Made by a program: the position numbers and the translations under genes | Source: a virus | Taxonomy: Duplodnaviria; Heunggongvirae; Uroviricota; Caudoviricetes | DNA: 16,405 nucleotides | IMG/VR virus record: IMGVR_UViG_2563366929_000009 | Direction: 5' to 3' (one strand) | The notes under the pieces: generated by a model | Databases searched by the model: none | Told to the model about the DNA's origin: nothing | The model's input: only the letters and a program-made list of their open reading frames with translations | Shown here: piece after piece, positions 1-16,405 of the stretch | Layout of the letters: every line of letters begins with the position of its first letter | How positions within the stretch are numbered: the stretch's first letter is position 1

Positions 1-1131
1 TCAAATGACCAGTTTTTTCCATTCCTTACCGCGTGCGTCGTTGTAAATATCGGTCATTTTTTGATTCGAATGGCCCAGCAAAATTTTGGTATCAACCCCC
101 TGCTCTCTGAACAATCGCTCTGATAAAGATCTCTGCTCATGGAAAGAGGGTGGGGTGCCATTAGCACGCCAGTTGTAATCCACAGAATCCCGGGCTTTTT
201 TAAATGCAACGGTTAATGTTGCTGGCTTAACCATCCCGCCGCGCTTAGCTGTCCCTTTCGCGTGATGGTGGTGCAATAGCCACGGACTAAGAACGCAATC
301 GCGGCAGGATGACACCACATCATCTAGGGTGAGATTTAATTTATCGCAACGCAGAGCCAGAGGGATGGCAATCCGGGTTCCTGTTTTTTGCTGTTCGACA
401 TGAAGATAACCATCCCGGATATCCGAAAATTGCATTTTGCAAATATCTGAAAGGCGCTGGCCTGTCATCAGTGCCAGCAGCATACCGCGCTGTAAAAAGT
501 AACCATCCTTTTCCGCTGCGTTATAAATCATCATCCACTCATCAAAAGTCAGTCGCTGTCTTGATATCCGCACCTGCGGTTTTTTTGCCGATTCTGCAGG
601 GTTAAAGCCTGGCGGGACATCGCCCGTTTGCTGAGCTTCCCGGAAAACATCGATCAGTACTTTCCTGAAAATTTGTCCCATTCTGTTATGTCCTCTGGCC
701 TTGTACTCTTCCAGTACTGATACCACATCTTTTACGGTTATGGCATCTAACGGTCTGGTGCCAAAACGTTCATCAAATACCCTGAGAGGGGCCGCTTTCT
801 GTTTCAGCGTGTTGAGTTTGATCTCGCCGTTTTCATATCTTTCCTGTTGAATTTTTCTGTAATTATTCAGAAAAATGGTAACGGTTGATGAACCGCCGGT
901 GTCACTAATAATTTTCTCCTGCAGACTGAGCATTTGTTCCATTTGCTGCCGGGCAAGACGGCTGTTCGCTTCTGCTGCAATAGTTTCTGCCAGTTTCTGG
1001 TCAATACTGCCGAGACCGTGATTTTTGCCTGTTATGGGATGCCTGTAACGCCAGTAAACTTTGTTATTTCTTTTGTCAAAATATGGAGATAATCCCGGAA
1101 CATCGGTTTTATATTTTCGCGGGCGCGCCAT
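1..1131 (-). CDS. int: Phage tyrosine integrase (lambda Int-like)
   Basis: 376-aa minus-strand ORF. C-terminal segment (..ILLGHSNQKMTDIYNDARGKEW..) resembles the lambda Int catalytic C-terminus including the Tyr. Its start overlaps the end of the upstream excisionase by 23 nt, as in lambda xis-int. Stop codon is at window positions 1-3. Confidence 0.9.
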   Translation of the reverse strand: MARPRKYKTDVPGLSPYFDKRNNKVYWRYRHPITGKNHGLGSIDQKLAETIAAEANSRLARQQMEQMLSLQEKIISDTGGSSTVTIFLNNYRKIQQERYENGEIKLNTLKQKAAPLRVFDERFGTRPLDAITVKDVVSVLEEYKARGHNRMGQIFRKVLIDVFREAQQTGDVPPGFNPAESAKKPQVRISRQRLTFDEWMMIYNAAEKDGYFLQRGMLLALMTGQRLSDICKMQFSDIRDGYLHVEQQKTGTRIAIPLALRCDKLNLTLDDVVSSCRDCVLSPWLLHHHHAKGTAKRGGMVKPATLTVAFKKARDSVDYNWRANGTPPSFHEQRSLSERLFREQGVDTKILLGHSNQKMTDIYNDARGKEWKKLVI

Positions 1132-1357
1132 CTTCCAGTATCCTCTTCAAAGCAGGGTGATCTGTGGCGATCACCTCCGGCTTGTTTACCATTCCGACAA
1201 AGCGAGCTTGCGGATCCACTCGCCAGCGTCTTCCAACTTTTTTGGGGAGAGGAAATATCATTCCGGCTTTAGCGTATTTACTTAACGTACTCGGAGTAGG
1301 GACCGGTTCACTGAATTCCTCCTTTGTCCACTCAGTGAGCAGAATAAGTCTTGCCAT
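1109..1357 (-). CDS. xis: Excisionase (lambda Xis-like)
   Basis: 82-aa ORF immediately upstream of int and overlapping it. N-terminal LTEW and IFPLPKKVGRRWR motifs resemble lambda Xis (LTLQEW, IFPPPVKDGRE). No clear Shine-Dalgarno. Confidence 0.75.
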   Translation of the reverse strand: MARLILLTEWTKEEFSEPVPTPSTLSKYAKAGMIFPLPKKVGRRWRVDPQARFVGMVNKPEVIATDHPALKRILEDGAPAKI

Positions 1358-1421
1358 GAGCGTCGTTCGCTAATCATGGTCGCCGCCACTATAGCTGGTG
1401 GGCAACGACCGGGGTTGAACA

Positions 1422-3893
1422 TTAAAAATCAGCCTGATTTGGGATCAGTTTTTGCCAGATAGCTGAAACGTATTTTGCCTGGTAACGGGCGTCATCAAGT
1501 GCATTATGGCGCTCACCTTCGAATGGAATAGCCGTTCTGGCATCGAAGTCTATGGCTTTCCCCAGCTCAACGATTGTGCGTACATCGCGATCGTTGTAGT
1601 AACGCCACGGGCAGGGGATCCCCTGCCGTTCGTATGAACGGCGCAAAATCGTGTTGTCGAAGTTGGCTCCATTTCCCCAAACCTGAACAAAAAATTCACC
1701 GGAGTTTTCGTCGATAAATTCCCGCAATTGTAACAGTGCATCATCTAACGGGATTTCATCGGTCATAATGGCAGATTGCGCTTCGCGTGATTGCTTAAGC
1801 CACCATTTAATGGTGTCCCGATCAATGACTCCGCCAGCAGTTTCCAGATCGATAGTCTTACTAAATTCCGGTCCCATATCTCCGGTTTGCGGATCGAAAA
1901 ATATTGCACCTATTGAGATGATCGGGGCATCAGGATTTTTTCCCATGGTTTCAAGGTCGATCATTAGATGGTCACACGTCCTGCTGGTGGATGTGATTTC
2001 GTGATGACCGTTCACCTTAATTGGGTGATCTGCCGTCTCGCCAGTTTCATTATCGCTATTGTGATGCTGATTGCCGCCAGTGTTCTCCTTGTGTGGATGT
2101 TCAGCGCCTTCCATTTCCTCCGGATCATCTTCCTGAACTTCAACCTGATACTCTTCATCGAATGTTTCTTGGTATGTTGCGTCGCCCATCACCGCGCCAC
2201 AATCAGGACAGTTGCCGCCGCCGGTCTGACCGCAGGCGGTGCAGGCTTTTTCCACTTCCTGGTGCGCCACTGGTTCAGGCTGTTTCGTTTCTGGCTCGTT
2301 TTGTAACGCATTTGGACTGTTTTGTTCCGCTTTTTGGTAGTTCCGTTCCGATTCATGCTGGTTCTGGCTCACAGAATCGCGGGTCTGGATCCCCTTAATC
2401 CATTTCGGATCATTCGGGTCACTAATCCCTTCAACAAATTCACCACGTGATGCAGCAAGCAACTTATCGGCGTCAGGCTGGCTGATATTGGCTGCCTGCA
2501 TAATTTTGTTTACTTCGTCAGCGGTAACTTTTATCGGCTCTGGTTGTTCTGAATCTTCAGCGGTATCTACATTTTGCGGTAAGCCCGTGTATGTGCCATT
2601 TTTTCGGGCAAAATATTCTTCTTTTGTGATTTCAGTGGCGCCAGCAGCCAGTGCCTTATCCAGACCAGAAAGTTTGTTTGCGCGACCGTATTTTTCTCCG
2701 TCCTTATCTGCGAAGAGGAAATAGAACGGCCCCTCACGCTCTACAGATGGTTCAGCTTCCGGCGCGGTTTCATTTTTTGGGATATCAGATACCTCAGTTT
2801 CCACTGCATCAGTTTGTGTTTCTGATGACTGGAGAACATCAACAGTGCCCAGGTCTGTTTCTTCATTCTCAAACACGCCCTTTGTCGTCAGGTATTCGCA
2901 GATATATTTGTTCAGTGCTACGGGATCTTTGTGAATGTCGATCGGACGCTCACGGACAAGGCCAAAAATAGTTTGGCGGTCGTAGCGAAGGGCATCAGGC
3001 TGTTTGCGCATTGATGCCGAGATACGCTTCCAGTCTTCGCGGTCGTTGTCGATAACTTCTTTTTTTGCCCAGCGATGGATGCTGCCGTCAATGTTTCCGG
3101 CATCCACATCACCAGGCCAGAGAGCGTAGGCCAGTTCGTCATCCAGTGTTTTCCATGTCTGCTTGTATTCGCGATGAATGGCAGCAATGACCGGGCTGAT
3201 TTTTCCTGTTGAATTTTCAGTGTACTGTTGATTGGCTCTGGCGCGGGCGAGATCAACAACAGACGTGTATTTTCCGGTTTCCTTGCGTTCACCTTCGCGA
3301 CGTTTTTTCCAGATGCGCATCTCTGCCTGAATTTCGGGCCATTTAGCACCAGGAATACATTTATGCTTAACCCACCCAATGGCGTGCAACTTAAGCTCCG
3401 GATACATGGCGTTAACTTCTGGCATTTTCATCAACGCTTCAACGATATGTCCGTCGAATGTTGCCATGTCTTCCTGCAACAATTCCTGTGCGCTAATAAC
3501 CATATCAACGGTGATGTTTTCACATGTGTCGAACTTAACCATGACAGCGTTCTGTACTTCAGGGGCCAGCTTGTCAAAAGTGACGTTCATCGGATCGGAT
3601 TCAGTCTCGACCGGAACAAAGGAAGCAGACGCCTCATCCCAGCGGTTTTCCTGCATATATTCAGCATCCCAGGAATCGAGGGCAGGGCGGGGTATACCGG
3701 GTTTATCCTCGCAAACAAGAAATTTATAAGCGCAGTCCTGAGCAGCCGGATAATGTTCCAGGAATTGCCAGTGAAATTTTGCGCGGGCGCGACGTTCATC
3801 ACCGGCTTCAATGGCAGTGGCTACAGCGACGGCACCTTCTTCCTTTATTGCCTGTTCGTCCGGAATGGCGGCGCAAATAAAGACTTTACTCAT
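1422..3893 (-). CDS. Phage exonuclease, large multidomain protein with C-terminal DnaQ-like (DEDDh) 3'-5' exonuclease domain
   Basis: 823-aa ORF with GAGG Shine-Dalgarno 8 nt upstream of ATG. C-terminal ~180 aa carry DEDDh motifs: Exo I MIDLETMG, Exo II WGNGANFD, Exo III HNALDDARYQ. Central C-x2-C-x7-C-x2-C zinc-ribbon-like motif (CTACGQTGGGNCPDCG) and an acidic/His-rich low-complexity linker. Position matches the exo slot of the lambdoid recombination module. Confidence 0.8.
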   Translation of the reverse strand: MSKVFICAAIPDEQAIKEEGAVAVATAIEAGDERRARAKFHWQFLEHYPAAQDCAYKFLVCEDKPGIPRPALDSWDAEYMQENRWDEASASFVPVETESDPMNVTFDKLAPEVQNAVMVKFDTCENITVDMVISAQELLQEDMATFDGHIVEALMKMPEVNAMYPELKLHAIGWVKHKCIPGAKWPEIQAEMRIWKKRREGERKETGKYTSVVDLARARANQQYTENSTGKISPVIAAIHREYKQTWKTLDDELAYALWPGDVDAGNIDGSIHRWAKKEVIDNDREDWKRISASMRKQPDALRYDRQTIFGLVRERPIDIHKDPVALNKYICEYLTTKGVFENEETDLGTVDVLQSSETQTDAVETEVSDIPKNETAPEAEPSVEREGPFYFLFADKDGEKYGRANKLSGLDKALAAGATEITKEEYFARKNGTYTGLPQNVDTAEDSEQPEPIKVTADEVNKIMQAANISQPDADKLLAASRGEFVEGISDPNDPKWIKGIQTRDSVSQNQHESERNYQKAEQNSPNALQNEPETKQPEPVAHQEVEKACTACGQTGGGNCPDCGAVMGDATYQETFDEEYQVEVQEDDPEEMEGAEHPHKENTGGNQHHNSDNETGETADHPIKVNGHHEITSTSRTCDHLMIDLETMGKNPDAPIISIGAIFFDPQTGDMGPEFSKTIDLETAGGVIDRDTIKWWLKQSREAQSAIMTDEIPLDDALLQLREFIDENSGEFFVQVWGNGANFDNTILRRSYERQGIPCPWRYYNDRDVRTIVELGKAIDFDARTAIPFEGERHNALDDARYQAKYVSAIWQKLIPNQADF

Positions 3894-3993
3894 TTTGTTT
3901 TACCTCATTACAGATTTAAGGGTGAACAAATCCCTGCCGGTGATGCTGCCAACTTACTGATTTAGTGTATGATGGTGTTTTTGAGGTGCTCCA

Positions 3994-4269
3994 GTGGCTT
4001 CTGTTTCTATCAGCTGTCCCTCCTGTTCAGCTACTGACGGGGTGGTGCGTAACGGCAAAAGCACCGCCGGACATCAGCGCTATCTCTGCTCTCACTGCCG
4101 TAAAACATGGCAACTGCAGTTCACTTACACCGCTTCTCAACCCGGTACGTACCAGAAAATCATTGATATGGCCATGAATGGCGTTGGATGCCGGGCAACA
4201 GCCCGCATTATGGGCGTTGGCCTCAACACGATTTTACGTCACTTAAAAAACTCAGGCCGCAGTCGGTAA
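3994..4269 (+). CDS. insA: IS1 InsA (transposition inhibitor / N-terminal part of InsAB' transposase)
   Basis: 91-aa [27 protein letters not shown].. recognised as IS1 InsA. Confidence 0.9.
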
Positions 4270-4691
4270 CCTCGCGCATACAGCCGGGCAGTGATGTGAT
4301 TGTCTGCGCTGAAATGGACGAACAGTGGGGCTATGTCGGGGCTAAATCGCGCCAGCGCTGGCTGTTTTACGCGTATGACAGGCTCCGGAAGACGGTTGTT
4401 GCGCACGTATTCGGTGAACGCACTATGGCGACGCTGGGGCGTCTTATGAGCCTGCTGTCACCCTTTGACGTGGTGATATGGATGACGGATGGCTGGCCGC
4501 TGTATGAATCCCGCCTGAAGGGAAAGCTGCACGTAATCAGCAAGCGATATACGCAGCGAATTGAGCGGCATAACCTGAATCTGAGGCAGCACCTGGCACG
4601 GCTGGGACGGAAGTCGCTGTCGTTCTCAAAATCGGTGGAGCTGCATGACAAAGTCATCGGGCATTATCTGAACATAAAACACTATCAATAA
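4188..4691 (+). CDS. insB: IS1 InsB' reading frame (expressed as InsAB' transposase by -1 frameshift)
   Basis: -1 frame relative to insA and overlapping its 3' end; A6C slippery motif at 4243..4251. Sequence ..[30 protein letters not shown].. is typical IS1 InsB. Confidence 0.88.
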
Positions 4692-4784
4692 GTTGGAGTC
4701 ATTACCGAGAAAGATGATGTCTACATAGCCAATTGTATAGAAAAAGGTAAGACTGAATTTAAAGTAAGCAAAGATATTGCTGCG

Positions 4785-5159
4785 TTGCCTTTCAAGGGTG
4801 AACCCATCGAGAAAATTAGGGGAGAGCTAATCAGGTCAATCAAGGAACACTTGATCAGTGCAAGCTGGCATAGCACTAAAAAGGTAATCGACCGCTATGA
4901 AGCTACATTCGATATAAAAGTACAAAAAGACTGTCCGATAGAAGCTATTGAATTGGCAACCCTCAATCGAAATCACTTAGTGCATCGTGGTGGAAAGGAT
5001 AAAGAAGGGAACCTCGTAGTGATTACAGACCAGGATCTTGAAACGCTGATTGAAAATGCATCGAACCTGGCAATTATGCTCTACAACAGTTTAAATGTAG
5101 CAACGAATAAAACCACCATTTTGCAACCAGATGACAAACCGTTCATTCATGAATTTTAA
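4785..5159 (+). CDS. Hypothetical protein, probably a 5'-truncated remnant (frame open back to the IS1 junction at 4707)
   Basis: ORF-track start is TTG with no Shine-Dalgarno. The same frame stays open upstream to the insB stop at 4689..4691, with no ATG or GTG in between. AT-rich codon composition unlike the flanking prophage genes. No recognisable family motif. Confidence 0.45.
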   Translation: MPFKGEPIEKIRGELIRSIKEHLISASWHSTKKVIDRYEATFDIKVQKDCPIEAIELATLNRNHLVHRGGKDKEGNLVVITDQDLETLIENASNLAIMLYNSLNVATNKTTILQPDDKPFIHEF

Positions 5160-5174
5160 TAGCGCAGGTCATAC

Positions 5175-6176
5175 ATGGATATTCGCACACGAAAGACAAA
5201 ATTTTTAGAGTCGTTAGATTCAACTGAAGTGATACGCAAAGCAGTAAGTCTCGCTATAGATTGCATTATTGATAATCATAATAGTAATGAAGATACCCCC
5301 TTAGTTATTACCAGCTATGATGATCTCTGTAGAATCCAGGTGCTAAATTATGTACAGGAGTTTTGCGAAGCTGCATTCCCTGATATGGATGAATATTACT
5401 TTAGTCCTAACATACTTCGCATCAACGGCAAGACTAGTGAAGAAGCTTGTATTAACTTAATTAAACTCTTAAGAAGTACAAAAGGCATGCTATTCTGGTC
5501 CGATGCCCCATCGTGGTTCGCTAGCCTCCCCGACGGATTATTCCATGTTGTTAACATTGATCAAAAAATCGTTACTCGCGGCCTTAATAAGAAAAACTCT
5601 AAGCCGACAATAATCAATAAAGATTACAGTGTAGATACACTACTATCAGAGCTATTTTTGAATGGCGCACACATGGAGCAACCCAACGTACACAACGTTT
5701 CTGAGGGAAACATGAAGTTCTATGATGAATGCCATGCTGGATTAATCAGACCAATACCCGCTCCAATAGGCGCGTCATACGATGAAGAGATCACAATTAA
5801 TTCTCCAGATTGGCAAAAGCTCGCGTGTGTAGCTTTACGCCGCTATCAGTCGAAGGAATGTCATGACGGAATGCAATGGGATACAACCGATCATGGTTGG
5901 ACTGATGTAATCGCGTATCCATTCGTCGAAGAAATACAATCAATGGATAATAGTGGTTATCGACAATGTTTAGTTGGGCTGGTCACAATAAACAATTCAA
6001 ATGCAAATTCTCCGTACCTATCTACCGTTTGGATACATCCATTTTATCGCAGGAGAGGGTTATTAAGTAAGTTATGGCCAAAATTACAAGAGTTATATGG
6101 AAGTAACTTCGAAATTGAGCGACCTAATGAAAATATGAAAGCATTTCTGAAAAGTGCGAAACACGCAGATTACTAA
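5175..6176 (+). CDS. Hypothetical 333-aa protein with a C-terminal GNAT-acetyltransferase-like motif
   Basis: ATG with weak AGGT Shine-Dalgarno 5 nt upstream. Visibly AT-rich. C-terminal segment LVGLVTINN..YLSTVWIHPFYRRRGLLSKLWPKL resembles GNAT motif A (beta4-alpha3, V.P..RR.G). The N-terminal ~230 aa are unrecognised. Confidence 0.7.
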   Translation: MDIRTRKTKFLESLDSTEVIRKAVSLAIDCIIDNHNSNEDTPLVITSYDDLCRIQVLNYVQEFCEAAFPDMDEYYFSPNILRINGKTSEEACINLIKLLRSTKGMLFWSDAPSWFASLPDGLFHVVNIDQKIVTRGLNKKNSKPTIINKDYSVDTLLSELFLNGAHMEQPNVHNVSEGNMKFYDECHAGLIRPIPAPIGASYDEEITINSPDWQKLACVALRRYQSKECHDGMQWDTTDHGWTDVIAYPFVEEIQSMDNSGYRQCLVGLVTINNSNANSPYLSTVWIHPFYRRRGLLSKLWPKLQELYGSNFEIERPNENMKAFLKSAKHADY

Positions 6177-6492
6177 TTTATGAATCAGTCTGTGGAGTTA
6201 GGGTTGGTGTCAACAAGTAGGGTAAGAGCCTCAACGTGATGCTATGCCGACCTGCTCCCTGAGAATTCACACAGAAGGCTGCTAGCAATGTCTGCAGATC
6301 GCTCAAAGCGGACTAGAAGGTTAGCTTGCGTCGGACTTGGCGTATTTAAAGAAGTGCTGGTGGTGACTGGTTGTTGTGTTCCATTTCTACAGAACAAAAT
6401 CACAGAAACTATACCCAATAGTTATATTGAATCAATGATGAGACAGCCTCATATTTATCAGAACTGGTGTACGTCCAATACAGGAGGTTGTC

Positions 6493-6582
6493 GTGCTGGT
6501 TCTCAAATGTGCGCTAGCTATTGCGGCTGTAATGGCAATTTATTGTCTTGCTGTTGTTCTTATGGATCGCCTTTCTGATTGA
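6493..6582 (+). CDS. Candidate small hydrophobic peptide (29 aa: MLVLKCALAIAAVMAIYCLAVVLMDRLSD if GTG is read as Met)
   Basis: Near-consensus Shine-Dalgarno AGGAGG at 6482..6487, 5 nt before GTG at 6493. Single predicted transmembrane helix plus short charged tail. Possible -35 TTGAAT / -10 CATATT about 40-60 nt upstream. Below the ORF-track size cutoff. Confidence 0.3.
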   Translation: MLVLKCALAIAAVMAIYCLAVVLMDRLSD

Positions 6583-6793
6583 TTTTATATTGGCGAGGTG
6601 ACGGGAGTTAAGTAGAATTGCTGCGGGTGCTTGAGGCTATCTGCCTCAGGCATGAACACCAAAGGCAGATAGAGAAAAGCCCCAGTTAATATTACGCGTC
6701 CTGCAAGACGCTTAACATTAATCTGAGGCTCAATCTATGAACGGCAAATCTAGGTTAGCCTCTTACGTGCCGAAAGGCAAGGAGAAGCAGGCT

Positions 6794-6949
6794 ATGAAGC
6801 AGCAAAAGGCGATGTTAATCGCCCTGATCGTCATCTGTTTAACCGTCATAGTGACGGCACTGGTAACGAGGAAAGACCTCTGCGAGGTACGAATCCGAAC
6901 CGGCCAGACGGAGGTCGCTGTCTTCACAGTTTACGAACCTGAGGAGTAA
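6794..6949 (+). CDS. hokD: Hok/Gef-family type I toxin (HokD/RelF-like, 51 aa)
   Basis: MKQQKAMLIALIVICLTVIVTALVTRKDLCEVRIRTGQTEVAVFTVYEPEE is near-identical to my recollection of HokD. GGAGA Shine-Dalgarno 9 nt upstream. The in-frame upstream extension from 6737 (ORF-track 70-aa ORF) may be a mok-like leader ORF. Hairpin GGCGAGGG-agaaat-CCCTCGCC follows the stop, as at hok mRNA 3' ends. Confidence 0.85.
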   Translation: MKQQKAMLIALIVICLTVIVTALVTRKDLCEVRIRTGQTEVAVFTVYEPEE

Positions 6950-6987
6950 GAGACCCGGCGAGGGAGAAATCCCTCGCCACCTCTGAT

Positions 6988-7395
6988 GTGTCAGGCATCC
7001 TCAACGCACCCGCACGTAACCCGCTTCGGCGGGTTTTGTTTTTTCCTGGCATTCTGGTTTACAATTCGCACGCCAGCCTGAACAACTGGCACCTGCTGCG
7101 CCAGCAGAGACAACCGATGGCGCACGATACCAAATTACACAATTCTGATGATTCTGCCGTCTTTGCCAGCAGGCACGGGCGGCGTTCCCGCACTTTCAAA
7201 TCTGACTGGTTCCAGCATCCCCCATGCACTGAAGAACAGGCCGAGTGGCTAATTCAGTGCTACCGCAGACACGGATACGAGATTAAGAAAGCCCTCAGCC
7301 TCGATTATCGTCACTGGATAATCTCCGTCAGGCTTCCTTACTCCGAACGATCACCGCGTCCGTCCCGCACATTCCAGCAACGCATCTGGAGGTAA
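6988..7395 (+). CDS. Hypothetical protein (start uncertain: GTG 6988 or ATG 7117); occupies the rem-like slot between hok and the DUF968 gene
   Basis: Open frame ending at TAA 7393..7395, one nucleotide before the downstream gene; that gene's GGAGG Shine-Dalgarno lies inside its 3' end. GC-rich composition like neighbouring prophage genes. No family recognised. Confidence 0.4.
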   Translation: MSGILNAPARNPLRRVLFFPGILVYNSHASLNNWHLLRQQRQPMAHDTKLHNSDDSAVFASRHGRRSRTFKSDWFQHPPCTEEQAEWLIQCYRRHGYEIKKALSLDYRHWIISVRLPYSERSPRPSRTFQQRIWR

Positions 7396-7396
7396 C

Positions 7397-8443
7397 GTGC
7401 GAGTATTACTTCGACCTGTTCTGGTACCGGAACTCGGGCTGGTGATCGTTAAGCCGGGCCGTGAATCCATGCCGGTATTCCACAATACCCGGGTACTGGT
7501 GGAGCCGGAACCGAAAAGCATGCGTAATCTGCCGTCCGGGGTTGTTCCTGCCGTTCGCCAGCCGCTAGTGGAAGACAAAACATTGCTGCCGTTTTTCAGT
7601 AACGCACGGGTGATTCGTGCTGCTGGTGGTGCTGGTGCATTGTCTGACTGGCTGTTGCGCCATATTAAATCCTGCCAGTGGCCACACGGCGATTATCATC
7701 ACAGCGAAACCGTCATTCACCGTTATGGTACCGGCGCAATGGTGTTGTGCTGGCACTGCGACAACCAGCTGCGTGACCAGACATCCGAATCACTCGAGCA
7801 ACTTGCTCATCAAAACCTGTCAGCATGGATGATTGACGTCATACTCCATGCAATGAATGGCTCGCAGGAACGGGAATTATCGCTGGCTGAATTATCCTGG
7901 TGGGCGGTCCGCAATCAGGTGGCGGACGCGCTACCGGAAGCGGTATTACGTCGTTCGCTGGGGTTGCGTGCGGAAAAAATCCGCTCAATGTACCGTGAAA
8001 GCGACATCGTACCGGGAGAGCAGACCGCCACCAGCATACTGAAGCAGCGCACAAAAAATCTTGCGCCGCTGCCTCACGCCCACCAGCAAAACCCGCCACA
8101 GGAAGAGACGGTGGTCAGCATTGCCGTTGATCCTGAGTCTCCGGAATCTTTCATGAAACGACCTAAACGTCGCCGCTGGGTTAACGAGAAATACACACGC
8201 TGGGTGAAGACACAGCCGTGTGCGTGTTGTGGTAAGCCAGCCGACGATCCCCATCACCTGATTGGTCATGGTCAGGGCGGAATGGGGACAAAATCTCACG
8301 ATATTTTCACGCTACCGCTGTGTCGGGAGCATCACAACGAGCTTCATGCGGATCCTCTGGCGTTCGAAGAAAAGCATGGTTCTCAGGTTGATTTAATTTT
8401 TCGTTTTCTTGATCACGCCTTTGCAACTGGCGTGCTTGGGTAA
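7397..8443 (+). CDS. DUF968 / YdfU-like lambdoid nin-region protein with C-terminal Cys/His (HNH-like) cluster
   Basis: 348-aa ORF, GTG start with GGAGG Shine-Dalgarno. C-terminus CACCGKPADDPHHLIGHGQGGMGTKSHDIFTLPLCREHHNELH. Sits immediately upstream of rusA and Q, as ydfU does in Qin-type prophages. Confidence 0.75.
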   Translation: MRVLLRPVLVPELGLVIVKPGRESMPVFHNTRVLVEPEPKSMRNLPSGVVPAVRQPLVEDKTLLPFFSNARVIRAAGGAGALSDWLLRHIKSCQWPHGDYHHSETVIHRYGTGAMVLCWHCDNQLRDQTSESLEQLAHQNLSAWMIDVILHAMNGSQERELSLAELSWWAVRNQVADALPEAVLRRSLGLRAEKIRSMYRESDIVPGEQTATSILKQRTKNLAPLPHAHQQNPPQEETVVSIAVDPESPESFMKRPKRRRWVNEKYTRWVKTQPCACCGKPADDPHHLIGHGQGGMGTKSHDIFTLPLCREHHNELHADPLAFEEKHGSQVDLIFRFLDHAFATGVLG

Positions 8444-8455
8444 AAGAGGTGACTG

Positions 8456-8830
8456 ATGCTCATAGATTTGGTTTTACCTTACCCGCCGACGGTGAACACT
8501 TACTGGCGACGCCGTGGCAGCACATATTTTATCTCGGAGGAGGGAAAGCGTTATCGCCGGGCTGTGGCGCTTATTGTTCGCCAGCAGCGGCTGAAATTAA
8601 GCCTGTCCGGAAGGCTGGCGATAAAGGTGATTGCAGAGCCACCGGATAAGCGTCGTCGCGACCTGGACAATATCCTGAAAGCACCGCTGGATGCGCTGAC
8701 GCATGCGGGAGTGTTAATGGACGATGAGCAGTTTGATGAAATCAATATCGTTCGTGGTCAGCCAGTATCTGGTGGACGTATGGGGGTGAAGATTTACCCC
8801 ATAATGCATGAAGAGCAGGTCAAAAAATGA
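8456..8830 (+). CDS. rusA: RusA Holliday-junction resolvase
   Basis: 124 aa. Motifs ..PPTVNTYWRR.. and ..PDKRRRDLDNILKAPLDALTHAGVLMDDEQ.. match the RusA family (catalytic Asp cluster). AGGTGA Shine-Dalgarno. Confidence 0.9.
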   Translation: MLIDLVLPYPPTVNTYWRRRGSTYFISEEGKRYRRAVALIVRQQRLKLSLSGRLAIKVIAEPPDKRRRDLDNILKAPLDALTHAGVLMDDEQFDEINIVRGQPVSGGRMGVKIYPIMHEEQVKK

Positions 8831-9648
8831 AACTGGAAGATTTACCGAAATACTACTCCCCAAAATCCCCTGGCCTGACCGATGCATCGGCCTCAACGTC
8901 AAAAGATGCGCTGAGTATCACTGATGTGATGGCCGCGCAGGGCATGACACAGAATCGGGCTGAGATGGGGTTTTCTGCGTTCCTGGGGAAAATGGGCATC
9001 AGTATGAATGACAGGGCGCGGGCAACAGAATTACTGGCAGATTATGCACTCAGTCGGTGCGATCGTGTGGCGGCGTTGAGAAAACTTCCGGCAGAAATAA
9101 AACCGGTAGTGATGCGCATTATGGCTTCGTATGCGTTTGAAGATTATGCCCGTAGCGCGGCGAGCAAAAAACAGTGCCCTTGCTGTCACGGAAAAAAATT
9201 TATTGAAAGCGAGGTTTTTACAAACAAGATCCAGTATCCGGATGGTAAGCCACCAGTGTGGGCAAAGTGCACAAAAGGCGTGTATCCGTCTTACTGGGAA
9301 GAATGGAAAAAAGTCAGGGAGGTGGTAAAAGTTGCCTGTCCGGAGTGTGGCGGAAAGGGTGAGGTTTCCACCGCCTGTAAGGATTGCCGTGGGCGTGGTG
9401 TCGCCATTCATCGTGAAGAGTCGGTAAAACGTGGTATGCCTGTTATCAGAGATTGCCAGCGTTGTGGTGGTCGTGGCTGTGAAAGGCTGCCATCAACGGA
9501 GGCATTTAATGCCATATGCAAAGTGACGAGTGCTATCACGCTTGATACGTGGAAAAAATCAGTGAAACGCTTTTACGATACGTTGGTGGTTCGGTTTGAC
9601 ATTGAAGAGGCATGGGCGGAGCGGCAGTTAAAGAGGGTAACGCGATAG
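8827..9648 (+). CDS. Q: Late-gene antitermination protein Q-like
   Basis: 273 aa. Start overlaps the rusA stop (ATGA). Lies directly upstream of a pR'-like promoter. Carries four CxxCxGxG-type Cys repeats (CPCCHGKK, CPECGGKG, CKDCRGRG, CQRCGGRG). Confidence 0.8.
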   Translation: MKLEDLPKYYSPKSPGLTDASASTSKDALSITDVMAAQGMTQNRAEMGFSAFLGKMGISMNDRARATELLADYALSRCDRVAALRKLPAEIKPVVMRIMASYAFEDYARSAASKKQCPCCHGKKFIESEVFTNKIQYPDGKPPVWAKCTKGVYPSYWEEWKKVREVVKVACPECGGKGEVSTACKDCRGRGVAIHREESVKRGMPVIRDCQRCGGRGCERLPSTEAFNAICKVTSAITLDTWKKSVKRFYDTLVVRFDIEEAWAERQLKRVTR

Positions 9649-9653
9649 TGTTG

Positions 9654-9693
9654 TTGATTTTTCCCGAATCTGTGGTAAATTTGCTCTAACGAT
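9654..9693 (+). promoter_or_regulatory. Late promoter pR' with promoter-proximal pause element (qut region)
   Basis: -35 TTGATT (9654..9659), 16-nt spacer, -10 TAAATT (9676..9681). Downstream TTTGCTCTAACGATGGG closely matches the lambda pR' initial transcribed region (TAAATTTGACTCAACGATGGG), including the AACGAT pause-inducing element. Confidence 0.7.
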
Positions 9694-9730
9694 GGGCGTT
9701 TTATGCCTGACGTTAGAAGATTTTTTACAC

Positions 9731-9752
9731 CCCGCCGCCTGGCGGGTTTTTT
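9731..9752 (+). terminator. Intrinsic terminator tR'-like
   Basis: Stem CCCGCC / GGCGGG with loop GCCT followed by a T6 run, about 45 nt downstream of the pR' start region. Confidence 0.75.
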
Positions 9753-9872
9753 ATGACTGAAATCGCGTCAGTACAGTAAACGCGCTGGTGGCGGTGAATA
9801 CCTGTCTTTCAGCTTGCTGGCTTTTTCGACAAGAGTTATTGGTGTGTCACGTTAACCGGAAAAGGAAAAGAC

Positions 9873-10070
9873 ATGCTAAAACAGCAGGATATGACAGAAA
9901 CCGCCAGAGTGGTGTTTAATGAATTAAGCGTTACCGACCCGGCGACAGTCGGGGAGATAGCGCAGAATACTTACCTTTCACGCGAACGCTGCCAGTTAAT
10001 ACTGACTCAGCTGGTTATGGCGGGTCTGGCAGACTATCAGTTCGGTTGTTACAGACGCCTTCCGCAGTGA
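9873..10070 (+). CDS. Small hypothetical protein (65 aa) with possible helix-turn-helix
   Basis: AAGGAA Shine-Dalgarno before ATG. Segment ATVGEIAQNTYLSRERCQLILTQLVMAGL looks HTH-like. First ORF after tR' in the late operon. Confidence 0.5.
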   Translation: MLKQQDMTETARVVFNELSVTDPATVGEIAQNTYLSRERCQLILTQLVMAGLADYQFGCYRRLPQ

Positions 10071-10097
10071 AGGCTTTTTTATTTGTGGTAAATGGGC

Positions 10098-10128
10098 GGC
10101 TGGTGGGTGTTAGGGGCACCCACCAGCC
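10098..10128. repeat. Perfect 12-bp inverted repeat (GGCTGGTGGGTG / CACCCACCAGCC) with 7-nt spacer
   Basis: Seen directly in the sequence between the small HTH-like ORF and the methyltransferase. Not followed by a T-run, so more likely an operator or RNA structure than a terminator. Confidence 0.5.
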
Positions 10129-10220
10129 ATCTGCTCATGCGTCCGGATCACAAGCAAACCTCAGGCCCACTGCTTTGCGCAAAAGCAGAATGAGCCTATC
10201 AGAGACAGGCTTAATGATCC

Positions 10221-11270
10221 ATGCTTAATACTGTAAAAATATCCAGTTGTGAGTTAATCAACGCCGACTGCCTGGAATTTATCCGGTCGTTACCCGAAAA
10301 TTCTGTTGACCTGATAGTCACGGACCCGCCGTACTTTAAAGTGAAGCCTGAGGGCTGGGATAACCAGTGGAAGGGCGACGATGATTACCTGAAGTGGCTG
10401 GACCAGTGTCTGGCGCAGTTCTGGCGGGTGCTGAAACCTGCCGGAAGTCTTTACCTGTTCTGTGGTCATCGCCTGGCATCTGATATCGAAATCATGATGC
10501 GTGAACGCTTCAGTGTGCTGAACCATATTATCTGGGCGAAGCCGTCCGGACGCTGGAACGGATGCAACAAGGAAAGGCTGCGGGCGTATTTCCCCGCCAC
10601 AGAGCGCATTCTGTTCGCGGAACATTATCAGGGGCCGTATCGTCCGAAAGATGCCGGGTATGCGGCGAAGGGCAGTGCACTGAAACAGCATGTGATGGCC
10701 CCGCTGATTTCTTACTTTCGTGATGCGCGCGCGGCCCTGGGGATAACGGCAAAACAGATTGCAGATGCCACAGGAAAGAAAAACATGGTGTCGCACTGGT
10801 TCAGTGCCAGTCAGTGGCAGCTACCGAATGAAAGCGATTATCTGAAATTACAGGCGCTGTTTGCCCGGGTGGCAGAAGAGAAGCATCGGCGTGGTGAACT
10901 GGAAAAGCTCCACCACCAGCTGGTGGATACGTATACCTCACTGAACCGGCAGTATGCGGAGCTGCTGAGTGAATATAAACATCTGCGGCGGTATTTTGGC
11001 GTGACGGTGCAGGTGCCGTATACCGATGTGTGGACGCATAAACCGGTGCAGTTCTATCCCGGGAAACATCCGTGCGAAAAACCGGCAGAAATGCTGCAGC
11101 AGATAATCAGCGCAAGTAGCCGTCCTGGTGATCTGGTTGCGGATTTTTTCATGGGGTCGGGTTCAACGGTAAAAGCGGCGATGGCACTGGGGCGTCGTGC
11201 GATTGGTGTTGAGCTGGAGACCGGACGTTTTGAGCAGACAGTCAGGGAAGTTCAGGATTTAATCGTTTGA
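10221..11270 (+). CDS. Orphan DNA amino-methyltransferase, beta-class (N6-adenine or N4-cytosine)
   Basis: 349 aa. Catalytic DPPY motif near the N-terminus (SVDLIVTDPPYF) and AdoMet-binding FxGxG (FFMGSGST) near the C-terminus. Motif IV before motif I indicates beta-class. No adjacent restriction-endonuclease gene. Confidence 0.88.
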   Translation: MLNTVKISSCELINADCLEFIRSLPENSVDLIVTDPPYFKVKPEGWDNQWKGDDDYLKWLDQCLAQFWRVLKPAGSLYLFCGHRLASDIEIMMRERFSVLNHIIWAKPSGRWNGCNKERLRAYFPATERILFAEHYQGPYRPKDAGYAAKGSALKQHVMAPLISYFRDARAALGITAKQIADATGKKNMVSHWFSASQWQLPNESDYLKLQALFARVAEEKHRRGELEKLHHQLVDTYTSLNRQYAELLSEYKHLRRYFGVTVQVPYTDVWTHKPVQFYPGKHPCEKPAEMLQQIISASSRPGDLVADFFMGSGSTVKAAMALGRRAIGVELETGRFEQTVREVQDLIV

Positions 11271-11319
11271 AACGGATGAGATTGCAGAATTAATTACGCA
11301 CCATTATTATTCTGCTCCC

Positions 11320-11395
11320 GGCCCTTTAGCTCAGTGGTGAGAGCGAGCGACTCATAATCGCCAGGTCGCTGGTTCAAATCCAGCAAGGGCCACCA
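11320..11395 (+). tRNA. ileZ: tRNA with CAT anticodon, most likely tRNA-Ile2 (lysidine-type, ileZ-like); tRNA-Met not excluded
   Basis: 76 nt with encoded CCA. Acceptor stem GGCCCTT/AAGGGCC, D-arm AGCTCAGTGGTGAGAGC, anticodon loop CTCATAA, T-arm GGTTCAAATCC. Resembles my recollection of E. coli ileX. Confidence 0.85.
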
Positions 11396-11402
11396 TCACA
11401 TA

Positions 11403-11479
11403 CCGCCATTAGCTCATCAGGAAAGAGCGCCAGCCTTCGAAGCTGGTTGCGCGGAGTTCGGGTCCCCGAAGGCGGTCCA
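11403..11479 (+). tRNA. tRNA-like sequence with UCG (Arg) anticodon; degenerate, possibly a pseudogene
   Basis: Cloverleaf can be drawn (anticodon loop CTTCGAA) but with A.A mismatch in the acceptor stem, a mismatch in the T-stem and an atypical T-loop TTCGGGT (G at the conserved A58 position). Confidence 0.45.
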
Positions 11480-11492
11480 TTATCTGTATCCT

Positions 11493-11569
11493 GCGTTGTT
11501 AGCTCAGCCGGACAGAGCAATTGCCTTCTAAGCAATCGGTCACTGGTTCGAATCCAGTACAACGCGCCA
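11493..11569 (+). tRNA. tRNA-Arg (anticodon UCU)
   Basis: 77 nt. Acceptor GCGTTGT/ACAACGC, discriminator G and CCA. Anticodon stem ATTGC/GCAAT with loop CTTCTAA. T-arm GGTTCGAATCC. Confidence 0.85.
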
Positions 11570-11584
11570 CACTTATTTTCCCTG

Positions 11585-11608
11585 GCTCGCTTTTGCGGGC
11601 TTTTTTTT
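11585..11608 (+). terminator. Intrinsic terminator after the tRNA cluster
   Basis: GCTCGC-tttt-GCGGGC hairpin (one G.U pair) followed by a T8 run. Confidence 0.6.
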
Positions 11609-11614
11609 AAATGT

Positions 11615-11828
11615 CTCACAATTCAGGCGGTTGACTGTTGTCTGGTTTGCGGGGAGTTTGTTAAAAGAAACTGGCATGGTGAATCCCCCTGTGCGGAGGG
11701 GCAATCAGCGAGTAGGTATATGGGATAATCGCGGATTCAGGTGCTGGTACTGAATTCACCGGGAGGCACCCGGCACCATGCAATGGCACATAGCGCCACT
11801 CTCCAGCCCCTCTCCGGAGGGGCTTTTC
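11615..11828 (+). repeat. Structured unit A: promoter-like element, hairpin, SD-ATG and terminator modules
   Basis: Shares conserved blocks with unit B: CTCACAATTCAG, GTTGAC, TTTGTTAAAA, GCATGGTGAATCCCCCTG.GCGGAGGGGC, GGTATA, TCACCGGGAGGCACCCGGCACCATG, AGCCCCTCTCCGGAGGGG+T-run. Blocks are separated by divergent spacers. Tiny ORFs at 11778..11903 (41 aa) and coupled 11903..12004 (33 aa). Confidence 0.6.
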
Positions 11829-12018
11829 TGTGCCGGATACATCACAGTTTCTGGAACCTTAGGTACTACAGTATCAGTCAGGGTGCTATATTTTCAGATG
11901 TGATGAAAGCCTGTCAGCAGGCAGGGCGTATCGGAAATGACCCAGTAGAGAAAACGTTGACTCAGATACCGGTGCTGAGTTACCGGGAAACCGGCATCAC
12001 ATGACCGCTATCCTTCCA

Positions 12019-12045
12019 GGCCCATCCGCTCCGGTGGGCCTTTTT
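12019..12045 (+). terminator. Intrinsic terminator
   Basis: GGCCCA ... TGGGCC stem with 10-nt loop followed by T5. Confidence 0.55.
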
Positions 12046-12082
12046 ACTGCAGAAAACAGGTTCCCCGTTAAATGCTATGTTG

Positions 12083-12316
12083 CTCACAATTCAGTAAGTT
12101 GACAGTTGCCTGTCAGACTGGGCATTTGTTAAAAAAATTTCGCATGGTGAATCCCCCTGAGCGGAGGGGCGACTGGTGACGGTATAATCTCTGATTATCA
12201 AAACGAGAATGACGCGGGTTTAGTGGCACCGGGCTGAACTCACCGGGAGGCACCCGGCACCATGTGCATGATGATACAGATACGCGGCTTTAGCCCCTCT
12301 CCGGAGGGGTTTTCTT
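12083..12316 (+). repeat. Structured unit B (paralogue of unit A)
   Basis: Same conserved module set as unit A. Includes consensus -35 TTGACA (12099..12104) and consensus -10 TATAAT (12183..12188). Terminator CCCCTC-tccg-GAGGGG + TTTT at 12294..12316. Confidence 0.6.
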
Positions 12317-12322
12317 GTGGGC

Positions 12323-12351
12323 AAAAAAAGCCCGCGCTGGGAGACGCGGGC
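12323..12351 (-). terminator. Minus-strand intrinsic terminator, back-to-back with the unit B terminator
   Basis: A7 run followed by GCCCGCG-ctgggaga-CGCGGGC. On the minus strand this reads as stem-loop plus U7. Confidence 0.5.
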
Positions 12352-12544
12352 GGCAAGGAATAAACAATAAAACGTGAAGTAATATTTCAGCTGGCGAATA
12401 ATACCCCATAGTAATCACTCTGCGCAACTGCGCGGTCTTTTTCGAATTGCGGGCTGTCGTCTCTCTTCTGCCATTGTCCTGTAACTTCCGGACTTCAGCC
12501 CGCTCCTTATTTTACTCACAATATTATCCCGGCCGGGAGGATTC

Positions 12545-12772
12545 ATGGCATTTAAACACTATGACGTGGTCAGGGCGGTATCGCCGTCAGACCTTGCGAA
12601 ACGACTGACACAAAAACTGAAGGAGGGCTGGCAGCCGTTTGGTAGTCCGGTGGCCATAACCCCTTATACCCTGATGCAGGCGATTGCAGCAGAAGGTGAT
12701 GTGGTGGTCAGTGGTGCAACTGAGCCGGATTGGTACTACGTCATCGTACTGGCCCGGCATTCCAGGCCATAA
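12545..12772 (+). CDS. Hypothetical small protein (75 aa)
   Basis: Good GGGAGG Shine-Dalgarno 4 nt before ATG. Upstream region repeats short blocks of units A and B (CTCACAAT, CCGGGAGG). No family recognised. Confidence 0.6.
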   Translation: MAFKHYDVVRAVSPSDLAKRLTQKLKEGWQPFGSPVAITPYTLMQAIAAEGDVVVSGATEPDWYYVIVLARHSRP

Positions 12773-12976
12773 AAGACAGTCTGGCAGTGGGACTAAATGC
12801 ACTGACGCTGATGGATATTACCAAAAATGTAACGTATGGCGTTGAGATAGAAAGTCTGGCGCTGGAGATAAATGCACCGGCATCATCATAAAAAGTGAGC
12901 CAGTCAAATGGAAGGTATCGTTAAACTCACCGGTAGTGTCAGTGGGTCGTCTGAGACGCTTGCATGAGTTATCAGA

Positions 12977-13005
12977 GCCATCAGTAGTTAACTGGTGGCT
13001 TTTTT
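12977..13005 (+). terminator. Intrinsic terminator immediately upstream of the holin gene
   Basis: 9-bp stem GCCATCAGT / ACTGGTGGC (one G.U), loop AGTTA, followed by T6. Confidence 0.7.
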
Positions 13006-13040
13006 ATTGTTTTCAGCTTCCGGATAACGGGAGACGGGGT

Positions 13041-13256
13041 ATGGACCAGATGGAAAAAATCACAACAGGTGTGTCATACACCACGTCAGCGGTGGGAACG
13101 GGCTACTGGTTCCTGCAGTTGCTGGACAGGGTTTCCCCGTCTCAGTGGGCGGCAATAGGCGTGCTGGGGAGTCTGCTGTTTGGGCTGCTGACATATCTGA
13201 CTAACCTGTATTTCAAAATCAGAGAGGACCGTCGTAAGGCGGCACGGGGAGAGTAA
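13041..13256 (+). CDS. S: Class II holin (phage 21 S21-type pinholin), dual-start motif
   Basis: [71 protein letters not shown] is very similar to my recollection of S21. Met1 and Met4 give an antiholin/holin dual start. GGGAGA Shine-Dalgarno. The ORF-track upstream extension from 12936 is not supported. Confidence 0.9.
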
Positions 13257-13260
13257 TTCA

Positions 13261-13605
13261 ATGACTCAAAACTATGAACTGATTGTGAAAGGGATCCGCA
13301 ATTTTGAGAATAAAGTTACGGTAACTTTAGCATTACAGGACAAAGAACGCTTTGACGGTGAAATTTTTGACCTGGACATCTCGCTGGACCGTGTTGAAGG
13401 TGCTGCGCTGGAGTTTTATGAGGCAGCGGCCAGAAGGAGCATCAGACAGGTCTTCCTGGATGTCGCTGCCGGGTTATGTGAAGGGGATGAGCAGTCGCCG
13501 GAAAAGCGCCCCGTAATTTTAGAGGCGCAGAATGTATGGATAACCTACAAAGGAAAGCTACCGGGAAGGATTACTGGTTCCCTGAAGACTCCGCCGAAAT
13601 GGTAG
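13261..13605 (+). CDS. Hypothetical protein in the holin-endolysin interval (ydfR-like position)
   Basis: 114-aa ORF with GGGAGAG Shine-Dalgarno, starting 5 nt after the holin stop. Family not recognised from sequence. Confidence 0.65.
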   Translation: MTQNYELIVKGIRNFENKVTVTLALQDKERFDGEIFDLDISLDRVEGAALEFYEAAARRSIRQVFLDVAAGLCEGDEQSPEKRPVILEAQNVWITYKGKLPGRITGSLKTPPKW

Positions 13606-13843
13606 TTTTGCCAGCATAATTTTCTTCCAGCAATGCCGCCAGCCACTTGAAAGAATTTTGTTGTTCCTGGGACCATTTGGGGTTGCGTGATTCAAAATGA
13701 ATGGATGCCAGCGTTGGCAGCATTTGCTCCCTGGGAATTGATAAGGCCAGATGTGAAAATGCAACAGTGAGGGCATTTACATCATCCCGAAGCCTGGAAA
13801 TGCAGTCGAGCAACTCCTGTAGAGAAATGGTGCTATTGTCCAT
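13571..13843 (-). CDS. Candidate antisense-oriented gene (90 aa) inside the lysis cassette
   Basis: Minus-strand ORF with good AGAGGA Shine-Dalgarno 6 nt before ATG. Its 3' end overlaps the 3' end of the 13261..13605 ORF by 35 bp (convergent). No family recognised. Confidence 0.4.
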   Translation of the reverse strand: MDNSTISLQELLDCISRLRDDVNALTVAFSHLALSIPREQMLPTLASIHFESRNPKWSQEQQNSFKWLAALLEENYAGKTTISAESSGNQ

Positions 13844-13948
13844 AAATAATCCTCTTGATTGTCTTTACCTTTTCCCCGCCTGATTCAACAGGCCGGGACA
13901 GATAAACATATCCAGGGTTCAGAAACCGATAAATCCTGATAAATATCC

Positions 13949-14482
13949 ATGAACGCAAAAATCAAATACGGCCTGTCAGCTGCAGTTCTGGCGCTGATTG
14001 GAGCAGGCGCATCAGCTCCTCAGATACTTGACCAGTTTCTGGATGAAAAAGAGGGTAACCACACTACGGCATACCGCGATGGTTCCGGCAACTGGACCAT
14101 CTGTCGGGGGGCCACGATGGTGGATGGAAAACCCGTTTTTCCCGGTATGAAACTGTCGAAGGAAAAATGCGACCAGGTCAACGCCATTGAGCGTGATAAG
14201 GCGCTGGCATGGGTGGAGAAAAACATCAAAGTGCCATTGAGCGAACCCCAGAAAGCGGGGATCGCGTCATTCTGTCCGTACAACATTGGTCCCGGTAAGT
14301 GTTTCCCGTCGACGTTTTATAAACGAATTAATGCAGGTGATCGCAGGGGAGCGTGTGAGGCGATTCGCTGGTGGATTAAGGACGGTGGCAGAGACTGCCG
14401 TATTCGTTCAAACAACTGCTACGGTCAGGTATCCCGTCGTGACCAGGAGAGCGCGCTGGCGTGCTGGGGTATCGACAGATAA
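13949..14482 (+). CDS. R: SAR endolysin (phage 21 R21-type lysozyme)
   Basis: 177 aa. N-terminal signal-anchor-release segment (LSAAVLALIGAGASAP) and lysozyme catalytic region (..DEKEGNHTTAYRDGSGNWTICRG..). Confidence 0.9.
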   Translation: MNAKIKYGLSAAVLALIGAGASAPQILDQFLDEKEGNHTTAYRDGSGNWTICRGATMVDGKPVFPGMKLSKEKCDQVNAIERDKALAWVEKNIKVPLSEPQKAGIASFCPYNIGPGKCFPSTFYKRINAGDRRGACEAIRWWIKDGGRDCRIRSNNCYGQVSRRDQESALACWGIDR

Positions 14483-14576
14483 GCAGAATATTTTGCTGAA
14501 AAATAAGGCATGGCCACGCGGGCGGATAACATGAAATCCTGCGAAGTGGCGAAACGTAAGTGAATAAAAGTAAAAA

Positions 14577-14606
14577 CCCCGTTTGTTGGCACCAAGCGGG
14601 GTTTTG
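14577..14606 (+). terminator. Intrinsic terminator between endolysin and Rz
   Basis: 9-bp stem CCCCGTTTG / CAAGCGGGG (one G.U), 7-nt loop, then TTTT. Preceded by AAAA, so it may act bidirectionally. Confidence 0.65.
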
Positions 14607-14680
14607 TGTTTCCTGACTCCGGAAAAGTCAAAGGAGAAAGTGTGTTTGATTTTAGCAAACTGATTCGGGAGATTCGAGTG

Positions 14681-14779
14681 ATGGCTGAAAAATTATCCAC
14701 CTGGAAGTTCATTCTTATCTGGCTGGTGTTTGTGATTATGGCCTCTGGTTATTTCATCGGTCAGATACGCTGGTGGTGA
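14681..14779 (+). CDS. Candidate small membrane peptide (32 aa; alternative GTG start at 14642 gives 45 aa)
   Basis: [32 protein letters not shown] has a single hydrophobic helix. AGGAG at 14633 and GGGAG at 14667 could each serve as Shine-Dalgarno. Stop TGA is 1 nt before the Rz ATG. Below the ORF-track size cutoff. Confidence 0.35.
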
Positions 14780-14780
14780 A

Positions 14781-15245
14781 ATGAACCGCGTACTGTGCGT
14801 GGTCATCATTGCCCTGCTGGTGGCCTGTGGTGCGCTTAGTCTGGGGCTGAATCATTACCGTGATAACGCCATTACCTACAAAGCCCAGCGCGACAAAAAT
14901 GTCAGAGAACTGAAGCTGGCGAACGCGGCAATTACTGACATGCAGATGCGTCAGCGTGATGTTGCTGCGCTCGATGCAAAATACACGAAGGAGTTAGCTG
15001 ATGCGAAAGCTGAAAATGATGCTCTGCGTGATGATGTTGCCGCTGGTCGTCGTCGGTTGCACATCAAAGCAGTCTGTCAGTCAGTGCGTGAAGCCACCAC
15101 CGCCTCCGGCGTGGATAATGCAGCCTCCCCCCGACTGGCAGACACCGCTGAACGGGATTATTTCACCCTCAGAGCGCGACTGATAATAATGCAAAAACAA
15201 CTTGAAGGGGCACAGCTATACATTCGAGAGCAATGCCTCAGATAA
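14781..15245 (+). CDS. Rz: Rz i-spanin (lambda-type)
   Basis: 154 aa, near-identical over most of its length to my recollection of lambda Rz (..[107 protein letters not shown]..). Confidence 0.88.
15001..15183 (+). CDS. Rz1: Rz1 o-spanin lipoprotein (embedded in Rz, +1 frame)
   Basis: 60 aa. Lipobox-like VVGC after a hydrophobic signal, proline-rich mature part ([16 protein letters not shown]). Fully embedded in Rz as in lambda. Confidence 0.8.
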
Positions 15246-15612
15246 AAACCGGCCAAGGATAATCCGCTGAAGATTCGCCGGTGGCTAAAGTGTGCCAAGA
15301 GTTCAATTTACGCAATTACTCCTGTCGATGCTATGTACCGTCTTTGTGAAGTCAATGGATACCTGATTTATTTCTGTGCGCTGTATCGTCGCTGTACTCT
15401 TGCATTAATTATGACTGTAGCCTGACGGGGAACTCCTTCTGCACAAGTGTGGGGGAATAATCAAAAACGATGCACACCGGGGTTACCGGGTACACATATT
15501 TCATCATGCCAGCGAGTCCGGTTCTGGCACGGAAGAAACCGGACGTTATGATTTAGTGCGGAAATATTTGTGTAGTGTTCTGAATGTTCTCAGTAAAGAG
15601 TAATGAATTATC

Positions 15613-15640
15613 AAAGGTATAGTAATACCTTTTGTTTTCG
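15613..15640. terminator. AT-rich hairpin, terminator-like
   Basis: AAAGGTAT-agta-ATACCTTT (8-bp stem) followed by TGTTTTCG. Lies in the AT-rich spacer between Rz and the IS4 end. Confidence 0.4.
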
Positions 15641-15679
15641 TGGATATTTGTAATCCATCTGAAAACCCCTGCTGTAGCA

Positions 15680-16405
15680 TAATGCCGATCAGTTAAGGAT
15701 CAGTTGACCGATCCAGTGGCTGTGTAAGAATCCGGAAACGCTCACTTGTTTCCGGATTTTTTTATGCACATTGGACAGGCTCTTGATCTGGTATCCCGTT
15801 ACGATTCTCTGCGTAACCCACTGACTTCTCTGGGGGATTACCTCGACCCCGAACTCATCTCTCGTTGCCTTGCCGAATCAGGTACTGTAACGCTACGCAA
15901 GCGCCGTCTTCCCCTCGAAATGATGGTCTGGTGTATTGTTGGCATGGCGCTTGAGCGTAAAGAACCTCTTCACCAGATTGTGAATCGCCTGGACATCATG
16001 CTGCCGGGCAATCGCCCCTTCGTTGCCCCCAGTGCCGTTATTCAGGCCCGCCAGCGCCTGGGAAGTGAGGCTGTCCGCCGCGTGTTCACGAAAACAGCGC
16101 AGCTCTGGCATAACGCCACGCCGCATCCGCACTGGTGCGGCCTGACCCTGCTGGCCATCGATGGTGTGTTCTGGCGCACACCGGATACACCAGAGAACGA
16201 TGCAGCCTTCCCCCGCCAGACACATGCCGGGAACCCGGCGCTCTACCCGCAGGTCAAAATGGTCTGCCAGATGGAACTGACCAGCCATCTGCTGACGGCT
16301 GCAGCCTTCGGCACGATGAAGAACAGCGAAAATGAGCTTGCTGAGCAACTTATAGAACAAACCGGCGATAACACTCTGACGTTAATGGATAAAGGTTATT
16401 ACTCA
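15680..16405 (+). mobile_element. IS4: IS4-like insertion sequence, left part (runs past the window end)
   Basis: Sequence from TAATGCCGATCAGTTAAGG matches my recollection of the IS4 terminus. It is followed by a 10-bp-stem hairpin plus T7 (15730..15764) and the transposase start. The right end is outside the window, so the boundary is approximate. Confidence 0.7.
15764..16405 (+). CDS. IS4-family transposase, N-terminal 214 codons (partial, continues beyond window)
   Basis: Frame open from ATG 15764 to the window end with no stop. [36 protein letters not shown].. recognised as IS4 transposase. Absent from the ORF track because no stop lies inside the window. Confidence 0.8.

Follow-up and report, generated by a model that had tools for sequence, protein, structure and literature searches.

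The window, by which we mean the whole stretch of 16,405 nucleotides analysed here, was identified by megablast against 5,426 complete E. coli genomes as a lambdoid prophage integrated beside ompW, as in UTI89-like ExPEC strains. Besides UTI89 and NU14, several APEC O2:K1:H4 strains carry this prophage, as do about 100 others. Its backbone is represented by an integrase, an excisionase, the Q antiterminator and lysis genes, and terminase genes follow in a sister genome (L002). An identical integrase gene adjoins ompW in UTI89 and in FDAARGOS_1301. The features around the insertion sequence are listed below, where L001 denotes the UTI89 locus.

1..1131, minus strand: lambda-type integrase of 376 aa (Pfam Arm-DNA-bind_1 and Phage_integrase), at the prophage end beside ompW
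1109..1357, minus strand: excisionase of 82 aa (Pfam Exc; RefSeq annotation)
1422..3893, minus strand: phage exonuclease (exo) of 823 aa, with a C-terminal Rv2179c-like 3'-5' exonuclease domain (Pfam PF16473, E=1.6e-67; phrog_2082 'exonuclease')
3894-3938, no strand: 45-bp remnant of the exo-ydfD spacer, ending in ATCCCTGCC and colinear with UTI89 L001 4894-4938
3939-4706, plus strand: IS1, with IRL at 3939-3961 and IRR at 4684-4706
3994-4269: insA, frame open, 91-aa InsA
4188-4691: insB', frame open, 167-aa InsB'
4245-4251: A6C frameshift motif AAAAAAC, intact
4707..5159, plus strand: 3' remnant of a 320-aa AT-rich ORF, 150 codons plus stop (phrog_17908), colinear with UTI89 L001 10445-10897
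5175..6176, plus strand: intact partner ORF of 333 aa (phrog_16994)

The insertion sequence at 3939-4706 is a complete IS1 of 768 bp, present as one intact copy. Its ends are canonical (left GGTGATGCTGCCAACTTACTGAT..., right ...AAGTTGGAGTCATTACC), and its imperfect terminal inverted repeats (23/24 nt) agree with the ~23-bp repeats that, together with a length of 768 bp, define the element; the arms 3938-3961 and 4684-4707 are 79% complementary. The insA and insB' frames and the A6C motif for the -1 frameshift were all found. The element is 99% identical to IS1A copies of other genomes, and RefSeq labels the identical copy in the sister genome L002 'IS1A family transposase, programmed frameshift'. 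A promoter-like site on the plus strand (3946-3973) lies inside IRL, the expected place of IS1's own inward promoter. The element is IS1A-like except for a patch at 4295-4310 (IS1 nt 357-372: T357, G360, T363 and T372), which agrees with divergent types of IS1, the NT1N31 copy among them, and suggests a short tract of gene conversion between IS1 variants.

Downstream of IS1, the truncated ORF and its partner form a two-gene AT-rich cassette (37-42% GC; the full first gene is L001 9935-10897) between the replication module and hok/sok. RefSeq flags the 3' remnant as 'incomplete, missing N-terminus', and the first cassette gene was inactivated by the IS1 deletion described below. PADLOC gave no significant match for the cassette ORFs, and assignment to a defence system was set aside, as the Pfam matches were sub-threshold only (HEPN_RES_NTD1 in the 320-aa ORF, GNAT in the 333-aa ORF); the cassette may be an accessory or defence pair. 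Further along, the window carries three tRNA genes downstream of a methyltransferase gene (Ile, Arg and Arg in the RefSeq annotation of identical genes), two STnc100 sRNA matches and a hok/sok locus; the tRNA, STnc100 and hok/sok features (window 11320-11566, 11645-11835, 12113-12322 and 6625-6799) are all common to UTI89.

The far end of the window (15680-16405) is the left end of an IS4 element, whose transposase ORF starts at about 15766. Homology to four sister genomes ends at 15679, so that this is a second, lineage-private IS insertion, placed between the Rz lysis gene and a DUF1398 gene; its junction at 15680 was absent from the complete E. coli genomes. In other genomes the IS4 matches begin some 19 nt earlier (about 15661) and overlap prophage sequence, and a conserved IS4 target could lie behind this overlap.

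IS1 duplicates 8-9 bp of its target (PMC12428005). The 9-mers that flank the window copy, ATCCCTGCC on the left (3930-3938) and GAGAAAGAT on the right (4707-4715), are unrelated, and no direct repeat of 8 or 9 bp surrounds the element under any boundary shift, so the usual duplication at both ends is missing from this copy. This casts no doubt on its identity as IS1, since the duplication marks a fresh simple insertion rather than the element, and a deletion explains its absence. As a positive control, a simple IS1 insertion in strain 94EC, 95 bp further along, has a perfect 9-bp duplication, AACTTTATC. The left end of the window IS1 is separated by 45 nt (3894-3938) from the exonuclease ATG, and the right end adjoins what remains of an ORF, 320 aa long in UTI89, of which the C-terminal 150 codons are left. 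An earlier note on this DNA, made from the sequence alone, had described the unrelated flanking 9-mers, the left end 45 bp upstream of the exonuclease start and the truncated ORF at the right end, and was accurate to the base.

Comparison with an intact relative, which the note had proposed, mapped the deleted interval to the base against UTI89. Homology ends at window 3938 (L001 4938) and restarts at window 4707 (L001 10445), which places the right deletion breakpoint at 4706/4707. UTI89 L001 4939-10444, exactly 5,506 bp, is thus replaced by the 768-bp IS1 with base-exact breakpoints, and the 14.9 kb of flanks differ between the window and UTI89 by 3 SNPs. In most carriers the megablast match was split into two pieces over 20,417 bp, and the span difference of 4,738 bp is consistent with a loss of 5,506 bp and a gain of the 768-bp IS1. 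An undeleted allele therefore exists (UTI89 and about 100 genomes), and the missing DNA starts at the IS end, as in an adjacent deletion. The DNA that UTI89 retains and the window has lost contains the following features.

L001 4986-5177: ydfD
L001 5174-5362: dicB
L001 5537-5588: DicF sRNA (Rfam, 76.7 bits)
L001 5928-6464: ydfC, ydfB and ydfA
L001 6757-7395, minus strand: CI-type (LexA/CI-like) repressor of 212 aa, with HTH and S24 peptidase
L001 7487-7729: cro (P22_Cro)
L001 7713-8138: ydaT (phrog 'CII-like')
L001 8210-9280: replication-initiation protein of 356 aa (phrog_3729)
L001 9321-9743: DUF977
L001 9935-10444: first 170 codons of the 320-aa AT-rich ORF

RefSeq annotates only the last 112 aa of the UTI89 repressor ('LexA family protein'; NC_007946 1394327-1394965, minus strand). 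Its start there is probably too far downstream, the ORF being 212 aa long with an N-terminal HTH and a C-terminal S24 peptidase.

The proposal that an IS1-associated deletion had removed immunity and replication functions was thus borne out by the 5,506 bp that UTI89 keeps, with repressor, cro, ydaT, initiator and dicBF. The note had also counted bet and gam among the genes missing between exo and the nin genes. The loss of repressor, cro and replication genes stands, as all of them lie in the UTI89 interval, but that of bet/gam does not: the intact relative has neither gene, and the exonuclease is Rv2179c-like, not lambda Exo or RecE. Nor does IS1 sit where the native leftward promoter of exo would be, as had been supposed, because ydfD-dicB-DicF-ydfCBA stand between exo and the promoter region in the intact phage. 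There, exo is distal in a long leftward operon, ydfA-ydfB-ydfC-DicF-dicB-ydfD-exo, and gene order places the promoter region of this operon beside the repressor gene, within the deleted DNA and about 1.6-1.8 kb upstream. Promoter-like consensus sites occur on the minus strand between ydfA and the repressor gene (L001 6672-6644) and on the plus strand upstream of cro (L001 7429-7458); both are expected in a lambdoid layout, and they serve as positional hints only, the number of such sites in the deleted DNA not being above shuffle expectation.

We then surveyed the distribution of the two alleles. The IS1 form was present in 4 of the 108 genomes with this prophage and the undeleted form in about 104. 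The four (CP070111, CP142930, CP196270 and OZ546967) match colinearly over window 1-15679, the OZ546967 match being in two pieces with an IS3-family insertion inside that interval. An extra IS3-family transposase is annotated in the matched prophage interval of OZ546967, CM176498 and CP126928, a further sign of ongoing IS-driven prophage decay. Full-length matches of 100% identity to the left-junction query and to the right-junction query came only from the same 4 of 5,426 complete E. coli genomes, and 0 of the 5,426 had one junction but not the other. The survey shows the IS1 allele to be derived and rare.

Two observations had been named in advance as speaking against an IS1-mediated loss, namely the same junction without IS1 and a target duplication that emerges on sequence correction. 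A synthetic query for the exo-to-cassette junction without IS1 matched 0 complete genomes, and the junctions were identical in four assemblies. The second result bears equally on the idea of an assembly or sequence artefact, in which IS1 was collapsed into the wrong place or a duplication was hidden. Repeat assembly is difficult in general, and this is all that would favour it; however, four independent complete genomes of different origin agree at 100% identity over both junctions, and alignment to UTI89 gives breakpoints that are sharp to the base. We give this explanation practically no weight.

An intact IS that was kept, a deletion that starts at the IS end and the lack of a duplication together constitute the anatomy of a classical IS1-associated deletion. 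Where such duplications are missing, the usual cause is either an adjacent deletion or recombination between IS copies; adjacent deletions that grew in steps have been followed through time (PMC11708052). In clinical E. coli, deletions of 11-66 kb have been found immediately adjacent to IS1 (PMC10569738). The allele probably arose by IS1 adjacent deletion, that is, from a single resident IS1 followed by intramolecular transposition, which left a defective prophage. One IS1 would have entered the short exo-ydfD spacer of a UTI89-type prophage at ompW, most likely at the target ATCCCTGCC. This exo-side primary insertion would be recognizable by AACAAATCCCTGCC joined to GGTGATGCTGCC together with GTCATTACC joined to ATCCCTGCCATTGCTGG on a UTI89-type allele. 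In a later intramolecular transposition, the right end of IS1 would have attacked a site 5.5 kb away inside the 320-aa accessory ORF, and the intervening 5,506 bp would have been lost with the second copy of the target duplication while IS1 stayed. The outcome would be one IS1 with unrelated flanks.

An intermediate with IS1, both ATCCCTGCC copies and the 5.5 kb still present was not found among the 5,426 complete genomes. An exact-pattern scan of metagenome contigs gave 0 hits for either junction type and is uninformative, as short-read contigs break at IS copies. As no intermediate was found, the two-step order is one that we infer. The same gap would be accounted for if an incoming IS1 had joined its ends to two targets 5.5 kb apart, with insertion and deletion at once and no prior resident IS1; no intermediate of any kind turned up in complete genomes or metagenome contigs, and insertion with rearrangement and without duplication has been proposed for IS5 and IS481 (PMC11708052). 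However, missing intermediates are expected anyway for an allele as rare as four genomes, every traceable IS-plus-deletion event in the long-term evolution experiment had the resident IS first (PMC11708052), and no IS1 example of such a one-step event was documented in the literature examined. We consider this course very improbable.

Recombination between two IS1 copies would likewise leave a single IS1 whose flanks are unrelated; the note had named it beside adjacent deletion without choosing, and the data fit either course. It supposes two insertions in direct orientation, each with its own duplication, and then homologous recombination that excised the 5.5 kb and one IS1. Beside adjacent deletion, it is the cause usually named when a duplication is missing (PMC11708052), and the carrier genomes hold several IS1 copies, the four records having 4-17 places each that match the IS1-containing junction query. 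However, it needs two insertions within 5.5 kb plus recombination, and neither the single nor the double insertion occurred in any genome surveyed. Nor is the window IS1 a chimera with a single switch, the patch at nt 357-372 and one SNP making two switch points; this argument is weak, as identical parents leave no trace. A chimeric IS1 was also considered as a sign of such recombination and dropped as uninformative, given a short internal divergent patch and no single crossover. We regard inter-IS1 recombination as rather unlikely, and retain adjacent deletion from a single resident IS1 as the probable mechanism.

The earlier note had suggested a search for an IS1 copy flanked by the complementary half-site, and this search was positive in another genome, E8 (CP104526). 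A synthetic reciprocal query (cassette flank, IS1 and ydfD-side flank) gave no full match, and in none of its hits did IS1 adjoin the upstream portion of the cassette ORF; the same query revealed in E8 an IS1 in the same orientation with the right-end junction ...GTCATTACC joined to ATCCCTGCCATTGCTGGCAT. The half-site reads IS1 followed by ATCCCTGCC-ATTGCTGG (also read as IS1 followed by ATCCCTGCC-ATTGCTGGCAT). It complements the left junction of the window, from which it is offset by exactly 9 bp, the IS1 stagger. The other side of the E8 element lies inside exo, which has lost its N-terminus, and thus marks a leftward deletion. The E8 prophage is a different one from the window's, located at the Qin site beside rspB with a diverged spacer allele, and its IS1 differs from the window IS1 at 6 positions. 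Given the different prophage allele and IS1 variant, E8 and the window seem to reflect two separate uses of a single 9-bp target and not shared ancestry, although gene conversion among IS1 copies could blur this picture. On these alignments ATCCCTGCC appears to be a reused IS1 target.

A hairpin, TGCCA-TTGC-TGGCA (L001 4935-4948, that is window 3935-3938 and deleted bases), overlaps the target ATCCCTGCC and is followed by a T-rich tail on the minus strand. The motif CTGCCA is common to the hairpin/ATCCCTGCC region and nt 8-13 of the IS1 left end. The hairpin may be a weak ydfD/exo terminator, a feature that attracts IS1, or a chance occurrence.

Parallel cases were found through the left-junction query. 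In these genomes IS1 lies 25-190 bp from exo, and the rightward deletions vary from a loss of 32 bp to one that passes the end of the prophage. By design the query picked up copies in the orientation of the window IS1, and, as the search was seeded with the exo flank, it accounts in part for the exo-side anchor that they share.

3045 (L004), ompW site: IS1 25 bp from the exo ATG; deleted up to tail gene J
VTB97584v (L007), prophage with Qin-type genes: left junction as in 3045, different IS1 variant; deletion to Rz
NT1N31 (L005), Qin site: IS1 66 bp from the exo ATG; deletion into the replication gene
33-6 (L006), Qin site: IS1 in ydfD; 32-bp deletion
23CRST007 (L008), Qin site: IS1 in dicB; deletion from dicB to flxA
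NT1F10 group (L009), Qin site: IS1 beyond dicB; deletion past the prophage end into ydfJ
94EC (L003), tRNA-Ser: IS1 in ydfD; simple insertion with the perfect 9-bp duplication given above

Opposite-orientation IS1 copies within about 80-550 bp of exo were found in 3 further genomes. Strains 3045 (L004 7080/7081) and VTB97584v (L007 5080/5081) have the identical left junction ...CATTACAGATTTA joined to GGTGATG, 25 bp from exo; their IS1 variants and right junctions differ, which makes this a second exactly reused target in the exo-ydfD spacer. What recurs is an IS1 insertion in the exo-ydfD-dicB zone, followed by deletions that vary in length.

These cases bear on the direction of the event. 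IS1 could have come first into the 320-aa cassette ORF, with the duplication GAGAAAGAT, and its left end could then have attacked ATCCCTGCC to give a leftward deletion; such a cassette-first intermediate would show ...ATTAATTCTATAGAGAAAGAT joined to GGTGATG and GTCATTACC joined to GAGAAAGATGATG. The product is symmetrical, so the window alone fits either direction, and E8, which marks ATCCCTGCC as a favoured IS1 target, fits a secondary attack at that site equally well. IS1 tends to prefer AT-rich DNA, and the cassette is AT-rich (37-42% GC). However, IS1 was seen in or within about 600 bp of the cassette position only in the four deletion carriers, whereas primary insertions or near-insertions were repeatedly seen in the exo-ydfD-dicB zone. 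We consider a cassette-first event unlikely and infer that the adjacent deletion probably ran rightward from the exo side.

It is conceivable, although we are doubtful, that the ~70-bp exo-ydfD spacer of Qin/UTI89-type lambdoid prophages is a true site-specific IS1 hotspot. Two exact targets have each been struck at least 2 times by different IS1 variants, ATCCCTGCC in the window and E8 and ...CAGATTTA in 3045 and VTB97584v, and further IS1 hits lie within +/-25 bp of the exact targets and in ydfD/dicB. The paired hits at each exact target look independent and would lie in prophages at different attachment sites.

The repressor/cro switch with the early-promoter region and the replication initiator all lay inside the deleted interval, and the region of divergent early promoters and operators was lost with it. 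No equivalent of the switch or of the initiator was found between IS1 and rusA/Q in the window. The exonuclease gene, formerly the last of the leftward early operon, is now separated from its promoter, and since the switch region is deleted, exo, xis and int are left without early leftward transcription. Q and the late genes would likewise lack rightward early transcription. A crude scan detected no minus-strand sigma-70-like site between IS1 and exo; a hybrid outward IS1 promoter driving exo was considered and is unsupported, there being no promoter-like site in the spacer. The toxic dicB/ydfD genes and DicF were removed in the same event. The remaining prophage keeps int, xis, exo, Q and lysis genes, with terminase in the sister genomes. 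It is predicted to be non-inducible and non-replicating, with no late-gene expression from its own promoters, and to be inherited stably as a defective element; stable inheritance fits its presence in four genomes from different sources.

The event is of an already known kind, an ordinary textbook insertion-sequence deletion. Deletions of the gal region studied by Reif & Saedler (1975) are reportedly the classical IS1 adjacent deletions. The window shares with classical adjacent (replicative) deletions the retained IS, a deletion that begins at the IS end, one ancestral and one new flank, and no duplication. Nothing mechanistic separates them; the window is a natural prophage allele whereas the classical cases are selected laboratory events, and the intermediate was not recovered here. 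The deletions of the nfsB region in clinical E. coli are likewise large, immediately adjacent to a resident IS1 and found in natural isolates (PMC10569738), but they span 11-66 kb, were selected by nitrofurantoin and removed host genes, whereas the window deletion is 5.5 kb long, lies within a prophage and has no known selection. In the stepwise IS150 deletions of the long-term evolution experiment, the IS again stands without target duplication at the deletion junction; insertion came first and deletion later, sometimes extended stepwise, and the range of deletion sizes beside exo resembles such a series (PMC11708052). The IS family is another one, and the intermediates were observed there, whereas they are inferred for the window.

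The cryptic prophage Qin of E. coli K-12 has a dicA/dicC immunity region and a ydfABC-dicF-dicB-ydfD operon (PMC10448788, PMC6832061). It shows the same order of repressor, cro-like gene and ydfA-ydfB-ydfC-DicF-dicB-ydfD, and several of the parallel IS1 cases sit in prophages at the Qin site beside rspB. It differs in that the window prophage lies at ompW and that the intact relative of the window encodes a 212-aa LexA/CI-type repressor with S24 peptidase in place of DicA. Moreover, K-12 Qin keeps the dicBF module, whereas the window has lost the whole module.

These results explain the missing immunity and replication module of this prophage and date its loss to one event common to a small sublineage, with little significance beyond annotation. 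As a natural instance of an IS1-linked deletion the window is clean: its breakpoints are base-exact, and a second genome carries the complementary half-site. The wider point, if real, is the reuse of IS1 targets upstream of exo in unrelated prophages, which would bear on how this prophage family is repeatedly inactivated. Were the spacer a true hotspot, IS1 would be a recurrent seeder of deletions that ground the whole family, and selection against the toxic dicB/ydfD operon might reinforce the process.

Follow-up and report, generated by a model that had tools for sequence, protein, structure and literature searches.

An IS1-inactivated copy of the anti-phage cassette DS-33 in a lambdoid prophage of Escherichia coli, with its GNAT gene left intact

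The AT-rich block at positions 4707..6176 of the window, which is the whole stretch of 16,405 nucleotides that was analysed, is very probably a copy of the DS-33 cassette, in which gene A (DS-33A) would encode an infection-activated HEPN RNase and gene B (DS-33B) a dispensable GNAT protein, and which has been inactivated here by IS1. DS-33 (working id 'GNAT') is a validated E. coli system of the DefensePredictor study (DeWeirdt et al., Science 2026, PMC13092281), and the cassette was identified as DS-33 via the accessions in the supplements of that paper, where WP_014639476.1 and WP_000354965.1 are listed as defensive (Table S6). Gene order and spacing are the same, the accession of A (WP_014639476.1) is shared with the intact gene of UTI89, and the tested B (WP_000354965.1) is identical to that of the window in 332 of 333 residues, with L289 in the tested protein and P289 in the window (codon 6039-6041). 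The first-pass annotation had proposed the block as a candidate for an undescribed module, which is therefore not the case. DS-33 is not discussed in the main text of PMC13092281, so that the data used here come from its supplementary tables, and in the literature on RiboL-PSP, on HEPN together with GNAT and on GNAT defence the cassette was not found outside the DefensePredictor supplements.

The window covers a lambdoid prophage adjoining ompW, with the gene order integrase, excisionase, 823-aa exonuclease, IS1A, two ORFs, sok/hokD, DUF968, RusA and Q, followed by a DNA methyltransferase, three tRNAs and lysis genes. The two ORFs (4785..5159 and 5175..6176, both on the + strand) are indeed co-directional as described before, and they are separated by 15 nt. 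They had also been described as AT-rich and separately acquired, and windowed GC agrees with this: 4707..6176 has a GC of 0.393 (39%), with a GC3 of 0.397 in the remnant of gene A and 0.356 in gene B, versus 0.471-0.553 (mean 0.503) in the 1470-bp windows outside the IS1/cassette region (n=212), none of which falls below 0.471. The relBE slot named in the first-pass annotation could be confirmed as well. K-12 Qin has the order relB-relE-hokD-rem-ydfU(DUF968)-ydfT(Q), and the cargo slot immediately upstream of hokD, which holds relBE there, is occupied here by the AT-rich cassette, followed by sok/hokD, although relBE is unrelated to the two genes of the cassette. Elsewhere in the prophage, three tRNA genes and then two STnc100 sRNA copies (11320-11566, 11645-11835, 12113-12322; Rfam, 136 and 161 bits for the STnc100 copies) are found downstream of the methyltransferase. 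The features of the region are as follows.

3939..4706, + strand: IS1A, 768 bp (sequence, PGAP annotation of the identical locus, comparison with UTI89)
4707..5159, + strand: 3' remnant of DS-33A, residues 171-320 and stop, pseudogene (tblastn, 100% identity)
4968..4985, + strand: codons of RNHLVH (R258..H263), the Rx4H catalytic motif, kept in the remnant (56-member alignment)
5160..5174, + strand: A-B spacer, 15 nt (tagcgcaggtcatac), with a weak AGG Shine-Dalgarno (alignment)
5175..6176, + strand: DS-33B, intact, 333 aa, WP_000354966.1, native promoter gone (PGAP, homologues)
5175..5684, + strand: alpha/beta domain at the N-terminus of B, residues 1 to about 170, not assigned to a sequence family
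5790..6173, + strand: GNAT-fold domain of B with N-terminal extension, about residues 206-333
6027..6077, + strand: VWIHPFYRRRGLLSKLW, motif-A-like acetyl-CoA loop (R292-x-x-G295) (column counts)
6177..6313, + strand: 3' flank travelling with the cassette (blastn)

The IS1A has intact ends and lacks a target-site duplication, and the event thus fits an IS1-mediated adjacent deletion. In comparison with UTI89, 5,506 bp of prophage DNA have been replaced by IS1 (UTI89 locus L001 3495..9000; window 3894-4706), which removed ydfD, dicB, ydfABC, the repressor, cro, ydaT, the replication genes and DUF977, as well as codons 1-170 of gene A and the cassette promoter, whose TGGTATAAT block (L001 about 8445-8458) falls within the deletion. 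As the repressor, cro, ydaT, dicB and the replication genes are gone, the prophage in this strain can probably be neither induced nor replicated. The frame of the remnant can be read without a stop from 4707, where IS1 ends, and 4785 is merely its first mechanical TTG, so that the earlier remark that the first ORF has no proper start was to the point: the remnant represents codons 171-320 of a 320-aa protein, and it is devoid of promoter and start codon, of HEPN/RES-NTD1, and of the opening HEPN helix, whose ALET motif contains the invariant Glu. PGAP calls it a pseudogene 'missing N-terminus'. The intact gene A (963 bp, 320 aa) is found in UTI89 and in a further 204 complete genomes of E. coli, all of them without IS1, and the IS1 form in only 4 of the 209 carrier genomes. 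A locus identical to that of the window is present in strain FDAARGOS_1301. DS-33B and the A-B spacer have been kept in the window, full-length DS-33A and the native promoter have not, and as promoter and codons 1-170 of A are deleted, the known defence function is lost and the module is inactivated by IS1. A second, independent IS1A insertion into the cassette (L068 2501-4279) is found in E. coli SF-173, where it lies in gene B between the N-terminal and GNAT domains and leaves gene A intact; the AT-rich cassette has been struck by IS1 twice.

When intact, DS-33 protects E. coli against T7, T3, Bas26 and Bas67 (PMC13092281), and the surmise that the intact cassette is an anti-phage module is borne out by these published EOP data. 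The values are given as -log10 (PMC13092281 Table S7), with two replicates each for wild type and GNAT deletion. In the initial screen they were 3.0 for T7, 3.5 for T3, 2.3 for Bas67 and 4.7 for Bas26, and the wild type reached 3.8/2.6 (T7), 3.3/2.4 (T3), 4.0/2.0 (Bas67) and 5.0/5.9 (Bas26). The GNAT deletion still gave 4.8/4.3, 3.3/3.3, 4.0/3.3 and 5.0/4.9 with the same four phages, the HEPN deletion about zero for every phage (-0.5 to 0.5), and R258A at most 0.78. Since the HEPN deletion and R258A lose defence whereas the GNAT deletion keeps it, the HEPN gene is required and, together with the promoter, suffices, and neither holds for the GNAT gene. It had been suggested that the 333-aa GNAT product is the effector, but the published deletions reverse the roles: the effector is encoded by the HEPN gene, and defence does not need the GNAT gene. 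The tested B carries L289 (PMC13092281 Table S8), whereas Pro is found at this position in 41 of 41 aligned family members, and as P289 is invariant, the tested B may be impaired already, in which case its dispensability would have been measured with an impaired protein.

DS-33A had been left without a recognisable family, which can now be assigned from the Pfam matches of its relatives and a 56-member alignment. The full product (320 aa, WP_014639476.1) consists of HEPN/RES-NTD1, the part deleted from the window copy, and a RiboL-PSP-type HEPN domain, and it has both the Rx4-6H motif and the four-helix fold of the HEPN superfamily. Invariant among the 56 aligned members are Arg and His within RNHLVH, the Arg that follows, a WH pair and the Glu of the first HEPN helix. 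The protein of E. coli scores below the gathering score of PF18870 (HEPN/RES-NTD1; 22.2 bits vs 27.4, E 1.9e-4) and has no match to PF18735 (RiboL-PSP-HEPN) at E<=10, but its relative P0101 passes the gathering score of the latter (36.1 vs 28.4), and many of the relatives (n=122) have PF18870 (precomputed) and/or PF18735. The same architecture has been described by Anantharaman et al. 2013 (PMC3710099) for fusions of the MAE_18760/RiboL-PSP HEPN with HEPN/RES-NTD1, in a purely computational study in which an N-terminal domain of about 100 aa ('mostly alpha-helical') is followed by the Rx4H HEPN; a GNAT partner is not mentioned in that paper. According to the authors of DS-33, A and PD-T4-2_B share a remote HEPN similarity (HHblits probability of 96.1 over 55% of A; PMC13092281), but a membership in PD-T4-2 (Vassallo et al. 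2022) was rejected, as the PADLOC models of that system have no match to A or B at E<=1.

A likely functional counterpart is HepS of the Salmonella prophage Gifsy-1 (Sargen et al., Nature 2026, PMC13043305), which like DS-33A is a prophage-borne single HEPN protein that suffices for defence, and whose HEPN cuts tRNA anticodon loops upon sensing a phage protein. By analogy with other HEPN defence proteins, DS-33A would be kept inactive until infection and would then cut RNA, most probably tRNA or mRNA, via its Rx4H motif, so that phage growth stops, and it would act alone, like HepS or other single-protein HEPN abortive-infection systems. In this scheme the need for the gene and for R258 comes from the published data, and the RNase step, the RNA target and the trigger are proposed from the analogy. 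The GNAT protein with its two domains is not needed for this defence and has an evolutionary life of its own, and in the window, where promoter and codons 1-170 of A went with the IS1-mediated deletion, B survives as an intact but promoterless gene.

The cassette can be described as a small operon that many mobile elements have as cargo, and it consists of an extended -10 promoter, A, the spacer and B. Upstream of the GTG start of A, an extended -10 box (TGGTATAAT) is accompanied by a GGGAG Shine-Dalgarno, and the two are conserved in E. coli, Erwinia and Aeromonas. As the conserved promoter lies within the extension of a 340-aa form of A that begins at an upstream ATG (P0001), and as the GGGAG Shine-Dalgarno precedes the GTG, the longer form probably results from a mis-called start. 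The 15-nt spacer is conserved from E. coli to Aeromonas, and A and B therefore form an operon. Both genes are real, because their homologues span genera with dN/dS values of 0.12-0.20 for A and 0.23-0.61 for B, and the dS of A and B is equal in each species pair (0.151/0.154, 0.411/0.457, 0.043/0.040).

The 3' boundary was determined by blastn of the UTI89 cassette versus Erwinia, Citrobacter, Providencia, L027 and L028. The 3' flank is homologous to copies in unrelated elements as far as about 6250, and another short block of homology extends to about 6313. In UTI89, the intact cassette takes up L001 about 8367..10608. The same-ended unit of about 2.2 kb is found in the lambdoid E. coli prophage, in Erwinia, on a Providencia plasmid, on IncFIB plasmids with phage-type genes (Citrobacter/Klebsiella/E. 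coli), and in a relaxase-bearing island of Aeromonas near SIR2 and cREC_REC genes. Judged by these alignments, DS-33 moves as a discrete unit of about 2.2 kb among prophages, plasmids, islands and a locus adjoining a P4-type primase, which goes beyond the published record. In the Aeromonas island (L064/L065 8221-10293), SIR2 and an opposite-strand cREC_REC gene flank the cassette, which looks like a small defence cluster. The right boundary of the cassette is spanned by a 96-aa Cys-rich ORF (MSADRSKRTRRLACVGLG..., 6288-6578) between gene B and sok/hokD, which is open also in L029, has no PGAP annotation and may be only a mechanical ORF.

DS-33B would be an autonomous GNAT-fold acyltransferase, which is part of the mechanism to which we commit ourselves. 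The GNAT-like segment that had been noticed in the 333-aa product is there, and the predicted structure (pLDDT 90) has the GNAT fold. W286, H288, P289 and R292 are invariant among the 41 members of the B family, G295 is found in 33 of the 41, and where the motif A pattern R/Q-x-x-G-x-G/A ends in Gly or Ala, Leu is found instead. Pfam Acetyltransf_1 stays slightly below its gathering score with the B of the window (19.9 vs 20.7) and reaches 27.0 and 26.2 with the relatives P0164 and P0166; 33 of the 41 members match at E<=1. The N-terminal domain of about 170 residues could be assigned neither to a sequence family nor, convincingly, to a known structure. Neither gene has a functional name in PADLOC, NCBIfam or PHROGs, where only the function-unknown families phrog_17908 and phrog_16994 matched, PDB sequence searches with both family profiles gave nothing meaningful, and a BFVD search gave only generic phage GNATs with E above 6e-4. 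In a scan of species-representative genomes, B was found in only 5 loci.

The GNAT toxins TacT, AtaT, ItaT and KacT come with RHH/DUF1778 antitoxins. DS-33B has the GNAT fold and the mobile-element location in common with these toxins but differs from them by its length of 333 aa, by the extra N-terminal domain and by having no small DNA-binding partner, and none of the toxin-family models matched B.

The pairing of an effector with its partner, as it had been proposed for the two genes, is not obligate, as evidenced by solo loci of each gene. In HMM searches of all fetched loci, A and B occur together in one clade only, in which identity is 86% or higher for A and 79% or higher for B. Homologues of A with up to 77% identity are solo in more than 20 loci, which are as diverse as a position adjoining sucD, another by a ParE pair in Dickeya, small integrative elements, prophage ends and a conjugative element. 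The solo A at sucD (L069 4869-5831; 77% identity) is a single-gene insertion into a region that is core-metabolic apart from it, with a CxxCxxCC-family gene on one side and sucD on the other. Homologues of B with up to 68% identity are likewise solo, and they persist down to 39% identity. In defence islands they are found by Abi_2, by RT+SLATT_5 and by DUF4062, and in another island between a TerB/BrxC/helicase block and Mrr + HEPN_Toprim_N; other solo B genes are found on a Serratia contig of conjugative-transfer genes, in marine Gammaproteobacteria and after a P4-type primase. The full-length B after the P4-type primase (L028 3854-7504), like the relatives of its GNAT half after helicase genes described below, points to a possible link to replication modules.

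A has repeatedly been lost or broken with B kept, namely in the window, in L027, L028 and L073, on the Providencia plasmid, where A is frameshifted, and partly in L029. The B-only loci L027, L028 and L073 keep the last 40-90 nt of A, and two of the three also the block upstream of A, and as their end points differ, these are independent deletions of A. That the B-only loci are ancestral and A was inserted later was rejected, because they hold this end of A, a tail that belongs also to solo A. Loss of the HEPN gene with retention of the GNAT gene has occurred at least five times, and B has been under purifying selection after the loss of A (dN/dS 0.26-0.53), which again goes beyond the published record. 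The reverse case, a broken B with A kept, was found only once, in SF-173. In L029 (7644-8606; P0147/P0148), a deletion that removed A has produced a 320-aa in-frame fusion of a DnaC-like loader (residues 1-118, with Walker A) to residues 133-333 of B, which is present on several contigs.

For the strain of the window, there is a serious chance, if somewhat less than an even one, that the whole block is inert debris and that B, without a promoter and without a function at present, is carried along as a passenger in a cryptic prophage that is decaying. The promoter was lost along with 5.5 kb including repressor/cro and replication genes, other decay products exist in the form of the DnaC-B fusion and the frameshifted Providencia A, and the IS1 form is confined to the few genomes mentioned above. 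On the other hand, the ORF of B is intact and has kept the residues that are invariant in its family, and it is possible that read-through transcription from IS1 expresses DS-33B in the window.

It can also be argued, somewhat more tentatively, that B is a conflict gene in its own right. It would then either provide a second defence with a different range of phages or encode an enzyme of counter-defence or host takeover, and its adjacency to A would be a matter of one cassette lineage only. Its solo homologues in defence islands and mobile elements with Abi_2, RT+SLATT_5, DUF4062 and Mrr as neighbours agree with this, as do the purifying selection in the absence of A and the DefensePredictor log-odds of B, which at 1.08 are above zero (PMC13092281). 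A family of proteins of about 160 aa that is the counterpart of the C-terminal half of B, and that occurs after DUF3987-like helicase genes on phage-like contigs, can be added to this side. Such relatives of the GNAT half directly follow DUF3987-type helicase genes on two phage-like contigs (L077 3619-5411; L085 130-2184), and viral and metagenome scans for them gave few full-length loci. What speaks against an independent role is that the HEPN-deleted construct, in which B was left, gave no protection against T7, T5, T3, Bas67 and Bas26, albeit with these five phages and the L289 allele, that B has no PADLOC match, and that it was absent (tblastn) from 50,697 phage records.

Rather unlikely is a functional pair in which the GNAT protein would restrain the HEPN protein by an antitoxin-like acylation brake, analogous to type VII (HepT/MntA), in which case a loss of A would be harmless and B would linger after it. 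The shared operon with its conserved spacer and the skew of the losses towards A would suit such a brake, and the GNAT deletion even raised defence, by 1.0-1.7 log with T7, 0.5-1.0 with T5 and 0-1.3 with Bas67 (PMC13092281), which in the case of T7, T5 and (one replicate) Bas67 leaves room for a damping role of B. But the GNAT-deletion strain is viable and still defends (PMC13092281), SF-173 retains an identical intact A with IS1 inside B, homologues of A with up to 77% identity are always solo, and B stays intact under selection once A is lost and persists solo in its distant homologues. HepT/MntA (HEPN-MNT) moreover has a nucleotidyltransferase as partner, whereas it is a GNAT in DS-33, the gene order is reversed, and in DS-33 the partner is dispensable and the pair not obligate. 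A classical toxin-antitoxin system as the main explanation was rejected with regard to SF-173 and the viable, defending GNAT-deletion strain, and as to type II and type VII, the partner is not needed for tolerance and there is no family-wide co-occurrence.

In practice, the locus should be annotated as 'DS-33, inactivated: DS-33A truncated by IS1; DS-33B intact' and not as a new system, and strains with the IS1 form (4 of the 209 carriers) should not be counted as having a working DS-33. That the tested GNAT allele is mutated at an invariant residue is likewise beyond the published record, and because of this allele and the restriction to five phages, the published dispensability could miss a role of B. 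The mobility of the cassette, the loss of the HEPN gene with retention of the GNAT gene, and the L289 allele make the function of DS-33B a well-posed question, and it is on DS-33B that the residual interest rests. Possibly, although we would not put it above that, DS-33B is not a passenger but a self-standing GNAT acyltransferase of genetic conflicts with a previously unseen N-terminal domain, which would tune the HEPN effector, or act alone against phages or other defences.

Follow-up and report, generated by a model that had tools for sequence, protein, structure and literature searches.

The window, a stretch of 16,405 nucleotides, contains an IS1A element that runs directly into an open reading frame, and the question that this locus raises is whether that frame is a short gene in its own right or the remainder of a longer one, as the initial annotation had supposed. 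We conclude, with a probability of roughly 0.9, that 4707-5159 is a dead gene remnant left by an IS1-associated deletion, and not a short gene. We refer to the surviving piece as the stump, to the gene from which it derives as gene 1 and to the gene downstream as gene 2. The features on which the argument rests are the following.

3930-3938, no strand: the last 9 bp of the flank to the left of IS1A, ATCCCTGCC.
3939-4706, + strand: IS1A, 768 bp long and along its whole length 100% identical to the annotated IS1A copy in strain SF-173.
3994-4269, + strand: insA, from the listing of open reading frames.
4188-4691, + strand: the insB' frame, from the same listing, overlapping insA, as in an IS1 whose transposase arises through a -1 frameshift.
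4706/4707, no strand: the deletion junction, with the right end of IS1 abutting codon 171 of the truncated gene.
4707-5159, + strand: a 5'-truncated pseudogene, codons 171-320 and the stop of a 320-codon gene of predicted PF18870-HEPN architecture.
4785-4787, + strand: TTG, the first in-frame start-like codon, with no Shine-Dalgarno sequence before it.

Read from 4692 to 5159, the frame runs through 155 sense codons before it meets a stop, and the two remaining forward frames of the same interval hold 14 and 16 stops. The frame is indeed open back to the IS1 right end, and it is shared by the insB stop TAA (4689-4691), by 4692-5159 and by the TTG at 4785. From the junction up to 4785 the frame has neither ATG nor GTG, just ATT and ATA codons, and the 20 nt ahead of the TTG (TAAGCAAAGATATTGCTGCG) hold no AGGAG-like motif, both in agreement with the initial annotation; the subsequent in-frame starts are a GTG at 4980 and an ATG at 5076. 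At the given base composition the 31 stop-free codons before the TTG would occur by chance with p ~0.10 and by themselves are weak evidence, and a 155-codon open frame would occur with p ~1e-5. The deciding evidence for truncation is homology, as read from sequence comparison.

Direct alignment with the prophage of strain UTI89 (locus L001) revealed that 3445-3938 is 100% identical to L001:1-494 and that 4707-12200 corresponds to L001:6001-13494 with one mismatch (at 10577), the IS1 standing in place of 5506 bp found in UTI89. The intact gene is present there at L001:5491-6453 as a 963-nt CDS encoding a protein of 320 aa (WP_014639476.1), and 4707-5156 encodes residues 171-320 of this protein with all residues identical, so that the ~150 surviving codons are, as had been proposed, the C-terminal part of a larger protein. 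The lost 5506 bp carry ydfD, dicB, ydfC, ydfB, ydfA, a LexA-family repressor, cro, ydaT, a 1071-nt gene and a DUF977 gene, both of the replication region, and the opening 510 nt of gene 1; this loss of 5.5 kb of prophage DNA besides the 5' end of the gene had been missed. In the identical genome FDAARGOS_1301, whose RefSeq record also places the prophage next to ompW, RefSeq labels the element 'IS1-like element IS1A family transposase, programmed frameshift' and the stump a pseudogene, 'hypothetical protein; incomplete; missing N-terminus'. The stump is thus an ordinary IS1-generated pseudogene that was already known from the RefSeq flags in identical genomes. The RefSeq start of the intact gene is a GTG that gives 320 aa, and some gene callers add 20 upstream codons to give 340 aa from an ATG (P0010 against L001:5491-6453). 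The 320-aa form is more likely, because the extra 19 residues of the longer form have a pLDDT <50 and are not conserved among homologues.

To determine the distribution of the locus, 5426 complete E. coli genomes were searched by megablast with 4707-6200 as query (identity >=99%). The 3' part was found in 209 of the 5426, the exact junction of the window in four of them (FDAARGOS_1301, B20123, AH20K059 and OZ546967) and the 5' 510 nt in 205 (UTI89 and 204 more), where the 963-nt gene is uninterrupted with 100% identity across the break. These 205 genomes speak strongly against the notion that 4785-5159 is an intact 124-aa gene starting at the TTG, its contact with IS1 being coincidental, and the TTG without a Shine-Dalgarno sequence does so as well. 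What the notion has in its favour is that our gene collection holds called proteins of 102-137 aa matching this stretch, one of which (P0002) is exactly 124 aa. With the 150-aa stump as query just 9 proteins were recovered, mostly fragmentary and with called lengths of about 86-137 aa, and of the two whose contexts were examined, P0002 and P0007, neither is a genuine short homologue starting at the equivalent of 4785. P0002 could not be accepted as a genuine short gene: it lies 84 nt from a contig end, and ahead of its called start the sequence is still homologous to the long gene as far as residue 178, where unrelated sequence with an in-frame stop takes over. P0007 (133 aa) was rejected as well, being one piece of a Klebsiella pseudogene in which residues 1-305 are spread across three frames. 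An intact short gene at this position is therefore close to negligible as an explanation, and we return to the truncated long gene.

Gene 1 is thus broken in places outside the window. In locus L055 (1-459) a gene 1 copy with 85% identity is cut at about residue 178, 7 codons from the break in the window, with unrelated sequence upstream where the contig ends and with gene 2 following intact, and in locus L056 (2369-3402) the copy in Klebsiella michiganensis is divided among three frames. These homologues have decayed independently of the window.

Inspection of the junction shows how the truncation may have come about. The IS1A element reads toward the stump, and its terminal inverted repeats are imperfect (left end GGTGATGCTGCC..., right end ...GGAGTCATTACC), with 22 of the first 35 positions matching, mostly in the terminal ~23 bp. 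Positions 4692-4706 are the IS1 right inverted repeat and 4707 is the first base after the element, a small correction to the initial annotation. No 9-bp target-site duplication surrounds the IS1A, the left flank being ATCCCTGCC and the right flank (4707-4715) GAGAAAGAT, as is expected of a copy that borders a deletion. A missing target duplication is described as characteristic either of an adjacent deletion or of two IS copies having recombined (PMC11708052), and its absence here points to an IS1-associated one-sided deletion; the ATCCCTGCC at 3930-3938 is probably what survives of the 9-bp IS1 target duplication, namely its left copy.

We propose that IS1A would first have inserted into the spacer between ydfD and exo, an exonuclease (recE-like) gene, of a lambdoid, Rac-like prophage integrated beside ompW, the probable 9-bp target being ATCCCTGCC. 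A one-sided IS1-mediated (adjacent) deletion would then have run rightward from the IS1 right end and taken 5506 bp, through the first 170 codons of the 320-codon gene. We infer this order, insertion first and adjacent deletion second, because no simple-insertion intermediate with both 9-bp copies in the same prophage was found among the complete genomes and because the prophage of strain E8 is different though related. In strain E8 there is a similarly oriented IS1A, to the right of which stand ATCCCTGCC and then ATTGCTGG; the same 9 bp close the left flank in the window, and in E8 the deletion went leftward into the exonuclease gene. An insertion into the exo/ydfD spacer that duplicated ATCCCTGCC as its target would be expected to give such a flank.

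A single IS1 followed by an adjacent deletion is the probable route, and the other one to be weighed is homologous recombination between two directly oriented IS1 copies, the first lying in the exo/ydfD spacer and the second inside gene 1 at codon 170/171, which would have left one IS1 behind. This would likewise predict unmatched IS1 flanks (PMC11708052), the host genomes have several IS1-matching places, and IS1 does strike this AT-rich module, as the IS1A in the second gene of SF-173 with its 9-bp duplication shows. Recombination of this kind is nevertheless unlikely, since a search of the 5426 complete genomes for IS1 fused to a preserved 5' half of the gene gave 0 places that cover >=80% of the query, and since at least three other genomes have an IS1 in or near the same spacer followed by a different one-sided deletion, which is the pattern of adjacent deletions. 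The end product is identical under both routes. Adjacent deletion also fits what has been described for IS1, IS903, IS10 and IS150 (PMC11708052), where, as in the window, the IS is intact, there is no target duplication, and one flank is the original site with the other lying kilobases away in related genomes. Measured against these examples there is nothing unusual in the window, and recombination between two IS1 copies is a minor alternative.

In other E. coli genomes the exo/ydfD spacer (3894-3938) has received repeated IS1 strikes (L040, L041, L004 and L054), by variants of 93-99% identity and at ~20-95 bp from the site in the window, and each strike near the spacer for which we followed the outcome (3045, NT1N31, E8 and 94EC) has its own. 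In strains 3045 and NT1N31, which carry differing IS1 variants near the spacer, the right-hand end-point of the deletion is in gpJ and in a replication-gene remnant, respectively. In strain 94EC (H35) the IS1 sits ~95 bp further on, within ydfD, without a deletion; this strain was considered as an insertion-only intermediate and rejected, as its prophage is a different one at a tRNA-Ser site. The spacer looks like an IS1 hotspot, or else like a place where loss of the dicB/ydfD/immunity region is selected.

In order to characterize the gene that was truncated, homologues were searched with the full-length protein as query, which was needed to recover the family. This search gave 122 homologues, nearly all of about 280-344 aa, with more than 100 of them at about 300-325 aa, and about 110 align from their N-termini; they come from Enterobacterales, Escherichia, Aeromonas, Yersinia, Dickeya, Serratia, Proteus, other genera and metagenomes. 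An N-terminal block, PYESREGGYxYIYGGPYDA, is strongly conserved in the homologues and is missing from the window. Six residues are invariant, all of them in the C-terminal half (W224, H225, R258, H263, R264 and G266 in the numbering of the 320-aa protein), and they include the arginine and histidine of an R-x4-H motif, invariant in 26/26 aligned homologues, which the stump retains:

4968-4985, + strand: R-x4-H motif RNHLVH (CGA AAT CAC TTA GTG CAT), with R258 and H263 of the intact protein.

Neither the stump nor the intact E. coli protein gave a match over curated cut-offs when scanned with Pfam, NCBIfam and PADLOC; the intact protein scores 22.2 bits against PF18870 (E 1.9e-4), below the cut-off of 27.4, and has no match to PF18735 at E up to 1. 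The domain assignment of the E. coli protein therefore comes from matches of its homologues and from the predicted fold. On the homologues, Pfam places PF18870 at ~25-120 and PF18735 at ~126-297 (in the collinear homologue P0070). PF18735 scores of 28.5-39.1 bits were obtained for P0108, P0110, P0094, P0120 and P0070 against a cut-off of 28.4, and PF18870 scores of 27.7-29.6 bits for the relatives P0120, P0123, P0124 and P0125 against 27.4. An AlphaFold2 model of the intact protein (mean pLDDT 79, numbering 20 ahead of the 320-aa protein) predicts an all-alpha HEPN fold in the intact ancestor. From the homologues and the model, the predicted architecture is an N-terminal PF18870 'HEPN/RES N-terminal domain 1' followed by a C-terminal RiboL-PSP-type HEPN domain. 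PHROGs returned two families of unknown function and nothing else, and a literature search on the protein accessions and PHROG ids found nothing.

By inference from these domains, the intact gene would encode a putative stand-alone abortive-infection-type anti-phage RNase, in which the N-terminal domain is predicted to sense or gate and the HEPN domain to cleave RNA. A putative defence role is also supported by genomic position: a 69%-identical homologue stands alone between gpA and ogr/portal of P2-like Yersinia prophages (L051-L053 3501-4445), and the gpA-portal region of P2-like prophages is a described anti-phage defence hotspot (PMC9122126).

We compared the intact protein with known defence systems. 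The closest parallel is aRES, a stand-alone anti-phage protein identified by PF18870 and a RES domain (10.64898/2026.01.28.702374). Like intact gene 1, aRES has an N-terminal PF18870, is a single protein of ~300 aa and is found in mobile elements and defence hotspots. The two differ in their C-terminal domains, which in aRES is a RES NAD+ phosphorylase and in gene 1 a HEPN domain with R-x4-H (a predicted RNase), and because the RES domain is absent and a C-terminal HEPN is there instead, gene 1 is not an aRES member. In the relative P0124 (407 aa), PF18870 lies C-terminal to a PIN_8/PIN_12 nuclease domain. PF18870 thus pairs with RES, HEPN and PIN effectors, as aRES, the gene 1 family and P0124 indicate.

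HepS, a single-protein HEPN abortive infection system of the Gifsy-1 prophage (PMC13043305), differs in being without PF18870, and no sequence relationship between it and gene 1 was detected. Unlike the HEPN/MNT toxin-antitoxin pairs (SO_3166; PDB 7ae2, 8xdj), gene 1 has as its neighbour a gene with a predicted GNAT fold and not an MNT nucleotidyltransferase, and most loci of gene 1 homologues are without gene 2 or any conserved neighbour. The PF18735 HEPN has been reported in PD-T4-2, PD-T4-5, PD-T7-3 and ApeA (review PMC10952713), and it is the Pfam HEPN subfamily that the gene 1 homologues match. The PADLOC models of these systems give no match to the intact protein at E <1. Across the PADLOC-DB v2.0.0 models, gene 1 gave three chance-level matches (E 0.009-0.022, over short stretches) and gene 2 gave none.

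In light of this architecture, we considered whether the stump could still act. The break at 170/171 lies inside the HEPN domain, because PF18735 spans ~126-297. The stump therefore begins at residue 171 without a complete HEPN domain: it has lost PF18870 and the opening ~45 HEPN residues, and ~125 HEPN residues, the C-terminal three quarters, remain. In the AlphaFold2 model the break falls exactly at the end of a 31-residue helix (model residues 160-190), which bears nearly invariant positions and is missing from the stump together with a second helix (139-154). A stump without promoter, ribosome-binding site, start codon, N-terminal domain and first long HEPN helices would most likely be neither translated nor able to fold. 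With an incomplete fold, and lacking an ATG or GTG start, a ribosome-binding site and a promoter to itself, the stump is very unlikely to have any residual function.

There is some ground for supposing that the stump is still made and active, from the TTG or as a read-through product of InsB or InsAB', in the form of a deregulated or dominant-negative HEPN fragment. It shares one frame with insB, from which it is separated by the TAA and five sense codons of the IS1 right end (4689-4706), so that read-through of the insB TAA would yield an InsB-HEPN fusion; IS1 transcription is directed toward it; and it keeps the R-x4-H motif together with the invariant W224, H225, R264 and G266. The agreement in frame is, however, a 1-in-3 coincidence, neither a Shine-Dalgarno sequence nor a read-through signal is present, and we found no evidence for an InsB-HEPN read-through product. 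Searches for an outward promoter at the IS1 right end and for a terminator past insB found neither, and no promoter-like site was found at the junction. The lost 31-residue helix with its nearly invariant HEPN residues and the start of the Pfam domain ~45 residues before the break also argue against activity. Weak expression of a HEPN fragment from IS1 transcription is a formal possibility, and an active fragment is very improbable. Gene 1 of the module in this strain should count as inactive, and the truncation itself is of little import, being routine IS1 erosion of a prophage.

Promoter-like sites across the region number 9 against a shuffled expectation of 5.8 ± 2.0, which is not clearly above it. 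One sigma-70-like site at 5050-5077 (TTGAAA, 16-nt spacer, AATTAT) is located toward the 3' end of the stump and within it, ~100 nt before the ATG of gene 2, and could serve as an internal promoter for gene 2, with the reservation that such sites are not above chance in this region.

The gene downstream is in a different state from the stump, and its relation to gene 1 bears on how the module is to be understood.

5175-6176, + strand: gene 2, intact, 333 aa, beginning 15 nt past the stop of the stump; the protein has an alpha/beta domain at its N-terminus and a predicted GNAT fold at its C-terminus.

The UTI89 counterpart is a 1002-nt CDS of 333 aa, also 15 nt after gene 1. It had been cautioned that only the downstream gene may be functional here, and this is reasonable, as gene 2 is full length in comparison with ~60 homologues and occurs without gene 1. 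The pair recurs with the same 15-nt spacer in a relaxase-carrying element of Aeromonas caviae (L042-L044 2523-4493), beside SIR2 and cREC genes, and recurs also in locus L055. Gene 1 is found alone in a Dickeya island, at the end of an Aeromonas prophage, in another E. coli element and in Yersinia P2-like prophages. Gene 2 is found without gene 1 on a viral contig, downstream of a 1044-aa P-loop protein, and in Shewanella, where an Abi_2 (HEPN-family) gene and then a 102-aa ORF precede it; the loci with gene 2 lacking gene 1 are these:

L045/L046, 1617-4496: gene 2 present, gene 1 absent.
L033, 195-5002: gene 2 present, gene 1 absent.

An obligate pair can thus be rejected, each gene being found apart from the other. 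Because the pair recurs and yet each gene also stands without the other, the link is facultative, and gene 2 may be an add-on that moves among different effectors, or else a defence-island gene in its own right.

In strain SF-173, gene 2 contains an IS1A in opposite orientation with a clean 9-bp target duplication (5728-5736; L002 7022-7807), which is a second, independent IS1 strike on the two-gene module. The G+C content is 36% for gene 1 (intact, UTI89) and 39% for gene 2, against 49% for the whole window, and the low G+C of this stretch (4707-6176) fits a horizontally acquired moron, and it agrees with the known preference of IS1 for AT-rich targets.

The widespread family of ~310-aa PF18870-HEPN proteins is uncharacterised and a reasonable candidate for defence screening, because its members are found in known hotspots and have their N-terminal domain in common with the validated aRES. 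Tentatively, and at somewhat less than even odds, the intact ancestor may be an unrecognised stand-alone anti-phage system, a sibling of aRES with a HEPN effector. If so, PF18870 would be an interchangeable infection sensor or gate that is wired to RES (NAD+ depletion), HEPN (RNA cleavage) or PIN, and gene 1 would sometimes be transferred with a 333-aa GNAT-fold partner. The repeated inactivation, by the IS1 deletion in the window, the IS1 in SF-173, the frameshifts in Klebsiella and the truncation in L055, would then reflect a fitness cost, and the window would hold merely a disarmed copy.

As for the rest of the element, the prophage is a non-inducible remnant because the repressor, cro, the replication genes, dicB and ydfD have been lost. 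Downstream of the deletion the hok/sok module is kept, with the sok antitoxin RNA (Rfam RF01794, 113 bits) overlapping the start of hokD at 6625-6949. Further on there are three prophage tRNA genes, in the intervals listed as 11320-11569, 11645-11835 and 12113-12322, alongside STnc100. The first of these is called Met (anticodon CAT) by ARAGORN and Ile by RefSeq in UTI89, and the second and third are Arg (TCG) and Arg (TCT). The tRNAs are followed by two copies of the sRNA STnc100 (RF02076, 136 and 161 bits).

Follow-up and report, generated by a model that had tools for sequence, protein, structure and literature searches.

A conserved 29-codon frame ahead of a prophage hok locus as a likely gene for a small hydrophobic protein of Escherichia and Shigella

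In a lambdoid prophage of Escherichia coli, an interval to which RefSeq assigns no gene contains a short frame that begins with GTG behind a consensus ribosome-binding site and ends directly before a hok locus, which raises the question of whether the frame is a gene and, if so, whether its product is a type I toxin. The window analyzed here, a stretch of 16,405 nucleotides, is part of such a prophage, and the region around the frame is 100% identical to UTI89 and to many extra-intestinal pathogenic strains. Its features follow one another in the order IS1-interrupted hypothetical gene, 333-residue gene (5175-6176), RefSeq-empty interval of 560 bp, hokD, hypothetical gene, DUF968 gene, rusA, and Q antiterminator gene. 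A first-pass annotation had proposed an unannotated gene for a hydrophobic peptide in the empty interval and had leaned toward a type I toxin. The elements on which the question turns are the following.

6299..6426, unstranded: upstream block that accompanies the small gene in most copies (87 of 101 sampled loci)
6427..6432, plus strand: putative -35 hexamer TTGAAT of the small gene's own promoter, proposed from sequence and conservation
6450..6455, plus strand: putative -10 hexamer CATATT, 17 nt after the -35 hexamer, proposed from sequence and conservation
6482..6487, plus strand: Shine-Dalgarno sequence AGGAGG, 5 nt ahead of the GTG, read from the sequence
6493..6582, plus strand: small gene of 29 codons with GTG start and TGA stop, product MLVLKCALAIAAVMAIYCLAVVLMDRLSD, read from the sequence and from coding constraint
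6590..6618, plus strand: hok promoter TTGGCG-17-TAGAAT, 8 nt after the small gene's stop, from a promoter scan and fitting a hok mRNA 5' end at 6625
6625..6799, plus strand: hok mRNA leader and sok target region (Rfam RF01794, 113.3 bits, E 1.2e-26)
6737..6949, plus strand: mok, a reading frame of 70 codons
6794..6949, plus strand: hok, 51 codons in the same frame as mok; RefSeq has hokD at the homologous place in UTI89

The signals reported for the start of the frame are all present in the sequence: AGGAGG precedes the GTG at 6493 by 5 nt (spacer TTGTC), and this codon opens 29 codons that close with TGA at 6580-6582. AGGAGG occurs five times on the two strands of the 16.4-kb window, and one of the five sites, that at 6482-6487, is followed at 4-9 nt by a start codon that opens at least 25 codons. 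Across all lineages of the family described below, the ribosome-binding site reads AGGAGG, AGGAGA, or GGAGA. The encoded peptide is strongly hydrophobic (GRAVY 1.81; 2.70 in the highest-scoring window of 19 residues), and at 29 residues it lies within the range that characterizes the membrane peptides of type I toxins (hydrophobic, fewer than 60 residues).

Copies of the region with 74-100% DNA identity were gathered from E. coli chromosomes, phages, plasmids, and viral contigs, and the balance of synonymous and non-synonymous change in them shows that the frame is conserved as protein. Among 10 diverged copies that were aligned, the candidate frame carries 14 synonymous and 8 non-synonymous changes; the other five frames of the same copies carry 3-8 synonymous and 12-18 non-synonymous changes. 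The 29 codons and the stop are intact in all 36 distinct close copies, whose variable sites at codon positions 1, 2, and 3 number 10, 3, and 17, respectively. Variable sites make up 31 of 90 positions in the ORF versus 52 of 70 in the upstream flank and 24 of 35 in the downstream flank. According to the Nei-Gojobori method, dN/dS is 0.10-0.25 among the most diverged pairs, with values of 0.16 against the Shigella copy (dS 0.74), 0.14 against locus L009, and 0.10 between the Shigella copy and L009 (dS 1.18; the pair is also given as L012 versus L009); length and stop are maintained over dS values of up to about 1.2. The replacements that do occur are conservative (A/V/T, V/I, D/E, M/V, R/H). 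Locus L106, which represents a third lineage at 74% DNA identity, has 10 synonymous and 7 non-synonymous codon changes and retains the same GTG and stop. The frame therefore passes the evolutionary coding test with a signal that exceeds chance.

The same comparison bears on a Cys-rich ORF of 96 residues (6288-6578) that overlaps the small gene and had been suspected of being spurious. Between copies, it stays open for anywhere from 52 to 96 codons, and its frame carries 4 synonymous versus 16 non-synonymous changes, a variability and an excess of non-synonymous change that bear out the suspicion.

Two published surveys contain translation data for members of the family. In one of them (Fesenko et al., bioRxiv 2024, PMC11188072), BL21(DE3) data from the retapamulin start-site profiling by Meydan et al. 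were re-analyzed, and Table S4 of the paper has an entry at NC_012971.2 1591437-1591524 on the minus strand, VLVLKCTLAIVAVMAIYCLVIVLMDHLSD, that starts at the homologous GTG. The entry has 13 start-site reads and 38 footprint reads, the latter spread over 90% of its length, and it is included in the purifying-selection set as cluster Escherichia_98807 with a dN/dS of 0.46 (PMC11188072). Thirteen start-site reads is a low count, on a level with the weakest of the validated small proteins listed there, and K-12 hokD has 49 and 171 (PMC11188072). Since the hokD toxin gene also shows start-site reads, translation in growing cells does not exclude toxicity. The cluster is one row among the 67,297 intergenic small-ORF clusters of the Entero67K set, and the paper is silent on its function, on a link to hok, and on the Shigella copies (PMC11188072). 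The BL21(DE3) member was confirmed here as an orthologue of the window's peptide, since it is 83% identical, lies upstream of hokD, and is likewise unannotated in RefSeq.

In the other survey (Huecker et al., PLoS One 2017, PMC5597208), 465 intergenic ORFs of O157:H7 Sakai are listed as translated, and XECs145 is one of them. XECs145 contains a peptide of 34 residues, MSDDISLAMEGALAVIAVVGVYCLVVFLMDRLGN, with a predicted inner-membrane location and one helix; in LB, it reached 79 RPKM in RNA and 346 RPKM in footprints at a coverage of 0.99, and its ribosome coverage value was 4.35, compared to a mean of 1.55 for short annotated genes (PMC5597208). This ORF was found to be ECs_5710 of Sakai prophage Sp6, located directly upstream of mok/hok. 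The 34-residue and 29-residue types are homologous (hhalign probability 97.3%, E 2e-11), and the strongest translation data concern this paralogue, which is 46-56% identical to MLVLKCALAIAAVMAIYCLAVVLMDRLSD. In published data, then, the GTG is called as a start by retapamulin profiling in BL21(DE3), and efficient translation of the Sakai paralogue is seen in growing lysogens. Purifying selection, together with published start-site and ribosome profiling of the family, upholds the proposal of a genuine small hydrophobic peptide gene, and we consider it very likely that the 29-codon frame encodes a protein.

Comparison of the two types indicates which parts of the peptide are under constraint. 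Residues Y17, C18, L19, and M24 are unchanged in both the 29-residue and the 34-residue type, small residues are spaced at several places along the helix, and a tail of the form L-M-[D/E]-R-x-[S/G]-[D/N] is common to types down to 46% identity. The invariant Y-C-L, the spaced small residues, and the conserved tail together form the pattern of a helix-packing membrane microprotein. The peptide would accordingly be divided into one transmembrane helix, at about residues 2-24, and a short conserved tail. The charge near the N terminus differs between the types (K5 versus D3/D4/E10), and because it is not conserved, the topology of the peptide cannot be predicted confidently.

The gene is common and narrowly distributed. 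The 160-bp module is present in 1959 of 5426 complete E. coli genomes (in 1847, at least 80% of the module is covered), and a RefSeq annotation is almost always absent. With tblastn, a 79%-identical copy with an ATG start was detected on virulence plasmids, 124 from Shigella and several from E. coli. On these, the copy is located 290 nt upstream of icsP, with a hok promoter and a truncated piece of hok leader behind it; the virulence plasmids of all four Shigella species carry the small gene. The description of the gene as unannotated holds for the RefSeq records identical to the window and fails for others in which the same frame is annotated: PGAP calls one variant with the same GTG and 29 codons (WP_000960667.1, "hypothetical protein"), some GenBank records have a "membrane protein" or "conserved hypothetical protein" (e.g., REL606 ACT39199.1), and Prokka calls the plasmid frame on Shigella pWR100.

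Three lineages, of 29, 30, and 34 residues, can be distinguished. A scan of one genome per species, a word-indexed protein search, and a profile search all place the family in Escherichia and Shigella only. The word-indexed search, for which the 29-residue peptide is too short and a 40-residue in-frame translation of the window served as query, returned Escherichia entries only; the exhaustive profile search of 1.84 billion representatives gave 17 matches, all from the same family, with no remote relatives. A few short contigs from metagenome bins that are labeled as other genera are near-identical to E. coli and were set aside as probable binning contamination. Neither the 29-residue nor the 34-residue peptide gave a meaningful match in Pfam, NCBIfam, PHROGs, or PADLOC. 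A search for homologues thus produced a family within Escherichia and Shigella and no match to a curated protein family. Neither the peptide sequence nor an accession matched in the main texts of the literature, the data being confined to supplementary tables.

As had been reported, the small gene adjoins a hok locus, whose promoter and Rfam-defined leader follow its stop. Homology to the hok loci of other phages, such as hokW of 933W, starts only at about 6605, which places the small frame outside the classical hok locus. In the 10-copy alignment, the conserved core extends from the -35 hexamer to a few bases beyond the stop, and recombination breakpoints lie at the -35 hexamer and just past the stop, with the left side replaced in four copies and the right side in two. 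The upstream block at 6299..6426, in which no conserved ORF was found, is replaced in L002, L008, L009, and L010 and carries a 14-nt deletion in L006 and L007. The slot directly upstream of the small gene is a hot spot for cargo, occupied here by a GNAT-like protein and elsewhere by SIR2, DUF4145, QueH, methyltransferases, a pyrophosphohydrolase, or ORF6N. Downstream, hok or a relic of it follows within 300 nt in 98 of the 101 sampled loci; the remaining loci, L004, L009, and L016, have a DUF1971 gene region instead of hok, and their small gene is intact. The family has a fixed slot behind the variable cargo, as the final gene ahead of the prophage hok/sok cassette and in the same orientation, as seen in the window, BL21, Sakai, L103, and L106.

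The putative promoter hexamers lie 38-66 nt upstream of the GTG, with transcription predicted to start near 6461-6463. They match the sigma-70 consensus at 8 of 12 positions, which is below the threshold of the promoter scan. TTGA[AG][TG] and CATATT at 17-nt spacing are nevertheless found in 31 of 36 distinct copies in which the spacer sequence varies freely, and CATATT is unchanged wherever the -35 hexamer is present, including in the Shigella plasmid copy. The -35 hexamer is altered to TCTCAT in 5 distinct copies (17 loci), and the promoter is absent from the 30-residue lineage (L106) and from BL21(DE3), where it has been deleted and initiation at the GTG still occurs. In the dRNA-seq map of Shigella M90T, no start is recorded at 90800-91199 of pWR100, where the homologous promoter would fire; the same map does show the icsP starts at 90709 and 90726 on the minus strand (PMC7132871). 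Of the promoter that had been proposed, the conservation of the hexamers stands; they are weak, lost in some intact copies, and have no matching start on pWR100. Judged by its sequence, the small gene's own promoter is probably real but dispensable.

Terminator-like sites in this region occur only at 6517-6536, inside the ORF, and at 7018-7035, after hok, so that none separates the small gene from hok. The hairpin at 6517-6536 was rejected as a terminator because its substitutions are uncompensated and it is not conserved. Between the stop and the hok -35 hexamer, a distance of 8 nt, there is no hairpin with a T run and no significant fold, and no attenuator or leader-peptide hairpins were found. 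In the absence of a terminator before hok, the transcript is likely to read through the hok promoter.

Based on these data, a simple model would suggest that the locus encodes a lambdoid-prophage microprotein of the inner membrane with a single membrane pass, which binds a partner, does not act like Hok, and is mostly expressed from its own weak promoter; we hold this explanation as a whole to be somewhat probable. In most copies, the mRNA would probably begin at the gene's own weak sigma-70 promoter, and in copies that lack it, transcription may be provided by read-through from upstream phage genes. Translation would begin at GTG 6493 from the consensus ribosome-binding site, and in the absence of an intervening terminator the transcript would probably run on across the hok promoter. 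Insertion into the inner membrane is most likely, and the peptide would act there by helix-helix contact with a partner, in the manner of small membrane-protein modulators rather than as a killer of the Hok type under antisense-RNA control.

Examples of such modulators are AcrZ, MgtR, MgtS, MgrB, CydX, and KdpF, which have 29-50 residues and one transmembrane helix and bind a larger membrane protein; proteins of this type are translated in growing cells and are chromosomal, encoded beside their partner or co-regulated with it. The prophage peptide resembles them in size and helix, and no sequence similarity to them was found. The 34-residue homologue ECs_5710/XECs145 shares with the 29-residue peptide the core ALA[IV]xAVxx[IV]YCLxVxLM[DE]R, the slot and orientation, and one predicted transmembrane helix. 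It differs in its ATG start, in an acidic N-terminal extension (MSDD), and in having no promoter of its own; it is preceded by a second, translationally coupled hydrophobic ORF of 25-27 residues, and a palindrome comes after the stop of ECs_5710. The unit as a whole is also reminiscent of prophage morons: it is compact (about 160 bp), has conserved promoter-like hexamers and breakpoints at both ends, and sits beside a variable cargo slot, and its paralogue is expressed in lysogens. Unlike morons, the small gene has no terminator of its own, and its promoter is dispensable in several lineages.

Alternatively, the small gene could itself be a type I toxin, that is, a membrane-damaging peptide whose translation is blocked by an antisense sRNA yet to be found. 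A small hydrophobic peptide with a single helix, a strong ribosome-binding site, and a prophage location beside a type I toxin would suit this explanation, the likeness to Hok/Gef, Ldr, Ibs, TisB, ShoB, DinQ, and ZorO extends to size, single hydrophobic helix, and location on a mobile element, and the start-site reads of hokD in growing cells make the observed translation compatible with a toxin. The small gene has, however, no sequence relation to these toxins and lacks a conserved antisense or divergent RNA signal, a structured leader, and a mok-like coupling frame. A promoter-like TTAACT-18-TAAAAT on the minus strand (6611-6582) does point into the 3' end of the gene, but only about half of the distinct copies have this candidate for an antisense promoter, a T-to-C change in the -10 hexamer having removed it from the others, and neither the three hok-less copies nor pINV carry it; an antisense terminator was not found. 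A strong minus-strand promoter past the stop in the hok-less copies was considered and rejected, as their sequences contain none. A divergent sRNA from a minus-strand TTGATT-16-TATAGT (6435-6408) was rejected as well, because the block is missing in several lineages and complementarity to the translation start region is not in excess; for a hypothetical divergent RNA from 6401, 50.7% of shuffles match or beat its duplex energy. In type I toxin mRNAs such as those of hok, tisB, zorO, and dinQ, extensive structure and a sequestered ribosome-binding site are typical. Here, the predicted leader is only about 30 nt long, the putative mRNA has a minimum free energy of -43.5 kcal/mol versus a shuffle mean of -41.96 (z -0.40) with the ribosome-binding site outside any stable helix, and the antisense strand folds no better than shuffles (z +0.56). 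No Rfam family covers the small gene, a minus-strand "sok" match at 6561-6683 being far under threshold at 19.9 bits, and no toxin family was matched in Pfam, NCBIfam, PHROGs, or PADLOC. Homology to Hok was likewise rejected (hhalign probability of 1.1% against the neighboring Hok; no match to Pfam PF01848 at E values up to 10). The translation of the 34-residue paralogue above the average of short annotated genes in healthy cultures also speaks against a toxin, although it is given little weight in view of hokD. With no conserved antisense promoter, no structure beyond that of shuffles, and no toxin family match, the earlier lean toward a type I toxin is not supported by the sequence, and this explanation appears unlikely.

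The position of the gene suggests another role, in which the peptide is a partner of Hok at the protein level, whether as a helper or as a peptide that damps Hok or confers immunity to it, within a three-part cassette of small ORF, hok, and sok. Three diverged lineages of 29, 30, and 34 residues share the slot and orientation directly before the hok promoter, 98 of the 101 loci have hok or its relic nearby, the stop is 8 nt from the hok -35 hexamer across a conserved junction (TGAtttcatattggcg), co-transcription is possible for want of an intervening terminator, and Hok is the sole membrane-protein neighbor. If true, a Hok-binding damper, immunity factor, or co-toxin would add protein-level control to hok/sok, a system regarded so far as controlled by RNA only. 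The adjacency can, however, be explained by synteny of the prophage backbone, to which rem, DUF968, rusA, and Q are equally linked. The small gene is missing from the majority of hok loci, including hokW of 933W and hokD of K-12: the hok portion of the query has matches in 4334 genomes, the small gene in 1959. Conversely, the gene is intact in L004, L009, and L016, which have no hok, and on Shigella pINV, where a truncated relic of hok lies next to it. Nor do the two proteins co-vary, since the same Hok, WP_000813254.1, is paired with both the 29-residue and the 34-residue type; on these grounds, a Hok partner is distinctly improbable. It is harder still to credit that the peptide is functionless and that the stretch is kept because it regulates hok or the upstream cargo as DNA or RNA, with translation incidental or acting only in cis. 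The gene does abut the hok promoter, its family is young and narrow (Escherichia and Shigella only; 17 representatives among 1.84 billion proteins), the start-site signal in BL21 is low, and most translated intergenic small ORFs show no selection (Fesenko et al., PMC11188072). Against this, substitutions are concentrated at third codon positions, replacements are conservative with length and stop kept, and the flanks are more variable than the ORF. The motif YCLxVxLM[DE]R survives at 46% identity, where the DNA can no longer be aligned, and the small gene is retained where hok has been lost.

A single-pass membrane microprotein that would act on a partner is thus the explanation retained here. 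Two large small-ORF surveys and a few annotations already document that the family exists, and the peptide is a new member of the small-membrane-protein class. The case illustrates how real genes for small membrane proteins get lost while the gaps are filled with spurious longer frames. Examples of such frames at this locus are the 96-residue ORF in the window, minus-strand ORFs in phage HannyBb, and a RAST ORF on pWR100.

The gene is widespread, regularly overlooked in annotation, and situated right next to a classic toxin locus. Annotation mostly skips it, although it is carried by about one in three complete E. coli genomes and, in Shigella, by virulence plasmids of all four species. Its slot at the border between cargo and hok/sok poses the testable question of whether prophage hok has a protein partner. 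Even without a link to Hok, the gene would represent a widely carried membrane microprotein of pathogenic E. coli.

Two loci carry the small gene, the 29-codon frame directly upstream of hok, in altered form:

L107, BL21(DE3), NC_012971.2 1591434-1591560: rearranged small-gene locus, compared with L010 (E. coli B)
L102, strain MEI4B-1023, about 2060-2170: more diverged small-gene allele, VLALTCVLAIVAVLVIYCLVVAFMERFSD...

Relative to the E. coli B locus, BL21(DE3) has lost both the cargo genes and the small-gene promoter, and the first 40 nt of its small gene are overlapped by the 3' end of a DUF977 (ren-like) gene. Despite the loss of the promoter, the GTG start of this copy is still called in published retapamulin data (Fesenko et al., bioRxiv 2024, PMC11188072). 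The MEI4B-1023 allele has lost its stop codon through a short deletion, and its frame runs on for 6 more codons, reaching into the -35 region of hok.

The family also reaches Shigella virulence plasmids and phage HannyBb; on pWR100 and HannyBb, automatic annotation has placed open reading frames on the opposite strand:

L011, pWR501, 2925-3200, and pWR100 (CP037924), about 90800-91030: prophage-segment relic, 250-410 nt upstream of Shigella icsP (sopA)
L002, phage HannyBb, 1954-2243, and pWR100 RAST CDS 90749-91021, minus strand: ORFs crossing the small gene

The relic contains the promoter hexamers and an intact small-gene copy with an ATG start, after which come the promoter of hok and a degenerate stretch of its leader, about 90 nt long. 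No mention of the relic was found in the searchable icsP literature. Judged by the frame analysis, the minus-strand ORFs appear to be annotation errors that occupy the space where the 29-codon gene was missed. Peptide copies 96-100% identical were also found on short contigs (L015, L018 and L019) from metagenome bins that bear the names Collinsella, Candidatus Scatousia and Haemophilus; the likeliest origin of these contigs is E. coli prophage DNA that was sorted into the wrong bins.

The 34-aa paralogue is itself preceded by another small frame:

L103, 2388-2500; L014, 1864-1947; Sakai NC_002695.2, just upstream of ECs_5710: second hydrophobic small ORF, 25-27 aa

This ORF ends in AIAFLVYVICRWG, and its ATG shares bases with the stop codon of the preceding gene in L103 (ATGA). 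The palindrome TATGGGAATTCCCATA comes after the pair, and the XECs145 footprint coverage of 0.99 extends over both frames.

Three further features lie in the window:

3965-4700 and 4785-5159: IS1 element (Pfam IS1 transposase match, E 2e-78) and the gene broken by it
5175-6176: gene for a 333-aa protein that matches GNAT weakly, in the slot immediately before the small gene
6958-7039: isrK small-RNA family match below threshold (27.8 bits against a gathering score of 50)

The gene split by IS1 encodes a hypothetical protein of 320 aa and is unbroken in UTI89; in the window its last 124 codons are the sole part left as an ORF. The isrK-like match, which terminates in a good intrinsic terminator (7018-7035), probably represents no more than the hok mRNA 3' end. 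The slot occupied by the 333-aa protein gene is a cargo hot spot (window, L005-L010, L101, L102 and L106), which in other prophages holds SIR2, DUF4145, QueH, SAM methyltransferases, a dATP/dGTP pyrophosphohydrolase or ORF6N. All of this cargo, the 333-aa protein gene included, may serve in defence or as accessory functions.

Follow-up and report, generated by a model that had tools for sequence, protein, structure and literature searches.

The locus described here raises the question of whether a hokD-type toxin gene carried by a prophage is an orphan, as hokD is in Escherichia coli K-12, or one part of a complete type I toxin-antitoxin unit. It lies in a 16,405-nt stretch of Caudoviricetes DNA (IMG/VR record IMGVR_UViG_2563366929_000009), referred to hereafter as the window. 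An initial annotation, made from the sequence alone, had recognized a Hok-family type I toxin locus with a structured leader at 6583-6975 and reported that the cognate antisense RNA was not located.

The best explanation of the sequence, and one that we hold with good confidence, is that 6590-7045 forms a complete, self-contained hok/mok/sok cassette, borne by a prophage and regulated in the manner of plasmid R1 (Table 1). It is an ordinary copy of the well-known hok/sok cassette of E. coli prophages. Public records and the literature already contain the kind of cassette, its family and its exact sequence; the sole gap is one of annotation.

Table 1. Coordinates of the features of the hok/mok/sok cassette in the window, with the basis of each placement.
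Feature	Position	Strand	Details and basis
Putative hok promoter	6590-6618	+	-35 TTGGCG (6590-6595), 17-nt spacer, -10 TAGAAT (6613-6618)
Inferred full-length hok mRNA, ~421 nt	6625-7045	+	5' end by homology, 3' end by terminator
tac	6625-6636	+	Predicted folds; pairs with fbi in full-length RNA and with ucb in truncated RNA
Metastable 5' hairpin	6632-6648	+	TGAGGC-tatct-GCCTCA; covariation across loci
Long 5' stem	6637-6672	+	6637-6646 with 6663-6672; includes the initially annotated CTATCTGCC/GGCAGATAG pairing
Candidate Sok antisense RNA, ~77 nt	6669-6745	-	Ends by alignment to RefSeq sokC of K-12
ucb / anti-SD	6677-6683	+	Predicted folds; role from R1 model (PMC9841398)
mok Shine-Dalgarno (SD)	6726-6729	+	GAGG, 7 nt upstream of ATG 6737; identical in Sp5
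mok reading frame, 70 aa	6737-6949	+	ORF translation; in frame with hok
Hypervariable 12-nt patch	6740-6751	+	Complement of Sok 5' tail and Psok discriminator (mok codons 2-5)
Sok promoter (Psok)	6752-6780	-	-35 TTGCCT (6780-6775), 17-nt spacer, -10 TAACCT (6757-6752); homology
dcb	6757-6762	+	Pairs with mok SD region 6725-6730 in the truncated fold; closes the Sok-target hairpin
hok toxin gene, 51 aa	6794-6949	+	Pfam, PHROG, homology; SD AGGAG (6780-6784)
GC-rich 3'UTR hairpin	6957-6978	+	6957-6965 with 6970-6978, GAAA loop; after hok stop codon
fbi (fold-back inhibition element)	6999-7011	+	CCUCAACGCACCC; pairs with tac in MFE and centroid folds
Intrinsic terminator	7018-7045	+	AACCCGC-TTCG-GCGGGTT (7018-7035) and T run; terminator scan; common to K-12 hokD

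Extent and genomic setting of the cassette

The features recognized in the initial annotation were all found where it had placed them, but the unit does not end at 6975; it runs in the 3' direction to ~7045, and both fbi and the terminator fall outside the original limits. Alignment to characterized hok/sok loci, which had been suggested as a check, located the Sok promoter; tac and fbi were identified with the aid of predicted folds.

Over positions 6480-7060 the window matches a prophage region of UTI89, S88, APEC O1, IHE3034 and the E. coli type strain at 100% identity. When this 581-nt segment was used as a query, at least 80% of its length was matched in 2629 of 5426 complete E. coli genomes, at a median of 2 and at up to 11 places per genome. 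In UTI89 the locus is found between genes of the prophage replication region and those for DUF968, RusA and Q. The setting is that of the early-right region in a lambdoid prophage, the host being extraintestinal pathogenic E. coli. The sole RefSeq feature of UTI89 at this locus is a CDS named 'hokD', mok and sok features being absent. A 618-bp gap devoid of features upstream of that CDS corresponds to window positions 6177-6793, and holds the whole hok leader, mok, sok and a small open reading frame (ORF) at 6493-6582. In some phage records the hok ORF is named MokW, Hok or gef.

Similarity to most phage records begins abruptly at ~6605, between the -35 and -10 elements of the hok promoter, and stops at ~7013 or at ~7043. 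These sharp limits indicate that the cassette behaves as a discrete moron in varied prophage contexts. VT2-Sakai, where it is found near the prophage end, provides an example of another context.

The toxin gene and the mok reading frame

The HokD-like toxin proposed at 6794-6949 was confirmed by a match to Pfam HOK_GEF (PF01848; E=2.6e-22, 78.6 bits against a cut-off of 22) and by a match to PHROG 251, 'MokW-like host killing' (2.8e-32). The invariant residues of the TRK-LCE core are present (T25, R26, K27, L29, C30 and E31). The protein is 98% identical to HokD of K-12 and 92% identical to HokW, and it bears the RefSeq name HokD. The HokD peptide is toxic (bioRxiv 10.1101/2025.08.07.668861).

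The leader ORF that had been noticed in frame with hok is indeed an ORF of 70 codons. Its ATG lies 57 nt before that of hok and is aligned with the mok start of Sp5, hokC and R1. Among 60 aligned hok loci, mok was in frame with hok in 37, at +1 in 19 and at +2 in 4. This variation of the frame fits the view that it is the translation of mok that matters rather than its product.

The Tyr47 codon of hok, UAC, is followed by G (6932-6935, + strand), which gives UACG, the motif that marks sites of A-to-I editing by TadA. Recoding of Tyr to Cys has been reported at hokB, and bioRxiv 10.1101/2025.08.07.668861 gives hokC, hokD and hokE as further cases. Editing at this codon, if it occurs, would give Hok a second cysteine.

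Predicted promoter, ends and folding of the hok mRNA

The putative hok promoter matched the consensus at 9 of 12 positions in a consensus scan. Its -10 element is common to Sp5 hokW and its -35 element is unlike that of Sp5. A promoter-like site on the minus strand (TTAACT-18-TAAAAT, 6582-6611) is placed back-to-back with it, as judged by consensus match only. The putative hok transcription start and 3' processing site were placed by homology. In alignments, the proposed 5' end, GGGUGCUUGAGGC at 6625, falls on position 1 of Rfam RF01794 and on the 5' end of the R1 hok mRNA. The leader (6625-6799, + strand) scored 113 bits against RF01794, for which the gathering score is 59, a match far beyond chance, and the 421-nt transcript had a minimum free energy (MFE) of -175.4 kcal/mol (z = -8.06 as compared with shuffled sequences). 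Both results bear out the original description of a Hok-family type I locus with a structured leader.

The leader hairpins named in that description were found at the positions given for them. The hairpin at 6632-6648 and the pairing of CTATCTGCC (6637-6645) with GGCAGATAG (6664-6672) share bases, and must therefore be alternative structures. They correspond to two structures already known from hok mRNAs, the metastable 5' hairpin and the long 5' stem, respectively; the role of the metastable hairpin has been described for R1 (PMC9841398). The GC-rich 3' stem-loop was likewise confirmed. It is an internal 3'UTR hairpin and not the terminator. By analogy with R1, in which mutation of the equivalent last stem-loop abolishes toxicity through exoRNase sensitivity (PMC9841398), it is presumed to be the hairpin that protects the 3' end of the processed, translatable mRNA.

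In the predicted fold of the full-length RNA, 6625-6636 paired with 6999-7011 (tac/fbi) in both the MFE and the centroid structures, and 6678-6681 (ucb) paired with the mok SD region. In the predicted fold of a truncated RNA (6625-6995), the 5' end shifted onto 6677-6683 (tac/ucb), while the mok SD region (6725-6730) paired with dcb (6757-6762), giving a hairpin around the mok start. These predicted alternative pairings match those of the R1 model summarized in PMC9841398.

A match to the isrK sRNA (Rfam RF01394) at 6958-7039 on the + strand was rejected, as its score of 27.8 bits is below the gathering score of 50. It consists essentially of two generic hairpins, overlying the hok 3'UTR hairpin and the terminator. 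The genomic context also opposes an isrK identity, because it differs from the isrK-orf45-anrP setting of Gifsy-1.

Conservation of the fold across hok loci

Conservation of the predicted structures was assessed in 80 hok loci taken from GTDB species representatives, about 70 of which have a full leader; 60 distinct full-length mRNAs among them were aligned. When the full-length fold of the window RNA was mapped onto these 60 loci, 79.3% of cells were paired, as compared with 40-45% in controls with slid partners. Fifty pairs had changed on both sides, and none of 500 shuffles reached the covariation score. The tac/fbi helix was paired in 90.8% of cells, with one pair splitting into C-G in 30 loci and U-A in 24. 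For the metastable hairpin the figure was 94.2%; three of its six pairs showed compensatory changes, a result reached by none of 500 shuffles. The long 5' stem (93.3% paired, 3 pairs with compensatory changes) and the helices of the 3'UTR hairpin (94-98% paired, also with compensatory changes) behaved similarly.

The pairings predicted for the truncated RNA were nearly invariant. Taken together, the tac/ucb and SD/dcb sets were 86.5% paired and gave no covariation signal; separately, the tac-ucb pairs were 94.7% paired and invariant, and the SD-dcb pairs 80.9% paired and largely invariant. Because of this invariance, covariation neither supports nor contradicts these two pairings.

A direct duplex search revealed that tac and fbi change together: GGGUGCUUGAGG occurs with CCUCAACGCACCC, GGGCGCUUGAGA with UCUCAAGCGCCC and, in Sodalis, GGGUGCUCUGGAUC with GAUCUGCGAGCACCC. 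Where the 3' region is intact, fbi was found 45-57 nt past the stop codon in most loci.

A candidate Sok antisense RNA on the minus strand

The initial annotation had not located the antisense RNA, and our consensus sigma-70 scan of the leader was equally blind, reporting no Sok promoter on the minus strand. Both missed it because its -10 element matches the consensus at only 3 of 6 positions. Homology nevertheless placed a candidate Sok on the minus strand, at ~6669-6745. Its ends were taken from the RefSeq sokC feature of K-12 (positions 553-611 of locus L003), which lies opposite hokC. The candidate spans the SD and the start codon of mok, with its 5' end (~6745) corresponding to mok +9. 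It comprises a single-stranded 5' tail of ~7-11 nt, a long hairpin and then a U-rich tail, CUUUUCUCUAU, and its predicted fold has a free energy of -34 kcal/mol (z = -6.55). The homologous Sok segments that were printed as examples from the 60 loci fold into a comparable arrangement of 5' tail, hairpin and U-tail.

The hexamers and the spacer length of the Sok promoter are identical in sokW of Sp5, and none of the 60 loci departs from a 17-nt spacer. When expressed from its own promoter, sokW neutralizes HokW, and mutations in its -10 region abolish the antitoxin activity (Takada et al., 2021; PMC8621323). The Northern probe used for sokW (YO-592; PMC8621323) corresponds to window positions 6717-6746 and, being sense-strand sequence, detects a minus-strand RNA. 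A mutagenic primer from the same study (YO-421) targets the AGGTTAGCC motif. Judging by sequence, we conclude that the minus strand carries a putative Sok gene at ~6669-6745, in which a promoter, a 5' tail, a hairpin and a U-tail can all be recognized.

Comparison with known hok/sok systems

The cassette shares 93.4% nucleotide identity over 6605-7013 with hokW-sokW of Sakai prophage 5 (Stx2 phage Sp5/VT2-Sakai; PMC8621323). The hok -10 element, tac, ucb, the mok SD, dcb, the -35, spacer and -10 of Psok, the hok SD and fbi are identical in the two. Sp5 also has a 70-aa in-frame mok, its Hok is 92% identical and its prophage is lambdoid. The differences cluster in the patch after the mok ATG, at the C-terminus of Hok (4 residues) and in the 3' hairpin, where one compensatory pair differs (6961/6974); the region upstream of the hok -10 differs as well. 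As a result of the change in the 12-nt patch, the Sok 5' tail begins GCCGUUCAU... in the window and GUUCAGCAU... in sokW. A canonical terminator follows fbi in the window, whereas the Sp5 sequence diverges at this point. The cassette occupies the early-right region of its prophage in the window, and lies near the prophage end in Sp5.

Plasmid R1 hok/sok (parB), the paradigm of type I toxin-antitoxin systems, has its elements in the order seen in the window, and the pairings predicted for the window agree with its alternative pairings. The two have in common the metastable hairpin, tac/fbi, the 3' hairpin and the terminator and, in the predicted folds of the window RNA, also ucb/SD, tac/ucb and SD/dcb. 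The geometry of the Sok promoter is also alike, TTGCGC-17-TATCCT in R1 and TTGCCT-17-TAACCT in the window. The two differ in that R1 Hok is only 41% identical and plasmid-borne rather than prophage-borne. In R1, moreover, the 5' stem insert is longer and the Sok hairpin shorter (Sok ~60 nt as compared with ~77 nt in the window), and mok is out of frame in R1 proper but in frame in the window. The hokC/mokC/sokC locus of K-12 (gef) resembles the window in its in-frame mok, and its leader scored 118 bits against RF01794. Its Hok is 80% identical and SokC is shorter (59 nt). In K-12 the hokC stop codon is followed, after ~20 bp, by IS186, which lies where fbi would be expected, and a search at the usual offset from hokC revealed no fbi-like match.

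The initial annotation had placed the locus in a context unlike the relBE-hokD arrangement of K-12, and this was upheld. Hok of K-12 hokD (relF, Qin prophage) is 98% identical, differing at one residue, but the K-12 locus shares only the sequence from ~6781 onward, namely the hok SD, the CDS, the 3'UTR hairpin, fbi and the terminator. It is without tac, ucb, mok and sok; relBE and unrelated sequence stand in place of the leader, and the relE stop codon is ~70 nt upstream of the hokD ATG. The K-12 downstream flank (rem, ydfU) parallels an unnamed 92-aa ORF and the DUF968 protein of the window, the Pfam scan having covered the window only. Among 80 phage loci from IMG/VR with a Hok identity of 98% or more, 76 had a full leader and 2 had the K-12 junction. 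The window therefore represents the common complete form, and K-12 hokD a derived orphan. On this sequence evidence, K-12 hokD appears to derive from a locus of this type, relBE having replaced everything upstream of the hok SD.

Proposed mechanism and biological role

We infer the regulatory logic of the cassette from its conserved anatomy and from experiments with R1 and Sp5. A weak promoter would give rise to the ~421-nt hok mRNA, which the metastable 5' hairpin would at first hold in an untranslatable state. The tac/fbi 5'-3' fold-back would next take over, with ucb masking the mok SD. Slow trimming of the 3' end to the GC-rich hairpin would strip off fbi, upon which tac would pair with ucb and the mok SD would enter the dcb hairpin that presents the mok start region. 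The processed RNA would then either be translated, with mok coupled to hok to yield the 51-aa membrane toxin, or be bound by Sok, an unstable antisense RNA of ~77 nt synthesized constitutively from 6745 to 6669 on the minus strand. With its 5' tail and body, Sok would pair across the mok SD and AUG, after which the duplex would be degraded. As the processed RNA would be blocked by an antisense RNA that is both constitutive and unstable, Hok would be made only once Sok synthesis stops.

The most likely trigger, by analogy with Sp5, would be prophage induction, with Hok aiding lysis and phage release. Upon induction of Sp5 with mitomycin C, sokW disappears and HokW appears in a RecA-dependent manner, and deletion of the locus halves phage release, an effect of about twofold (PMC8621323). 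Alternative triggers would be loss of the prophage or the shut-off of transcription by an infecting phage. R1 hok/sok reduces T4 plating, as cited in PMC8621323. Since the Sp5 cassette sits at another prophage site, the trigger may differ between Sp5 and the window, and for the same reason interference with Psok by read-through from the early-right promoter was left out as a trigger. A possible ranking of roles would place an inducible toxin that assists lysis ahead of a silent or selfish element, and the latter ahead of addiction or abortive infection.

Alternative readings of the locus

If the locus were instead a decayed, orphan toxin of the hokD type without an antitoxin, as in K-12, this would account for the solitary 'hokD' CDS in RefSeq, the 98% identity of the protein to K-12 HokD and the lack of a minus-strand promoter in the consensus scan of the leader. 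Three observations speak against such a reading. The window has a full leader at 113 bits, while an RF01794 search of K-12 hokD gave zero leader matches; homology to K-12 starts only at ~6781; and Psok is identical to that of sokW, the antitoxin activity of which has been shown experimentally. We regard an orphan as very improbable. A literal reading of Rfam would place the antitoxin RNA on the + strand, at 6625-6799, because the family named 'sok antitoxin' (RF01794) scored 113 bits on this strand and just 19.9 bits on the minus strand. K-12 provides a control for this assignment: there the RF01794 match (L003 502-654, minus) is on the hokC-sense strand and the curated sokC (553-611, plus) is opposite. 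The consensus of the model, moreover, starts at the hok mRNA 5' end and ends at the hok AUG, and the sense-strand probe for sokW has a minus-strand RNA as its target. RF01794, although named 'sok', models the hok-sense leader and not the antisense RNA, and an antitoxin on the + strand is scarcely credible. An automated annotation based on RF01794 would assign 'sok' to the incorrect strand and overstate its length by about 100 nt.

That the cassette is intact but physiologically silent, a selfish or neutral element without a role in lysis, addiction or defence, deserves more weight, though we consider it unlikely. An intact sequence is no guarantee of a phenotype. The chromosomal hokA, hokB and hokC loci were inactive both in tests of post-segregational killing and in tests of activation by rifampicin (bioRxiv 10.1101/2025.08.07.668861). 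The small effect of hokW-sokW on phage yield points in the same direction, as do the 9/12 consensus match of the hok promoter and a -35 element unlike that of Sp5. Against silence, the regulatory elements have been kept, with compensatory changes, across many lineages, and the phage copies are intact in 76 cases out of 80. Without selection on function, this degree of conservation would be difficult to account for. The near-identical hokW-sokW, in addition, makes Hok on induction. We prefer the complete, R1-type regulated cassette as the reading of this locus.

The distinction bears on how such loci are read elsewhere. The RefSeq label 'hokD' on thousands of loci omits mok and sok; together with the naming of RF01794, it can lead to the toxin being mistaken for an orphan or to the antitoxin being put on the wrong strand. 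Whether a prophage copy is complete, or truncated like K-12 hokD, affects the interpretation of toxin-antitoxin inventories of pathogenic E. coli, and is of use in planning experiments on prophage induction and lysis timing.

A hypervariable patch at the Sok 5' tail

The 12-nt patch at 6740-6751 is hypervariable. In 12 loci of the hokD/W type its entropy was 1.03 bits, as compared with 0.22 locus-wide. The 76 full-leader phage loci with a Hok identity of 98% or more contained at least 14 alleles, and 13 of these loci had the allele of the window, ATGAACGGCAAATCT. It is conceivable, though we would not expect it, that the patch acts as a specificity barcode that makes the hok/sok modules of different prophages mutually orthogonal. 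If so, each Sok would silence only its own hok, and loss or induction of each prophage would be sensed singly, even with up to 11 copies per cell. None of 15 pairs of co-resident hok copies shared a Sok-tail allele, a comparison without power given a baseline of 2.9%; hokC and hokW have the same Sok tail. The patch is a cheap and testable lead on antisense specificity among co-resident prophages.

Neighbouring features

The unannotated ORF at 6493-6582 (+ strand) encodes a hydrophobic peptide of 29 aa, MLVLKCALAIAAVMAIYCLAVVLMDRLSD. It has a GTG start codon with AGGAGG 5 nt upstream, and it ends 8 nt before the hok -35. Searches of Pfam and PHROG with this ORF gave zero matches, and tblastn found it in only 4 phage records, in none of which it is annotated. 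The frame and the length of 29 aa are kept in 19 of 20 related loci, with a substitution pattern that is not decisive.

Three tRNA genes (Ile, Arg and Arg in the UTI89 annotation) are present at 11320-11566 (+ strand). The location of tRNA genes downstream of Q is typical of lambdoid and Stx-type phages. Downstream of this tRNA cluster, after the Q antiterminator and DNA methyltransferase genes, are two + strand copies of the STnc100 prophage sRNA, at 11645-11835 (136 bits) and 12113-12322 (161 bits).

Follow-up and report, generated by a model that had tools for sequence, protein, structure and literature searches.

A predicted Q-dependent late-gene regulatory cassette with a short leader in a Qin-like lambdoid prophage of Escherichia coli

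The window, i.e. the whole stretch of 16,405 nucleotides analysed here (IMG/VR record IMGVR_UViG_2563366929_000009), represents a Qin-like lambdoid prophage located beside ompW in ExPEC-type E. coli. Directly after a gene resembling the antiterminator gene Q, it carries a sequence that recalls the late promoter PR' of phage lambda, and this is followed by a hairpin and a T run at such a short distance that a transcript started there would be expected to end after about 65 nt. The question raised by this locus is whether it represents an ordinary late-gene switch, the source of a regulatory small RNA, or a relic from which transcription no longer starts. [quoted passage not shown] The arrangement in the window is very probably a Q-dependent late-gene regulatory cassette of this type, belonging to a Qin-like lambdoid prophage.

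Q gene, late promoter and terminator

The product of the Q gene matches Pfam family PF03589 (2e-49), which also contains lambda Q, and PDB entry 7ubm (Q-lambda; 2e-38, with residues 1-113 and 182-273 aligned). BLASTP comparison with lambda Q yielded 1e-37 and a gap of 68 residues, caused by an insertion of 68 aa in the window protein that is located exactly at the zinc-ribbon 'arm' of Q-lambda (residues 114-152). This arm touches positions 11-13 of the Q-binding element as well as sigma region 4 (PMC9388147). Including the insertion, the window protein contains four CxxC pairs, two of which are extra and lie in the arm that contacts DNA and sigma. YdfT/QuuQ of the K-12 prophage Qin is likewise of the long form and is 40% identical to window Q; nothing relevant was found in the literature on ydfT/quuQ. 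Judged by these matches, the gene at 8827-9648 encodes a true homologue of Q-lambda. The features of the locus are summarized in Table 1.

Table 1. Features of the predicted late-gene cassette and its surroundings (coordinates refer to the window)
Feature	Position	Strand	Basis
Q antiterminator gene, 273 aa, Q-lambda family long form	8827-9648	+	Pfam, PDB and BLASTP matches
-35 hexamer TTGATT of predicted PR'	9654-9659	+	Sequence read; 16 nt 5' of the -10 hexamer
Promoter spacer TTTCCCGAATCTGTGG, putative Q-binding element	9660-9675	+	Spacer conservation in Q clade
Extended -10, TGg + TAAATT	9673-9681	+	Hexamer same as in lambda PR'
Predicted +1	9688	+	Register with lambda PR': 7 nt past the last -10 base, SDPE begins at +1 as in lambda
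Putative sigma70-dependent pause element, AACGAT then GGG (AACGATGGG)	9688-9696	+	Sequence and offset same as in lambda
Predicted 5'-terminal RNA hairpin, pause element paired with GCCUGACGUU	9688-9714	+	Minimum-energy (MFE) structure
TATG fitting T-N-Y-G	9702-9705 (+15 to +18)	+	Consensus scan; placement presumptive
Predicted unpaired A/U-rich linker AGAAGAUUUUUUACAC	9715-9730	+	Predicted fold
Predicted intrinsic terminator tR'	9731-9752	+	Stem CCCGCC/GGCGGG and loop GCCT (9731-9746), T6 (9747-9752)
65-aa ORF, then second predicted intrinsic terminator	9873-10080	+	ORF list, terminator scan
Putative Q-dependent late region	10221-15245	+	Pfam, tRNA and Rfam searches; annotation of identical genomes

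The stop codon of the Q gene (TAG) occupies positions 9646-9648, and the -35 hexamer begins five bases further on, at 9654. The hexamer TAAATT itself lies at 9676-9681 and is preceded by TGg at 9673-9675. In lambda (NC_001416) the layout is TTGACT-17-TAAATT-TGACTC-AACGATGGG; in the window, TGCTCT separates the -10 from AACGATGGG. The preliminary description had claimed that the -10 and the sequence downstream of it closely match lambda pR' and its pause element and stand directly after a Q-like gene, and this is borne out: the hexamer, the element and the offset of 12 nt between the two are identical in the window and in lambda. The combination TAAATT-N6-AACGATGGG occurs once without mismatch in the window, the chance expectation at two or fewer mismatches being 0.03.

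Regarding the -35 hexamer, TTTACT occupies the aligned position in 22 distinct loci related to that of the window, and TTGACT does so in lambda (NC_001416). A generic promoter scan of 8500-11000 with a threshold of 9/12 hexamer matches called no promoter. Window PR' matches the consensus hexamers at 8/12 positions (lambda PR' at 9/12) and was therefore missed by the scan, so that this result is no evidence against a promoter. At the sequence level, TTGATT-16-TGgTAAATT has the features of a sigma70 promoter directly after Q, and AACGAT at +1 to +6 those of a -10-like pause element in the initially transcribed region. T-N-Y-G is the consensus of the scrunched sigma-dependent pause, represented in lambda by TTCG at +14 to +17 (PMC9191641). 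As TATG at +15 to +18 of the window fits this consensus, the polymerase would be expected to pause with an RNA of about 17 nt; a T-N-Y-G at that position is missing from some relatives.

The terminator tR' was the top match of the terminator scan and consists of six G-C pairs, a loop of 4 nt and T6, with a hairpin energy of -12.6 kcal/mol. It extends from +44 to +65 relative to the predicted start, in agreement with the earlier claim of a strong intrinsic terminator about 65 nt from that start. On the minus strand the hairpin is not followed by a T run, which makes tR' one-directional; as no converging gene is present either, a role on the minus strand was rejected. What separates the promoter from the late genes thus has the make-up of an intrinsic terminator. 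The predicted RNA runs from 9688 to about 9752-9754 (65-67 nt). Its minimum-energy fold (-21.9 kcal/mol, z = -2.45 for the RNA of about 65 nt) comprises a 5' hairpin, an unpaired stretch of 16 nt and the terminator.

Lambda and the window share a PF03589 Q, a cassette directly after Q and a terminator before the late genes and, within the cassette, TAAATT, AACGATGGG, the 12-nt offset and a T-N-Y-G near +15. They differ in the leader, which is about 65 nt long in the window versus 194 nt in lambda, and in the promoter spacer, which measures 16 nt versus 17 nt and is unrelated in sequence, the window promoter having in addition a TG extension. The preliminary description had given about 194 nt for lambda 6S RNA, which matches the start-to-terminator distance of 193-194 nt read from the lambda sequence. 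Only the first approximately 9 nt and the CGUU pairing with them are shared with lambda 6S RNA; the predicted RNA was therefore rejected as a 6S homologue, being about 65 nt against about 194 nt long and not homologous along its length. Lambda Q makes use of a -35-like TTGACT beside the pause element to reposition sigma region 4; in the window this sequence is degenerate (TTGCTC), and TTGCTC is not conserved in relatives of the window cassette. Repositioning of sigma region 4 by Q-lambda has been described (PMC9388147).

The anatomical reading of the locus, with PR', pause element and tR' directly after Q and an RNA of about 65 nt, is strongly supported by these sequence comparisons. We infer by analogy with lambda that the promoter is active, where transcription starts, that the polymerase pauses, and that Q binds and allows read-through. 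RNA polymerase containing sigma70 would start constitutively at about 9688, and sigma region 2 would re-bind AACGAT at +1 to +6, causing a pause at about +16/+17. In the absence of Q, the polymerase would escape from the pause, terminate at 9731-9752 and release the short RNA of about 65 nt. When Q is present, this 273-aa protein would bind to the spacer between -35 and -10 and load onto the paused complex, and the Q-loaded polymerase would read through tR' and the later terminators into the genes for the methylase and the tRNAs, the STnc100 copies and the lysis genes.

Setting in the prophage and conservation among Q relatives

On the upstream side, an IS1 element at 3994-4691 abuts a truncated gene, and the repressor/cro/replication region is missing in comparison with a sister prophage in ATCC 11775. 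The IS1-associated loss of this region renders the prophage defective, and window Q is left without the early promoter that would normally drive it. The designation 'cryptic prophage' used in the preliminary description is thus appropriate, given the IS1 element and the deletion of a region that the sister prophage has kept. With the immunity/early region deleted by IS1, Q is probably not inducible in the usual manner, and PR' would be expected to yield mainly the short RNA.

The first cargo past tR' is the 65-aa ORF at 9873-10070, a hypothetical protein in E. coli genome annotation, which is followed by the second terminator (stem at 10057-10074 plus T run). The module formed by this ORF and terminator is missing in one of the related loci (L041), where tR' adjoins the sequence that is found after the module in the window. 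The possibility that a second copy of TGTGGTAAAT, at 10085, forms another PR' was rejected: this copy has no pause element, and similar sequence stands directly after tR' in L041 and in K-12-type loci, so that it represents the start of the downstream module and not a promoter. The late region then contains, in this order, a DNA methyltransferase gene, three tRNA genes, two copies of STnc100, and the genes for holin, YdfR, lysozyme and Rz; terminase and portal genes come next in identical genomes. Late genes for lysis and, in identical genomes, for morphogenesis thus lie on the same strand 3' of the terminator.

With one genome scanned for each species, 41 loci with Q relatives (38-98% identical) were obtained from roughly 20 enterobacterial genera. 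In 39 of the 41 loci the Q gene is followed by the pause motif AACGATGGG, with two or fewer mismatches, and 35 of these 39 have a GC-rich hairpin with a T run not more than 71 nt from the predicted start. The remaining four comprise two damaged hairpins, one locus without a hairpin and one with a very distant hairpin only. The sequence of the terminator changes between lineages, while its position is kept in related loci. Neither the sequence nor the length of the linker at 9715-9730 is kept between lineages, and in many relatives it measures only 3-5 nt.

In the clade closest to the window, 24 distinct loci encode Q proteins with only 54-98% identity to window Q, yet their promoters agree almost completely (about 90-100% invariance) from -36 to -7; the flanks from -60 to -37 and from -6 to -1 are variable among the same loci. 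The clade of K-12 Qin-type Q proteins has a different spacer block that is equally conserved, and one further locus (L044) has a lambda-like promoter block. The spacer at 9660-9675 bears no recognisable similarity to the Q-binding element of lambda. To our knowledge, the spacers of ordinary promoters are not conserved. The Q-binding element of lambda lies between -35 and -10, and an invariant spacer where ordinary promoters vary is what a Q-binding element in this position predicts. The spacer at 9660-9675 is therefore a candidate Q-binding element; its sequence switches along with the Q clade.

The predicted short RNA and its possible roles

In the MFE structure, the 5' end of the predicted RNA folds into a hairpin of -8.6 kcal/mol, in which the pause element, once transcribed, forms base pairs with a ...YYY..CGUU further downstream. 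The pairing between pause element and CGUU was found again, with the partner at +19 to +23 or +23 to +27, in leader classes that are otherwise unalignable, and the lambda equivalent is CAACGA...UCGUUG. Regarding the 18 distinct leaders of 27 nt, 90.6% of the cells concerned are paired, versus 29-51% with the partner slid along the leader. Three positions of the 3' arm opposite the invariant GGG switch between C and U only. Covariation amounts to a single double change, and shuffle controls were uninformative. These statistics are weak, as the pause element that forms the 5' arm does not vary, and the conservation of the 3' arm may be explained in part by its overlap with the pause-site motif. 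Taken together, the observations suggest, but no more than suggest, a conserved 5' hairpin overlapping the pause element. [quoted passage not shown]

An experimental hint of an RNA of this kind comes from the counterpart in the prophage Qin of E. coli K-12, which reads TTGCAT...GATAAAAT-TTTTTC-AACGATGGG, followed by a terminator. The predicted K-12 RNA extends on the minus strand from 1642422/3 to about 1642356-60 (about 63-67 nt). In the Term-seq data of Adams et al. 2021, an 'orphan' 3' end is listed at 1642356(-) in all three condition sheets (PMC7815308), and this position lies four bases beyond the T tract of the K-12 Qin terminator. The average reads at 1642356(-) were 103,591 in LB at OD 0.4 and 55,368 in LB at OD 2.0; the 3' end of the thrL leader had 4,852 reads in the LB OD 0.4 sheet (PMC7815308). 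These data show that an abundant RNA terminates at tR' of the related K-12 cassette, read-through from ydfT being possible in principle. The Cappable-seq tables contain no entry for a start at 1642422/3 (minus strand), the pause tables of Sun 2021 none for the K-12 Qin counterpart, and the K-12 record has no annotated feature for the short RNA. K-12 Qin resembles the window in its long-form Q, AACGATGGG, the 5' hairpin, an A-rich linker and the terminator. It differs in the promoter class (TTGCAT...GATAAAAT) and in having cold-shock genes downstream instead of the methylase and tRNA genes.

The main alternative is that the RNA of about 65 nt also acts in trans, as a small RNA bound by Hfq or ProQ, on mRNAs of the host or the prophage. 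We consider this unlikely. The preliminary description had pointed to a precedent in Shiga-toxin phages for a regulatory RNA from a short late-promoter transcript, and this precedent is real: StxS originates from a 258-nt PR'-tR' transcript of 933W-type phages, which RNase E processes to 74 nt, and it binds Hfq, activates rpoS and represses stx1B (PMC7547250). The origin of StxS from a constitutive late promoter terminated at tR' in lysogeny is comparable to what is predicted for the window. However, StxS differs from the predicted window RNA in its 144-aa Q, its 258-nt precursor and its documented Hfq binding and targets, and it has been reported only with the 144-aa Q (PMC7547250), which does not belong to the Q-lambda clade. 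The phages that bear StxS show no similarity to the cassette: a blastn search of 9620-9760 with 'distant' settings against 50,697 phage records yielded 8 matches, none of them of the 933W/Sakai type. By these comparisons, the window RNA appears neither homologous to StxS nor associated with a 144-aa Q.

Other observations that would suit a trans-acting RNA are its general sRNA-like build (a hairpin at the 5' end, a single-stranded segment rich in A/U and a U-tailed terminator), the intactness of the unit in a defective prophage, its occurrence in 31% of the complete E. coli genomes and the abundant orphan 3' end of the K-12 Qin counterpart in three growth conditions. On the other hand, the linker, which is the only obvious seed, is as variable among relatives as described above, and the conserved parts (promoter block, SDPE, hairpin and terminator) are explained by transcription control. 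No Rfam family covers the RNA at gathering thresholds, nor at E<=10 in a search of 9600-10250. The prophage sRNAs PasA-D known from EPEC RIL-seq are located elsewhere: PasB is situated within the structural-gene operon, PasA and PasC both adjoin the holin gene, and PasD/STnc100 matches at 11645-11835 and 12113-12322 instead, so that none of the four corresponds to the RNA predicted here.

According to a second alternative, the promoter is a silent relic and the hairpin merely ends transcription coming from the Q gene and the early operon, no RNA starting at 9688. The defective state of the prophage, with its IS1 element and lost early region, and hexamers below consensus would agree with this. 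It is nevertheless improbable, and more so than the trans-acting RNA, in view of the 100% identity of the sequence in many genomes, the presence of the unit in isolated phages and in a Stx2a phage, and the visible constraint on the promoter block across genera. Furthermore, lambda PR', which has the same -10, is constitutively active (PMC7547250). The abundant 3' end in K-12 is present despite an early operon that is presumably normally repressed.

A translation-coupled attenuator, in which an AUG at +5 (ATG at 9692-9694) opens a 22-codon leader ORF whose frame continues across the terminator to TGA at 9758-9760, deserves next to no credence and was rejected, because there is no Shine-Dalgarno sequence and a leader of 4 nt only, the frame is not conserved (2 to 100 codons in 23 relatives, with the start codon lost in two, as CTG and ATA), and the ATG is part of the conserved pause element.

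Leader length across the Q-lambda family

The reading of the locus as a Q-dependent cassette leaves the shortness of its leader to be considered. The preliminary description had implied that the closeness of tR' to the start is remarkable, which the comparison with relatives does not support. Predicted RNAs measure 53-71 nt (median 58) in 39 cassettes, including those of the window, of K-12 Qin and of phage Stx2_EH1910. Among the IMG/VR viral contigs, 80 encode a Q that hardly differs from that of lambda, and a PR' motif is recognisable in 67 of them. The leader is of the lambda type (about 194 nt) in 37 of these 67 contigs and short (about 55 nt) in the other 30, so that closeness of tR' is typical, not special. 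The short-leader variant has the build of the window cassette, with the SDPE, then a 5' hairpin closed by UCGUU and then a terminator, whose end lies at about +54 to +58 in these contigs; it differs in its short Q of 207 aa and in the sequences of promoter spacer and terminator. As predicted from sequence, a short leader is thus common with canonical lambda Q and is the rule with long-form Q.

Of 5,426 complete E. coli genomes, 1,695 (31%) contain the 141-bp unit at 9620-9760, which also occurs in phages Evi and mEp460_ev081 and in several phages of the vB_EcoS series. Phage Stx2_EH1910 (Stx2a-converting) contains a close relative of the cassette, followed by the same ORF, the methylase gene, the tRNA genes and then stx2A. 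In other Stx2 phages, similarity to the window is found from 9731/9732 onward only; by this alignment the terminator marks a mosaic joint with these phages.

According to these results, a very common family of prophages carries a regulatory cassette of textbook type. They indicate that the 194-nt 6S RNA of lambda is one variant, about 55-70 nt being usual across the Q-lambda family. How Q-lambda proteins read their DNA site could be studied with a natural variant, the long-form Q, in which the zinc arm is enlarged and which goes with a different conserved spacer. Since stx2 in Stx2_EH1910 stands under this cassette, toxin expression in that phage should depend on this Q/PR' pair and not on one of the well-studied 933W type. 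K-12 Qin has an abundant, unannotated terminated RNA, and the short-RNA question is therefore cheaply testable in a standard laboratory strain. It is a tentative and rather doubtful suggestion that the PR' leader of 55-70 nt constitutes an unrecognised, widespread small RNA, made constitutively from prophages of the Q-lambda family in about one third of E. coli genomes, K-12 with its Qin among them, and perhaps with a function of its own; if so, the leader may be an Hfq/ProQ regulator similar to StxS, or its 5' hairpin may serve as a stabiliser of the late mRNA or as a stopper at the Q nozzle.

The 5' end of PR' transcripts

In the Q-lambda family as a whole, including lambda itself, a 5'-terminal hairpin can be folded from the first 23-27 nt of the transcripts of PR', the late promoter predicted after the antiterminator gene Q (window 9688-9714; lambda locus L002, 788-811; comparison loci L004-L044). 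The pause element, AACGAUGGG, is paired in this hairpin with a downstream arm containing CGUU, and the sole changes in that 3' arm are between C and U, opposite G. The coordinates of the equivalent unit in the Qin prophage of E. coli K-12, together with those of the surrounding features, are listed in the table. Published Term-seq data contain an abundant 'orphan' 3' end at the terminator of the K-12 unit in all three growth conditions (3/3), and no RNA is annotated on the minus strand over the interval that the unit occupies.

Features of the window and the K-12 counterpart of its late promoter unit
Feature	Location	Strand	Remarks
IS1 element	window 3994-4691		adjoins 5'-truncated gene (4707-5159)
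hok/sok-type toxin-antitoxin locus (hokD)	window 6625-6799	+	sok RNA match, 113 bits
65-aa ORF module	window 9755-10075		bracketed by two terminators, each ending in TTTTTTAT
Perfect 10-bp inverted repeat, CTGGTGGGTG-N7-CACCCACCAG	window 10098-10128		just upstream of methyltransferase gene
Three-tRNA cluster	window 11320-11569	+	CAT anticodon (annotated Ile in genomes), Arg-TCG, Arg-TCT
STnc100 (Rfam RF02076), two copies	window 11645-11835, 12113-12322	+	136 and 161 bits; prophage sRNA family
PR'/pause/tR' unit equivalent	K-12 MG1655 1642356-1642423 (L003 6357-6423)	minus	Qin prophage, after ydfT (quuQ)

The Q protein and the region preceding the promoter

Relative to lambda Q, the window Q protein carries a 68-aa insertion within its zinc-ribbon arm (residues 114-181; window 9166-9369), with a weak match to the DnaJ motif CXXCXGXG; with this insertion the protein has four CxxC pairs, whereas lambda Q has two. 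The long form is also found in K-12 QuuQ and in all of the related loci (41/41), and clades with long-form Q are accompanied by promoter spacers unlike that of lambda. In most relatives within the window's Q clade (loci L006-L029), the stretch from the Q stop codon to the -35 element contains an extra inverted repeat (e.g., GCTCACG...CGTGAGC), which ends in TATTTACTTTT and so extends into the -35. Early transcription may be terminated by this repeat. This repeat is absent from the window, in which only 5 nt separate the end of Q from the -35.

Mosaic structure and prophage cargo

The window terminator coincides with a mosaic joint (region 9731-10085): in many Stx2 phages that carry a different Q gene, the match to the window starts only at 9731/2. 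Locus L041, which encodes a relative of window Q, is without the 65-aa ORF module; there, tR' directly adjoins the sequence seen in the window from 10083 on, and the sequence of the 10-bp inverted repeat likewise follows tR'. That repeat is not followed by a T run on either strand.

Upstream, the hok/sok-type locus precedes the DUF968-rusA-Q block. The window copy of the prophage is defective, because dicB-ydfABC, the repressor, cro and the replication region, all present in the sister prophage of ATCC 11775, have been lost.

Both STnc100 copies follow the tRNA cluster and precede the holin gene, each with CACAATTCAG-N5-TTGAC ahead and its own terminator at the end; according to a 2026 preprint, STnc100 is related to PasD. 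The same tRNA arrangement is found ahead of stx2A in Stx2 phages, among them Stx2_EH1910 and Stx2a_WGPS2; the cluster is followed by toxin genes in these phages but by the STnc100 copies in the window.

Follow-up and report, generated by a model that had tools for sequence, protein, structure and literature searches.

The window, by which we mean the whole analysed stretch of 16,405 nucleotides, covers the region where the late operon of a lambdoid prophage from extra-intestinal pathogenic E. coli begins. The gene of a late antiterminator Q, whose product matches lambda Q over the full length (31% identity, E=1e-37), is followed by a pR' core, by a tR'-like terminator about 40 nt 3' of this core, and then by a module of a small ORF, a leader and a methyltransferase gene (Table 1). 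Aligned to the stretch that directly follows Q in lambda, the pR' core has GGTAAATTTG and AACGATGGG unchanged, with two mismatches in the four bases that separate them. Promoter and pause functions are ascribed to these elements from established lambda biology. The genes of the module are all on the same strand, the tRNA genes (the CAU one is Ile by RefSeq annotation) come after the module in the layout of the late transcript, and holin, lysozyme and Rz are located further 3'. No stx genes follow the tRNA genes of this prophage in the ORF list or the RefSeq annotation. The neighbours of the module are Q, RusA, DUF968, the tRNAs and the lysis genes, and the pair of small ORF and methyltransferase is also found behind three different Q families in other genera. 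With the lambda-type Q gene, pR' and tR' all upstream, the module lies in the late operon, in line with the original prediction, and its Q-dependent late expression, as read from this layout, is well supported.

Table 1. Features at the start of the late operon, with positions in the window.
Feature	Position	Strand	Details
Late antiterminator Q gene, lambda type	8827..9648	+	PF03589, E=2e-49
pR' core	9674..9696	+	-10 hexamer TAAATT (9676-9681); -10-like element AACGAT (9688-9693)
tR'-like intrinsic terminator	9731..9752	+	CCCGCC-GCCT-GGCGGG then T6 (terminator scan)
65-aa winged-helix protein gene, PHROG 331	9873..10070	+	ATG start; Shine-Dalgarno AAGGA (9862-9866)
P0, terminator-like hairpin over the small-ORF stop codon	10057..10080	+	GCCTTC-CGCAGT-GAAGGC then T6 (terminator scan)
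Conserved structured 5' leader RNA of the methyltransferase gene, ~140 nt	10079..10220	+	covariance model R1
Long hairpin P1a+P1	10092..10138	+	-32.6 kcal/mol
P1a	10092-10097 / 10133-10138	+	AUGGGC pairs GCUCAU
P1	10098-10109 / 10117-10128	+	inverted repeat of the original prediction
P2 enclosing P3	10145..10220	+	covariance-model pairing
P2	10145-10150 / 10215-10220; 10152-10155 / 10209-10212	+	GGAUCA pairs UGAUCC; AAGC pairs GCUU
P3 hairpin	10164-10196	+	
Methyltransferase gene, predicted M.EcoGII/M.EcoGI orthologue, 349 aa	10221..11270	+	PF01555; 330/350 identical to M.EcoGII
Three tRNA genes	11320..11569	+	CAU, Arg-UCG, Arg-UCU (ARAGORN, Rfam, RefSeq annotation)

The methyltransferase matches PF01555 (N6_N4_Mtase) with E=3.6e-43 over residues 29-340. 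DPPY at residues 35-38 (10323-10334) precedes FMGSG, an FxGxG motif, at residues 310-314 (11148-11162), as had been noticed before, and the order of N-terminal DPPY, central target-recognition domain and C-terminal SAM-binding FxGxG is that of the beta class. The enzyme is an orphan, as proposed, with no restriction-enzyme gene annotated or recognisable nearby. Its target had been called unknown; we find that 330 of 350 positions (~94%) are identical to M.EcoGII over the full length, including the target-recognition domain. The reference is a machine-read copy from the supplement of PMC11551740 with some errors, which may account for some of the ~20 residue differences, and the true identity may be slightly higher. 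M.EcoGII and M.EcoGI of E. coli O104:H4 C227-11 resemble the enzyme described here in the length of 349 aa, the beta-class DPPY-TRD-FxGxG order, the orphan state and the location in a lambdoid prophage; M.EcoGII methylates adenine in any context, and M.EcoGI, identical to it at 333 of 349 residues, is reported to be equally non-specific (PMC5778455). In the same work a very large family in E. coli prophages is described, and a relative named there is the enzyme of phage 1720a-02, to which ours has 94.8% identity. Reconstructed ancestors are reported to be largely non-site-specific on RNA (PMC11551740). The prophage and the host lineage are different: M.EcoGII comes from another prophage, whereas the one studied here resides in ExPEC strains of phylogroup B2 type and lacks stx. 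We suggest from this orthology that the enzyme is a beta-class non-specific N6-adenine DNA (and RNA) methyltransferase, which should methylate adenines in any sequence context. As a non-specific enzyme gives no motif, taking the lack of a new methylated motif upon expression as a refutation, as the original prediction did, would mislead.

The small ORF is a genuine gene under purifying selection. Its 65-aa product matches phrog_331 (E=2.8e-37; PHROG 331 has no assigned function), and the AlphaFold model (pLDDT 91.9) with three helices and a beta-hairpin is a winged helix, with IclR and MarR regulators among its top structural matches. In Pfam only a weak match to the TrmB winged helix is found (E=0.0044, below the cut-off), which the confident AlphaFold model backs up, with no match to HTH_3/Xre, Com or zinc-ribbon families; a zinc-finger signature is also absent. 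Homologues, down to 37% identity, stand beside the methyltransferase in 73 of 90 loci. pS is 0.6-0.9 at pN of 0.09-0.2, and dN/dS is 0.05-0.2 where computable. Hence, the HTH-type segment that had been proposed is real in the form of a winged helix, and the coding frame, whose loss in homologues was to count against the proposal, is conserved.

The inverted repeat GGCTGGTGGGTG / CACCCACCAGCC between the two genes also stands as described, with arms 100% complementary and separated by a 7-nt spacer. It is the sole perfect repeat in the window with arms of at least 12 bp and a loop of 3-10, whereas 300 shuffles that preserve dinucleotides contain 0.013 such repeats on average. Together with P1a it forms a long hairpin with a 4-nt internal loop on the 3' side. 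Compensatory changes occur in 7 of the 12 P1 pairs: the Salmonella arms co-vary as GACTGGCAGGGTG / CACCCTGCCAGCC, and those of Providencia and Proteus are further co-varying variants. In phage 1720a-02 and in the commonest viral arm variant, CACCTGCCAGCC, pairing is maintained through G·U only, and the variation of P1a is limited to G·U/G-C and U-A/U·G alternation. About 84 cells in P1a and P1 are G·U, and a minus-strand RNA would have C·A mismatches in their place. As the arms change by compensation or G·U in relatives, the repeat behaves as an RNA hairpin on the + strand, and we read it from these alignments as the apical, first helix (P1) of the leader RNA and not as a DNA operator. An intrinsic terminator role of the repeat was considered and rejected. 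It is absent from the terminator scan, unlike the hairpins at 9731 and 10057 that do qualify, and its stem is followed by AUCUGCUC / ATCTGCTC with no U run.

P1 belongs to a conserved element of about 140 nt. The covariance model R1 finds the leader with 100-181 bits in 52/52 genome loci and in 97/97 sources (the window and 96 viral loci), and in each of them it directly abuts the methyltransferase ATG. The structure was built by hand and realigned with the covariance model, and it derives from the same sequences that were later used for scoring it; in the raw MAFFT alignment the E. coli-type rows are shifted, and RNAalifold on that alignment returned a partial structure only. In the final alignment 94.6% of the cells are paired, compared with 29-43% when the partners are slid, and two-sided changes are present in 14 of 41 pairs, a count that none of 500 shuffles reaches. 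P2 (89.9% paired, five pairs changed on both sides) and P3 (93.9%, two pairs) are supported less than P1: a few clades provide most of the double changes, and the number of independent lineages behind the covariation of both helices is small. The viral alignment is larger (97 sequences, 54 distinct) but less diverse; here 96% of the cells pair and covariation is not above shuffles. The leader diverges by 0.15-0.21 compared with 0.55-0.67 at four-fold sites of the methyltransferase, that is, 3-4 times slower, its fold z-score is -5.3, and invariant single-stranded blocks alternate with the co-varying helices. No Rfam 15 family reaches the gathering threshold in 9640-10260; with a permissive E-value the best sub-threshold match is P26, with 21 bits against a cut-off of 36. 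The leader is thus a previously unlisted conserved RNA without an Rfam match. Just ahead of it, P0 has a folding energy of -8.9 kcal/mol, and its stem is kept in relatives via two-sided changes that we read by eye and not by a formal count (GCCTCC/GGAGGC and CTGCCA/TGGCAG, for example).

The 3' strand of P2 includes the six bases directly before the methyltransferase AUG (-6 to -1), with some covariation, and a Shine-Dalgarno sequence is absent upstream of this start. The accessibility of the start region is ordinary. In a partition-function computation over -15 to +5 its unpaired probability is 0.43 ± 0.12 against 0.46 ± 0.06 for the small ORF, and other genes of the window are alike, so that thermodynamics gives no case for sequestration of the start codon. 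Several other candidates at the leader were rejected. A leader peptide from AUG 10092 has 33 codons here and 7-20 with different stops in relatives. The 60-aa ORF at 10046-10228 has no Pfam match, and hairpin indels break its frame. TGTGGTAAAT, located at the 5' end of the leader, is a partial copy of the pR' -10 region. As a promoter, however, it has a poor hexamer that in other genera decays to GGAAAT or GAAAAT, and the promoter scan gives no match at the leader. An alternative pairing, between GCCCAC and the 5' arm of P1, does not persist in Morganellaceae, where the sequences were read by eye.

In viral loci with the leader core and enough flank the methyltransferase is directly downstream in 102/102; the small ORF is present in 87 of these and absent in 15, and at least 11 genome loci also have the leader without it. 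We therefore regard the small protein as a frequent yet dispensable partner of leader and methyltransferase, and it cannot be an obligatory activator, because many phages keep the leader with no small gene beside it. The leader itself, judged by its position in these loci, appears to be a cis-acting element tied to the methyltransferase gene. In two loci (L025 and L026) a Cys-rich 79-aa protein takes the place of the small ORF; it has no Com match, and the idea of a Com-like protein in loci lacking the small ORF was rejected. Among complete E. coli genomes, 2443 of 5426 carry the module, and 287 phage records share its gene order, with 81-94% DNA identity across 9700-11400.

The resemblance to controller-protein systems that the original prediction had seen does not hold. 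It would make the 65-aa protein a C-protein-like transcription factor and the 12-bp palindrome its DNA operator, from which methyltransferase transcription is controlled. Winged-helix proteins are commonly dimeric binders of palindromic DNA, and a small HTH-type gene directly upstream, a perfect palindrome between the two genes and the IclR and MarR matches of the model agree with such a reading. However, the protein is not of the Xre type and matches TrmB only weakly, the DNA palindrome is imperfect in most relatives while RNA pairing is kept through G·U, with compensatory changes in Salmonella and Morganellaceae, and leaders with the same hairpin exist without the small gene. The site also comes after the gene of the putative regulator and within the leader of a Q-driven transcript, with no promoter-like site nearby and no restriction gene, and we find an operator very improbable. 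The repeat could act as DNA in another way, as two Chi sites in back-to-back orientation that would tame RecBCD whichever side it comes from and would be a part of the phage Chi enrichment. The Chi octamer GCTGGTGG is present in both arms (+ strand at 10099, - strand at 10120), the window has 14 Chi sites where 0.59 are expected, Chi in the 5' arm is kept in most Enterobacteriaceae leaders, and Chi-rich lambdoid phages are documented (PMC12315714, PMC3784561). The minus-strand Chi of the 3' arm, however, is found mainly in the E. coli-type lineage, with few occurrences elsewhere, the 3' arm of most relatives being CACCCGGCCAGCC or CACCTGCCAGCC without Chi; both sites are lost in Salmonella, Providencia and Proteus with the stem retained, and conservation goes well beyond the octamer, over about 140 nt. 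This makes Chi an unlikely explanation of the repeat, with a secondary Chi role still conceivable for the 5' arm.

Two further readings accept the RNA and assign it another task. The leader could be mainly an element of RNA processing or stability, where cleavage at P1a/P1 would separate the messages of the small gene and the methyltransferase, or the hairpin could be a residual terminator. P1a/P1 with its ~18-20 bp and asymmetric internal loop presumably resembles phage RNase III sites. The length and stability of the hairpin (-32.6 kcal/mol, 4-nt loop on the 3' side) and the not clearly sequestered start region of the methyltransferase fit this, and in Xenorhabdus and Photorhabdus relatives a T run often comes after the corresponding hairpin, as in a terminator. 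Yet processing does not account for why the 80 nt further downstream, with P2, P3 and the single-stranded blocks, are so strongly conserved, and the hairpin of the window, with AUCUGCUC and no U run behind it, is not an intrinsic terminator; we consider this reading rather unlikely. A ligand-sensing riboswitch or a free-standing small RNA would be in agreement with invariant single-stranded blocks between co-varying helices, with very strong purifying selection and with the lack of a match among known RNA families. The leader always abuts the methyltransferase start codon, though, the scans find neither a promoter nor a terminator of its own, and there is neither a known candidate ligand nor an alternative structure backed by covariation, so that such an RNA is highly unlikely here.

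A functional parallel is the com-mom operon of phage Mu, where a small regulator binds a hairpin adjoining the stem that holds the start codon (PMC6483171); in Mu-like prophages, genes of non-specific adenine methyltransferases (hin1523, hia5, nma1821) are likewise preceded by com-like genes (PMC3299994). Both systems have a toxic broad-spectrum adenine-modifying enzyme with late expression, which is predicted here, the gene of a small (~62-65 aa) nucleic-acid-binding protein immediately upstream, which here is probably co-transcribed, and a hairpin followed by a helix that, in the leader by prediction, involves the enzyme start region. However, Mu Com is a zinc finger and the 65-aa protein a winged helix, the Mu mom RNA and the leader have no sequence similarity, the methyltransferases of Mu-like prophages belong to different families, and, in contrast to com-mom, the small gene is dispensable to the leader in many phages and binding of its product to the leader is putative. 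C-protein restriction-modification systems share with this locus a small HTH-type gene beside a methyltransferase and a palindrome nearby. They differ in having an Xre controller, C-boxes upstream of the C gene that are conserved as DNA and a cognate endonuclease, none of which is present here, and in the mode of expression, which here would be Q antitermination. The gene order is that of Stx-phage late regions (Q, pR', tR', hypothetical gene, DNA methylase, tRNAs, stx), except that Stx-converting phages carry stx after the tRNA genes and this prophage does not. The comparative paper on pR' (PMC6266700) mentions neither the methylase nor the small ORF, and published work on M.EcoGII describes no upstream small gene or leader RNA.

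Hereby we propose the following sequence of events, which as an overall model of a Q-driven late module with an M.EcoGII-type enzyme and an RNA leader probably gating its translation we hold to be likely. In the lysogen the transcripts from pR' would stop at tR'. M.EcoGII is described as toxic and as silent in lysogens (PMC12707154). With induction Q would render RNA polymerase resistant to terminators, and the polymerase would then read in order through tR', the small winged-helix gene, P0, the ~140-nt leader, the methyltransferase, and the tRNA and lysis genes. The leader would limit or time translation of the toxic enzyme, with P1a/P1 as a protein-binding or processing site. By analogy with the characterised orthologue, heavy N6-methylation would be placed on the phage DNA as it replicates, and the packaged DNA would be shielded by it from many restriction systems when a new host is infected. 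This anti-restriction role on induction, as the original prediction had it, matches what has been proposed for the enzyme family (PMC5778455, PMC12707154).

Among the functions of the leader, gating of the translation of the toxic enzyme is the most likely one and the reading that we prefer. It is suggested by the missing Shine-Dalgarno sequence and by P2, which pairs the six bases before the AUG, and by the analogy with com-mom. The 65-aa protein may modulate the leader in the manner in which Mu Com acts on the mom mRNA. A dedicated regulatory role of some kind for the leader RNA, whether the protein takes part or not, seems to us fairly probable. The full proposal, a new class of cis-regulatory RNA for the M.EcoGII family that gates translation or processing and has as its RNA-binding modulator the PHROG-331 protein, which would be analogous in function to Mu Com but not homologous to it, is a tentative one that we put forward with considerable reserve.

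M.EcoGII is a widely used reagent for chromatin and RNA footprinting, and the papers searched contain no description of how phages control such a toxic enzyme. For annotation, 'DNA methylase' genes of this kind are better read as non-specific adenine methyltransferases, and the palindrome should not be labelled an operator. The module is very common, and most late regions of Stx phages also carry it, with the tRNA and stx genes immediately behind it. A structured leader strictly tied to the methyltransferase gives a concrete, testable handle on the control of the enzyme and suggests a testable function for the PHROG-331 winged-helix family.

The perfect 12-bp inverted repeat seen at 10098-10128 in the original prediction is real. 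A repeat search gives 12-nt arms at 10098-10109 and 10117-10128, which are 100% complementary and separated by a 7-nt gap. No other perfect inverted repeat in the 16.4-kb window reaches an arm length of 12 bp, and the mean chance expectation is 0.013 (300 dinucleotide-preserving shuffles). When the region between the small ORF and the methyltransferase gene is aligned across genera, the stem is retained while its sequence varies. In the Salmonella arms (GACTGGCAGGGTG / CACCCTGCCAGCC) a C-G pair has been inserted, a T-A pair has become A-T, and neither Chi octamer remains; Providencia has GACTGTAAAGGTG / CACCCTTACAGTC and Proteus has GACAGTGAGGATG / CATCCCCGCTGTC. Two variants, that of phage 1720a-02 (CACTCACCAGCC) and the one most frequent among viruses (CACCTGCCAGCC, in 54 of 120 contigs), pair only via G·U wobbles. 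Such pairs are allowed in + strand RNA, but the opposite strand, or a palindrome acting as DNA, would have C·A mismatches at these positions. As the stem is kept by compensatory changes and strand-specific wobbles, the perfect 12-bp repeat is the form that a general hairpin takes in the E. coli lineage. Comparison of the sequences argues for an RNA helix.

This hairpin, P1, is part of a leader of about 140 nt (10079-10220), which precedes the methyltransferase ATG and includes the helices P1a, P2 and P3. The whole P1a+P1 stem folds at -32.6 kcal/mol, and the fold of the window leader has z = -5.3. We realigned 52 leaders from Enterobacteriaceae, Erwiniaceae and Morganellaceae with R1, the covariance model of the leader. 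Scored on the same sequences from which the structure was derived, 94.6% of the cells are paired, versus 29-43% with the partners slid. Both-sided changes occur in 14 of 41 pairs, including 7 of the 12 pairs of P1, and those in P2 and P3 are drawn from few lineages; 0 of 500 shuffles reach the pairing and double-change values. No significant covariation is gained from the viral alignment, which is more uniform. Over 1275 sequence pairs, 0.15-0.21 of leader sites differ, as against 0.55-0.67 of four-fold degenerate sites and 0.22-0.29 of amino acids in the adjoining methyltransferase. The leader thus diverges far less than four-fold sites, and therefore this non-coding sequence is under strong purifying selection.

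R1 finds one match per locus (100-181 bits) in every tested locus of the three families, always ending at the methyltransferase ATG. The methyltransferase lies downstream of the leader core in 102 of 102 viral contigs with enough flank, and the small ORF is absent from 15 of these. At least 11 genome loci retain the leader where the genes before it are quite different, or where it comes right after the late terminator tR'. The leader is strictly linked to the methyltransferase and conserved in the manner of an RNA. Judged by Rfam 15, where no family matches it, and by the searchable literature, it is undescribed.

At the 5' edge of the leader the -10 region of the late promoter pR' is partly repeated (ATCTGTGGTAAAT / ATTTGTGGTAAAT, 9668-9680 and 10081-10093), and both copies have ATGGGCG 0-14 nt downstream. 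A second promoter here seems unlikely, because other genera carry GTGGAAAT or GTGAAAAT at this place. The Photorhabdus and Xenorhabdus loci L055-L087 have a shorter leader, about 100 nt before the methyltransferase ATG, without P2 and P3 and with an R1 score of only 25-29 bits. Its P1-like hairpin (e.g. GGCTGGTG...CACCAGCC, with compensatory variants such as GGCGGGTG/CATCCGCC) often has a T run directly 3'.

Features of the methyltransferase module and its late-operon setting
Feature	Position	Strand	Remarks
Q, lambda type	8827-9648	+	PF03589; 31% identity to lambda Q
Strong terminator (tR')	9731-9752	+	terminator scan; after pR' core
Small ORF	9873-10070	+	65 aa; Shine-Dalgarno AAGGA 6 nt before ATG
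P0 terminator-like hairpin	10057-10080	+	terminator scan; end of small ORF
P1a	AUGGGC 10092-10097 / GCUCAU 10133-10138	+	extends P1, hairpin on top
P2	GGAUCA 10145-10150 / UGAUCC 10215-10220, plus AAGC/GCUU	+	3' arm is the six bases before AUG
P3 hairpin	10164-10196	+	enclosed by P2
Methyltransferase	10221-11270	+	349 aa; PF01555 E=3.6e-43

The methyltransferase is present as originally described, with DPPY (residues 35-38) before FMGSG (residues 310-314). It is identical to M.EcoGII at 330 of 350 positions, the reference being a machine-read copy with some errors (PMC11551740 supplement), and 94.8% identical to the phage 1720a-02 enzyme. M.EcoGII, a beta-class enzyme of 349 aa from a prophage of E. 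coli O104:H4, methylates adenines whatever their sequence context, both in DNA and in RNA, and is silent in the lysogen (Murray et al., PMC5778455). The same authors assign it to "a very large family" in prophages of E. coli and name phage 1720a-02 as the source of a close relative. By its sequence the window enzyme belongs to the M.EcoGII family, with which it agrees in every testable feature. Hence, contrary to the original claim, its target is not unknown, because the orthologue is already characterised. Methylation of all adenines is the activity expected from orthology, and the predicted methylome would have no discrete motif.

Chi (GCTGGTGG) occurs 14 times in the 16.4-kb window (sites spanning 1394-14823, 10 of 14 on the + strand) versus 0.59 expected from shuffles; Chi richness in lambdoid phages has been reported before (PMC12315714, PMC3784561). 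Another opposed pair of Chi sites, these overlapping, lies within the methyltransferase gene (10913-10926, CCACCAGCTGGTGG), where it makes up a perfect 14-bp palindrome coding for HHQLV, which is also found in M.EcoGII.

The 65-aa ORF lies where predicted, and its frame is conserved. Of 90 loci across Enterobacterales, 73 have a homologue beside the methyltransferase, the most diverged (37-50% identical) being in Xenorhabdus, Photorhabdus and Rosenbergiella, and the full methyltransferase is present at 72 of 74 loci with a near-identical small ORF. pS is 0.6-0.9 (saturated), and pN in Enterobacteriaceae comparisons is 0.09-0.2; dN/dS is 0.05-0.2 where computable. These values point to a genuine gene. 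The AlphaFold model (pLDDT 91.9) has three helices and a beta-hairpin. The Foldseek matches, at E around 1e-3, are to winged-helix domains of a generic kind: IclR and MarR regulators, O-methyltransferase N-terminal domains and SelB SECIS-RNA-binding domains. Pfam gives only a sub-threshold TrmB match, and PHROGs assigns the protein to phrog_331, a family of unknown function.

The roughly 60 nt that precede the small ORF (9800-9872) are conserved across genera (CTTGCTGG...AGAGTTAT.TGT.TGTCA...AAAAGACATG), although the Q, pR' and tR' units before them differ. They may mark a mosaic boundary or form another leader element. At loci L025 and L026 (2058-2297 in both) a 79-aa protein rich in CxxC pairs, with no Pfam family and no Com match, replaces the winged-helix gene upstream of the same leader and methyltransferase. 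In a Klebsiella aerogenes prophage (L006, 4344-4560) the small ORF and leader are intact, and the methyltransferase ends after about 45 codons, interrupted by DNA carrying a tRNA gene.

Many chromosomes of extra-intestinal pathogenic E. coli, among them MS8345, NU14, UM146 and ATCC 11775, carry prophage DNA with 100% identity to window positions 9650-11320. Of 5426 complete E. coli genomes, 2443 have related copies, with as many as 8 in a single genome. In the phage collection 287 records match at 81-94% identity, mostly from Stx-converting phages with the annotation "hypothetical protein, DNA methylase, tRNA"; stx genes are absent from the window prophage. Its pR' core, just 3' of Q, aligns to lambda (GGTAAATTTG.CTC.AACGATGGG), with 2 of 4 bases differing between the conserved blocks. 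Everything from tR' through the lysis genes is on the + strand, with tRNA genes followed by holin, lysozyme and Rz. Together, Q, the lambda-like pR', tR' and the one-strand layout make the proposed Q-dependent late expression a well-supported inference. In Klebsiella, Salmonella and Buttiauxella the pair of small ORF and methyltransferase stands behind Q of other Pfam families or unrecognised genes.

The Rfam sRNA family STnc100 matches twice over its full length in the late region, 3' of the tRNA genes (136 and 161 bits; 11645-11835 and 12113-12322). A sok antitoxin RNA (113 bits, 6625-6799) adjoins a toxin gene of hokD type, as annotated in the identical RefSeq record. The tRNA at 11320-11395 is Met (anticodon CAT) by ARAGORN versus tRNA-Ile in RefSeq; this is consistent with an ileZ-like tRNA with a modified CAU anticodon, known for Stx phages. 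Another perfect inverted repeat, with arms of roughly 10-11 bp, lies 3' of Rz (15729-15758).

The arrangement had been likened to controller-protein-regulated methyltransferases. We tested three defining features of C-protein systems in the module and found none, and the repeat behaves as an RNA helix; the module does not belong to the C-protein systems, nor is the small protein a controller protein. In its logic the module resembles Mu com-mom, in which a protein of 62 aa binds to a hairpin adjoining a stem that contains the start codon (PMC6483171); the difference is that the regulator is not Com. In Mu-like prophages com-like genes lie upstream of non-specific adenine methyltransferases (PMC3299994).

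We suggest that upon induction Q-modified polymerase would pass tR' and P0, that the methyltransferase would broadly methylate phage DNA for anti-restriction, and that the leader may restrain or time its synthesis. Translational gating is favored by the methyltransferase start, which has no Shine-Dalgarno sequence and is abutted by P2, and Mu com-mom offers a precedent for it. Against it count the computed accessibility of the start region, which is ordinary (0.43, versus 0.46 for the small ORF), and the small protein being dispensable in many phages. A serious alternative is that P1a/P1 is an RNase III-type processing or stabilising element; its Xenorhabdus/Photorhabdus equivalent is often terminator-like.

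The original finding is thus mostly ordinary and already explained. What is new and testable is the leader RNA, with its possible link to the PHROG-331 protein.

Follow-up and report, generated by a model that had tools for sequence, protein, structure and literature searches.

The stretch of DNA analysed here (the window, 16,405 nucleotides) carries three tRNA genes in a row, and the middle one raises a question of function: is a cloverleaf with a UCG anticodon and mismatches in its stems a working tRNA of unusual structure, or a gene in decay? E. coli K-12 has the Arg anticodons ACG (argQVYZ), CCG (argX), UCU (argU) and CCU (argW), and to our knowledge there is no UCG Arg tRNA, nor any U34 tRNA for CGA/CGG, in E. 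coli. An earlier note, made from the letters of the sequence, had left the choice open between a decaying paralogue and a functional unusual tRNA that would adapt the prophage to rare CGA/CGG codons.

Identity and setting of the middle gene

Scoring with ARAGORN, which had been proposed as a check, gave three + strand tRNA calls in the window, with the anticodons CAT, TCG (Arg) and TCT (Arg). The middle call is a cloverleaf of 77 nt with exactly the boundaries drawn in the earlier note (Table 1), and the calls on either side bear out its placement between a tRNA-Ile2(CAU) and a tRNA-Arg(UCU). With the Rfam tRNA model RF00005, which has a gathering score of 29 bits, ileZ obtained 72.5, argN 43.4 and argO 70.1 bits. 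The middle gene is the weakest of the three and lies above the gathering threshold (E = 1.7e-06), and all three are far above chance level by Rfam score. The RefSeq (PGAP) labels for the cluster are tRNA-Ile, tRNA-Arg and tRNA-Arg, and argN is not labelled as a pseudogene. The first label agrees with the description of that gene as Ile2-like, as does the 933W record, where it is ileZ and reads AUA.

Comparison with related lambdoid phages, also suggested at the outset, found the same trio in 933W and Stx2a_1447, whose records label it ileZ, argN and argO. The 933W record gives the codons read as 'AUA', 'CGH; CGG?' and 'AGA; AGG?', and annotates terminators on both sides of the cluster. It is essentially certain that the element in the window is argN, the middle gene of ileZ-argN-argO. 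What had been described as a tRNA-like element of no named kind is therefore a known gene, named in the 933W GenBank record AF125520. A literature search on the tRNA genes of the cluster returned nothing relevant, and the gene names rest on GenBank annotations.

The window covers the left portion of a lambdoid prophage, which is inserted beside ompW. Its genes are ordered int, xis, exo, IS1, hokD/sok, DUF968, rusA, Q and a small ORF, followed by an N6_N4 DNA methylase, the tRNAs, two STnc100 copies and the lysis genes. The IS1 element stands in place of the immunity and replication region, so that the prophage must be regarded as defective. A terminator-like site (9731-9746) was found by the terminator scan just downstream of Q, and the tRNA cluster follows Q within the late transcription unit. 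A putative tRNA promoter, pT, is annotated in the 933W record at a distance of 10-38 nt before ileZ; this stretch aligns with the window ungapped and with few substitutions. The counterpart in the window was not called by a simple promoter scan, and a putative promoter function can be attributed to it only by way of the 933W annotation. The hairpin after argO is conserved with the 'possible rho-independent terminator upstream of the stx genes' of 933W.

Several other features of the prophage were recorded. The hokD toxin ORF (about 6794-6949) and sok form a type I toxin-antitoxin module in the nin region. Each STnc100 copy ends in a terminator hairpin, and the pair fills the slot that holds stx in Stx phages; in Stx2a_1447 (L002) an STnc100 copy lies directly 3' of stx2B, and in the IMG/VR loci L015, L020 and L128 the anti-GcvB sRNA AgvB adjoins STnc100 on the opposite strand. 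Up to position 15679 the window agrees at 100% with the best-matching genomes; over the last ~730 bases (15680-16405) it differs from them, which suggests a mosaic junction in or near the DUF1398 gene. The methylase upstream of the cluster was considered as the 16S rRNA methyltransferase of Stx phages (PMC10810198) and rejected, as the gene here is an N6_N4_Mtase; the enzyme of that study, gp5, belongs to the MT-A70 proteins and has its gene at another place in the Stx phage.

Table 1. Positions in the window of the tRNA cluster, its signals and the neighbouring prophage features
Feature	Position	Strand	Evidence
IS1 element, directly after the exonuclease gene	3994-4691	+	
sok antitoxin RNA	6625-6799	+	RF01794, 113 bits
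Late antiterminator Q gene	8827..9648	+	Pfam Antiterm PF03589, E = 2e-49; RefSeq 'antitermination protein'
Counterpart of 933W putative promoter pT (TTGCAG, 17 nt, TATTAT)	11282..11310	+	Alignment to 933W
ileZ, tRNA-Ile2(CAU), reads AUA, first of cluster	11320..11395	+	ARAGORN, Rfam, annotation
argN, tRNA-Arg(UCG), degenerate allele	11403..11479	+	ARAGORN, Rfam tRNA, RefSeq tRNA-Arg, 933W orthology
argO, tRNA-Arg(UCU), reads AGA/AGG, third of cluster	11493..11569	+	ARAGORN, Rfam, annotation
Terminator-like hairpin and T run, directly after argO	11584..11601	+	Terminator scan
STnc100 sRNA, two tandem copies	11645-11835, 12113-12322	+	RF02076, 136 and 161 bits

Structure of the allele and origin of its three changes

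The cmscan alignment shows argN of the window with a non-standard pair in each of two stems, A6·A67 (acceptor stem) and A52·C62 (T stem), and with a T-loop UUCGGGU in which G58 replaces the near-universal A58. The stem mismatches and non-canonical T-loop noticed earlier by reading the sequence are thus present. Standard pairs are formed at 19 of 21 positions, short of a fully paired 7/4/5/5 cloverleaf, and inspection by eye revealed no alternative register of the T arm giving a canonical 5-bp stem and 7-nt loop. No damage is seen in the D arm, in the anticodon loop CUUCGAA or in the encoded CCA. U8, A14, G18G19, U33 and T54-Psi55-C56 are kept, A58 being the only one of the conserved tertiary bases that is missing, and the discriminator base is U. 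Read from the sequence, the D-loop AUCAGGAAA has A20, and C35 and G36 are also present; A20, C35 and G/U36 are what we take to be the identity elements for E. coli ArgRS. Some functional tRNAs do tolerate a lone A·C or A·A mismatch. The acceptor pair, the T-stem pair and the A58 contact matter for folding, for binding of EF-Tu and for escape from RNA quality control.

Minimum-energy folding gives weak guidance here, the best folds of ileZ and argO not being cloverleaves either. Since such folding alone would be an unfair test, the energies of the cloverleaf were compared between alleles. The predicted value was -20.0 kcal/mol for the window allele versus -28 to -31 kcal/mol for canonical alleles, a predicted stability cost of about 8-11 kcal/mol. 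The predicted minimum-energy fold of the window allele (-27.0 kcal/mol) has a UUCGG-GUCC-CCGAA hairpin instead of the T arm, and this hairpin uses the bases G58 and A67.

Alleles for comparison were collected by two IMG/VR scans, one with an argN-pattern anchor and the other with a nearly invariant ileZ anchor, which together gave at least about 190 loci; the samples are redundant E. coli prophages, among the matches listed. The majority of the argN alleles in these listed matches are clean cloverleaves. The clean gene of the 933W type has the T arm CGGGG-UUCGAGU-CCUCG and the acceptor strands CCGCCAU/AUGGCGG. Canonical alleles score 54-58 Rfam bits, the window allele being about 12 bits lower, and relative to them it carries the changes G52A, A58G and U67A, each of which damages the structure. 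When 48 distinct alleles of the argN scaffold were aligned, 96.5% of cells held standard pairs. Position 6:67 was unpaired in 10 of these alleles and 52:62 in 8, without exception alleles that are window-type or closely related to it; in the others both positions hold standard pairs. G52, A58 and U67 are common to E. albertii, 933W and a Lys-like outgroup, and A52, G58 and A67 of the window are therefore derived. Partial intermediates were found as well, with A58G alone (L020) or U67A alone (L100), and sub-lineages of the window type add CCA>TCA, G50A and G10T. Judged by its sequence, the window allele has one of the marks of a pseudogene, namely derived, structure-disrupting substitutions relative to intact orthologues.

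Fate of the middle slot and demand for its codons

The 401-nt cluster region was matched in 297 phage records, mostly Stx2-converting, and in 3194 of 5426 complete E. coli genomes; it is 100% identical in 042, S88, UM146, NU14 and ATCC 11775. An exact copy of the window allele of argN is present in 246 E. coli genome records. These represent several lineages, with S88, UM146, 042, ATCC 11775 and an O157:H16 strain among them; the 933W allele is exact in 275. In the phage collection none of the 261 records matching argN was more than 92.2% identical to the window allele, and the phage alleles inspected (933W, Stx2a_1447) are canonical. The window allele occurs in chromosomal prophages, among them that of E. 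coli 042, which has a fuller gene set with the P gene kept. The number of records and the gene-rich prophages among them indicate that the allele is not confined to obviously dead prophages.

The three genes of the cluster vary to different extents. Among the IMG/VR loci listed, 7 alleles of ileZ were found in 97 loci, 35 of argN in 98 and 25 of argO in 87, and the ileZ sequence was identical in 88 of its 97 loci. At the loci with argN still recognisable, nucleotide diversity came to 0.083 in argN, 0.047 in argO and 0.008 in ileZ (free positions), and to 0.21 in the 13-nt spacer. Outside the cluster, before ileZ and after argO, the flanks are mosaic, with no gap-free alignment, and were for this reason unusable as a neutral yardstick. 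Segregating sites in the window-type clade numbered 3 in argN, 1 in ileZ and 2 in argO, too few for a test of constraint.

A census of the slot that is unbiased regarding argN was made with the first 80 matches listed in the ileZ-anchored scan, 73 of which could be evaluated. An intact UCG gene was present in 23 loci and a gene with point defects in 21 (11 of them of the window type); the others were 23 remnants disrupted by indels, 5 Lys(UUU)-like relatives and 1 UCU-switched allele. Defects in the neighbouring genes of the same sample were found at 11 of 63 loci for argO and 4 of 73 for ileZ. The remnants have the anticodon arm replaced or deleted, or are fusions of argN with argO, and are called neither by ARAGORN nor by Rfam. 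Further lesions were present in 53 of 58 loci with G58 and in 16 of 72 with A58. These loci are not phylogenetically independent, but decay among them has followed no fewer than four or five separate routes. The wrecked remnants (for example L125, L128 and L133) occupy the same slot between ileZ and argO and have the same scaffold ends as the window allele, and many share its G58. They differ from it in receiving no tRNA call, whereas the window allele, in which all the changes are point changes, still receives one. These sequence data count as support for the view that constraint on the argN slot may have been relaxed at the level of the family, with ileZ almost invariant.

Some loci show rearrangements of a different kind. 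In L133, L147 and L171 the 5' half of argN is joined to the 3' half of argO at GCCTTC, the anticodon-loop sequence common to both genes, with the deletion of one gene length, as if the two Arg tRNA genes had recombined. Some loci with argN of the window type also have a damaged argO, in which C62>A and C68>G break pairs of the T stem and acceptor stem, so that decay in these loci is not limited to argN. In L137 the anticodon of an otherwise canonical argN is changed from UCG to UCU by G36>U, giving two tandem UCU Arg tRNAs. A Lys-like relative of the scaffold occupies the slot after ileZ in L126, L140, L143-L145, L156, L174 and others, and is followed by tRNA-Thr(UGU) and tRNA-Gly(UCC). Its acceptor strands are CCGCCAC/GUGGCGG, with a compensatory C7-G66 pair, and its anticodon loop is CCUUUAA; ARAGORN calls it Lys(UUU), yet it has C33 for U33 and an A51·C63 mismatch. 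From its sequence it looks like a remodelling of the anticodon on the argN backbone.

The proposed adaptation to CGA/CGG usage held for one of the two codons. CGG is enriched 2-3.4 times in the prophage (10.3-15.8 per 1000 codons vs 4.6 in flanking host genes), and no enrichment of CGA over flanking host genes was found. AGA, AGG and AUA are 1.5-10 times commoner in the prophage than in flanking host genes, and stx2AB contains 15 AUA, 8 AGR and 5 CGA/CGG codons. These codon counts fit a selection that is weaker on argN than on its neighbours ileZ and argO.

Readings of the window allele and its known relatives

Canonical argN would be transcribed together with ileZ and argO, starting at the putative pT and/or as part of the Q-dependent late transcript; it would then be cut out by host tRNA-processing enzymes and charged by ArgRS, and would read CGA/CGG. 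In lambdoid phages of the Stx type this operon lies between the Q/methylase region and the late genes, where stx sits. In the window allele, G52A breaks a T-stem pair, A58G removes the T54-A58 tertiary pair and U67A breaks an acceptor-stem pair. The three changes together would destabilise the cloverleaf and favour the competing hairpin, and the RNA would probably be poorly processed, stabilised or used. Given the loss of the acceptor pair, the T-stem pair and the A58 contact, we rate as most likely, with moderate confidence, that argN of the window is a decaying and probably poorly functional allele of a known gene at an early stage of decay. The decaying paralogue of the earlier note is thus the option to be favoured for this allele, on the strength of its three derived damaging bases and of the later decay stages in the same slot of related prophages. 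The functional unusual tRNA aptly describes the canonical argN of Stx phages with its clean cloverleaf, and is less favoured for the allele of the window.

The decay reading has to be set against the possibility that the allele is still a working tRNA-Arg(UCG) of odd structure, which reads CGG/CGA in the late genes and in which the changes are tolerated or near-neutral. We consider this unlikely, if deserving of some weight. It would explain why the allele passes both ARAGORN and the Rfam threshold and is labelled tRNA-Arg in RefSeq, why the anticodon loop, the D arm, the bases A20, C35 and G36 and the CCA are intact, and why the exact sequence recurs in so many genome records, gene-rich prophages included. 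The enrichment of CGG means that some demand for argN exists, and within the window-type clade argN varies no more than the neighbouring genes. Against it, each of the three derived bases falls on a paired stem position or on the A58 tertiary contact, and the allele stands some 12 bits and 8-11 kcal/mol behind canonical alleles. Alleles with G58 repeatedly gather further lesions, in sub-lineages the encoded CCA or one more stem pair is gone, and the window allele is absent from all the sequenced phage records. These points weigh more heavily with us, and it is from them that we infer a loss of function.

The same changes could be explained in another way, if the allele had been repurposed as a structured RNA other than a tRNA. 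In the folding model A58G and U67A would create a 5-bp hairpin (UUCGG/CCGAA) in place of the T arm, stacked on a 5-bp acceptor helix, and G52A would weaken the T stem, so that all three changes push one way; the alternative fold is predicted to be 7 kcal/mol better than the cloverleaf. Possible roles would be a spacer or punctuation for the maturation of ileZ and argO, or a decoy against an anticodon nuclease or other tRNA-targeting defence. If true, the wide and identical retention of the allele in hundreds of E. coli genomes would serve another function. This we regard as very improbable: the hairpin shows neither covariation nor independent recurrence, alleles with A58G only and U67A only are what drift and recombination should produce, related lineages simply disintegrate, and no known function needs such an element between tRNAs. 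About five later mutations in the clade are too few to test conservation of the hairpin. A chance cloverleaf, a mere spacer between two real tRNA genes, has virtually no probability left and is rejected. It is suggested by the low score relative to the neighbours and by nothing more, and is already refuted both by 43.4 bits against a threshold of 29 and by orthology to canonical argN at the same position in hundreds of phages.

For argN itself little is at stake. Of the three phage tRNAs ileZ is almost frozen and argN is the expendable one, with alleles that range from clean cloverleaves through every stage to rubble. The pattern speaks for a cluster retained chiefly for the decoding of AUA and AGA/AGG. 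It also suggests that many E. coli prophage copies labelled 'tRNA-Arg' automatically make the functional tRNA set look larger than it is. Caution is advisable with window-type alleles and their relatives when prophage tRNAs are counted as codon adaptation or used as integration or typing markers. The decay series of the middle slot is a small comparative addition and not a new kind of element.

The closest known system is argN of 933W (AF125520; also in Stx2 phages, AP012536), where the order is the same as in the window: Q, tRNA cluster, late genes. The two argN genes are identical at 70 of 77 bases (90.9% over 77 nt). Both argN and argO align gap-free, and the spacing is the same save for one 2-nt indel in the spacer between ileZ and argN. 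Both argN genes have the scaffold CCGCCAU...GGCGGUCCA, the UCG anticodon arm and the U discriminator, and both clusters have a like pT-like promoter upstream and a terminator downstream. They differ in that the 933W gene forms a clean cloverleaf, with G52-C62, A6-U67 and UUCGAGU, whereas the window has A52·C62, A6·A67 and UUCGGGU, and in that the cluster is followed by two STnc100 copies in the window prophage and by stx in Stx phages.

In one-genome-per-species data the argN scaffold was confined to Escherichia and two contigs of metagenome-assembled genomes, labelled Proteobacteria bacterium and Collinsella, which carry an ileZ-argN-argO cluster of the E. coli type. The remaining matches are unrelated bacterial tRNA-Arg(UCG) genes with the anticodon arm alone in common. 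Such chromosomal genes of Planctomycetota, Omnitrophota and Terriglobia have an anticodon arm (GCCAGCCUUCGAAGCUGG) identical to that of argN and a similar D stem, but differ in G1-C72, a usual D-loop (AACUGGAUA), an A/G discriminator and a canonical T arm. They lack close similarity in the acceptor and T arm and are therefore not close relatives of argN. In SfI, Sf6, P21 and ST64T tRNA genes are likewise placed downstream of Q, in an arrangement as here, although the tRNA species differ from argN (Asn GUU, Thr UGU); for tRNAs at this site in lambdoid phages it has been proposed that they supplement codons which the phage uses above the level of the host (PMC3636060).

Follow-up and report, generated by a model that had tools for sequence, protein, structure and literature searches.

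STnc100 (Rfam RF02076, which includes EcOnc05 and EcOnc27/sRNA103) is among the sRNAs most frequently annotated in bacterial genomes, and reviews give its function as unknown. In EDL933, transcriptome reads were reported for all 11 STnc100 copies and STnc100_4 was verified by Northern blotting (PMC5331693); a statistical association with HUS outcome has been described for a variant that lies downstream of stx2 (PMC12711010). EcOnc05 emerged from the Sakai Hfq-CRAC study as an Hfq-crosslinked RNA with a CRAC peak and a Northern size of ~222 nt. The PasD1/PasD2 RNAs (= EcOnc13) of EPEC E2348/69 are Hfq-dependent, 172-173 nt long and form chimeras mostly through their 3' part (PMC8550237); a shared ancestry of PasD and STnc100 has been proposed by the PasD authors (bioRxiv 10.64898/2026.05.13.724894). 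Convergent pairs of sRNAs at the so-called moron site were described in 2014 (PMC4104026), and convergent Hfq-binding dyads occur downstream of pR' in at least eight Sakai prophages (PMC4104026; PMC7873438). The late region is also the source of lambda 6S RNA and StxS, short terminated pR'-tR' leader transcripts that are read through by Q-modified RNA polymerase.

The window, a stretch of 16,405 nucleotides of a caudoviricete genome (IMG/VR record IMGVR_UViG_2563366929_000009), is a UTI89-type lambdoid prophage. The annotation of the UTI89 prophage gives the order Q, methylase, three tRNAs, sRNA cluster, DUF1737, holin and lysozyme, which places the cluster at the moron site between Q/pR' and the lysis genes; the layout is identical in Sakai Sp4, Sp5, Sp9, Sp11 and Sp17, and the adjoining tRNAs are ileZ-argN-argO. 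In our judgment the cluster very probably consists of three tandem + strand genes of the STnc100 superfamily, which we call A, M (diverged) and B, together with one convergent gene on the - strand (Table 1). A promoter and terminator scan of positions 9600-13100 found 16 terminator-like sites against 3.5 expected, including a series of terminators between Q and the holin gene.

Units A and B are real but not new: both are copies of STnc100, a catalogued sRNA family of lambda-like prophages. The RF02076 covariance model, which has 206 positions and a curated gathering score of 47 bits, matched both over its full length (1-206), unit A at 11645-11835 with 136.3 bits (E = 1.8e-30) and unit B at 12113-12322 with 161 bits (E = 8.5e-37), a similarity far beyond chance. 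The preliminary description had reported two homologous units with a fixed order of short blocks, and had not recognised the element. The homology and the positions were borne out, every listed block was found in both units, and the pairwise alignment that it had proposed gave a mean column identity of 80%, with most of the divergence located in a central insert and in the sequence ahead of the terminator. Base for base, unit A equals the copy that E. coli O157 Sakai carries in prophage Sp4 (Sakai L125 862-1128), which on its coordinates is the published sRNA EcOnc05. Sakai coordinates in the 2014 paper and in NC_002695.2 are offset by ~0 at Sp4 and by ~+100-137 after Sp5, and EcOnc RNAs were placed by probe sequence and Rfam hits without relying on raw coordinates. 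The Sp5 copy, at 207.7 bits against STnc100, has a tail that the EcOnc27 Northern probe matches; the equation of EcOnc04 with the Sp11 copy is uncertain. By analogy with these homologues, discrete Hfq-associated expression of units A and B is predicted. No published experimental record was found for the tail type of unit B.

Table 1. Features of the sRNA cluster, in coordinates of the window
Feature	Position	Strand	Remarks
sRNA cluster	11.6-12.5 kb		Moron site; Q antiterminator/pR'/tRNA genes on one side, lysis cassette on the other
Block CTCACAATTCAG	11615-11626 (A), 12083-12094 (B)	+	CACAAT at 11617-11622 / 12085-12090
GTTGAC(T/A)	11630-11636 (A), 12098-12104 (B)	+	
Hairpin CCCCT-GNGCGG-AGGGG		+	Both units A and B
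GGTATA(TG/AT)	~11715 (A), ~12180 (B)	+	
Block TCACCGGGAGGCACCCGGCACCATG	11756-11780 (A), 12240-12264 (B)	+	
CCCCTCTCCGGAGGGG + T-run	11805-11829 (A), 12292-12316 (B)	+	
Unit A, STnc100 sRNA gene	11629..11829	+	Putative long form ~201 nt; alternative 5' end G11674 would give 156 nt
Unit A scaffold	11674..11781	+	P1 (GCAUGGUG/CACCAUGC) encloses P2, P3, P4 and P5
Unit A scaffold helices			P2 CCCCU/AGGGG; P4 GGAUUCAG/CUGAAUUC; P5 CCGGG/CCCGG; P3 also present
Unit A variable tail	11782..11804	+	Candidate seed AAUGGCACAUAGCGCCACUCUCC; one of at least 10 unrelated tail types
Unit A intrinsic terminator, AGCCCCUCUCCGGAGGGGCU + U-run	11805..11829	+	Hairpin 11805-11824; terminator scan and fold
Unit M promoter candidate, extended -10 TGcTATATT	11884..11892	+	Putative, read from the sequence
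Unit M, STnc100-like sRNA gene	11898..12047	+	Scaffold 11898-12003, tail 12004-12017, terminator 12018-12041 + U-run
Unit B, STnc100 sRNA gene	12097..12316	+	Putative long form ~220 nt; alternative 5' end G12142 would give 175 nt
Unit B parts	Scaffold 12142-12265, tail 12266-12291, terminator 12292-12311 + U-run	+	Terminator scan
Convergent sRNA gene, EcOnc08/21/42 and EPEC E2348C_1409.1408.IGR type	12323..12516	-	5' end putative
Convergent sRNA terminator	12351-12330 + U-run	-	Promoter/terminator scan
Convergent sRNA promoter-like site, ATGCCA-17-GATAAT	12551-12523	-	Promoter/terminator scan

Conservation of the scaffold is seen at the level of both structure and sequence. A long-range closing helix around P2, P4 and P5 was found in the folds of units A and M, and all 50 distinct scaffolds folded with P1 as the closing helix. 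The minimum free energy (MFE) fold of unit A reproduces the Rfam consensus; that of unit B differs from it, whereas the covariance model alignment of unit B fits. Pair counts showed 96.7% of cells to be paired, while slid controls gave 37-47%; both partners were changed in nine pairs, and none of 500 shuffles reached the observed values. When 56 P1 variants from many genera were compared, with independent anchors on both sides, pairs 3-8 were paired in 93-100% and displayed UA/CG and GC/AU exchanges; P1 therefore covaries across the Enterobacterales. At least 120 stretches contain the P5/P1 20-mer TCACCGGGAGGCACCCGGCA without a mismatch, and they range from Escherichia to Pantoea, Erwinia and Rahnella. 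Conservation is strongest at unpaired positions (GAAUCC, UCA and the loop AGGCA) and exceeds what a stabilizing 5' domain needs, which hints at an additional function of the scaffold.

Variation between copies is modular. Among 93 distinct units, promoter, insert and tail types are recombined and at least 10 unrelated tails occur; each tail type persists as a separate cassette with a conserved sequence, and the tail type of unit B (UGCAUGAUGAUACAGAUACGCGGCUUU) recurs with other scaffolds. The early proposal that small transcripts of one family keep their structural modules and vary in their cores is right in essence: the units are STnc100-family sRNA genes, and the variable part ahead of the terminator behaves as an exchangeable seed cassette would. 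Units A, M and B each carry an intrinsic terminator with a T-run shortly after the scaffold. Terminators lie 2-65 nt downstream of the scaffold, in some copies after a tail of only 2-5 nt; in a cross-genus set, 47 of 114 distinct downstream tails had a terminator within 94 nt, a count made with a crude and strict detector. In the region equivalent to the unit A tail, EcOnc27 has its Hfq-CRAC peak and PasD its RIL-seq chimeras (PMC8550237).

We consider it very likely that the units are Hfq-dependent base-pairing sRNAs, each combining a scaffold that is conserved with a 3' seed that can be exchanged, and provided with its own promoter. Each STnc100 RNA comprises a scaffold of ~105-125 nt, a multihelix junction in which P2, a variable insert, P4 and P5 are closed by P1, a short unstructured tail that varies from copy to copy and a Rho-independent terminator; the tail, the terminator hairpin and the U-tract would form the Hfq-binding and seed module. 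The RNAs would be expressed in lysogens from their own nonconsensus promoters and act in trans by base pairing with host and prophage mRNAs, and the 5'-closed scaffold may serve mainly to stabilize the RNA or to bind a further factor. The STnc100 terminators, together with several others, would bar transcription from the lysis genes until Q-modified polymerase reads through. Copies have exchanged promoter, insert and tail modules with one another, probably through recombination at conserved blocks, which would explain the pattern of conserved modules and variable spacers that was first noted. In a more speculative version, which we hold to be rather unlikely, the ~105-nt multihelix scaffold, whose unpaired junction and loop nucleotides are, like the P5/P1 20-mer, invariant from Escherichia to Pantoea, Erwinia and Rahnella, is a dedicated platform for a protein or small ligand, STnc100 RNAs are scaffolds fitted with an exchangeable seed cassette, prophage recombination at conserved blocks re-programs their targets, and unit M represents an unannotated third subfamily of the system.

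The preliminary description left room for small-protein mRNAs. A reading of the units as such mRNAs, or as RNAs with a dual function, with translation starting at the ATG of the CACCATG block or in the overlapping 41- and 33-aa ORFs, is largely refuted, and we regard it as extremely improbable. ATG-initiated ORFs are present in both A and B, and ORFs of 41 aa (11778-11903), 33 aa (11903-12004) and 87 aa (11741-12004) do exist, but the tiny ORFs are not conserved and run through the terminators. What had been taken for a Shine-Dalgarno-ATG block is the 3' strand of P1, which pairs with GCAUGGUG ~100 nt upstream: the ATG lies within this helix in 50 of 50 scaffolds and is retained in only 3 of 56 P1 variants across the Enterobacterales. 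Translation from it would yield 48 different, unrelated peptides, the shortest of 2 aa and the longest of more than 50 aa; no conserved start, frame and peptide with a stop inside the transcript was found; the stop lies beyond the terminator in 45 of the 48, so that the terminated RNA would be a non-stop message. A Pfam scan of the 87-, 41-, 33- and 33-aa ORFs returned no match at E values up to 1. Ribosomal coverage in EDL933 exceeds 1 in STnc100_10 (3.21), STnc100_1 (2.16) and STnc100_5 (1.73) but is low, 0.04-0.65, in most copies (PMC5331693), and although a variant with 86% identity leaves the 33-aa ORF of unit M uninterrupted, the changes between the two M variants, counted by eye, are five nonsynonymous and two synonymous, with P2 kept by compensatory changes.

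Two further explanations assign the function to the scaffold. It could be a cis-acting sensor or leader, a riboswitch-like aptamer with its terminator, or could serve the phage late operon for insulation or processing, and much in its layout is aptamer-like: a closing P1, a multihelix junction, invariant junction and loop nucleotides, an ultraconserved P5/P1 segment shared by families of the Enterobacterales and a nearby terminator, in an interval with serial terminators. In units A and B, the 3' arm of P2 (GGAGGGGC) equals the 3' arm of the terminator and would permit alternative pairings, which the MFE fold of unit B uses. Terminator sequences vary between copies while P2 is constant, however, so there is no conserved antiterminator, and no gene consistently lies downstream: behind unit A comes a further sRNA gene, behind unit B one in convergent orientation. 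Tandem arrays of four or five copies in Pantoea also speak against a cis-acting role, as do the discrete, abundant RNAs with 3'-end Hfq crosslinks in lysogens, and we judge such a role improbable. Equally improbable, in our estimation, is that the scaffold does most of the work, by binding a protein or serving as a decoy (a host RNA-binding protein or a phage factor, for example), with the variable tail as a mere terminator spacer. The conserved unpaired positions, which a simple stabilizing domain would not need, the very short tails of some copies and a few PasD RIL-seq chimeras at the extreme 5' end are in keeping with it; the Hfq-CRAC peak and most RIL-seq chimeras fall instead in the tail and terminator, a motif common to the PasD targets is complementary to the PasD tail, and the tails persist as separate conserved types.

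The transcription start sites are putative. Of 66 distinct upstream regions, 46 retain the CTCACAATTCAG block at -59..-48; different contexts become homologous only from ~10 nt upstream of it. We infer that the CACAAT within this block is a candidate -10 element of a distal promoter, with starts at ~11629 (A) and ~12097 (B). Published Northern sizes of copies that carry the block are ~45-50 nt longer than those of copies without it, which conflicts with a PasD-type start at the G of GCAUGG, and the 5' ends of A and B must be regarded as ambiguous. A sigma-70 consensus scan of 9600-13100 flagged no site on the + strand, and the promoter assignments therefore rest on homology to PasD and on published Northern sizes. 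The promoter first proposed, a GTTGAC -35 with GGTATAAT as its -10, can be discarded: the two are separated by ~80 bp, and the -10-like sequence lies inside the RNA, in the variable insert of the scaffold, and is not conserved in the family. Nor is GTTGAC(T/A) a conserved -35, as it is replaced in other copies while TTG(T/C)CT, 7 bp downstream, is kept; judging from the Northern sizes, it may itself be transcribed. Transcript lengths would be ~156-220 nt rather than the 100-135 nt first suggested. By eye, the upstream block fits neither CRP nor sigma-54 sites. When the long forms of both units are folded, the MFE structure of each has the 5' leader paired with the tail; co-evolution of leader and tail is not claimed, as the cognate duplexes gave -12.3 kcal/mol against -11.8 +/- 0.28 for shuffled ones and 20 of 500 shuffles were at least as good.

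Unit M was missed in the initial reading. Its match at 11874-12047 scores 30.1 bits against STnc100 (E = 2e-4), below the gathering score, and its MFE fold has the same P1/P2/P4/P5 layout in a different sequence. The variant with 86% identity has a compensatory P2 and retains the promoter candidate. Unit M was found in 673 of 5,426 complete E. coli genomes and, among the matches listed, 29 of 30 loci carry no annotated feature.

Measured against the described systems, the cluster contains no element of a new kind. Units A and B share their four-helix scaffold, their terminator and their position in the moron site with STnc100, from which unit A does not differ in any essential; three copies lie in tandem here instead of one, and tandem arrays occur elsewhere too. 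PasD1/PasD2 have the same scaffold architecture (GCAUGGUGAAUCC..., P4 and closing helix) and location upstream of the lysis region, but PasD2 scores only 41 bits against STnc100, its promoter is canonical and proximal (TTGACT-18-TAAAAA), and its U-rich tail, 47 nt long, carries the seed UGUGAG, whereas units A and B carry other tails and the upstream CTCACAATTCAG block. Neither unit has the UGUGAG-seed tail, the GGCUGCGCAUNGCGCAGCC terminator or the canonical proximal promoter of PasD; their tails and terminators are unrelated to those of PasD, and the upstream class differs too. Unlike lambda 6S RNA and StxS, which start at pR' directly downstream of Q and have a counterpart here at ~9688-9752, the STnc100 units lie 2 kb further downstream, past the methylase gene and three tRNAs, and have conserved upstream blocks of their own. 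The value of the result lies mainly in correct annotation: in UTI89-type ExPEC prophages, RefSeq leaves almost empty an intergenic kilobase with four sRNA genes, whose families were first observed in EHEC and EPEC.

The fourth gene, on the - strand, had also escaped the initial reading. It is homologous over the mapped RNA to EcOnc08/21/42 and E2348C_1409.1408.IGR, shares 94% identity with the E2348/69 locus across 228 nt, and was also aligned with the Sakai Sp4 locus; RNAs from homologous loci have been published (EPEC RIL-seq table S6; Sakai Hfq-CRAC Table S2, EcOnc08/21 locus), and the published seed context CCUUGC and terminator are both present. An STnc100-type sRNA on the late-operon strand that converges on a second Hfq-binding sRNA in the interval from pR' to the lysis genes recalls the AsxR/AgvB dyads (Tree et al. 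2014), but the partner here is of the longer EcOnc08/21/42 type, ~180-270 nt. AsxR and AgvB are RNAs of 51-60 nt with a conserved 42-nt 3' region, recognized by a match to RF02703 or RF02702; neither model matched in 11500-12600 at E values up to 5, whereas the partners in Sakai Sp5 and Sp17 score 88 and 96 bits against the AsxR/AgvB models.

Units A and B, the two repeated units of this lambdoid prophage, matched the STnc100 sRNA family (Rfam RF02076) over the full model in a whole-window Rfam scan, with scores of 136.3 bits (E 1.8e-30) and 161 bits (E 8.5e-37), respectively, against a gathering score of 47; the element that they form is already known, and the feature itself is real. No base differs between unit A and the Sakai prophage Sp4 copy over the stretch running from the tRNA-Arg gene through the terminator stem, and the coordinates of that copy coincide with EcOnc05, one of the published Sakai Hfq-CRAC sRNAs, which has an Hfq-CRAC peak and measures ~222 nt on Northern blots. 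The Sp5 copy scored 207.7 bits against STnc100, and the published EcOnc27 Northern probe is the reverse complement of its tail, the variable stretch before the terminator. EDL933 carries 11 STnc100 copies, with transcriptome reads on all of them, and STnc100_4 was verified by Northern blotting (PMC5331693); a copy ~75 nt downstream of stx2B is present in outer-membrane vesicles (PMC12370729), and the family, without assigned function, is among the commonest annotated sRNAs of bacterial genomes (PMC9029176). It has been tied by structure to the EPEC E2348/69 sRNAs PasD1 and PasD2 (2026 preprint, bioRxiv 10.64898/2026.05.13.724894), and Tree et al. (2014) reported that eight or more Sakai prophages carry convergent pairs of Hfq-binding sRNAs in precisely this place (PMC4104026; PMC7873438).

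The preliminary description missed RNA genes in the same region. Unit M, between units A and B, scored 30 bits against STnc100, under the gathering score; in its MFE fold, P1 is formed by AUGUGAUG/CAUCACAU, and it has its own terminator and an extended -10 (TGcTATATT). It was found, in two variants, in 673 of 5,426 complete E. coli genomes, and among the matches listed, 29/30 had no annotated feature under the match. The convergent minus-strand gene, with a promoter-like site and a strong terminator, can also be aligned with the Sakai EcOnc08/21 locus; its EPEC counterpart, E2348C_1409.1408.IGR, is an sRNA known from RIL-seq. Identification of this RNA as an AsxR or AgvB homologue was rejected, there being no Rfam match. 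Its 5' end comes close to the 5' UTR of the opposite-strand DUF1737 gene or overlaps with it, and a plus-strand hairpin within its region may serve as an additional terminator of the late operon or else form inside the minus-strand RNA. In E2348/69 prophage PP6, the EPEC convergent sRNA has upstream of it an STnc100 copy that ISEc13 interrupts right after the P2 5' arm.

Positions of RNA genes and neighboring elements, with published EcOnc sizes (window positions; L numbers denote homologous genome stretches in their own coordinates)
Feature	Position	Strand	Remarks
hok/sok type I toxin-antitoxin locus	6625-6799	+	Rfam sok, 113 bits; hokD annotated in UTI89
Lambda-like late promoter with its terminator	9654-9752	+	Just downstream of Q; TTGATT-16-TAAATT, then AACGAT
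Strong terminator after late promoter	9731-9746		Plus strand; followed by T6
tRNA	11320-11395		Met(CAT) by ARAGORN versus tRNA-Ile (ileZ type) in RefSeq
Unit A	11629-11829 (candidate long form)	+	STnc100 match, 11645-11835
Unit M	11898-12047	+	Third, diverged STnc100-like copy; same four-helix architecture, other sequence
Unit B	12097-12316 (candidate long form)	+	STnc100 match, 12113-12322
Convergent sRNA gene	~12516-12323	-	94% identity with EPEC E2348C_1409.1408.IGR locus
Promoter-like site of convergent gene	12551-12523	-	
Hairpin and T-run	12420-12435	+	CTGCGCAACTGCGCGG TCTTTTT; kept in Sakai Sp4 and Sp5
HUS-associated polymorphisms, Sakai Sp5	L124 1437-1451		+90 T/C, +103 delT
Interrupted STnc100 copy, PP6	L003 ~1-150		ISEc13
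Pantoea STnc100 arrays	L163 894-2010; L202 4087-5956; L197 2035-3651		One on a 400-kb plasmid
EcOnc06			PasD-like upstream; GCAUGG to U-tract, 160 nt; Northern, ~177 nt
EcOnc13/PasD			PasD-like upstream; GCAUGG to U-tract, 173 nt; Northern, ~187 nt
EcOnc04 (assignment to Sp11 copy uncertain)			PasD-like upstream; GCAUGG to U-tract, 195 nt; Northern, ~222 nt
EcOnc05			Block-carrying; GCAUGG to U-tract, 156 nt; Northern, ~222 nt
EcOnc27			Block-carrying; GCAUGG to U-tract, 171 nt; Northern, ~235 and 247 nt

MFE folds computed independently agreed with the Rfam consensus: in helix P1, GCAUGGUG pairs with CACCAUGC ~100 nt downstream, and between these strands lie P2 (CCCCU/AGGGG), the variable insert, P4 (GGAUUCAG/CUGAAUUC), and P5 (CCGGG/CCCGG). 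Downstream of this scaffold come a short tail and then an intrinsic terminator. From viral contigs, 93 distinct units were picked by their 5' block pattern, and unconstrained MFE predictions gave P1 as the closing helix in 50/50 distinct scaffolds. Standard pairs filled 96.7% of cells in a 24-sequence alignment, versus 37 to 47% when partners were slid by 1 to 3 columns, and nine pairs were changed on both sides; the observed values were reached in 0/500 shuffles. Since this sampling had fixed the 5' block, a second sample was anchored on the P5/P1 20-mer and comprised 118 units from 120 genome stretches (Kosakonia, Citrobacter, Enterobacter, Klebsiella, Salmonella, Pantoea, Erwinia, Rahnella, and others), with STnc100 membership of the distant genera confirmed by Rfam. 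When each side was anchored independently, pairing at P1 positions 3 to 8 was 93 to 100%, and exchanges were frequent (pair 4, UA 29 and CG 22; pair 3, GC 37, AU 9, and GU 5). The 20-mer TCACCGGGAGGCACCCGGCA is exact in many Enterobacterales genera, and unpaired scaffold positions are so extremely conserved throughout this order that the scaffold may have a role beyond stabilization. Pantoea has arrays in which four to five STnc100 copies stand in tandem next to tRNAs, some with a tRNA gene interspersed.

The preliminary description, which proposed small transcripts with variable cores, either sRNAs or small-protein mRNAs, got its concept partly right and most of its details wrong. All of its blocks lie where it placed them in both units, and pairwise alignment (80% column identity) confined divergence mainly to the central insert and the 23 to 26 nt before the terminator. 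The supposed Shine-Dalgarno-ATG block consists of P5 and the P1 3' strand, and its ATG occurs in only 3/56 P1 variants; frames opened from it yield 48 unrelated peptides of 2 to >50 amino acids, 45 of which have their stop beyond the terminator, and none of the ORFs has a Pfam match. A 33-amino-acid ORF assigned to unit A proved to be the unit M scaffold read as protein; between the two natural variants of unit M, this frame shows 5 nonsynonymous and 2 synonymous changes (counted by eye), and the pairing of helix P2 survives through compensatory substitutions (GCCUG/CAGGC versus UCUGCC/GGCGGA). The coding of small proteins is essentially excluded.

In the best-supported interpretation, the cluster encodes sRNAs that depend on Hfq, act in trans, and are expressed from the prophage in lysogens. 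Conserved modules with divergent spacers, as originally noted, match a reassortment of promoter class, insert type, and tail type, which occur in varied combinations among the collected units (for example, unit-B scaffold with unit-A tail and unit-A leader with unit-B tail), and at least 10 unrelated tail types of 23 to 47 nt were found; this modularity is consistent with a conserved scaffold bearing an exchangeable seed. The EcOnc27 Hfq-CRAC peak is located on P5, tail, and terminator, the RIL-seq chimeras of PasD lie mostly in its last ~50 nt, and the PasD tail is complementary to a motif common to its targets. A structured element ending in a terminator could also act in cis, in the manner of a riboswitch, but this is unlikely: the downstream gene is not consistent, and no antiterminator is conserved across terminator types.

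Promoters and 5' ends of units A and B are inferred. The "GGTATAAT" formerly read as a -10 lies within the variable insert, ~80 bp away from the -35 paired with it, and most copies lack it; the TTGAC(T/A) taken as that -35 is replaced in other copies and lies 7 bp upstream of TTGTCT/TTGCCT. The mapped 5' end of PasD2 is the G of GCAUGG, with promoter TTGACT-18-TAAAAA, and units A and B retain the TGTTAAAA element with TTGTCT/TTGCCT at an equal 18-nt spacing. Published Northern sizes suggest that RNAs of copies with the upstream CTCACAATTCAG block are longer, and the excess of ~45 to 50 nt points to a start just downstream of CACAAT within the conserved block, near 11629 and 12097. Homology between differing genomic contexts starts only ~10 nt upstream of this block; given this onset and the size excess, we propose two candidate 5' ends per unit, this distal start and the G of GCAUGG. 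Neither candidate promoter was flagged by a sigma-70 consensus scan. The two polymorphisms after stx2B with a reported HUS association (PMC12711010) map, approximately (within 1 to 2 nt), to the TGTTAAAA element and short spacer just upstream of GCAUGG in the Sp5 STnc100 copy.

The 976 bases around the units are 100% identical in UTI89, S88, IHE3034, and many further ExPEC chromosomes; parts of this region occur in 2,869 of 5,426 complete E. coli genomes, 353 of which have 80% or more of it. In the UTI89 lambdoid prophage, RusA, antitermination protein Q, a small ORF, a DNA methyltransferase, and tRNA-Ile/Arg/Arg precede the sRNA region, a nearly annotation-free stretch of ~1 kb followed by a DUF1737 pseudogene, holin, lysozyme, and Rz; this ~1-kb region is a "moron" site downstream of the late promoter. 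The ileZ-argN-argO cluster and the STnc100 copy after it are the same in Sakai Sp4. Within 9600-13100, 16 terminator-like sites were found versus 3.5 expected from shuffles, at least seven of them on the plus strand between Q and the holin gene, an excess implying that lysis-gene expression depends strongly on Q antitermination; the sRNA terminators would join this series, passable by Q-modified polymerase only. The AACGAT after the late promoter resembles the lambda pR' pause element, and the terminator that follows would end a pR'-tR' leader RNA at ~65 nt, a counterpart of lambda 6S RNA or StxS.

Follow-up and report, generated by a model that had tools for sequence, protein, structure and literature searches.

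The lysis cassette and its reverse gene

A 90-aa open reading frame on the minus strand (ORF90, 13571-13843) lies within the lysis cassette of a lambdoid prophage, and this raises the question of whether it is a gene at all and, if it is one, what it may do at a place where it runs against the late genes. By sequence comparison, the window, i.e. the whole stretch of 16,405 nucleotides that was analysed, is a lambdoid prophage of E. coli. Its last 5.2 kb match the chromosome of E. coli ATCC 11775 (CP033092.2, near 2.71 Mb) with only one mismatch and one homopolymer G as differences, and the E. coli B strain B-DidR has the region with 91 % identity. The minus strand encodes an integrase (1-1131) and an exonuclease-domain protein (1422-3893), an IS1 element is found at about 3965-4691, and the plus strand carries genes for a DUF968 protein (7397-8443), RusA (8456-8830), the Q antiterminator (8827-9648), and a DNA methylase (10221-11270), as well as three tRNAs (11320-11569). 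The lysis genes on the plus strand encode a phage-21-type class II holin (13041-13256), a lysozyme-family endolysin (13949-14482), and Rz (14781-15245), and 3' of Rz the genes of a DUF1398 protein and ynfO are found on the reverse strand.

In the initial annotation, ORF90 had been described as embedded between holin and endolysin. There is indeed a reverse gene at this site, but its direct plus-strand neighbour is not the holin gene: the reading frame at 13261-13605 is ydfR (DUF1327, PHROG 406), whose 3' end is overlapped by ORF90. As the plus-strand partner is ydfR, ORF90 is positioned between ydfR and the endolysin gene, and the gene order is holin – ydfR – ORF90 (reverse) – endolysin. The convergent, tail-to-tail overlap of 35 bp that had been noticed is confirmed at 13571-13605, and the same holds for the Shine-Dalgarno sequence AGAGGA, which is located on the minus strand at 13850-13855, 6 nt before the ATG start codon. 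YdfR of E. coli K-12 has been reported to bind the N-terminal domain of RNase E, and possibly RNA (PMC13232886). This study of the RNase E interaction concerns the neighbouring gene and was the only one found in the ydfR literature, and the literature search gave no relevant paper on ORF90 or the members of its family. YdfR and ORF90 might conceivably be linked in function.

Coding status and selection

Several antisense reading frames of 88-168 aa exist in the window, and the length of ORF90 alone is therefore not above chance; it is the comparative evidence that raises the reading frame above it. ORF90 is already known as an annotated hypothetical protein and a member of PHROG 2411, which it matches over the full length (residues 1-90 versus profile positions 1-90, E 5.5e-55). 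It is identical to RefSeq WP_001351274.1 (annotated by PGAP), which bears the name 'Ybl58' in UniProt, and the exact protein sequence is found on at least 1000 public contigs. These records thus describe the same protein, without giving a function and without recording the wider family or the context of the insertion site that are described below. PGAP annotated the protein WP_000369850.1 at the same coordinates in a diverged copy, the region of which shares 86.5 % identity.

For the analysis of selection, 83 related loci from IMG/VR, E. coli, and E. ruysiae were used, which represent 26 nucleotide haplotypes. The full 90-aa frame is intact in 80 of the 83 loci; one copy has an internal stop, and two are one codon shorter. 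Stop codons in the minus-strand frame of homologous regions had been named in the initial annotation as the observation that would speak against the gene, but this frame stays open, whereas the plus-strand frames over the segment have stops or change in a neutral manner, and the stop-codon refutation therefore fails. The variable sites of ORF90 are distributed over the codon positions 1/2/3 as 17/17/41, and pN/pS is 0.32, or 0.29 if only the part outside the ydfR overlap is considered. Pairwise dN/dS values range from 0.20 to 0.41, with Fisher p values down to 3e-6, and the comparison of the window with strain 4/0 gave a dN of 0.103 and a dS of 0.452 (one-sided Fisher p 1.4e-5). When the overlapping frames were compared, as had been proposed initially, the constraint was found in the frame of ORF90: four other frames that have few or moderate stops show pN/pS values of 0.86-1.6, and a low ratio (0.29) is otherwise seen in a single antisense frame, which is interrupted by 3-4 stops in every copy and has its wobble positions in register with those of ORF90. 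A plus-strand reading frame of 60 aa (13701-13883) was considered as a coding candidate and rejected, as were the remaining frames over the segment; they contain stops or have omega values near 1, and the 60-aa frame has no Pfam match. The Shine-Dalgarno sequence is conserved as well, as each of the 10 distinct haplotypes of the stretch 13820-13960 retains its GAGGA core.

This substitution pattern marks ORF90 as a real protein-coding gene under purifying selection. The selection is fairly relaxed, with an omega of about 0.3: the values of ORF90 (0.29-0.35) resemble those of ydfR (0.38-0.41), and the constraint is weaker than that on the holin (0.14) and the endolysin (0.11). It would be the opposite reading that ORF90 is non-coding filler or a remnant, with a frame that is open by chance or owes its existence to an annotation artefact. 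The chance antisense frames of similar length in the window would fit such a reading, as would the truncation or frameshift of certain copies and the fact that no promoter has been found (see below), but neither the third-position excess nor the low dN/dS would be expected from a spurious frame, homologues in other genera with only 24-34 % identity retain the core residues, and AlphaFold2 gives a confident model of the protein. That ORF90 is spurious is thus extremely improbable.

Properties of the protein and distribution of its family

The product of ORF90 is a soluble protein of 10.1 kDa with a pI of 4.95. It has no transmembrane segment, the highest Kyte-Doolittle mean over 19 residues being 0.83. 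With a diverse alignment, AlphaFold2 predicted helices at residues 8-35, 38-52, and 59-81, at a mean pLDDT of 82 and a pTM of 0.55, whereas an earlier and shallower alignment had resulted in four helices at a pLDDT of 74. Residues 80-90 have a pLDDT below 50 and are predicted to be disordered. The product is thus an acidic, soluble, helical protein of about 10 kDa with a disordered tail.

Searches in Pfam and NCBIfam gave no meaningful match of ORF90, the sole line being the NCBIfam model 'Mip' (E 0.08, 12.6 bits versus a cutoff of 50), and when 35 diverse family members were scanned with Pfam at E <= 1, the matches were scattered and attributable to chance. All 35 members, on the other hand, matched PHROG 2411. 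A profile search of PDB sequences found nothing below E 0.3, and Foldseek found nothing below E 1.8 when the better model of ORF90 was compared with the PDB.

Relatives of ORF90 are found beyond E. coli prophages. Exhaustive HMM and profile searches detected homologues with 24-34 % identity in Serratia, Chania, Gibbsiella, Chimaeribacter, Sodalis, and Acerihabitans, and the homologues of Citrobacter are nearer, with about 54 % identity. The family shares the core motif ELL..I..LR..VN.L..AFSYLAFS...E..L..TI.AL.FES.N, and the conserved core residues are L11, I15, L25, A28, F29, Y31, L32, F34, E51, N54, F65, L68, and A69. Serratia marcescens, S. rubidaea, and Chimaeribacter have the orthologue (X) as a gene of its own at a constant place in the chromosome, with the order pyrC-dinI-X-bssS-solA. 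The protein of S. marcescens is found on at least 1000 contigs, and the gene thus has the distribution of a core gene. In Sodalis ligni, an orphan copy is found on the chromosome, and a metagenomic member is located among genes of a stress type (DUF892, DUF1883, HxlR). In E. coli, plasmids carry a paralogue with 60-65 % identity downstream of an AIDA-type autotransporter. Among phages, a homologue in a Citrobacter freundii prophage lies immediately upstream of holin and lysozyme genes and divergent from them, and on another lambdoid contig a homologue in antisense orientation adjoins the terminase genes, at the border between lysis and terminase genes. In every phage context that was seen, the gene is oriented against the late operon. 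ORF90 thus represents a family that has no Pfam entry and that comprises a core gene of Serratia and relatives, copies on E. coli plasmids, and members in other prophages.

An exchangeable segment between ydfR and the endolysin gene

The alignment with an allele that has no ORF90 shows that the gene resides on a replaceable cargo segment of about 290 bp (13601-13890): homology stops at 13601 and restarts at about 13891. In the empty allele, some 18 bp are found in place of the 290-bp segment, and the final few residues of ydfR differ. Empty alleles are otherwise collinear, with the lysozyme gene directly after ydfR. The GC content of the segment is 45.5 % and differs modestly from that of ydfR (48.4 %), the holin gene (54.2 %), and the endolysin gene (53.2 %). 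The assumption that ORF90 is a moron is supported by this presence or absence between collinear cassettes, together with its own Shine-Dalgarno sequence and the somewhat lower GC content.

The segment is not uniform. Only the Shine-Dalgarno sequence and codons 1-76 (13615-13856, minus strand) are homologous at the DNA level (72 %) to the paralogue on plasmids and thus form a portable core, whereas the last 14 or so codons of ORF90, including the part that is antisense to ydfR, are specific for this junction and variable across the family. Within the region, conservation is highest at the 5' end of ORF90 with the Shine-Dalgarno sequence (13791-13850) and lowest at 13851-13880, and it is very high again in a shared stretch ahead of the endolysin gene (13881-13970). 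A short imperfect hairpin upstream of ORF90, at the segment's right edge, can be read from the sequence at 13874-13897 (CCCCGCCTG-ATTCAA-CAGGCCGGG), in which one haplotype has an A-T pair at the position of a C-C mismatch in the window.

ORF90 is not the only occupant of the site. Of 5426 complete E. coli genomes, 1125 (20.7 %) encode its core, nearly always on the chromosome, and three further reverse reading frames have been found at the junction of ydfR and the endolysin gene in the same set of 5426 genomes: one of 86 aa (PHROG 2572) in 314 genomes, one of 79 aa (PHROG 21218) in 103 genomes, and one of 104 aa (PHROG 1853) in 90 genomes, the latter being known as gp06 of the Stx2-converting phage 86 and occurring also in O104:H4. 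Taken together, the occupants of the junction are present in roughly 30 % of the E. coli genomes. In position and orientation they agree with ORF90, their sizes are similar (79-104 aa), and all are hypothetical proteins, but their sequences are dissimilar, with no similarity of ORF90 to the 104-, 79-, or 86-aa protein detected by hhalign (probability < 1 %). A resemblance of the 79-aa protein to ORF90 that can be seen by eye (FSVLD..IIHQL versus FSLDD..LIHSL) has no statistical support. Members of the ORF90 family and the 79-aa protein both gave weak matches to phrog_386 (E about 0.01-0.03), which are too weak to be used, and a protein search with the 79-aa protein found only its close relatives. 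As three dissimilar minus-strand reading frames are found at the very same junction, the ydfR-endolysin junction can therefore be regarded as a cargo hotspot. ORF90 is thus an accessory gene on an exchangeable segment at this hotspot, with an orientation opposite to the Q-dependent late operon. A reverse gene at this place had been called unusual in the initial annotation, which was an overstatement: at least four small reverse reading frames occur at the junction, and DUF1398 and ynfO are reverse genes in the late region as well. The yield of the analysis is modest in this respect, as it corrects the impression of an unusual reverse gene and sets the limits of the segment, but does not reveal a new mechanism. 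What is new is the proof that ORF90 is coding, the extent of the cargo segment, the recognition of a hotspot that has four alternative occupants, and the wider Pfam-less family with its core orthologues in Serratia.

Such a site may invite the view that it is a variable slot for small proteins of conflict, with ORF90 as one allele that serves in defence, superinfection exclusion, or counter-defence. At least four dissimilar small reverse reading frames together with empty alleles are a pattern that is typical of conflict loci, the constraint on ORF90 is moderately relaxed, and its orientation suits an expression from the repressed prophage. However, PADLOC-DB 2.0 gave no match at E <= 1 for ORF90 or three of its homologues, and ORF90 has no partner gene and no enzymatic or membrane features. 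Also, the single-copy core orthologues at the fixed site in Serratia and Chimaeribacter are unlike conflict genes. A role in conflict is thus unlikely. Related to this is the idea that the junction is a dedicated antisense cargo slot, in which at least four small helical proteins form an allelic series that functions in phage conflict or in the modulation of YdfR. This would be rather improbable, but if it were true, ORF90 would have been exchanged with a conserved chromosomal gene of Serratia, and the occupants would constitute a new class of small prophage-borne effectors.

Is ORF90 part of the lysis functions?

The location could also be taken to indicate that ORF90 regulates the lysis module by tuning the holin, the endolysin, or YdfR, for example by preventing a premature lysis that results from leaky late transcription, or by antagonising YdfR. 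It is true that ORF90 lies within the lysis cassette in E. coli and overlaps ydfR, that the Citrobacter prophage has its copy just upstream of the holin gene, and that the copy of a third prophage is found at the lysis/terminase border. All three phage contexts are thus in or beside the lysis module, and a lysis-linked role could apply after all. However, regions that flank lysis genes are general insertion sites of morons in lambdoid phages, and ORF90 is oriented opposite to the late operon. Among 50,697 phage records that were searched, 370 have DNA similarity to the lysis region, whereas ORF90 was found by tblastn in only three, namely Chlobot, vB_EcoS-783R2, and phiSTEC1575-Stx2k, and it is missing from the empty alleles. 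In phiSTEC1575-Stx2k, the block of holin, ydfR, and ORF90 is fused to a different holin/endopeptidase (endolysin) set. ORF90 has no membrane segment, and no match to a PHROG of the lysis category or to a lysis Pfam was found. Outside phages, on chromosomes and plasmids, no lysis genes and no ydfR were found among the called neighbours of the homologues, and this includes the Serratia orthologue, which has no DUF1327 (ydfR-like) gene among them. The core chromosomal homologues of Serratia and the plasmid copies argue against a lysis-specific role. A regulation of lysis by ORF90 is quite improbable, and it is unlikely that ORF90 is a component of the lysis machinery. The initial annotation had offered a lysis regulator or an immunity or defence factor as examples of its function, but nothing points in these directions, with neither a transmembrane segment nor a PADLOC or Pfam match, and with homologues that are a core gene in Serratia or reside on plasmids.

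Signals for expression

A late-operon transcript cannot serve for the expression of ORF90, which runs in the opposite direction. A scan for the sigma-70 consensus found no promoter upstream of ORF90, and a PWM scan of the upstream region gave no candidate above background. The best PWM candidates reached 6.6-6.8 bits, and such scores occur about 3-4 times per kb and strand in the window; one of them has its -35 element at 13933 and its -10 element at 13905-13910, the other one (TTGAAT/GACAAT) extends from 13888 to 13858. By eye, no LexA box was seen upstream of ORF90 or its Serratia orthologue. At the Serratia locus, the LexA box belongs to dinI, and the terminator of dinI, which lies upstream of X, is the sole element that is conserved in the alignment of the upstream regions of Serratia and Chimaeribacter. 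Downstream of ORF90, a candidate intrinsic terminator on the minus strand (13502-13528) consists of a G+C-rich stem of 7 bp, a loop of 9 nt, and a subsequent UUUU. It begins 43 nt past the stop codon of ORF90 within the ydfR coding sequence, was missed by a stricter scan, and its sequence occurs in cargo-less alleles too.

With such an arrangement, it could be the RNA rather than the protein that matters: a convergent transcript that is antisense to ydfR, and possibly to the holin gene, might dampen a leaky expression of late genes in lysogens. The convergent and overlapping geometry would be compatible with this, and the only hairpin that resembles a terminator downstream of ORF90 is a modest one that lies within ydfR. 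However, the constraint clearly acts at the level of the protein, distant protein homologues are encoded in unrelated DNA contexts, the alternative cargo reading frames at the same site have no sequence in common, and no promoter for such a transcript has been found. Covariance models of Rfam gave no match in the region 13500-13950 at E <= 1, and in a scan of 12000-15400 the sole strong match was STnc100 (12113-12322). It is very improbable that ORF90 functions as an antisense RNA in place of a protein, but an RNA could have a role alongside the function of the protein.

A probable accessory function in the lysogen

With some preference, ORF90 can be regarded as an accessory gene of the moron type that would have its own promoter, be expressed in the lysogen, and encode a small modulator that binds a host protein and is unlikely to belong to the lysis machinery. 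Transcription would take place apart from the Q-dependent late transcription, from a weak or regulated promoter of its own, and judged by the orientation of the gene it would most likely occur while the prophage is repressed. After induction, the convergent late transcription would silence ORF90, in the manner of classical morons such as bor of phage lambda. The product would then most likely be a small cytoplasmic protein that binds a partner, one of the host or possibly one of the phage, and so modulates host physiology or a stress response. This last step is a guess, which is suggested by the size of the protein, its predicted fold, the absence of features of an enzyme or a membrane protein, and the status of the Serratia orthologue as a core gene. 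ORF90 is encoded in about one fifth of the complete E. coli genomes, including the type strain of the species and ExPEC strains, and in an Stx2k-converting phage, and with its coding status, its nature as exchangeable hotspot cargo, and its Serratia orthologues, it is a tractable starting point for studies on the family.

The classical example of a reverse moron in the late region of lambdoid phages is bor of phage lambda, which is located after Rz and encodes a lipoprotein; the promoter of bor has been mapped, and a serum-resistance phenotype is associated with Bor. The gene bor has much in common with ORF90: it is a small extra gene that is present in a part of otherwise collinear phages, in or beside the lysis module, it is directed against the late operon and so can be expressed only independently, and its base composition differs slightly from that of its flanks. 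Unlike the lipoprotein Bor, ORF90 is soluble and predicted to be helical, and its gene is found between ydfR and the endolysin gene with an overlap of 35 bp with ydfR. As regards the proposed mode of action, the small connector proteins IraP, IraM, and BssS resemble ORF90 in size and cytoplasmic location, but no sequence relationship was found, as the hhalign probabilities are 0.1-0.35 %. An analogy in function to these connectors may be guessed only. Two of them are nevertheless close to ORF90 also in terms of gene location: IraM is likewise encoded by a reverse-strand moron, which is found upstream of the holin gene in related prophages, and the gene of BssS adjoins the ORF90 orthologue on the Serratia chromosome.

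Reverse-strand cargo in the lysis cassette

The junction between ydfR and the endolysin gene (window 13601-13890, and likewise in the comparison loci L102, L105 and L106) is a cargo hotspot. In different E. coli prophages it is occupied by four small reverse ORFs that have no detectable similarity to each other, and alleles that are empty of any cargo have been found as well. PHROG 2411, the family of the 90-aa minus-strand ORF of the window (ORF90, 13571-13843), is found in 1125 of 5426 E. coli genomes, and the other reverse occupants belong to PHROG 2572 (314 of these 5426 genomes), PHROG 21218 (103/5426), and PHROG 1853 (90/5426).

YdfR-family proteins (PHROGs 406, 2091, 1085 and 2735, with lengths of 103, 114, 116 and 268 aa) are conserved in their N-terminal part (about 80 aa), and their C-terminal ends and their lengths are highly variable; the 3' end of ydfR (window 13261-13605) is therefore a recombination boundary. 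YdfR of K-12 has been reported to bind the N-terminal domain of RNase E (PMC13232886).

Further reverse-strand cargo is found in related prophages directly upstream of the same holin gene, namely the anti-adaptor gene iraM (L003, 450-785; L104, 3569-3892), and in the phage phiSTEC1575-Stx2k iraM is placed between stx2 and the holin gene.

In Serratia and Chimaeribacter, the orthologue of ORF90 is a conserved stand-alone gene that is inserted between dinI and bssS, two genes that are neighbours in E. coli K-12. At this locus (L085, 4631-5737; also L089, L090, L097 and L098), dinI still has a LexA box and a terminator of its own.

The endolysin gene and the endolysin-Rz gap

Endolysin and Rz genes are separated by about 300 bp (14483-14780) that contain an annotated small hypothetical ORF and a strong terminator-like hairpin on the plus strand (14573-14605), and this gap looks like a second insertion within the lysis cassette. 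The lysozyme gene itself is intact in the window and annotated as frameshifted in the ATCC 11775 reference CP033092.2, because a G-run near position 14106 is one G shorter in the window; this difference could stem from a sequencing error in the homopolymer or from phase-type variation.

State of the prophage and upstream RNA genes

Among the large ORFs scanned from integrase/exonuclease to DUF968/RusA/Q (window 1-9648), neither a repressor nor a replication module was seen, and the prophage is thus probably defective. ORFs of an IS1 transposase lie at about 3965-4691. Downstream of the DNA methylase gene, a plus-strand cluster of three tRNA genes (11320-11569) has the anticodons CAT, Arg-TCG and Arg-TCT, the CAT tRNA being assigned to Met by ARAGORN and to Ile by PGAP, and Stx-type phages likewise have such a tRNA cluster. 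Some 700 bp before the holin gene, a plus-strand stretch (12113-12322) strongly matches STnc100, an sRNA family of Rfam, with 161 bits versus a gathering score of 47.

Follow-up and report, generated by a model that had tools for sequence, protein, structure and literature searches.

Sequence evidence for a mobile late-gene cassette, with a small predicted membrane-protein gene and a candidate antisense RNA, between the endolysin and Rz genes of a tailed phage

In a number of type I toxin–antitoxin systems a cis-antisense RNA lies over the ribosome-binding site of the toxin message, as in SymE/SymR and Ibs/Sib and, more loosely, Hok/Sok. Phage P22 makes an antisense RNA of ∼70 nt, sar, which is complementary to the ribosome-binding site of ant. 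Other small units of phage genomes are organized differently. A classic moron is flanked by a promoter of its own on the upstream side and by a terminator on the downstream side, and the prophage expresses it (Juhala et al. 2000, as cited in PMC4104026 and PMC2629481). The anti-sRNAs and EcOnc sRNAs of O157 prophages are 51–60 nt long and dominated by a terminator, and lie antisense in the Q-dependent late region (Tree et al. 2014, PMC4104026).

The locus described here is the spacer between the endolysin and Rz genes in a 16,405-nt stretch of DNA from a tailed phage (IMG/VR record IMGVR_UViG_2563366929_000009; the whole of this stretch is called the window below). It resembles the type I systems in several respects. 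Its ORF is below 60 aa (45 aa) with one predicted hydrophobic helix (residues 23–40); the predicted antisense RNA, of ∼75–80 nt, would start from a promoter a few codons inside the ORF, cover the Shine–Dalgarno (SD) sequence and start codon and end at an intrinsic terminator; and the cassette occurs in prophages, with tandem copies at some loci. In contrast to type I toxins, which are normally transcribed from a promoter of their own, this peptide gene is promoterless, lies 36 nt behind a terminator and would be read by read-through late transcription only. The predicted transmembrane helix is C-terminal (tail-anchored) and not N-terminal as in type I toxins, and the peptide has no sequence similarity to any known toxin family.

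With sar/ant the cassette would share a small RNA, here predicted, that starts inside or next to its target and blocks the ribosome-binding site, and a target that must stay silent in the lysogen. However, the target of sar is a large soluble antirepressor of immI, whereas that of the cassette is a 45-aa membrane peptide of the late operon, and the two are unrelated in sequence. Like lambdoid morons, the cassette is an extra unit between conserved late genes, present or absent among relatives and found in unrelated slots. Unlike a classic moron, it has its terminator upstream and no promoter on the coding strand, and the order promoter–gene–terminator appears only in the putative minus-strand RNA. 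The EcOnc and anti-sRNAs differ from that RNA in being Hfq-bound and trans-acting and in lying downstream of PR′ or just after Rz; none lies in the R–Rz spacer.

The spacer and its flanking lysis genes

The features of the region are as follows.

13949–14482, plus strand: endolysin R, 177 aa, with a hydrophobic N-terminal stretch (PF00959, E 4e-24)
14483–14562, plus strand: segment 1, conserved and non-coding, 3′ of the endolysin stop; optional and outside the mobile core
14563–14612, both strands: bidirectional intrinsic terminator (A-run 14563–14576, hairpin 14573–14605, T-run 14602–14611)
14609–14641, plus strand: leader with an SD-sequestering hairpin, in which the tail of the terminator T-run and CTCC pair with GGAG (14633–14636) and the AGAAA region
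14642–14779, plus strand: small gene with a GTG start, encoding a predicted tail-anchored single-pass membrane protein of 45 aa
14667–14683, plus strand: possible internal start, with GGGAG (14667–14671), 9 nt and the invariant ATG of codon 14 (14681), for a 32-aa product
14781–15245, plus strand: Rz (i-spanin; PF03245, E 1.4e-52), beginning 1 nt past the stop of the small ORF
15001–15183, embedded in Rz: Rz1 (o-spanin; PF06085, E 5e-20)

A sequence-only reading of the window had noted a gap of about 300 bp between the endolysin and a lambda-type Rz, holding a terminator and a small hydrophobic ORF that stops 1 nt from Rz, and had compared this with lambda, in which the endolysin and spanin genes adjoin. 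These observations were confirmed. The spacer measures 298 nt (14483–14780), the endolysin ending at 14482 and Rz starting at 14781; a 13-pair hairpin occupies 14573–14605; the TGA of the ORF (14777–14779) and the Rz ATG (14781) are 1 nt apart; Rz is 86% identical to lambda Rz; and lambda R and Rz overlap by 4 nt. A breakpoint with lambda had also been expected inside the spacer. The homology instead breaks within the 5′ end of Rz, which differs from lambda Rz in its first ∼24 residues only.

The endolysin, which that reading called phage-21-type, has no relation to lambda R. It is a PF00959 lysozyme with a P21-type holin as partner, is closest to the 177-aa Stx-phage/RrrQ type (92–96% identical) and has an orthologue that PGAP names rrrQ. 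On the other side of the spacer, the last codons and stop of the small ORF, TGGTGGTGA, provide an SD-like site for Rz, and the SD and AUG of Rz are both inside a stable predicted structure (14715–14830, −44 kcal/mol, z −3.5). Three further elements were seen in the window: another terminator ∼30 nt upstream of the holin start, a homologue of EcOnc11 at 15371–15492 and, elsewhere, a hok/sok-type locus.

The same reading took the spacer for a mosaic recombination joint. Mosaicism is indeed seen, since the first ∼90 nt, the terminator with the leader, and the ORF body are distributed differently among phages; the spacer is nevertheless more than a joint. Its first ∼86–95 nt, corresponding to segment 1, are found behind R with 82–90% identity in ∼275 Stx-phage records, which then diverge into an ant gene. 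Segment 1 is present in the Salmonella and Providencia copies and absent from those of Citrobacter braakii and E. fergusonii and from the baseplate contexts. Its fold is modest (z −2.1), and a search of it for a good promoter found none. From these comparisons the spacer is best described as a mobile late-gene cassette of ∼215 nt, comprising terminator, SD-sequestering leader hairpin and ORF, with an optional 80-nt left segment.

The small gene, its RNA signals and its distribution

The longest frame of the small ORF, 14606–14779, would encode 57 aa and opens within the T-run, and a start at ATG 14681 would give 32 aa. The supported start is the GTG at 14642, which has the SD GGAG at 14633–14636, gives 45 aa and is invariant in 15 diverged copies. 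Residues 1–45 of the protein align with positions 1–45 of the 45-position profile phrog_6632 (function unknown; E 1.2e-29). There are 35 close homologues, and an exhaustive search gave 41 cluster representatives among 1.84 billion; all are about 45–50 aa long, and the N-terminal motif is conserved down to 36% identity. One further ‘homologue’ with 71% identity (P0025) was rejected as an assembly with indels. The ORF has been annotated as WP_000459345.1 (PGAP) and as CAH23245.1 (CP-1639). Non-synonymous divergence (pN 0.14–0.32) is below synonymous divergence (pS 0.40–0.81) in both halves of the ORF. Judged by these substitution patterns, the ORF is a real conserved gene, under purifying selection across Enterobacterales. 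The suggestion that it might be a fossil of a recombined gene is countered by the conserved phrog_6632 family, by a pN well below pS, and by the invariant GTG and its SD.

Residues 23–40 of the protein are hydrophobic, and AlphaFold2 predicted one continuous helix over residues 4–44 (pLDDT 86.7). The protein would have an amphipathic N-terminal helix on the cytoplasmic side and a C-terminal helix that crosses the inner membrane, and it may be membrane-toxic or otherwise membrane-active. Searches of Pfam, NCBIfam and PADLOC gave no match, and a search of the literature for the peptide sequence, small ORFs of lysis cassettes, type I toxin–antitoxin systems and antisense transcripts found nothing on the cassette.

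No plus-strand promoter for the ORF was found in or around the terminator and the spacer, where the best score (7.5) fell inside the ORF itself; the terminator ends 36 nt upstream of the GTG. Across 15 copies neither the third positions of codons 9–10 nor the ATG of codon 14 varies, and M14 is nearly invariant in distant homologues. An internal start at ATG14 is offered as a hypothesis only.

The terminator hairpin consists of a 13-pair stem and a 7-nt loop, with the core CCCCGTTTG/CAAGCGGGG at 14577–14601 followed by TTTTGTGTTT. A terminator is predicted on the minus strand as well, because the A-rich run 14563–14576 precedes the hairpin. In the window the predicted energies are −18.9 kcal/mol (plus strand) and −15.6 kcal/mol (minus strand), and over 20 homologues the mean values are equal on the two strands (−23.7 versus −23.8 kcal/mol). 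A simple scan taken alone did not find terminators above chance (3 found, 3.0 expected in shuffles). The hairpin is conserved with compensatory changes in 17–24 homologous copies. Among 24 copies, the 13 pairs are 95.8% paired and seven have changed on both sides, and both the A-run and the T-run are conserved. By its GC-rich stem, short loop and U-run on either strand, this is a predicted intrinsic bidirectional terminator.

The leader hairpin was recovered by folding individual sequences, most of 19 copies giving the same topology at about −7 kcal/mol. In the model-based alignment its outer stem was 90.6% and its inner stem 92.9% paired, and each stem had three pairs changed on both sides (CCTTG/CAAGG, CTCC/GGAG, CCTAT/ATAGG, CGTTA/TAACG). 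Taking both hairpins together in 24 copies, 94.2% of cells were paired; shuffles gave 82.6%, and sliding the partners gave no more than 61%. Thirteen pairs had changed on both sides, and none of 500 shuffles reached the observed values, in an alignment that was structure-aware and fitted to the hairpin model. Wobble pairs indicated no clear strand preference for the hairpins. Rfam gave nothing at the gathering threshold for the spacer (the best sub-threshold match had 24.7 bits against a cutoff of 47) and nothing either over the cassettes of seven further loci.

The terminator–leader–ORF block was found in Escherichia, Salmonella, Citrobacter, Yersinia, Trabulsiella, Sodalis, Brenneria, Pantoea, Symbiopectobacterium and Providencia. 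It lies behind four endolysin types and ahead of three spanin families, usually with the 1-nt gap. Further copies lie between baseplate genes V and W, behind a tail fibre gene, behind the tail K gene and beside a PrlF/YhaV pair. Tandem arrangements exist, with two cassettes at one locus (L013) and three at another (L116). Lambda and K-12 Qin, whose R and Rz genes overlap, do not have the cassette. The K-12 catalogues of small proteins and sRNAs are uninformative because in Qin rrrQ overlaps rzpQ and there is no cassette. Among 5426 complete E. coli genomes the spacer is present whole or in part in 2005 and near full length in 871, with partial or full matches at up to seven places per genome; the cassette is usually unannotated or called hypothetical. 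This distribution shows a block that, on the compared sequences, moves as one unit. As it is also found between baseplate or tail genes, the cassette is moron-like rather than lysis-specific.

Other small ORFs occupy the same slot. The 43–48-aa ORFs of the 933W/Sakai type (ECs_5741, ECs_5713, ECs_1966) share the position before Rz, the size and the single transmembrane helix, and the RKYKR/MEKYKR-type ORFs of Sakai Sp4 and PhiR12_4 have an identical terminator and leader, that of Sp4 also sharing the IRWW-stop/Rz junction. The proteins encoded by these ORFs are, however, unrelated in sequence to the cassette protein. The ant-type spacers of Sakai do not have the terminator and leader motif (no model match in L004 and L109–L111).

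A candidate antisense RNA over the start codon

Two elements are predicted on the minus strand.

14649–14677, minus strand: putative antisense promoter (−35 TCGAAT 14677–14672, 17-nt spacer, TG 14657–14656, −10 TAAAAT 14654–14649)
14563–14643, minus strand: putative cis-antisense RNA of ∼78 nt, with its 5′ end at the start codon and its 3′ end at the terminator

The extended −10, TGCTAAAAT (minus strand, 14657–14649), lies within codons 3–6, at a distance of 4 nt from the start codon. Scored with a crude sigma-70 matrix, the site ranked 8th among 32,748 positions in the window and was the best in the spacer. Synonymous divergence is markedly uneven along the gene: pS is 0.40 for codons 2–21 against 0.81 for codons 22–43, and is lower in the first part in 77 of 78 pairs. 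The minima fall at codons 2–5 (0.16) and 10–13 (0.23) with a rise between them, and coincide with the two promoter hexamers. On the minus strand, TTTGCTAA(A/T)ATC does not vary among 14 copies. More distant homologues, whose DNA is richer in GC, retain TGCTAAGAT, TGCTAATGT or TGCTAATAT, and one copy has a change from Ser to Arg with TAAAAT retained. The −35 is weak (3/6) and is not conserved in distant members.

A −10-like hexamer was found 1–7 nt from the start codon in all eight types of small ORF that share the leader. The frequency in controls was 1.9% (random windows) and 3.3% (5′ ends of 122 long ORFs); the nominal p of ∼1e-12 overstates independence, the eight types possibly being distant homologues. 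The alignments thus show that a −10-like element is conserved on the minus strand and that its place there is fixed. Plus-strand mRNA structure was rejected as the cause of the synonymous constraint, the consensus fold having only −0.4 kcal/mol. Part of the constraint may have other causes, namely protein-level conservation of the N-terminus and the internal SD with ATG14. An earlier candidate for an antisense promoter, 14764–14735 (CTGACC-18-CATAAT), was also discarded; its −10 is not conserved in Salmonella, and the synonymous sites in that part of the gene are free.

We infer a cis-antisense RNA from the geometry of this promoter and the terminator, which lies ∼75 nt downstream on the minus strand. 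The RNA would be complementary to the SD and the leader hairpin, and is predicted to fold into a 5′ hairpin and the terminator hairpin (−23.2 kcal/mol, z −3.0). The three helices are 92%, 87% and 98% paired when assessed for minus-strand compatibility. An RNA of ∼78 nt is therefore probably made, and probably represses translation.

Cis-antisense RNAs are often independent of Hfq. For this reason it is only weak evidence against such an RNA that Hfq crosslinking in O157 Sakai gave no orphan peak in the R–Rz spacer of Sp4 (1184727–1184948), which shares the terminator and leader but carries another ORF. The Hfq-CRAC table behind this result (Tree et al. 2014) was examined for Sp4, Sp6, Sp10 and Sp15, the last three of which have the ant-type spacer; no orphan peak maps to these spacers, and EcOnc11/12 lie past Rz.

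Taken together, we favour, at a probability of roughly 55%, a cassette in which a terminator, a masked SD, a gene for a 45-aa protein and an antisense switch form a unit resembling a type I toxin–antitoxin system, read by Q-antiterminated late transcription only. In the lysogen the terminator would halt stray rightward transcripts, and any read-through message would be translated poorly, its SD being sequestered and its start codon a GTG. The antisense RNA, starting from the extended −10 inside codons 3–6, would cross the start codon, the SD and the leader hairpin and so mask the message. On induction, terminator-resistant polymerase modified by Q would flood the region and the antisense RNA would be outnumbered. 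The peptide would then be made and Rz translated right behind it, from an SD within the last codons of the peptide gene; Rz is probably coupled translationally to the peptide.

The sequence-only reading had raised the concern that the terminator might block expression of Rz and Rz1. In lambdoid phages the Q-modified RNA polymerase passes through terminators, and the same spacer is present in sequenced phages (H-19B, many Stx1a and Stx2c phages, SPN3UB and FSL SP-016), so this concern falls away for the lysis region. Where the cassette lies among baseplate genes and no Q-type antitermination operates, efficient termination would have polar effects on the genes downstream, which the cassette model leaves unexplained.

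Alternative readings and significance

The gene might instead encode an ordinary late accessory membrane protein with no antisense RNA, a reading that we regard as possible though unlikely. The terminator and SD hairpin would then insulate the gene and lower its dose, and the synonymous conservation would stem from translation signals, namely AU-rich sequence in the initiation region and a second start at ATG14 preceded by GGGAG. This reading accounts equally well for the gene, the hairpins and the absence of a promoter, and the invariant GGGAG 9 nt upstream of the invariant ATG14, the conservation of the N-terminal motif at the protein level and the lack of a recorded Hfq-bound RNA in the related Sakai Sp4 spacer all agree with it. 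The terminator ∼30 nt before the holin also indicates that terminators of the late operon need no antisense partner. However, an accessory protein would not account for the invariant AGC, GAT and TTT of codons 3–5, for a TAAAAT kept despite a residue change, or for the conserved upstream A-run that would specify the U-tail on the minus strand. It would also leave aside the ORFs with the unrelated N-termini MEKYKR, MKESSNK, MPFKNSTK and MNDRRFTF, all of which are accompanied by an equally distant TAnnnT on the other strand. A dedicated component of lysis, such as a regulator of the spanin, of the holin or of SAR-type endolysin release, appears improbable. Its appeal is positional: in E. coli, Salmonella and Citrobacter the cassette is almost always directly 5′ of the i-spanin with a 1-nt gap, over three spanin families and four endolysin types; the ribosome-binding site of Rz is in the last codons of the ORF and in a stable fold; and a different transmembrane ORF of 43–48 aa fills the same slot in other phages (ECs_5741, ECs_5713). 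Yet the cassette is also present in baseplate V/W, tail fibre, tail K and PrlF/YhaV contexts, while lysis proceeds without it in lambda, K-12 Qin and other phages, and the small protein matches no Pfam, NCBIfam or PADLOC family.

An extension of the antisense model is about as doubtful as the lysis component: a device, gated by RNA, that would time the final step of lysis and confer immunity, in which the antisense RNA, made constantly by a resident prophage, would silence the peptide and hold back the spanins until Q transcripts exceed the RNA pool, and would delay the lysis of other phages in trans. The RNA would restrain spanin synthesis too because Rz starts 1 nt past the peptide stop with its ribosome-binding site buried in a stable fold, and it could act in trans on co-resident or superinfecting phages because the leaders of different cassettes are near-identical. 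We give very little weight to the idea that the product is a plus-strand RNA from the endolysin 3′-UTR, made up of segment 1 and the terminator (∼125 nt). In its favour, hundreds of Stx phages retain segment 1 behind R, with a modest fold (z −2.1), and the terminator would define a 3′ end; against this, Sakai-type phages keep segment 1 without the terminator, the terminator travels with the ORF and not with R, late transcription is terminator-resistant and there is no Rfam match. Least credible of all is a recombination scar in which the ORF is a chance frame or a decayed remnant of a gene. The absence of the cassette from lambda and K-12 Qin, and the many genome annotations that leave the ORF uncalled, are what such a scar would predict, but a 45-codon frame with its GTG and SD has been kept in at least 10 genera, synonymous change is saturated with far fewer replacements, the whole ORF matches a PHROG family and there is covariation in the RNA structure beside it. 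The scar reading is thus already contradicted by the data.

The cassette is present in the lysis regions of H-19B and of many Stx1a and Stx2c phages, and yet is mostly unannotated. If the antisense cassette that we favour is real, its hairpins would constitute a new conserved structured RNA motif, not in Rfam, and its peptides a new family of antisense-controlled membrane peptides in the late operon of Stx phages, the operon that governs toxin release. It would also be a case in which a toxic late gene without a promoter of its own is kept silent by a terminator, a masked ribosome-binding site and an antisense RNA stacked upon one another.

Lysis genes, spacer and flanking features

The window corresponds to the late region of an E. 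coli prophage of the lambdoid type, with its lysis cassette laid out as follows.

Features of the lysis cassette
13044-13256, P21-type pinholin
13261-13605 (+), DUF1327/YdfR ORF, between holin and endolysin
13571-13843 (-), converging phrog_2411 ORF of 90 aa, between holin and endolysin
13949-14482, PF00959 lysozyme of 177 aa
14483-14780, spacer between the lysozyme and Rz
14781-15245, Rz, with Rz1 embedded at 15001-15183

UTI89, APEC O1, S88, IHE3034 and ATCC 11775 carry the 298-nt spacer without a single difference. The features picked out by the sequence-only reading (the spacer, its terminator and a small ORF 1 nt from Rz) are all present. The hairpin, at 14573-14605, has an A-run before it and a T-run after it and so has the form of a terminator on either strand. 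The supported start of the small ORF is GTG 14642, with GGAG 5 nt upstream, giving 45 codons; the alternative start, ATG 14681, gives 32. A single base separates the stop from the Rz ATG. The 45-aa ORF is annotated by PGAP in some genomes (WP_000459345.1) and in the phage CP-1639 record, and is left unannotated in H-19B and most Stx-phage records.

Other features of the window were also noted. The DUF1327/YdfR and phrog_2411 ORFs (13261-13843) overlap by 35 nt and are further lysis-cassette insertions. Some 30 nt 5′ of the pinholin dual start (ATG 13042/13051, M-D-Q-M) is a hairpin that resembles a terminator and has a long T-run (12974-13012, +), mirroring the spacer geometry of a terminator placed immediately ahead of a late gene with a toxic or putatively toxic membrane product. 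Three tRNA genes lie 3′ of the Q region together with two STnc100-family sRNAs (11320-11566, 11645-11835 and 12113-12322, +), a layout that recurs in Sakai Sp4 and in a prophage of Salmonella (L112, L009). In the early/nin region, an Rfam sok antitoxin match (6625-6799, +; 113 bits), with a strong promoter-like site at 6590 (+), indicates a putative hok/sok-type type I toxin-antitoxin locus. Window positions 15371-15492 are 81% identical to the stretch right after Rz in Sakai Sp10, whose antisense strand carries the Hfq-crosslinked candidate sRNA EcOnc11 (Tree et al. 2014, PMC4104026, Table S2).

A small gene within a mobile cassette

The small ORF matches phrog_6632 end to end (E 1.2e-29). 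Its family is narrow, with 35 close proteins in a word-indexed search and 41 cluster representatives among 1.84 billion in an exhaustive one, and the whole family is ∼45-50 aa long. Across 13-15 diverged DNA copies from ∼10 enterobacterial genera, the ORF keeps its frame of 45 codons along with its GTG start and SD, and silent changes are far commoner than replacements in codons 22-43 (pN 0.32, pS 0.81). In distant homologues (36-44% identity) a hydrophobic helix comes after the retained N-terminal motif SK.I.E.R.M.E+L..W+F, and the AlphaFold2 model is a single helix over residues 4-44 (pLDDT 86.7). The peptide may be tail-anchored with an N-in topology, to judge from the charge of its N-terminal half and its short QIRWW tail. 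Judged by its sequence conservation, the ORF is a genuine gene; the proposal that it might be the fossil of a recombined gene is ruled out by the full-length phrog_6632 match, the conserved start, SD and frame, and a pN below pS.

The spacer was also proposed to mark a mosaic recombination joint. It is indeed a mosaic, of three parts, but this account is incomplete, as the spacer is also a mobile gene cassette and the break in homology with lambda falls inside Rz, where the proteins are 86% identical and the first ∼24 residues differ. The first ∼90 nt of the spacer sit behind R in ∼275 Stx-phage records; past that point these records depart from the spacer, having an ant gene and, ahead of Rz, another transmembrane ORF of 43-48 aa. 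The terminator and leader precede the small ORF in every copy, irrespective of the upstream gene, which may be either of two kinds of PF00959 lysozyme, a GH19 endolysin or a 138-aa endolysin-like protein. The gene on the 3′ side, usually 1 nt past the stop, encodes PF03245 Rz, a DUF2514 spanin or a 93-aa i-spanin. The cassette also occurs elsewhere.

Cassette positions at other sites
Between baseplate genes V and W: Rac-SA53, Yersinia similis, Pantoea
3′ of a tail fibre gene: Sodalis
3′ of the gene for a 777-aa virion protein: Brenneria, Symbiopectobacterium
3′ of the tail K gene: prophage locus L117

In Dryocola (L028) a truncated ORF copy occupies the V-W slot, and the terminator-leader motif precedes another small ORF further upstream. 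Sakai Sp4 and PhiR12_4 have the same terminator and leader with a different ORF body, Sp4 also sharing the IRWW-stop/Rz junction. In lambda and K-12 Qin the cassette is absent and R overlaps Rz. Since the terminator-leader-ORF block recurs across endolysin, spanin, baseplate and tail contexts, the comparison of loci argues that the cassette is a mobile, moron-like unit that is not lysis-specific. We put the probability that the spacer holds such a cassette with a real gene at about 0.95.

Tandem cassettes were seen in E. fergusonii (two; L013 3683-4138), a metagenomic phage contig (three; L116 1933-2440 and onward) and L117 (two; 915-2150), with unlike ORF bodies, most ending (K/R)WW-stop. The slot 5′ of the i-spanin is a recurrent host of small membrane-protein genes: 933W/Sakai-type Stx phages carry ant and an unrelated 43-48-aa transmembrane ORF (ECs_5741, ECs_5713, ECs_1966) directly before Rz.

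Ant-type 43-48-aa transmembrane ORFs in compared loci
L004 3350-3485
L109 4749-4895 (-)
L111 6887-7033

Salmonella phage FSL SP-016 has an extra hydrophobic ORF of ∼36 aa (MSKRDVSALCFLMAAAVAISGNDGWGWLIFAGIIIL; L006 2393-2502) ahead of the cassette, beginning just within the 3′ end of the endolysin gene. In two unrelated prophages, Rfam sRNA-Xcc1 matches adjoin ant/Bro-N genes 3′ of the cassette (L005 3633-3716, -; L117 3130-3218, -).

Leader structure and a candidate antisense promoter

A covariance model of the terminator-plus-leader motif, built from 12 copies, matches before every cassette and before further small ORFs in L013, L028, L116 and L117; in lambda, Qin and the ant-type Sakai prophages it gave nothing better than E 0.1, and Rfam holds no family covering the motif. 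In the leader hairpin, the U-run tail and a CU-rich stretch pair with the SD region, with compensatory variants CCTTG/CAAGG, CTCC/GGAG, CCTAT/ATAGG and CGTTA/TAACG. Across 24 copies, in an alignment fitted to the covariance model, 94.2% of cells are paired (82.6% in shuffles, at most 61% with slid partners), 13 of 22 pairs have changes on both sides and none of 500 shuffles matches any of five measures. The terminator helix also has support from a separate, independent MAFFT/RNAalifold analysis. The pairing of the helices is about as good on one strand as on the other.

The start of the ORF carries a second signal. Third-position entropy is close to zero at codons 3, 4, 5, 9, 10, 12 and 17, low (0.35) at 6 and 18, and 0.9-2.0 from codon 22 on. 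In the first ∼20 codons (2-21) pS is 0.40, half that in codons 22-43 and lower in 77 of 78 pairs, with minima at codons 2-5 (0.16) and 10-13 (0.23) and a rise to 0.54 between them. No plus-strand fold was found that explains this low silent divergence. On the minus strand, the minima read TCG(A/C)A(T/A), 17 nt and TG-C-TAA(A/T)AT, a pattern that we read as a promoter with an extended −10 and a weak −35. Scored with a crude sigma-70 matrix, it comes 8th among the 32,748 positions of the window, far ahead of any other site in the spacer; the second-ranked site of that matrix falls just 5′ of the sok match. Distant homologues in GC-richer DNA retain TGCTAAGAT, TGCTAATGT or TGCTAATAT, and one copy retains TAAAAT despite Arg replacing Ser. 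A TAnnnT hexamer scoring at least 6.5 lies 1-7 nt from the start-codon complement in all eight small-ORF types sharing the leader, including those with the dissimilar N-termini MEKYKR, MKESSNK, MPFKNSTK and MNDRRFTF, although the nominal probability overstates independence as some types may be distant homologues; the frequency at the same placement is 1.9% in windows drawn at random and 3.3% at the 5′ ends of 122 long ORFs.

The antisense reading is weakened by an internal-start candidate within these constrained codons, where a GGGAG and, after a gap of 9 nt, the ATG of codon 14 are both invariant (14667-14683, +). This is a possible second start, predicted to give a 32-aa product without the amphipathic N-terminus and recalling holin dual-start motifs. 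No peak is listed for the related Sp4 spacer in the Hfq-crosslinking table of Sakai. Overall, we consider the antisense RNA somewhat probable.

Proposed control of the peptide

The minus-strand transcript would start at ∼14641-14643, run antisense over the start codon, SD and leader hairpin, and stop near 14563, at the terminator hairpin with its U-run. The predicted RNA, ∼78 nt long, has a two-hairpin fold (−23.2 kcal/mol, z −3.0). No promoter was found on the coding strand between the terminator and the ORF, so the peptide would be made only from read-through transcripts. In lambdoid late operons these come from Q-modified polymerase; the baseplate contexts, which have no obvious antitermination system, weaken this model. 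In the lysogen, the peptide would be silenced in three layers: by the terminator, by a GTG start whose SD is masked, and by the putative antisense RNA. It is plausible that translation of Rz would be coupled to that of the peptide, given the 1-nt gap, an SD-like TGGTGGTGA in the last codons of the ORF and a stable predicted fold at the Rz start. In this single-sequence prediction the Rz SD and AUG (14768-14822, +) pair with Rz codons 1-14, and 14715-14830 fold at −44 kcal/mol (z −3.5).

The layout is shared with the type I toxin-antitoxin systems SymE/SymR and Ibs/Sib, and likewise with P22 sar/ant. The cassette differs from the type I systems in lacking a toxin promoter, and its antisense RNA is a prediction; their tandem habit fits the tandem cassettes of L013 and L116. 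A toxin-like activity of the peptide is a more tentative suggestion. The cassette is common and uncharacterised, and the description that suits it best is a new form of small membrane-peptide cassette under antisense control, lying within phage late operons.
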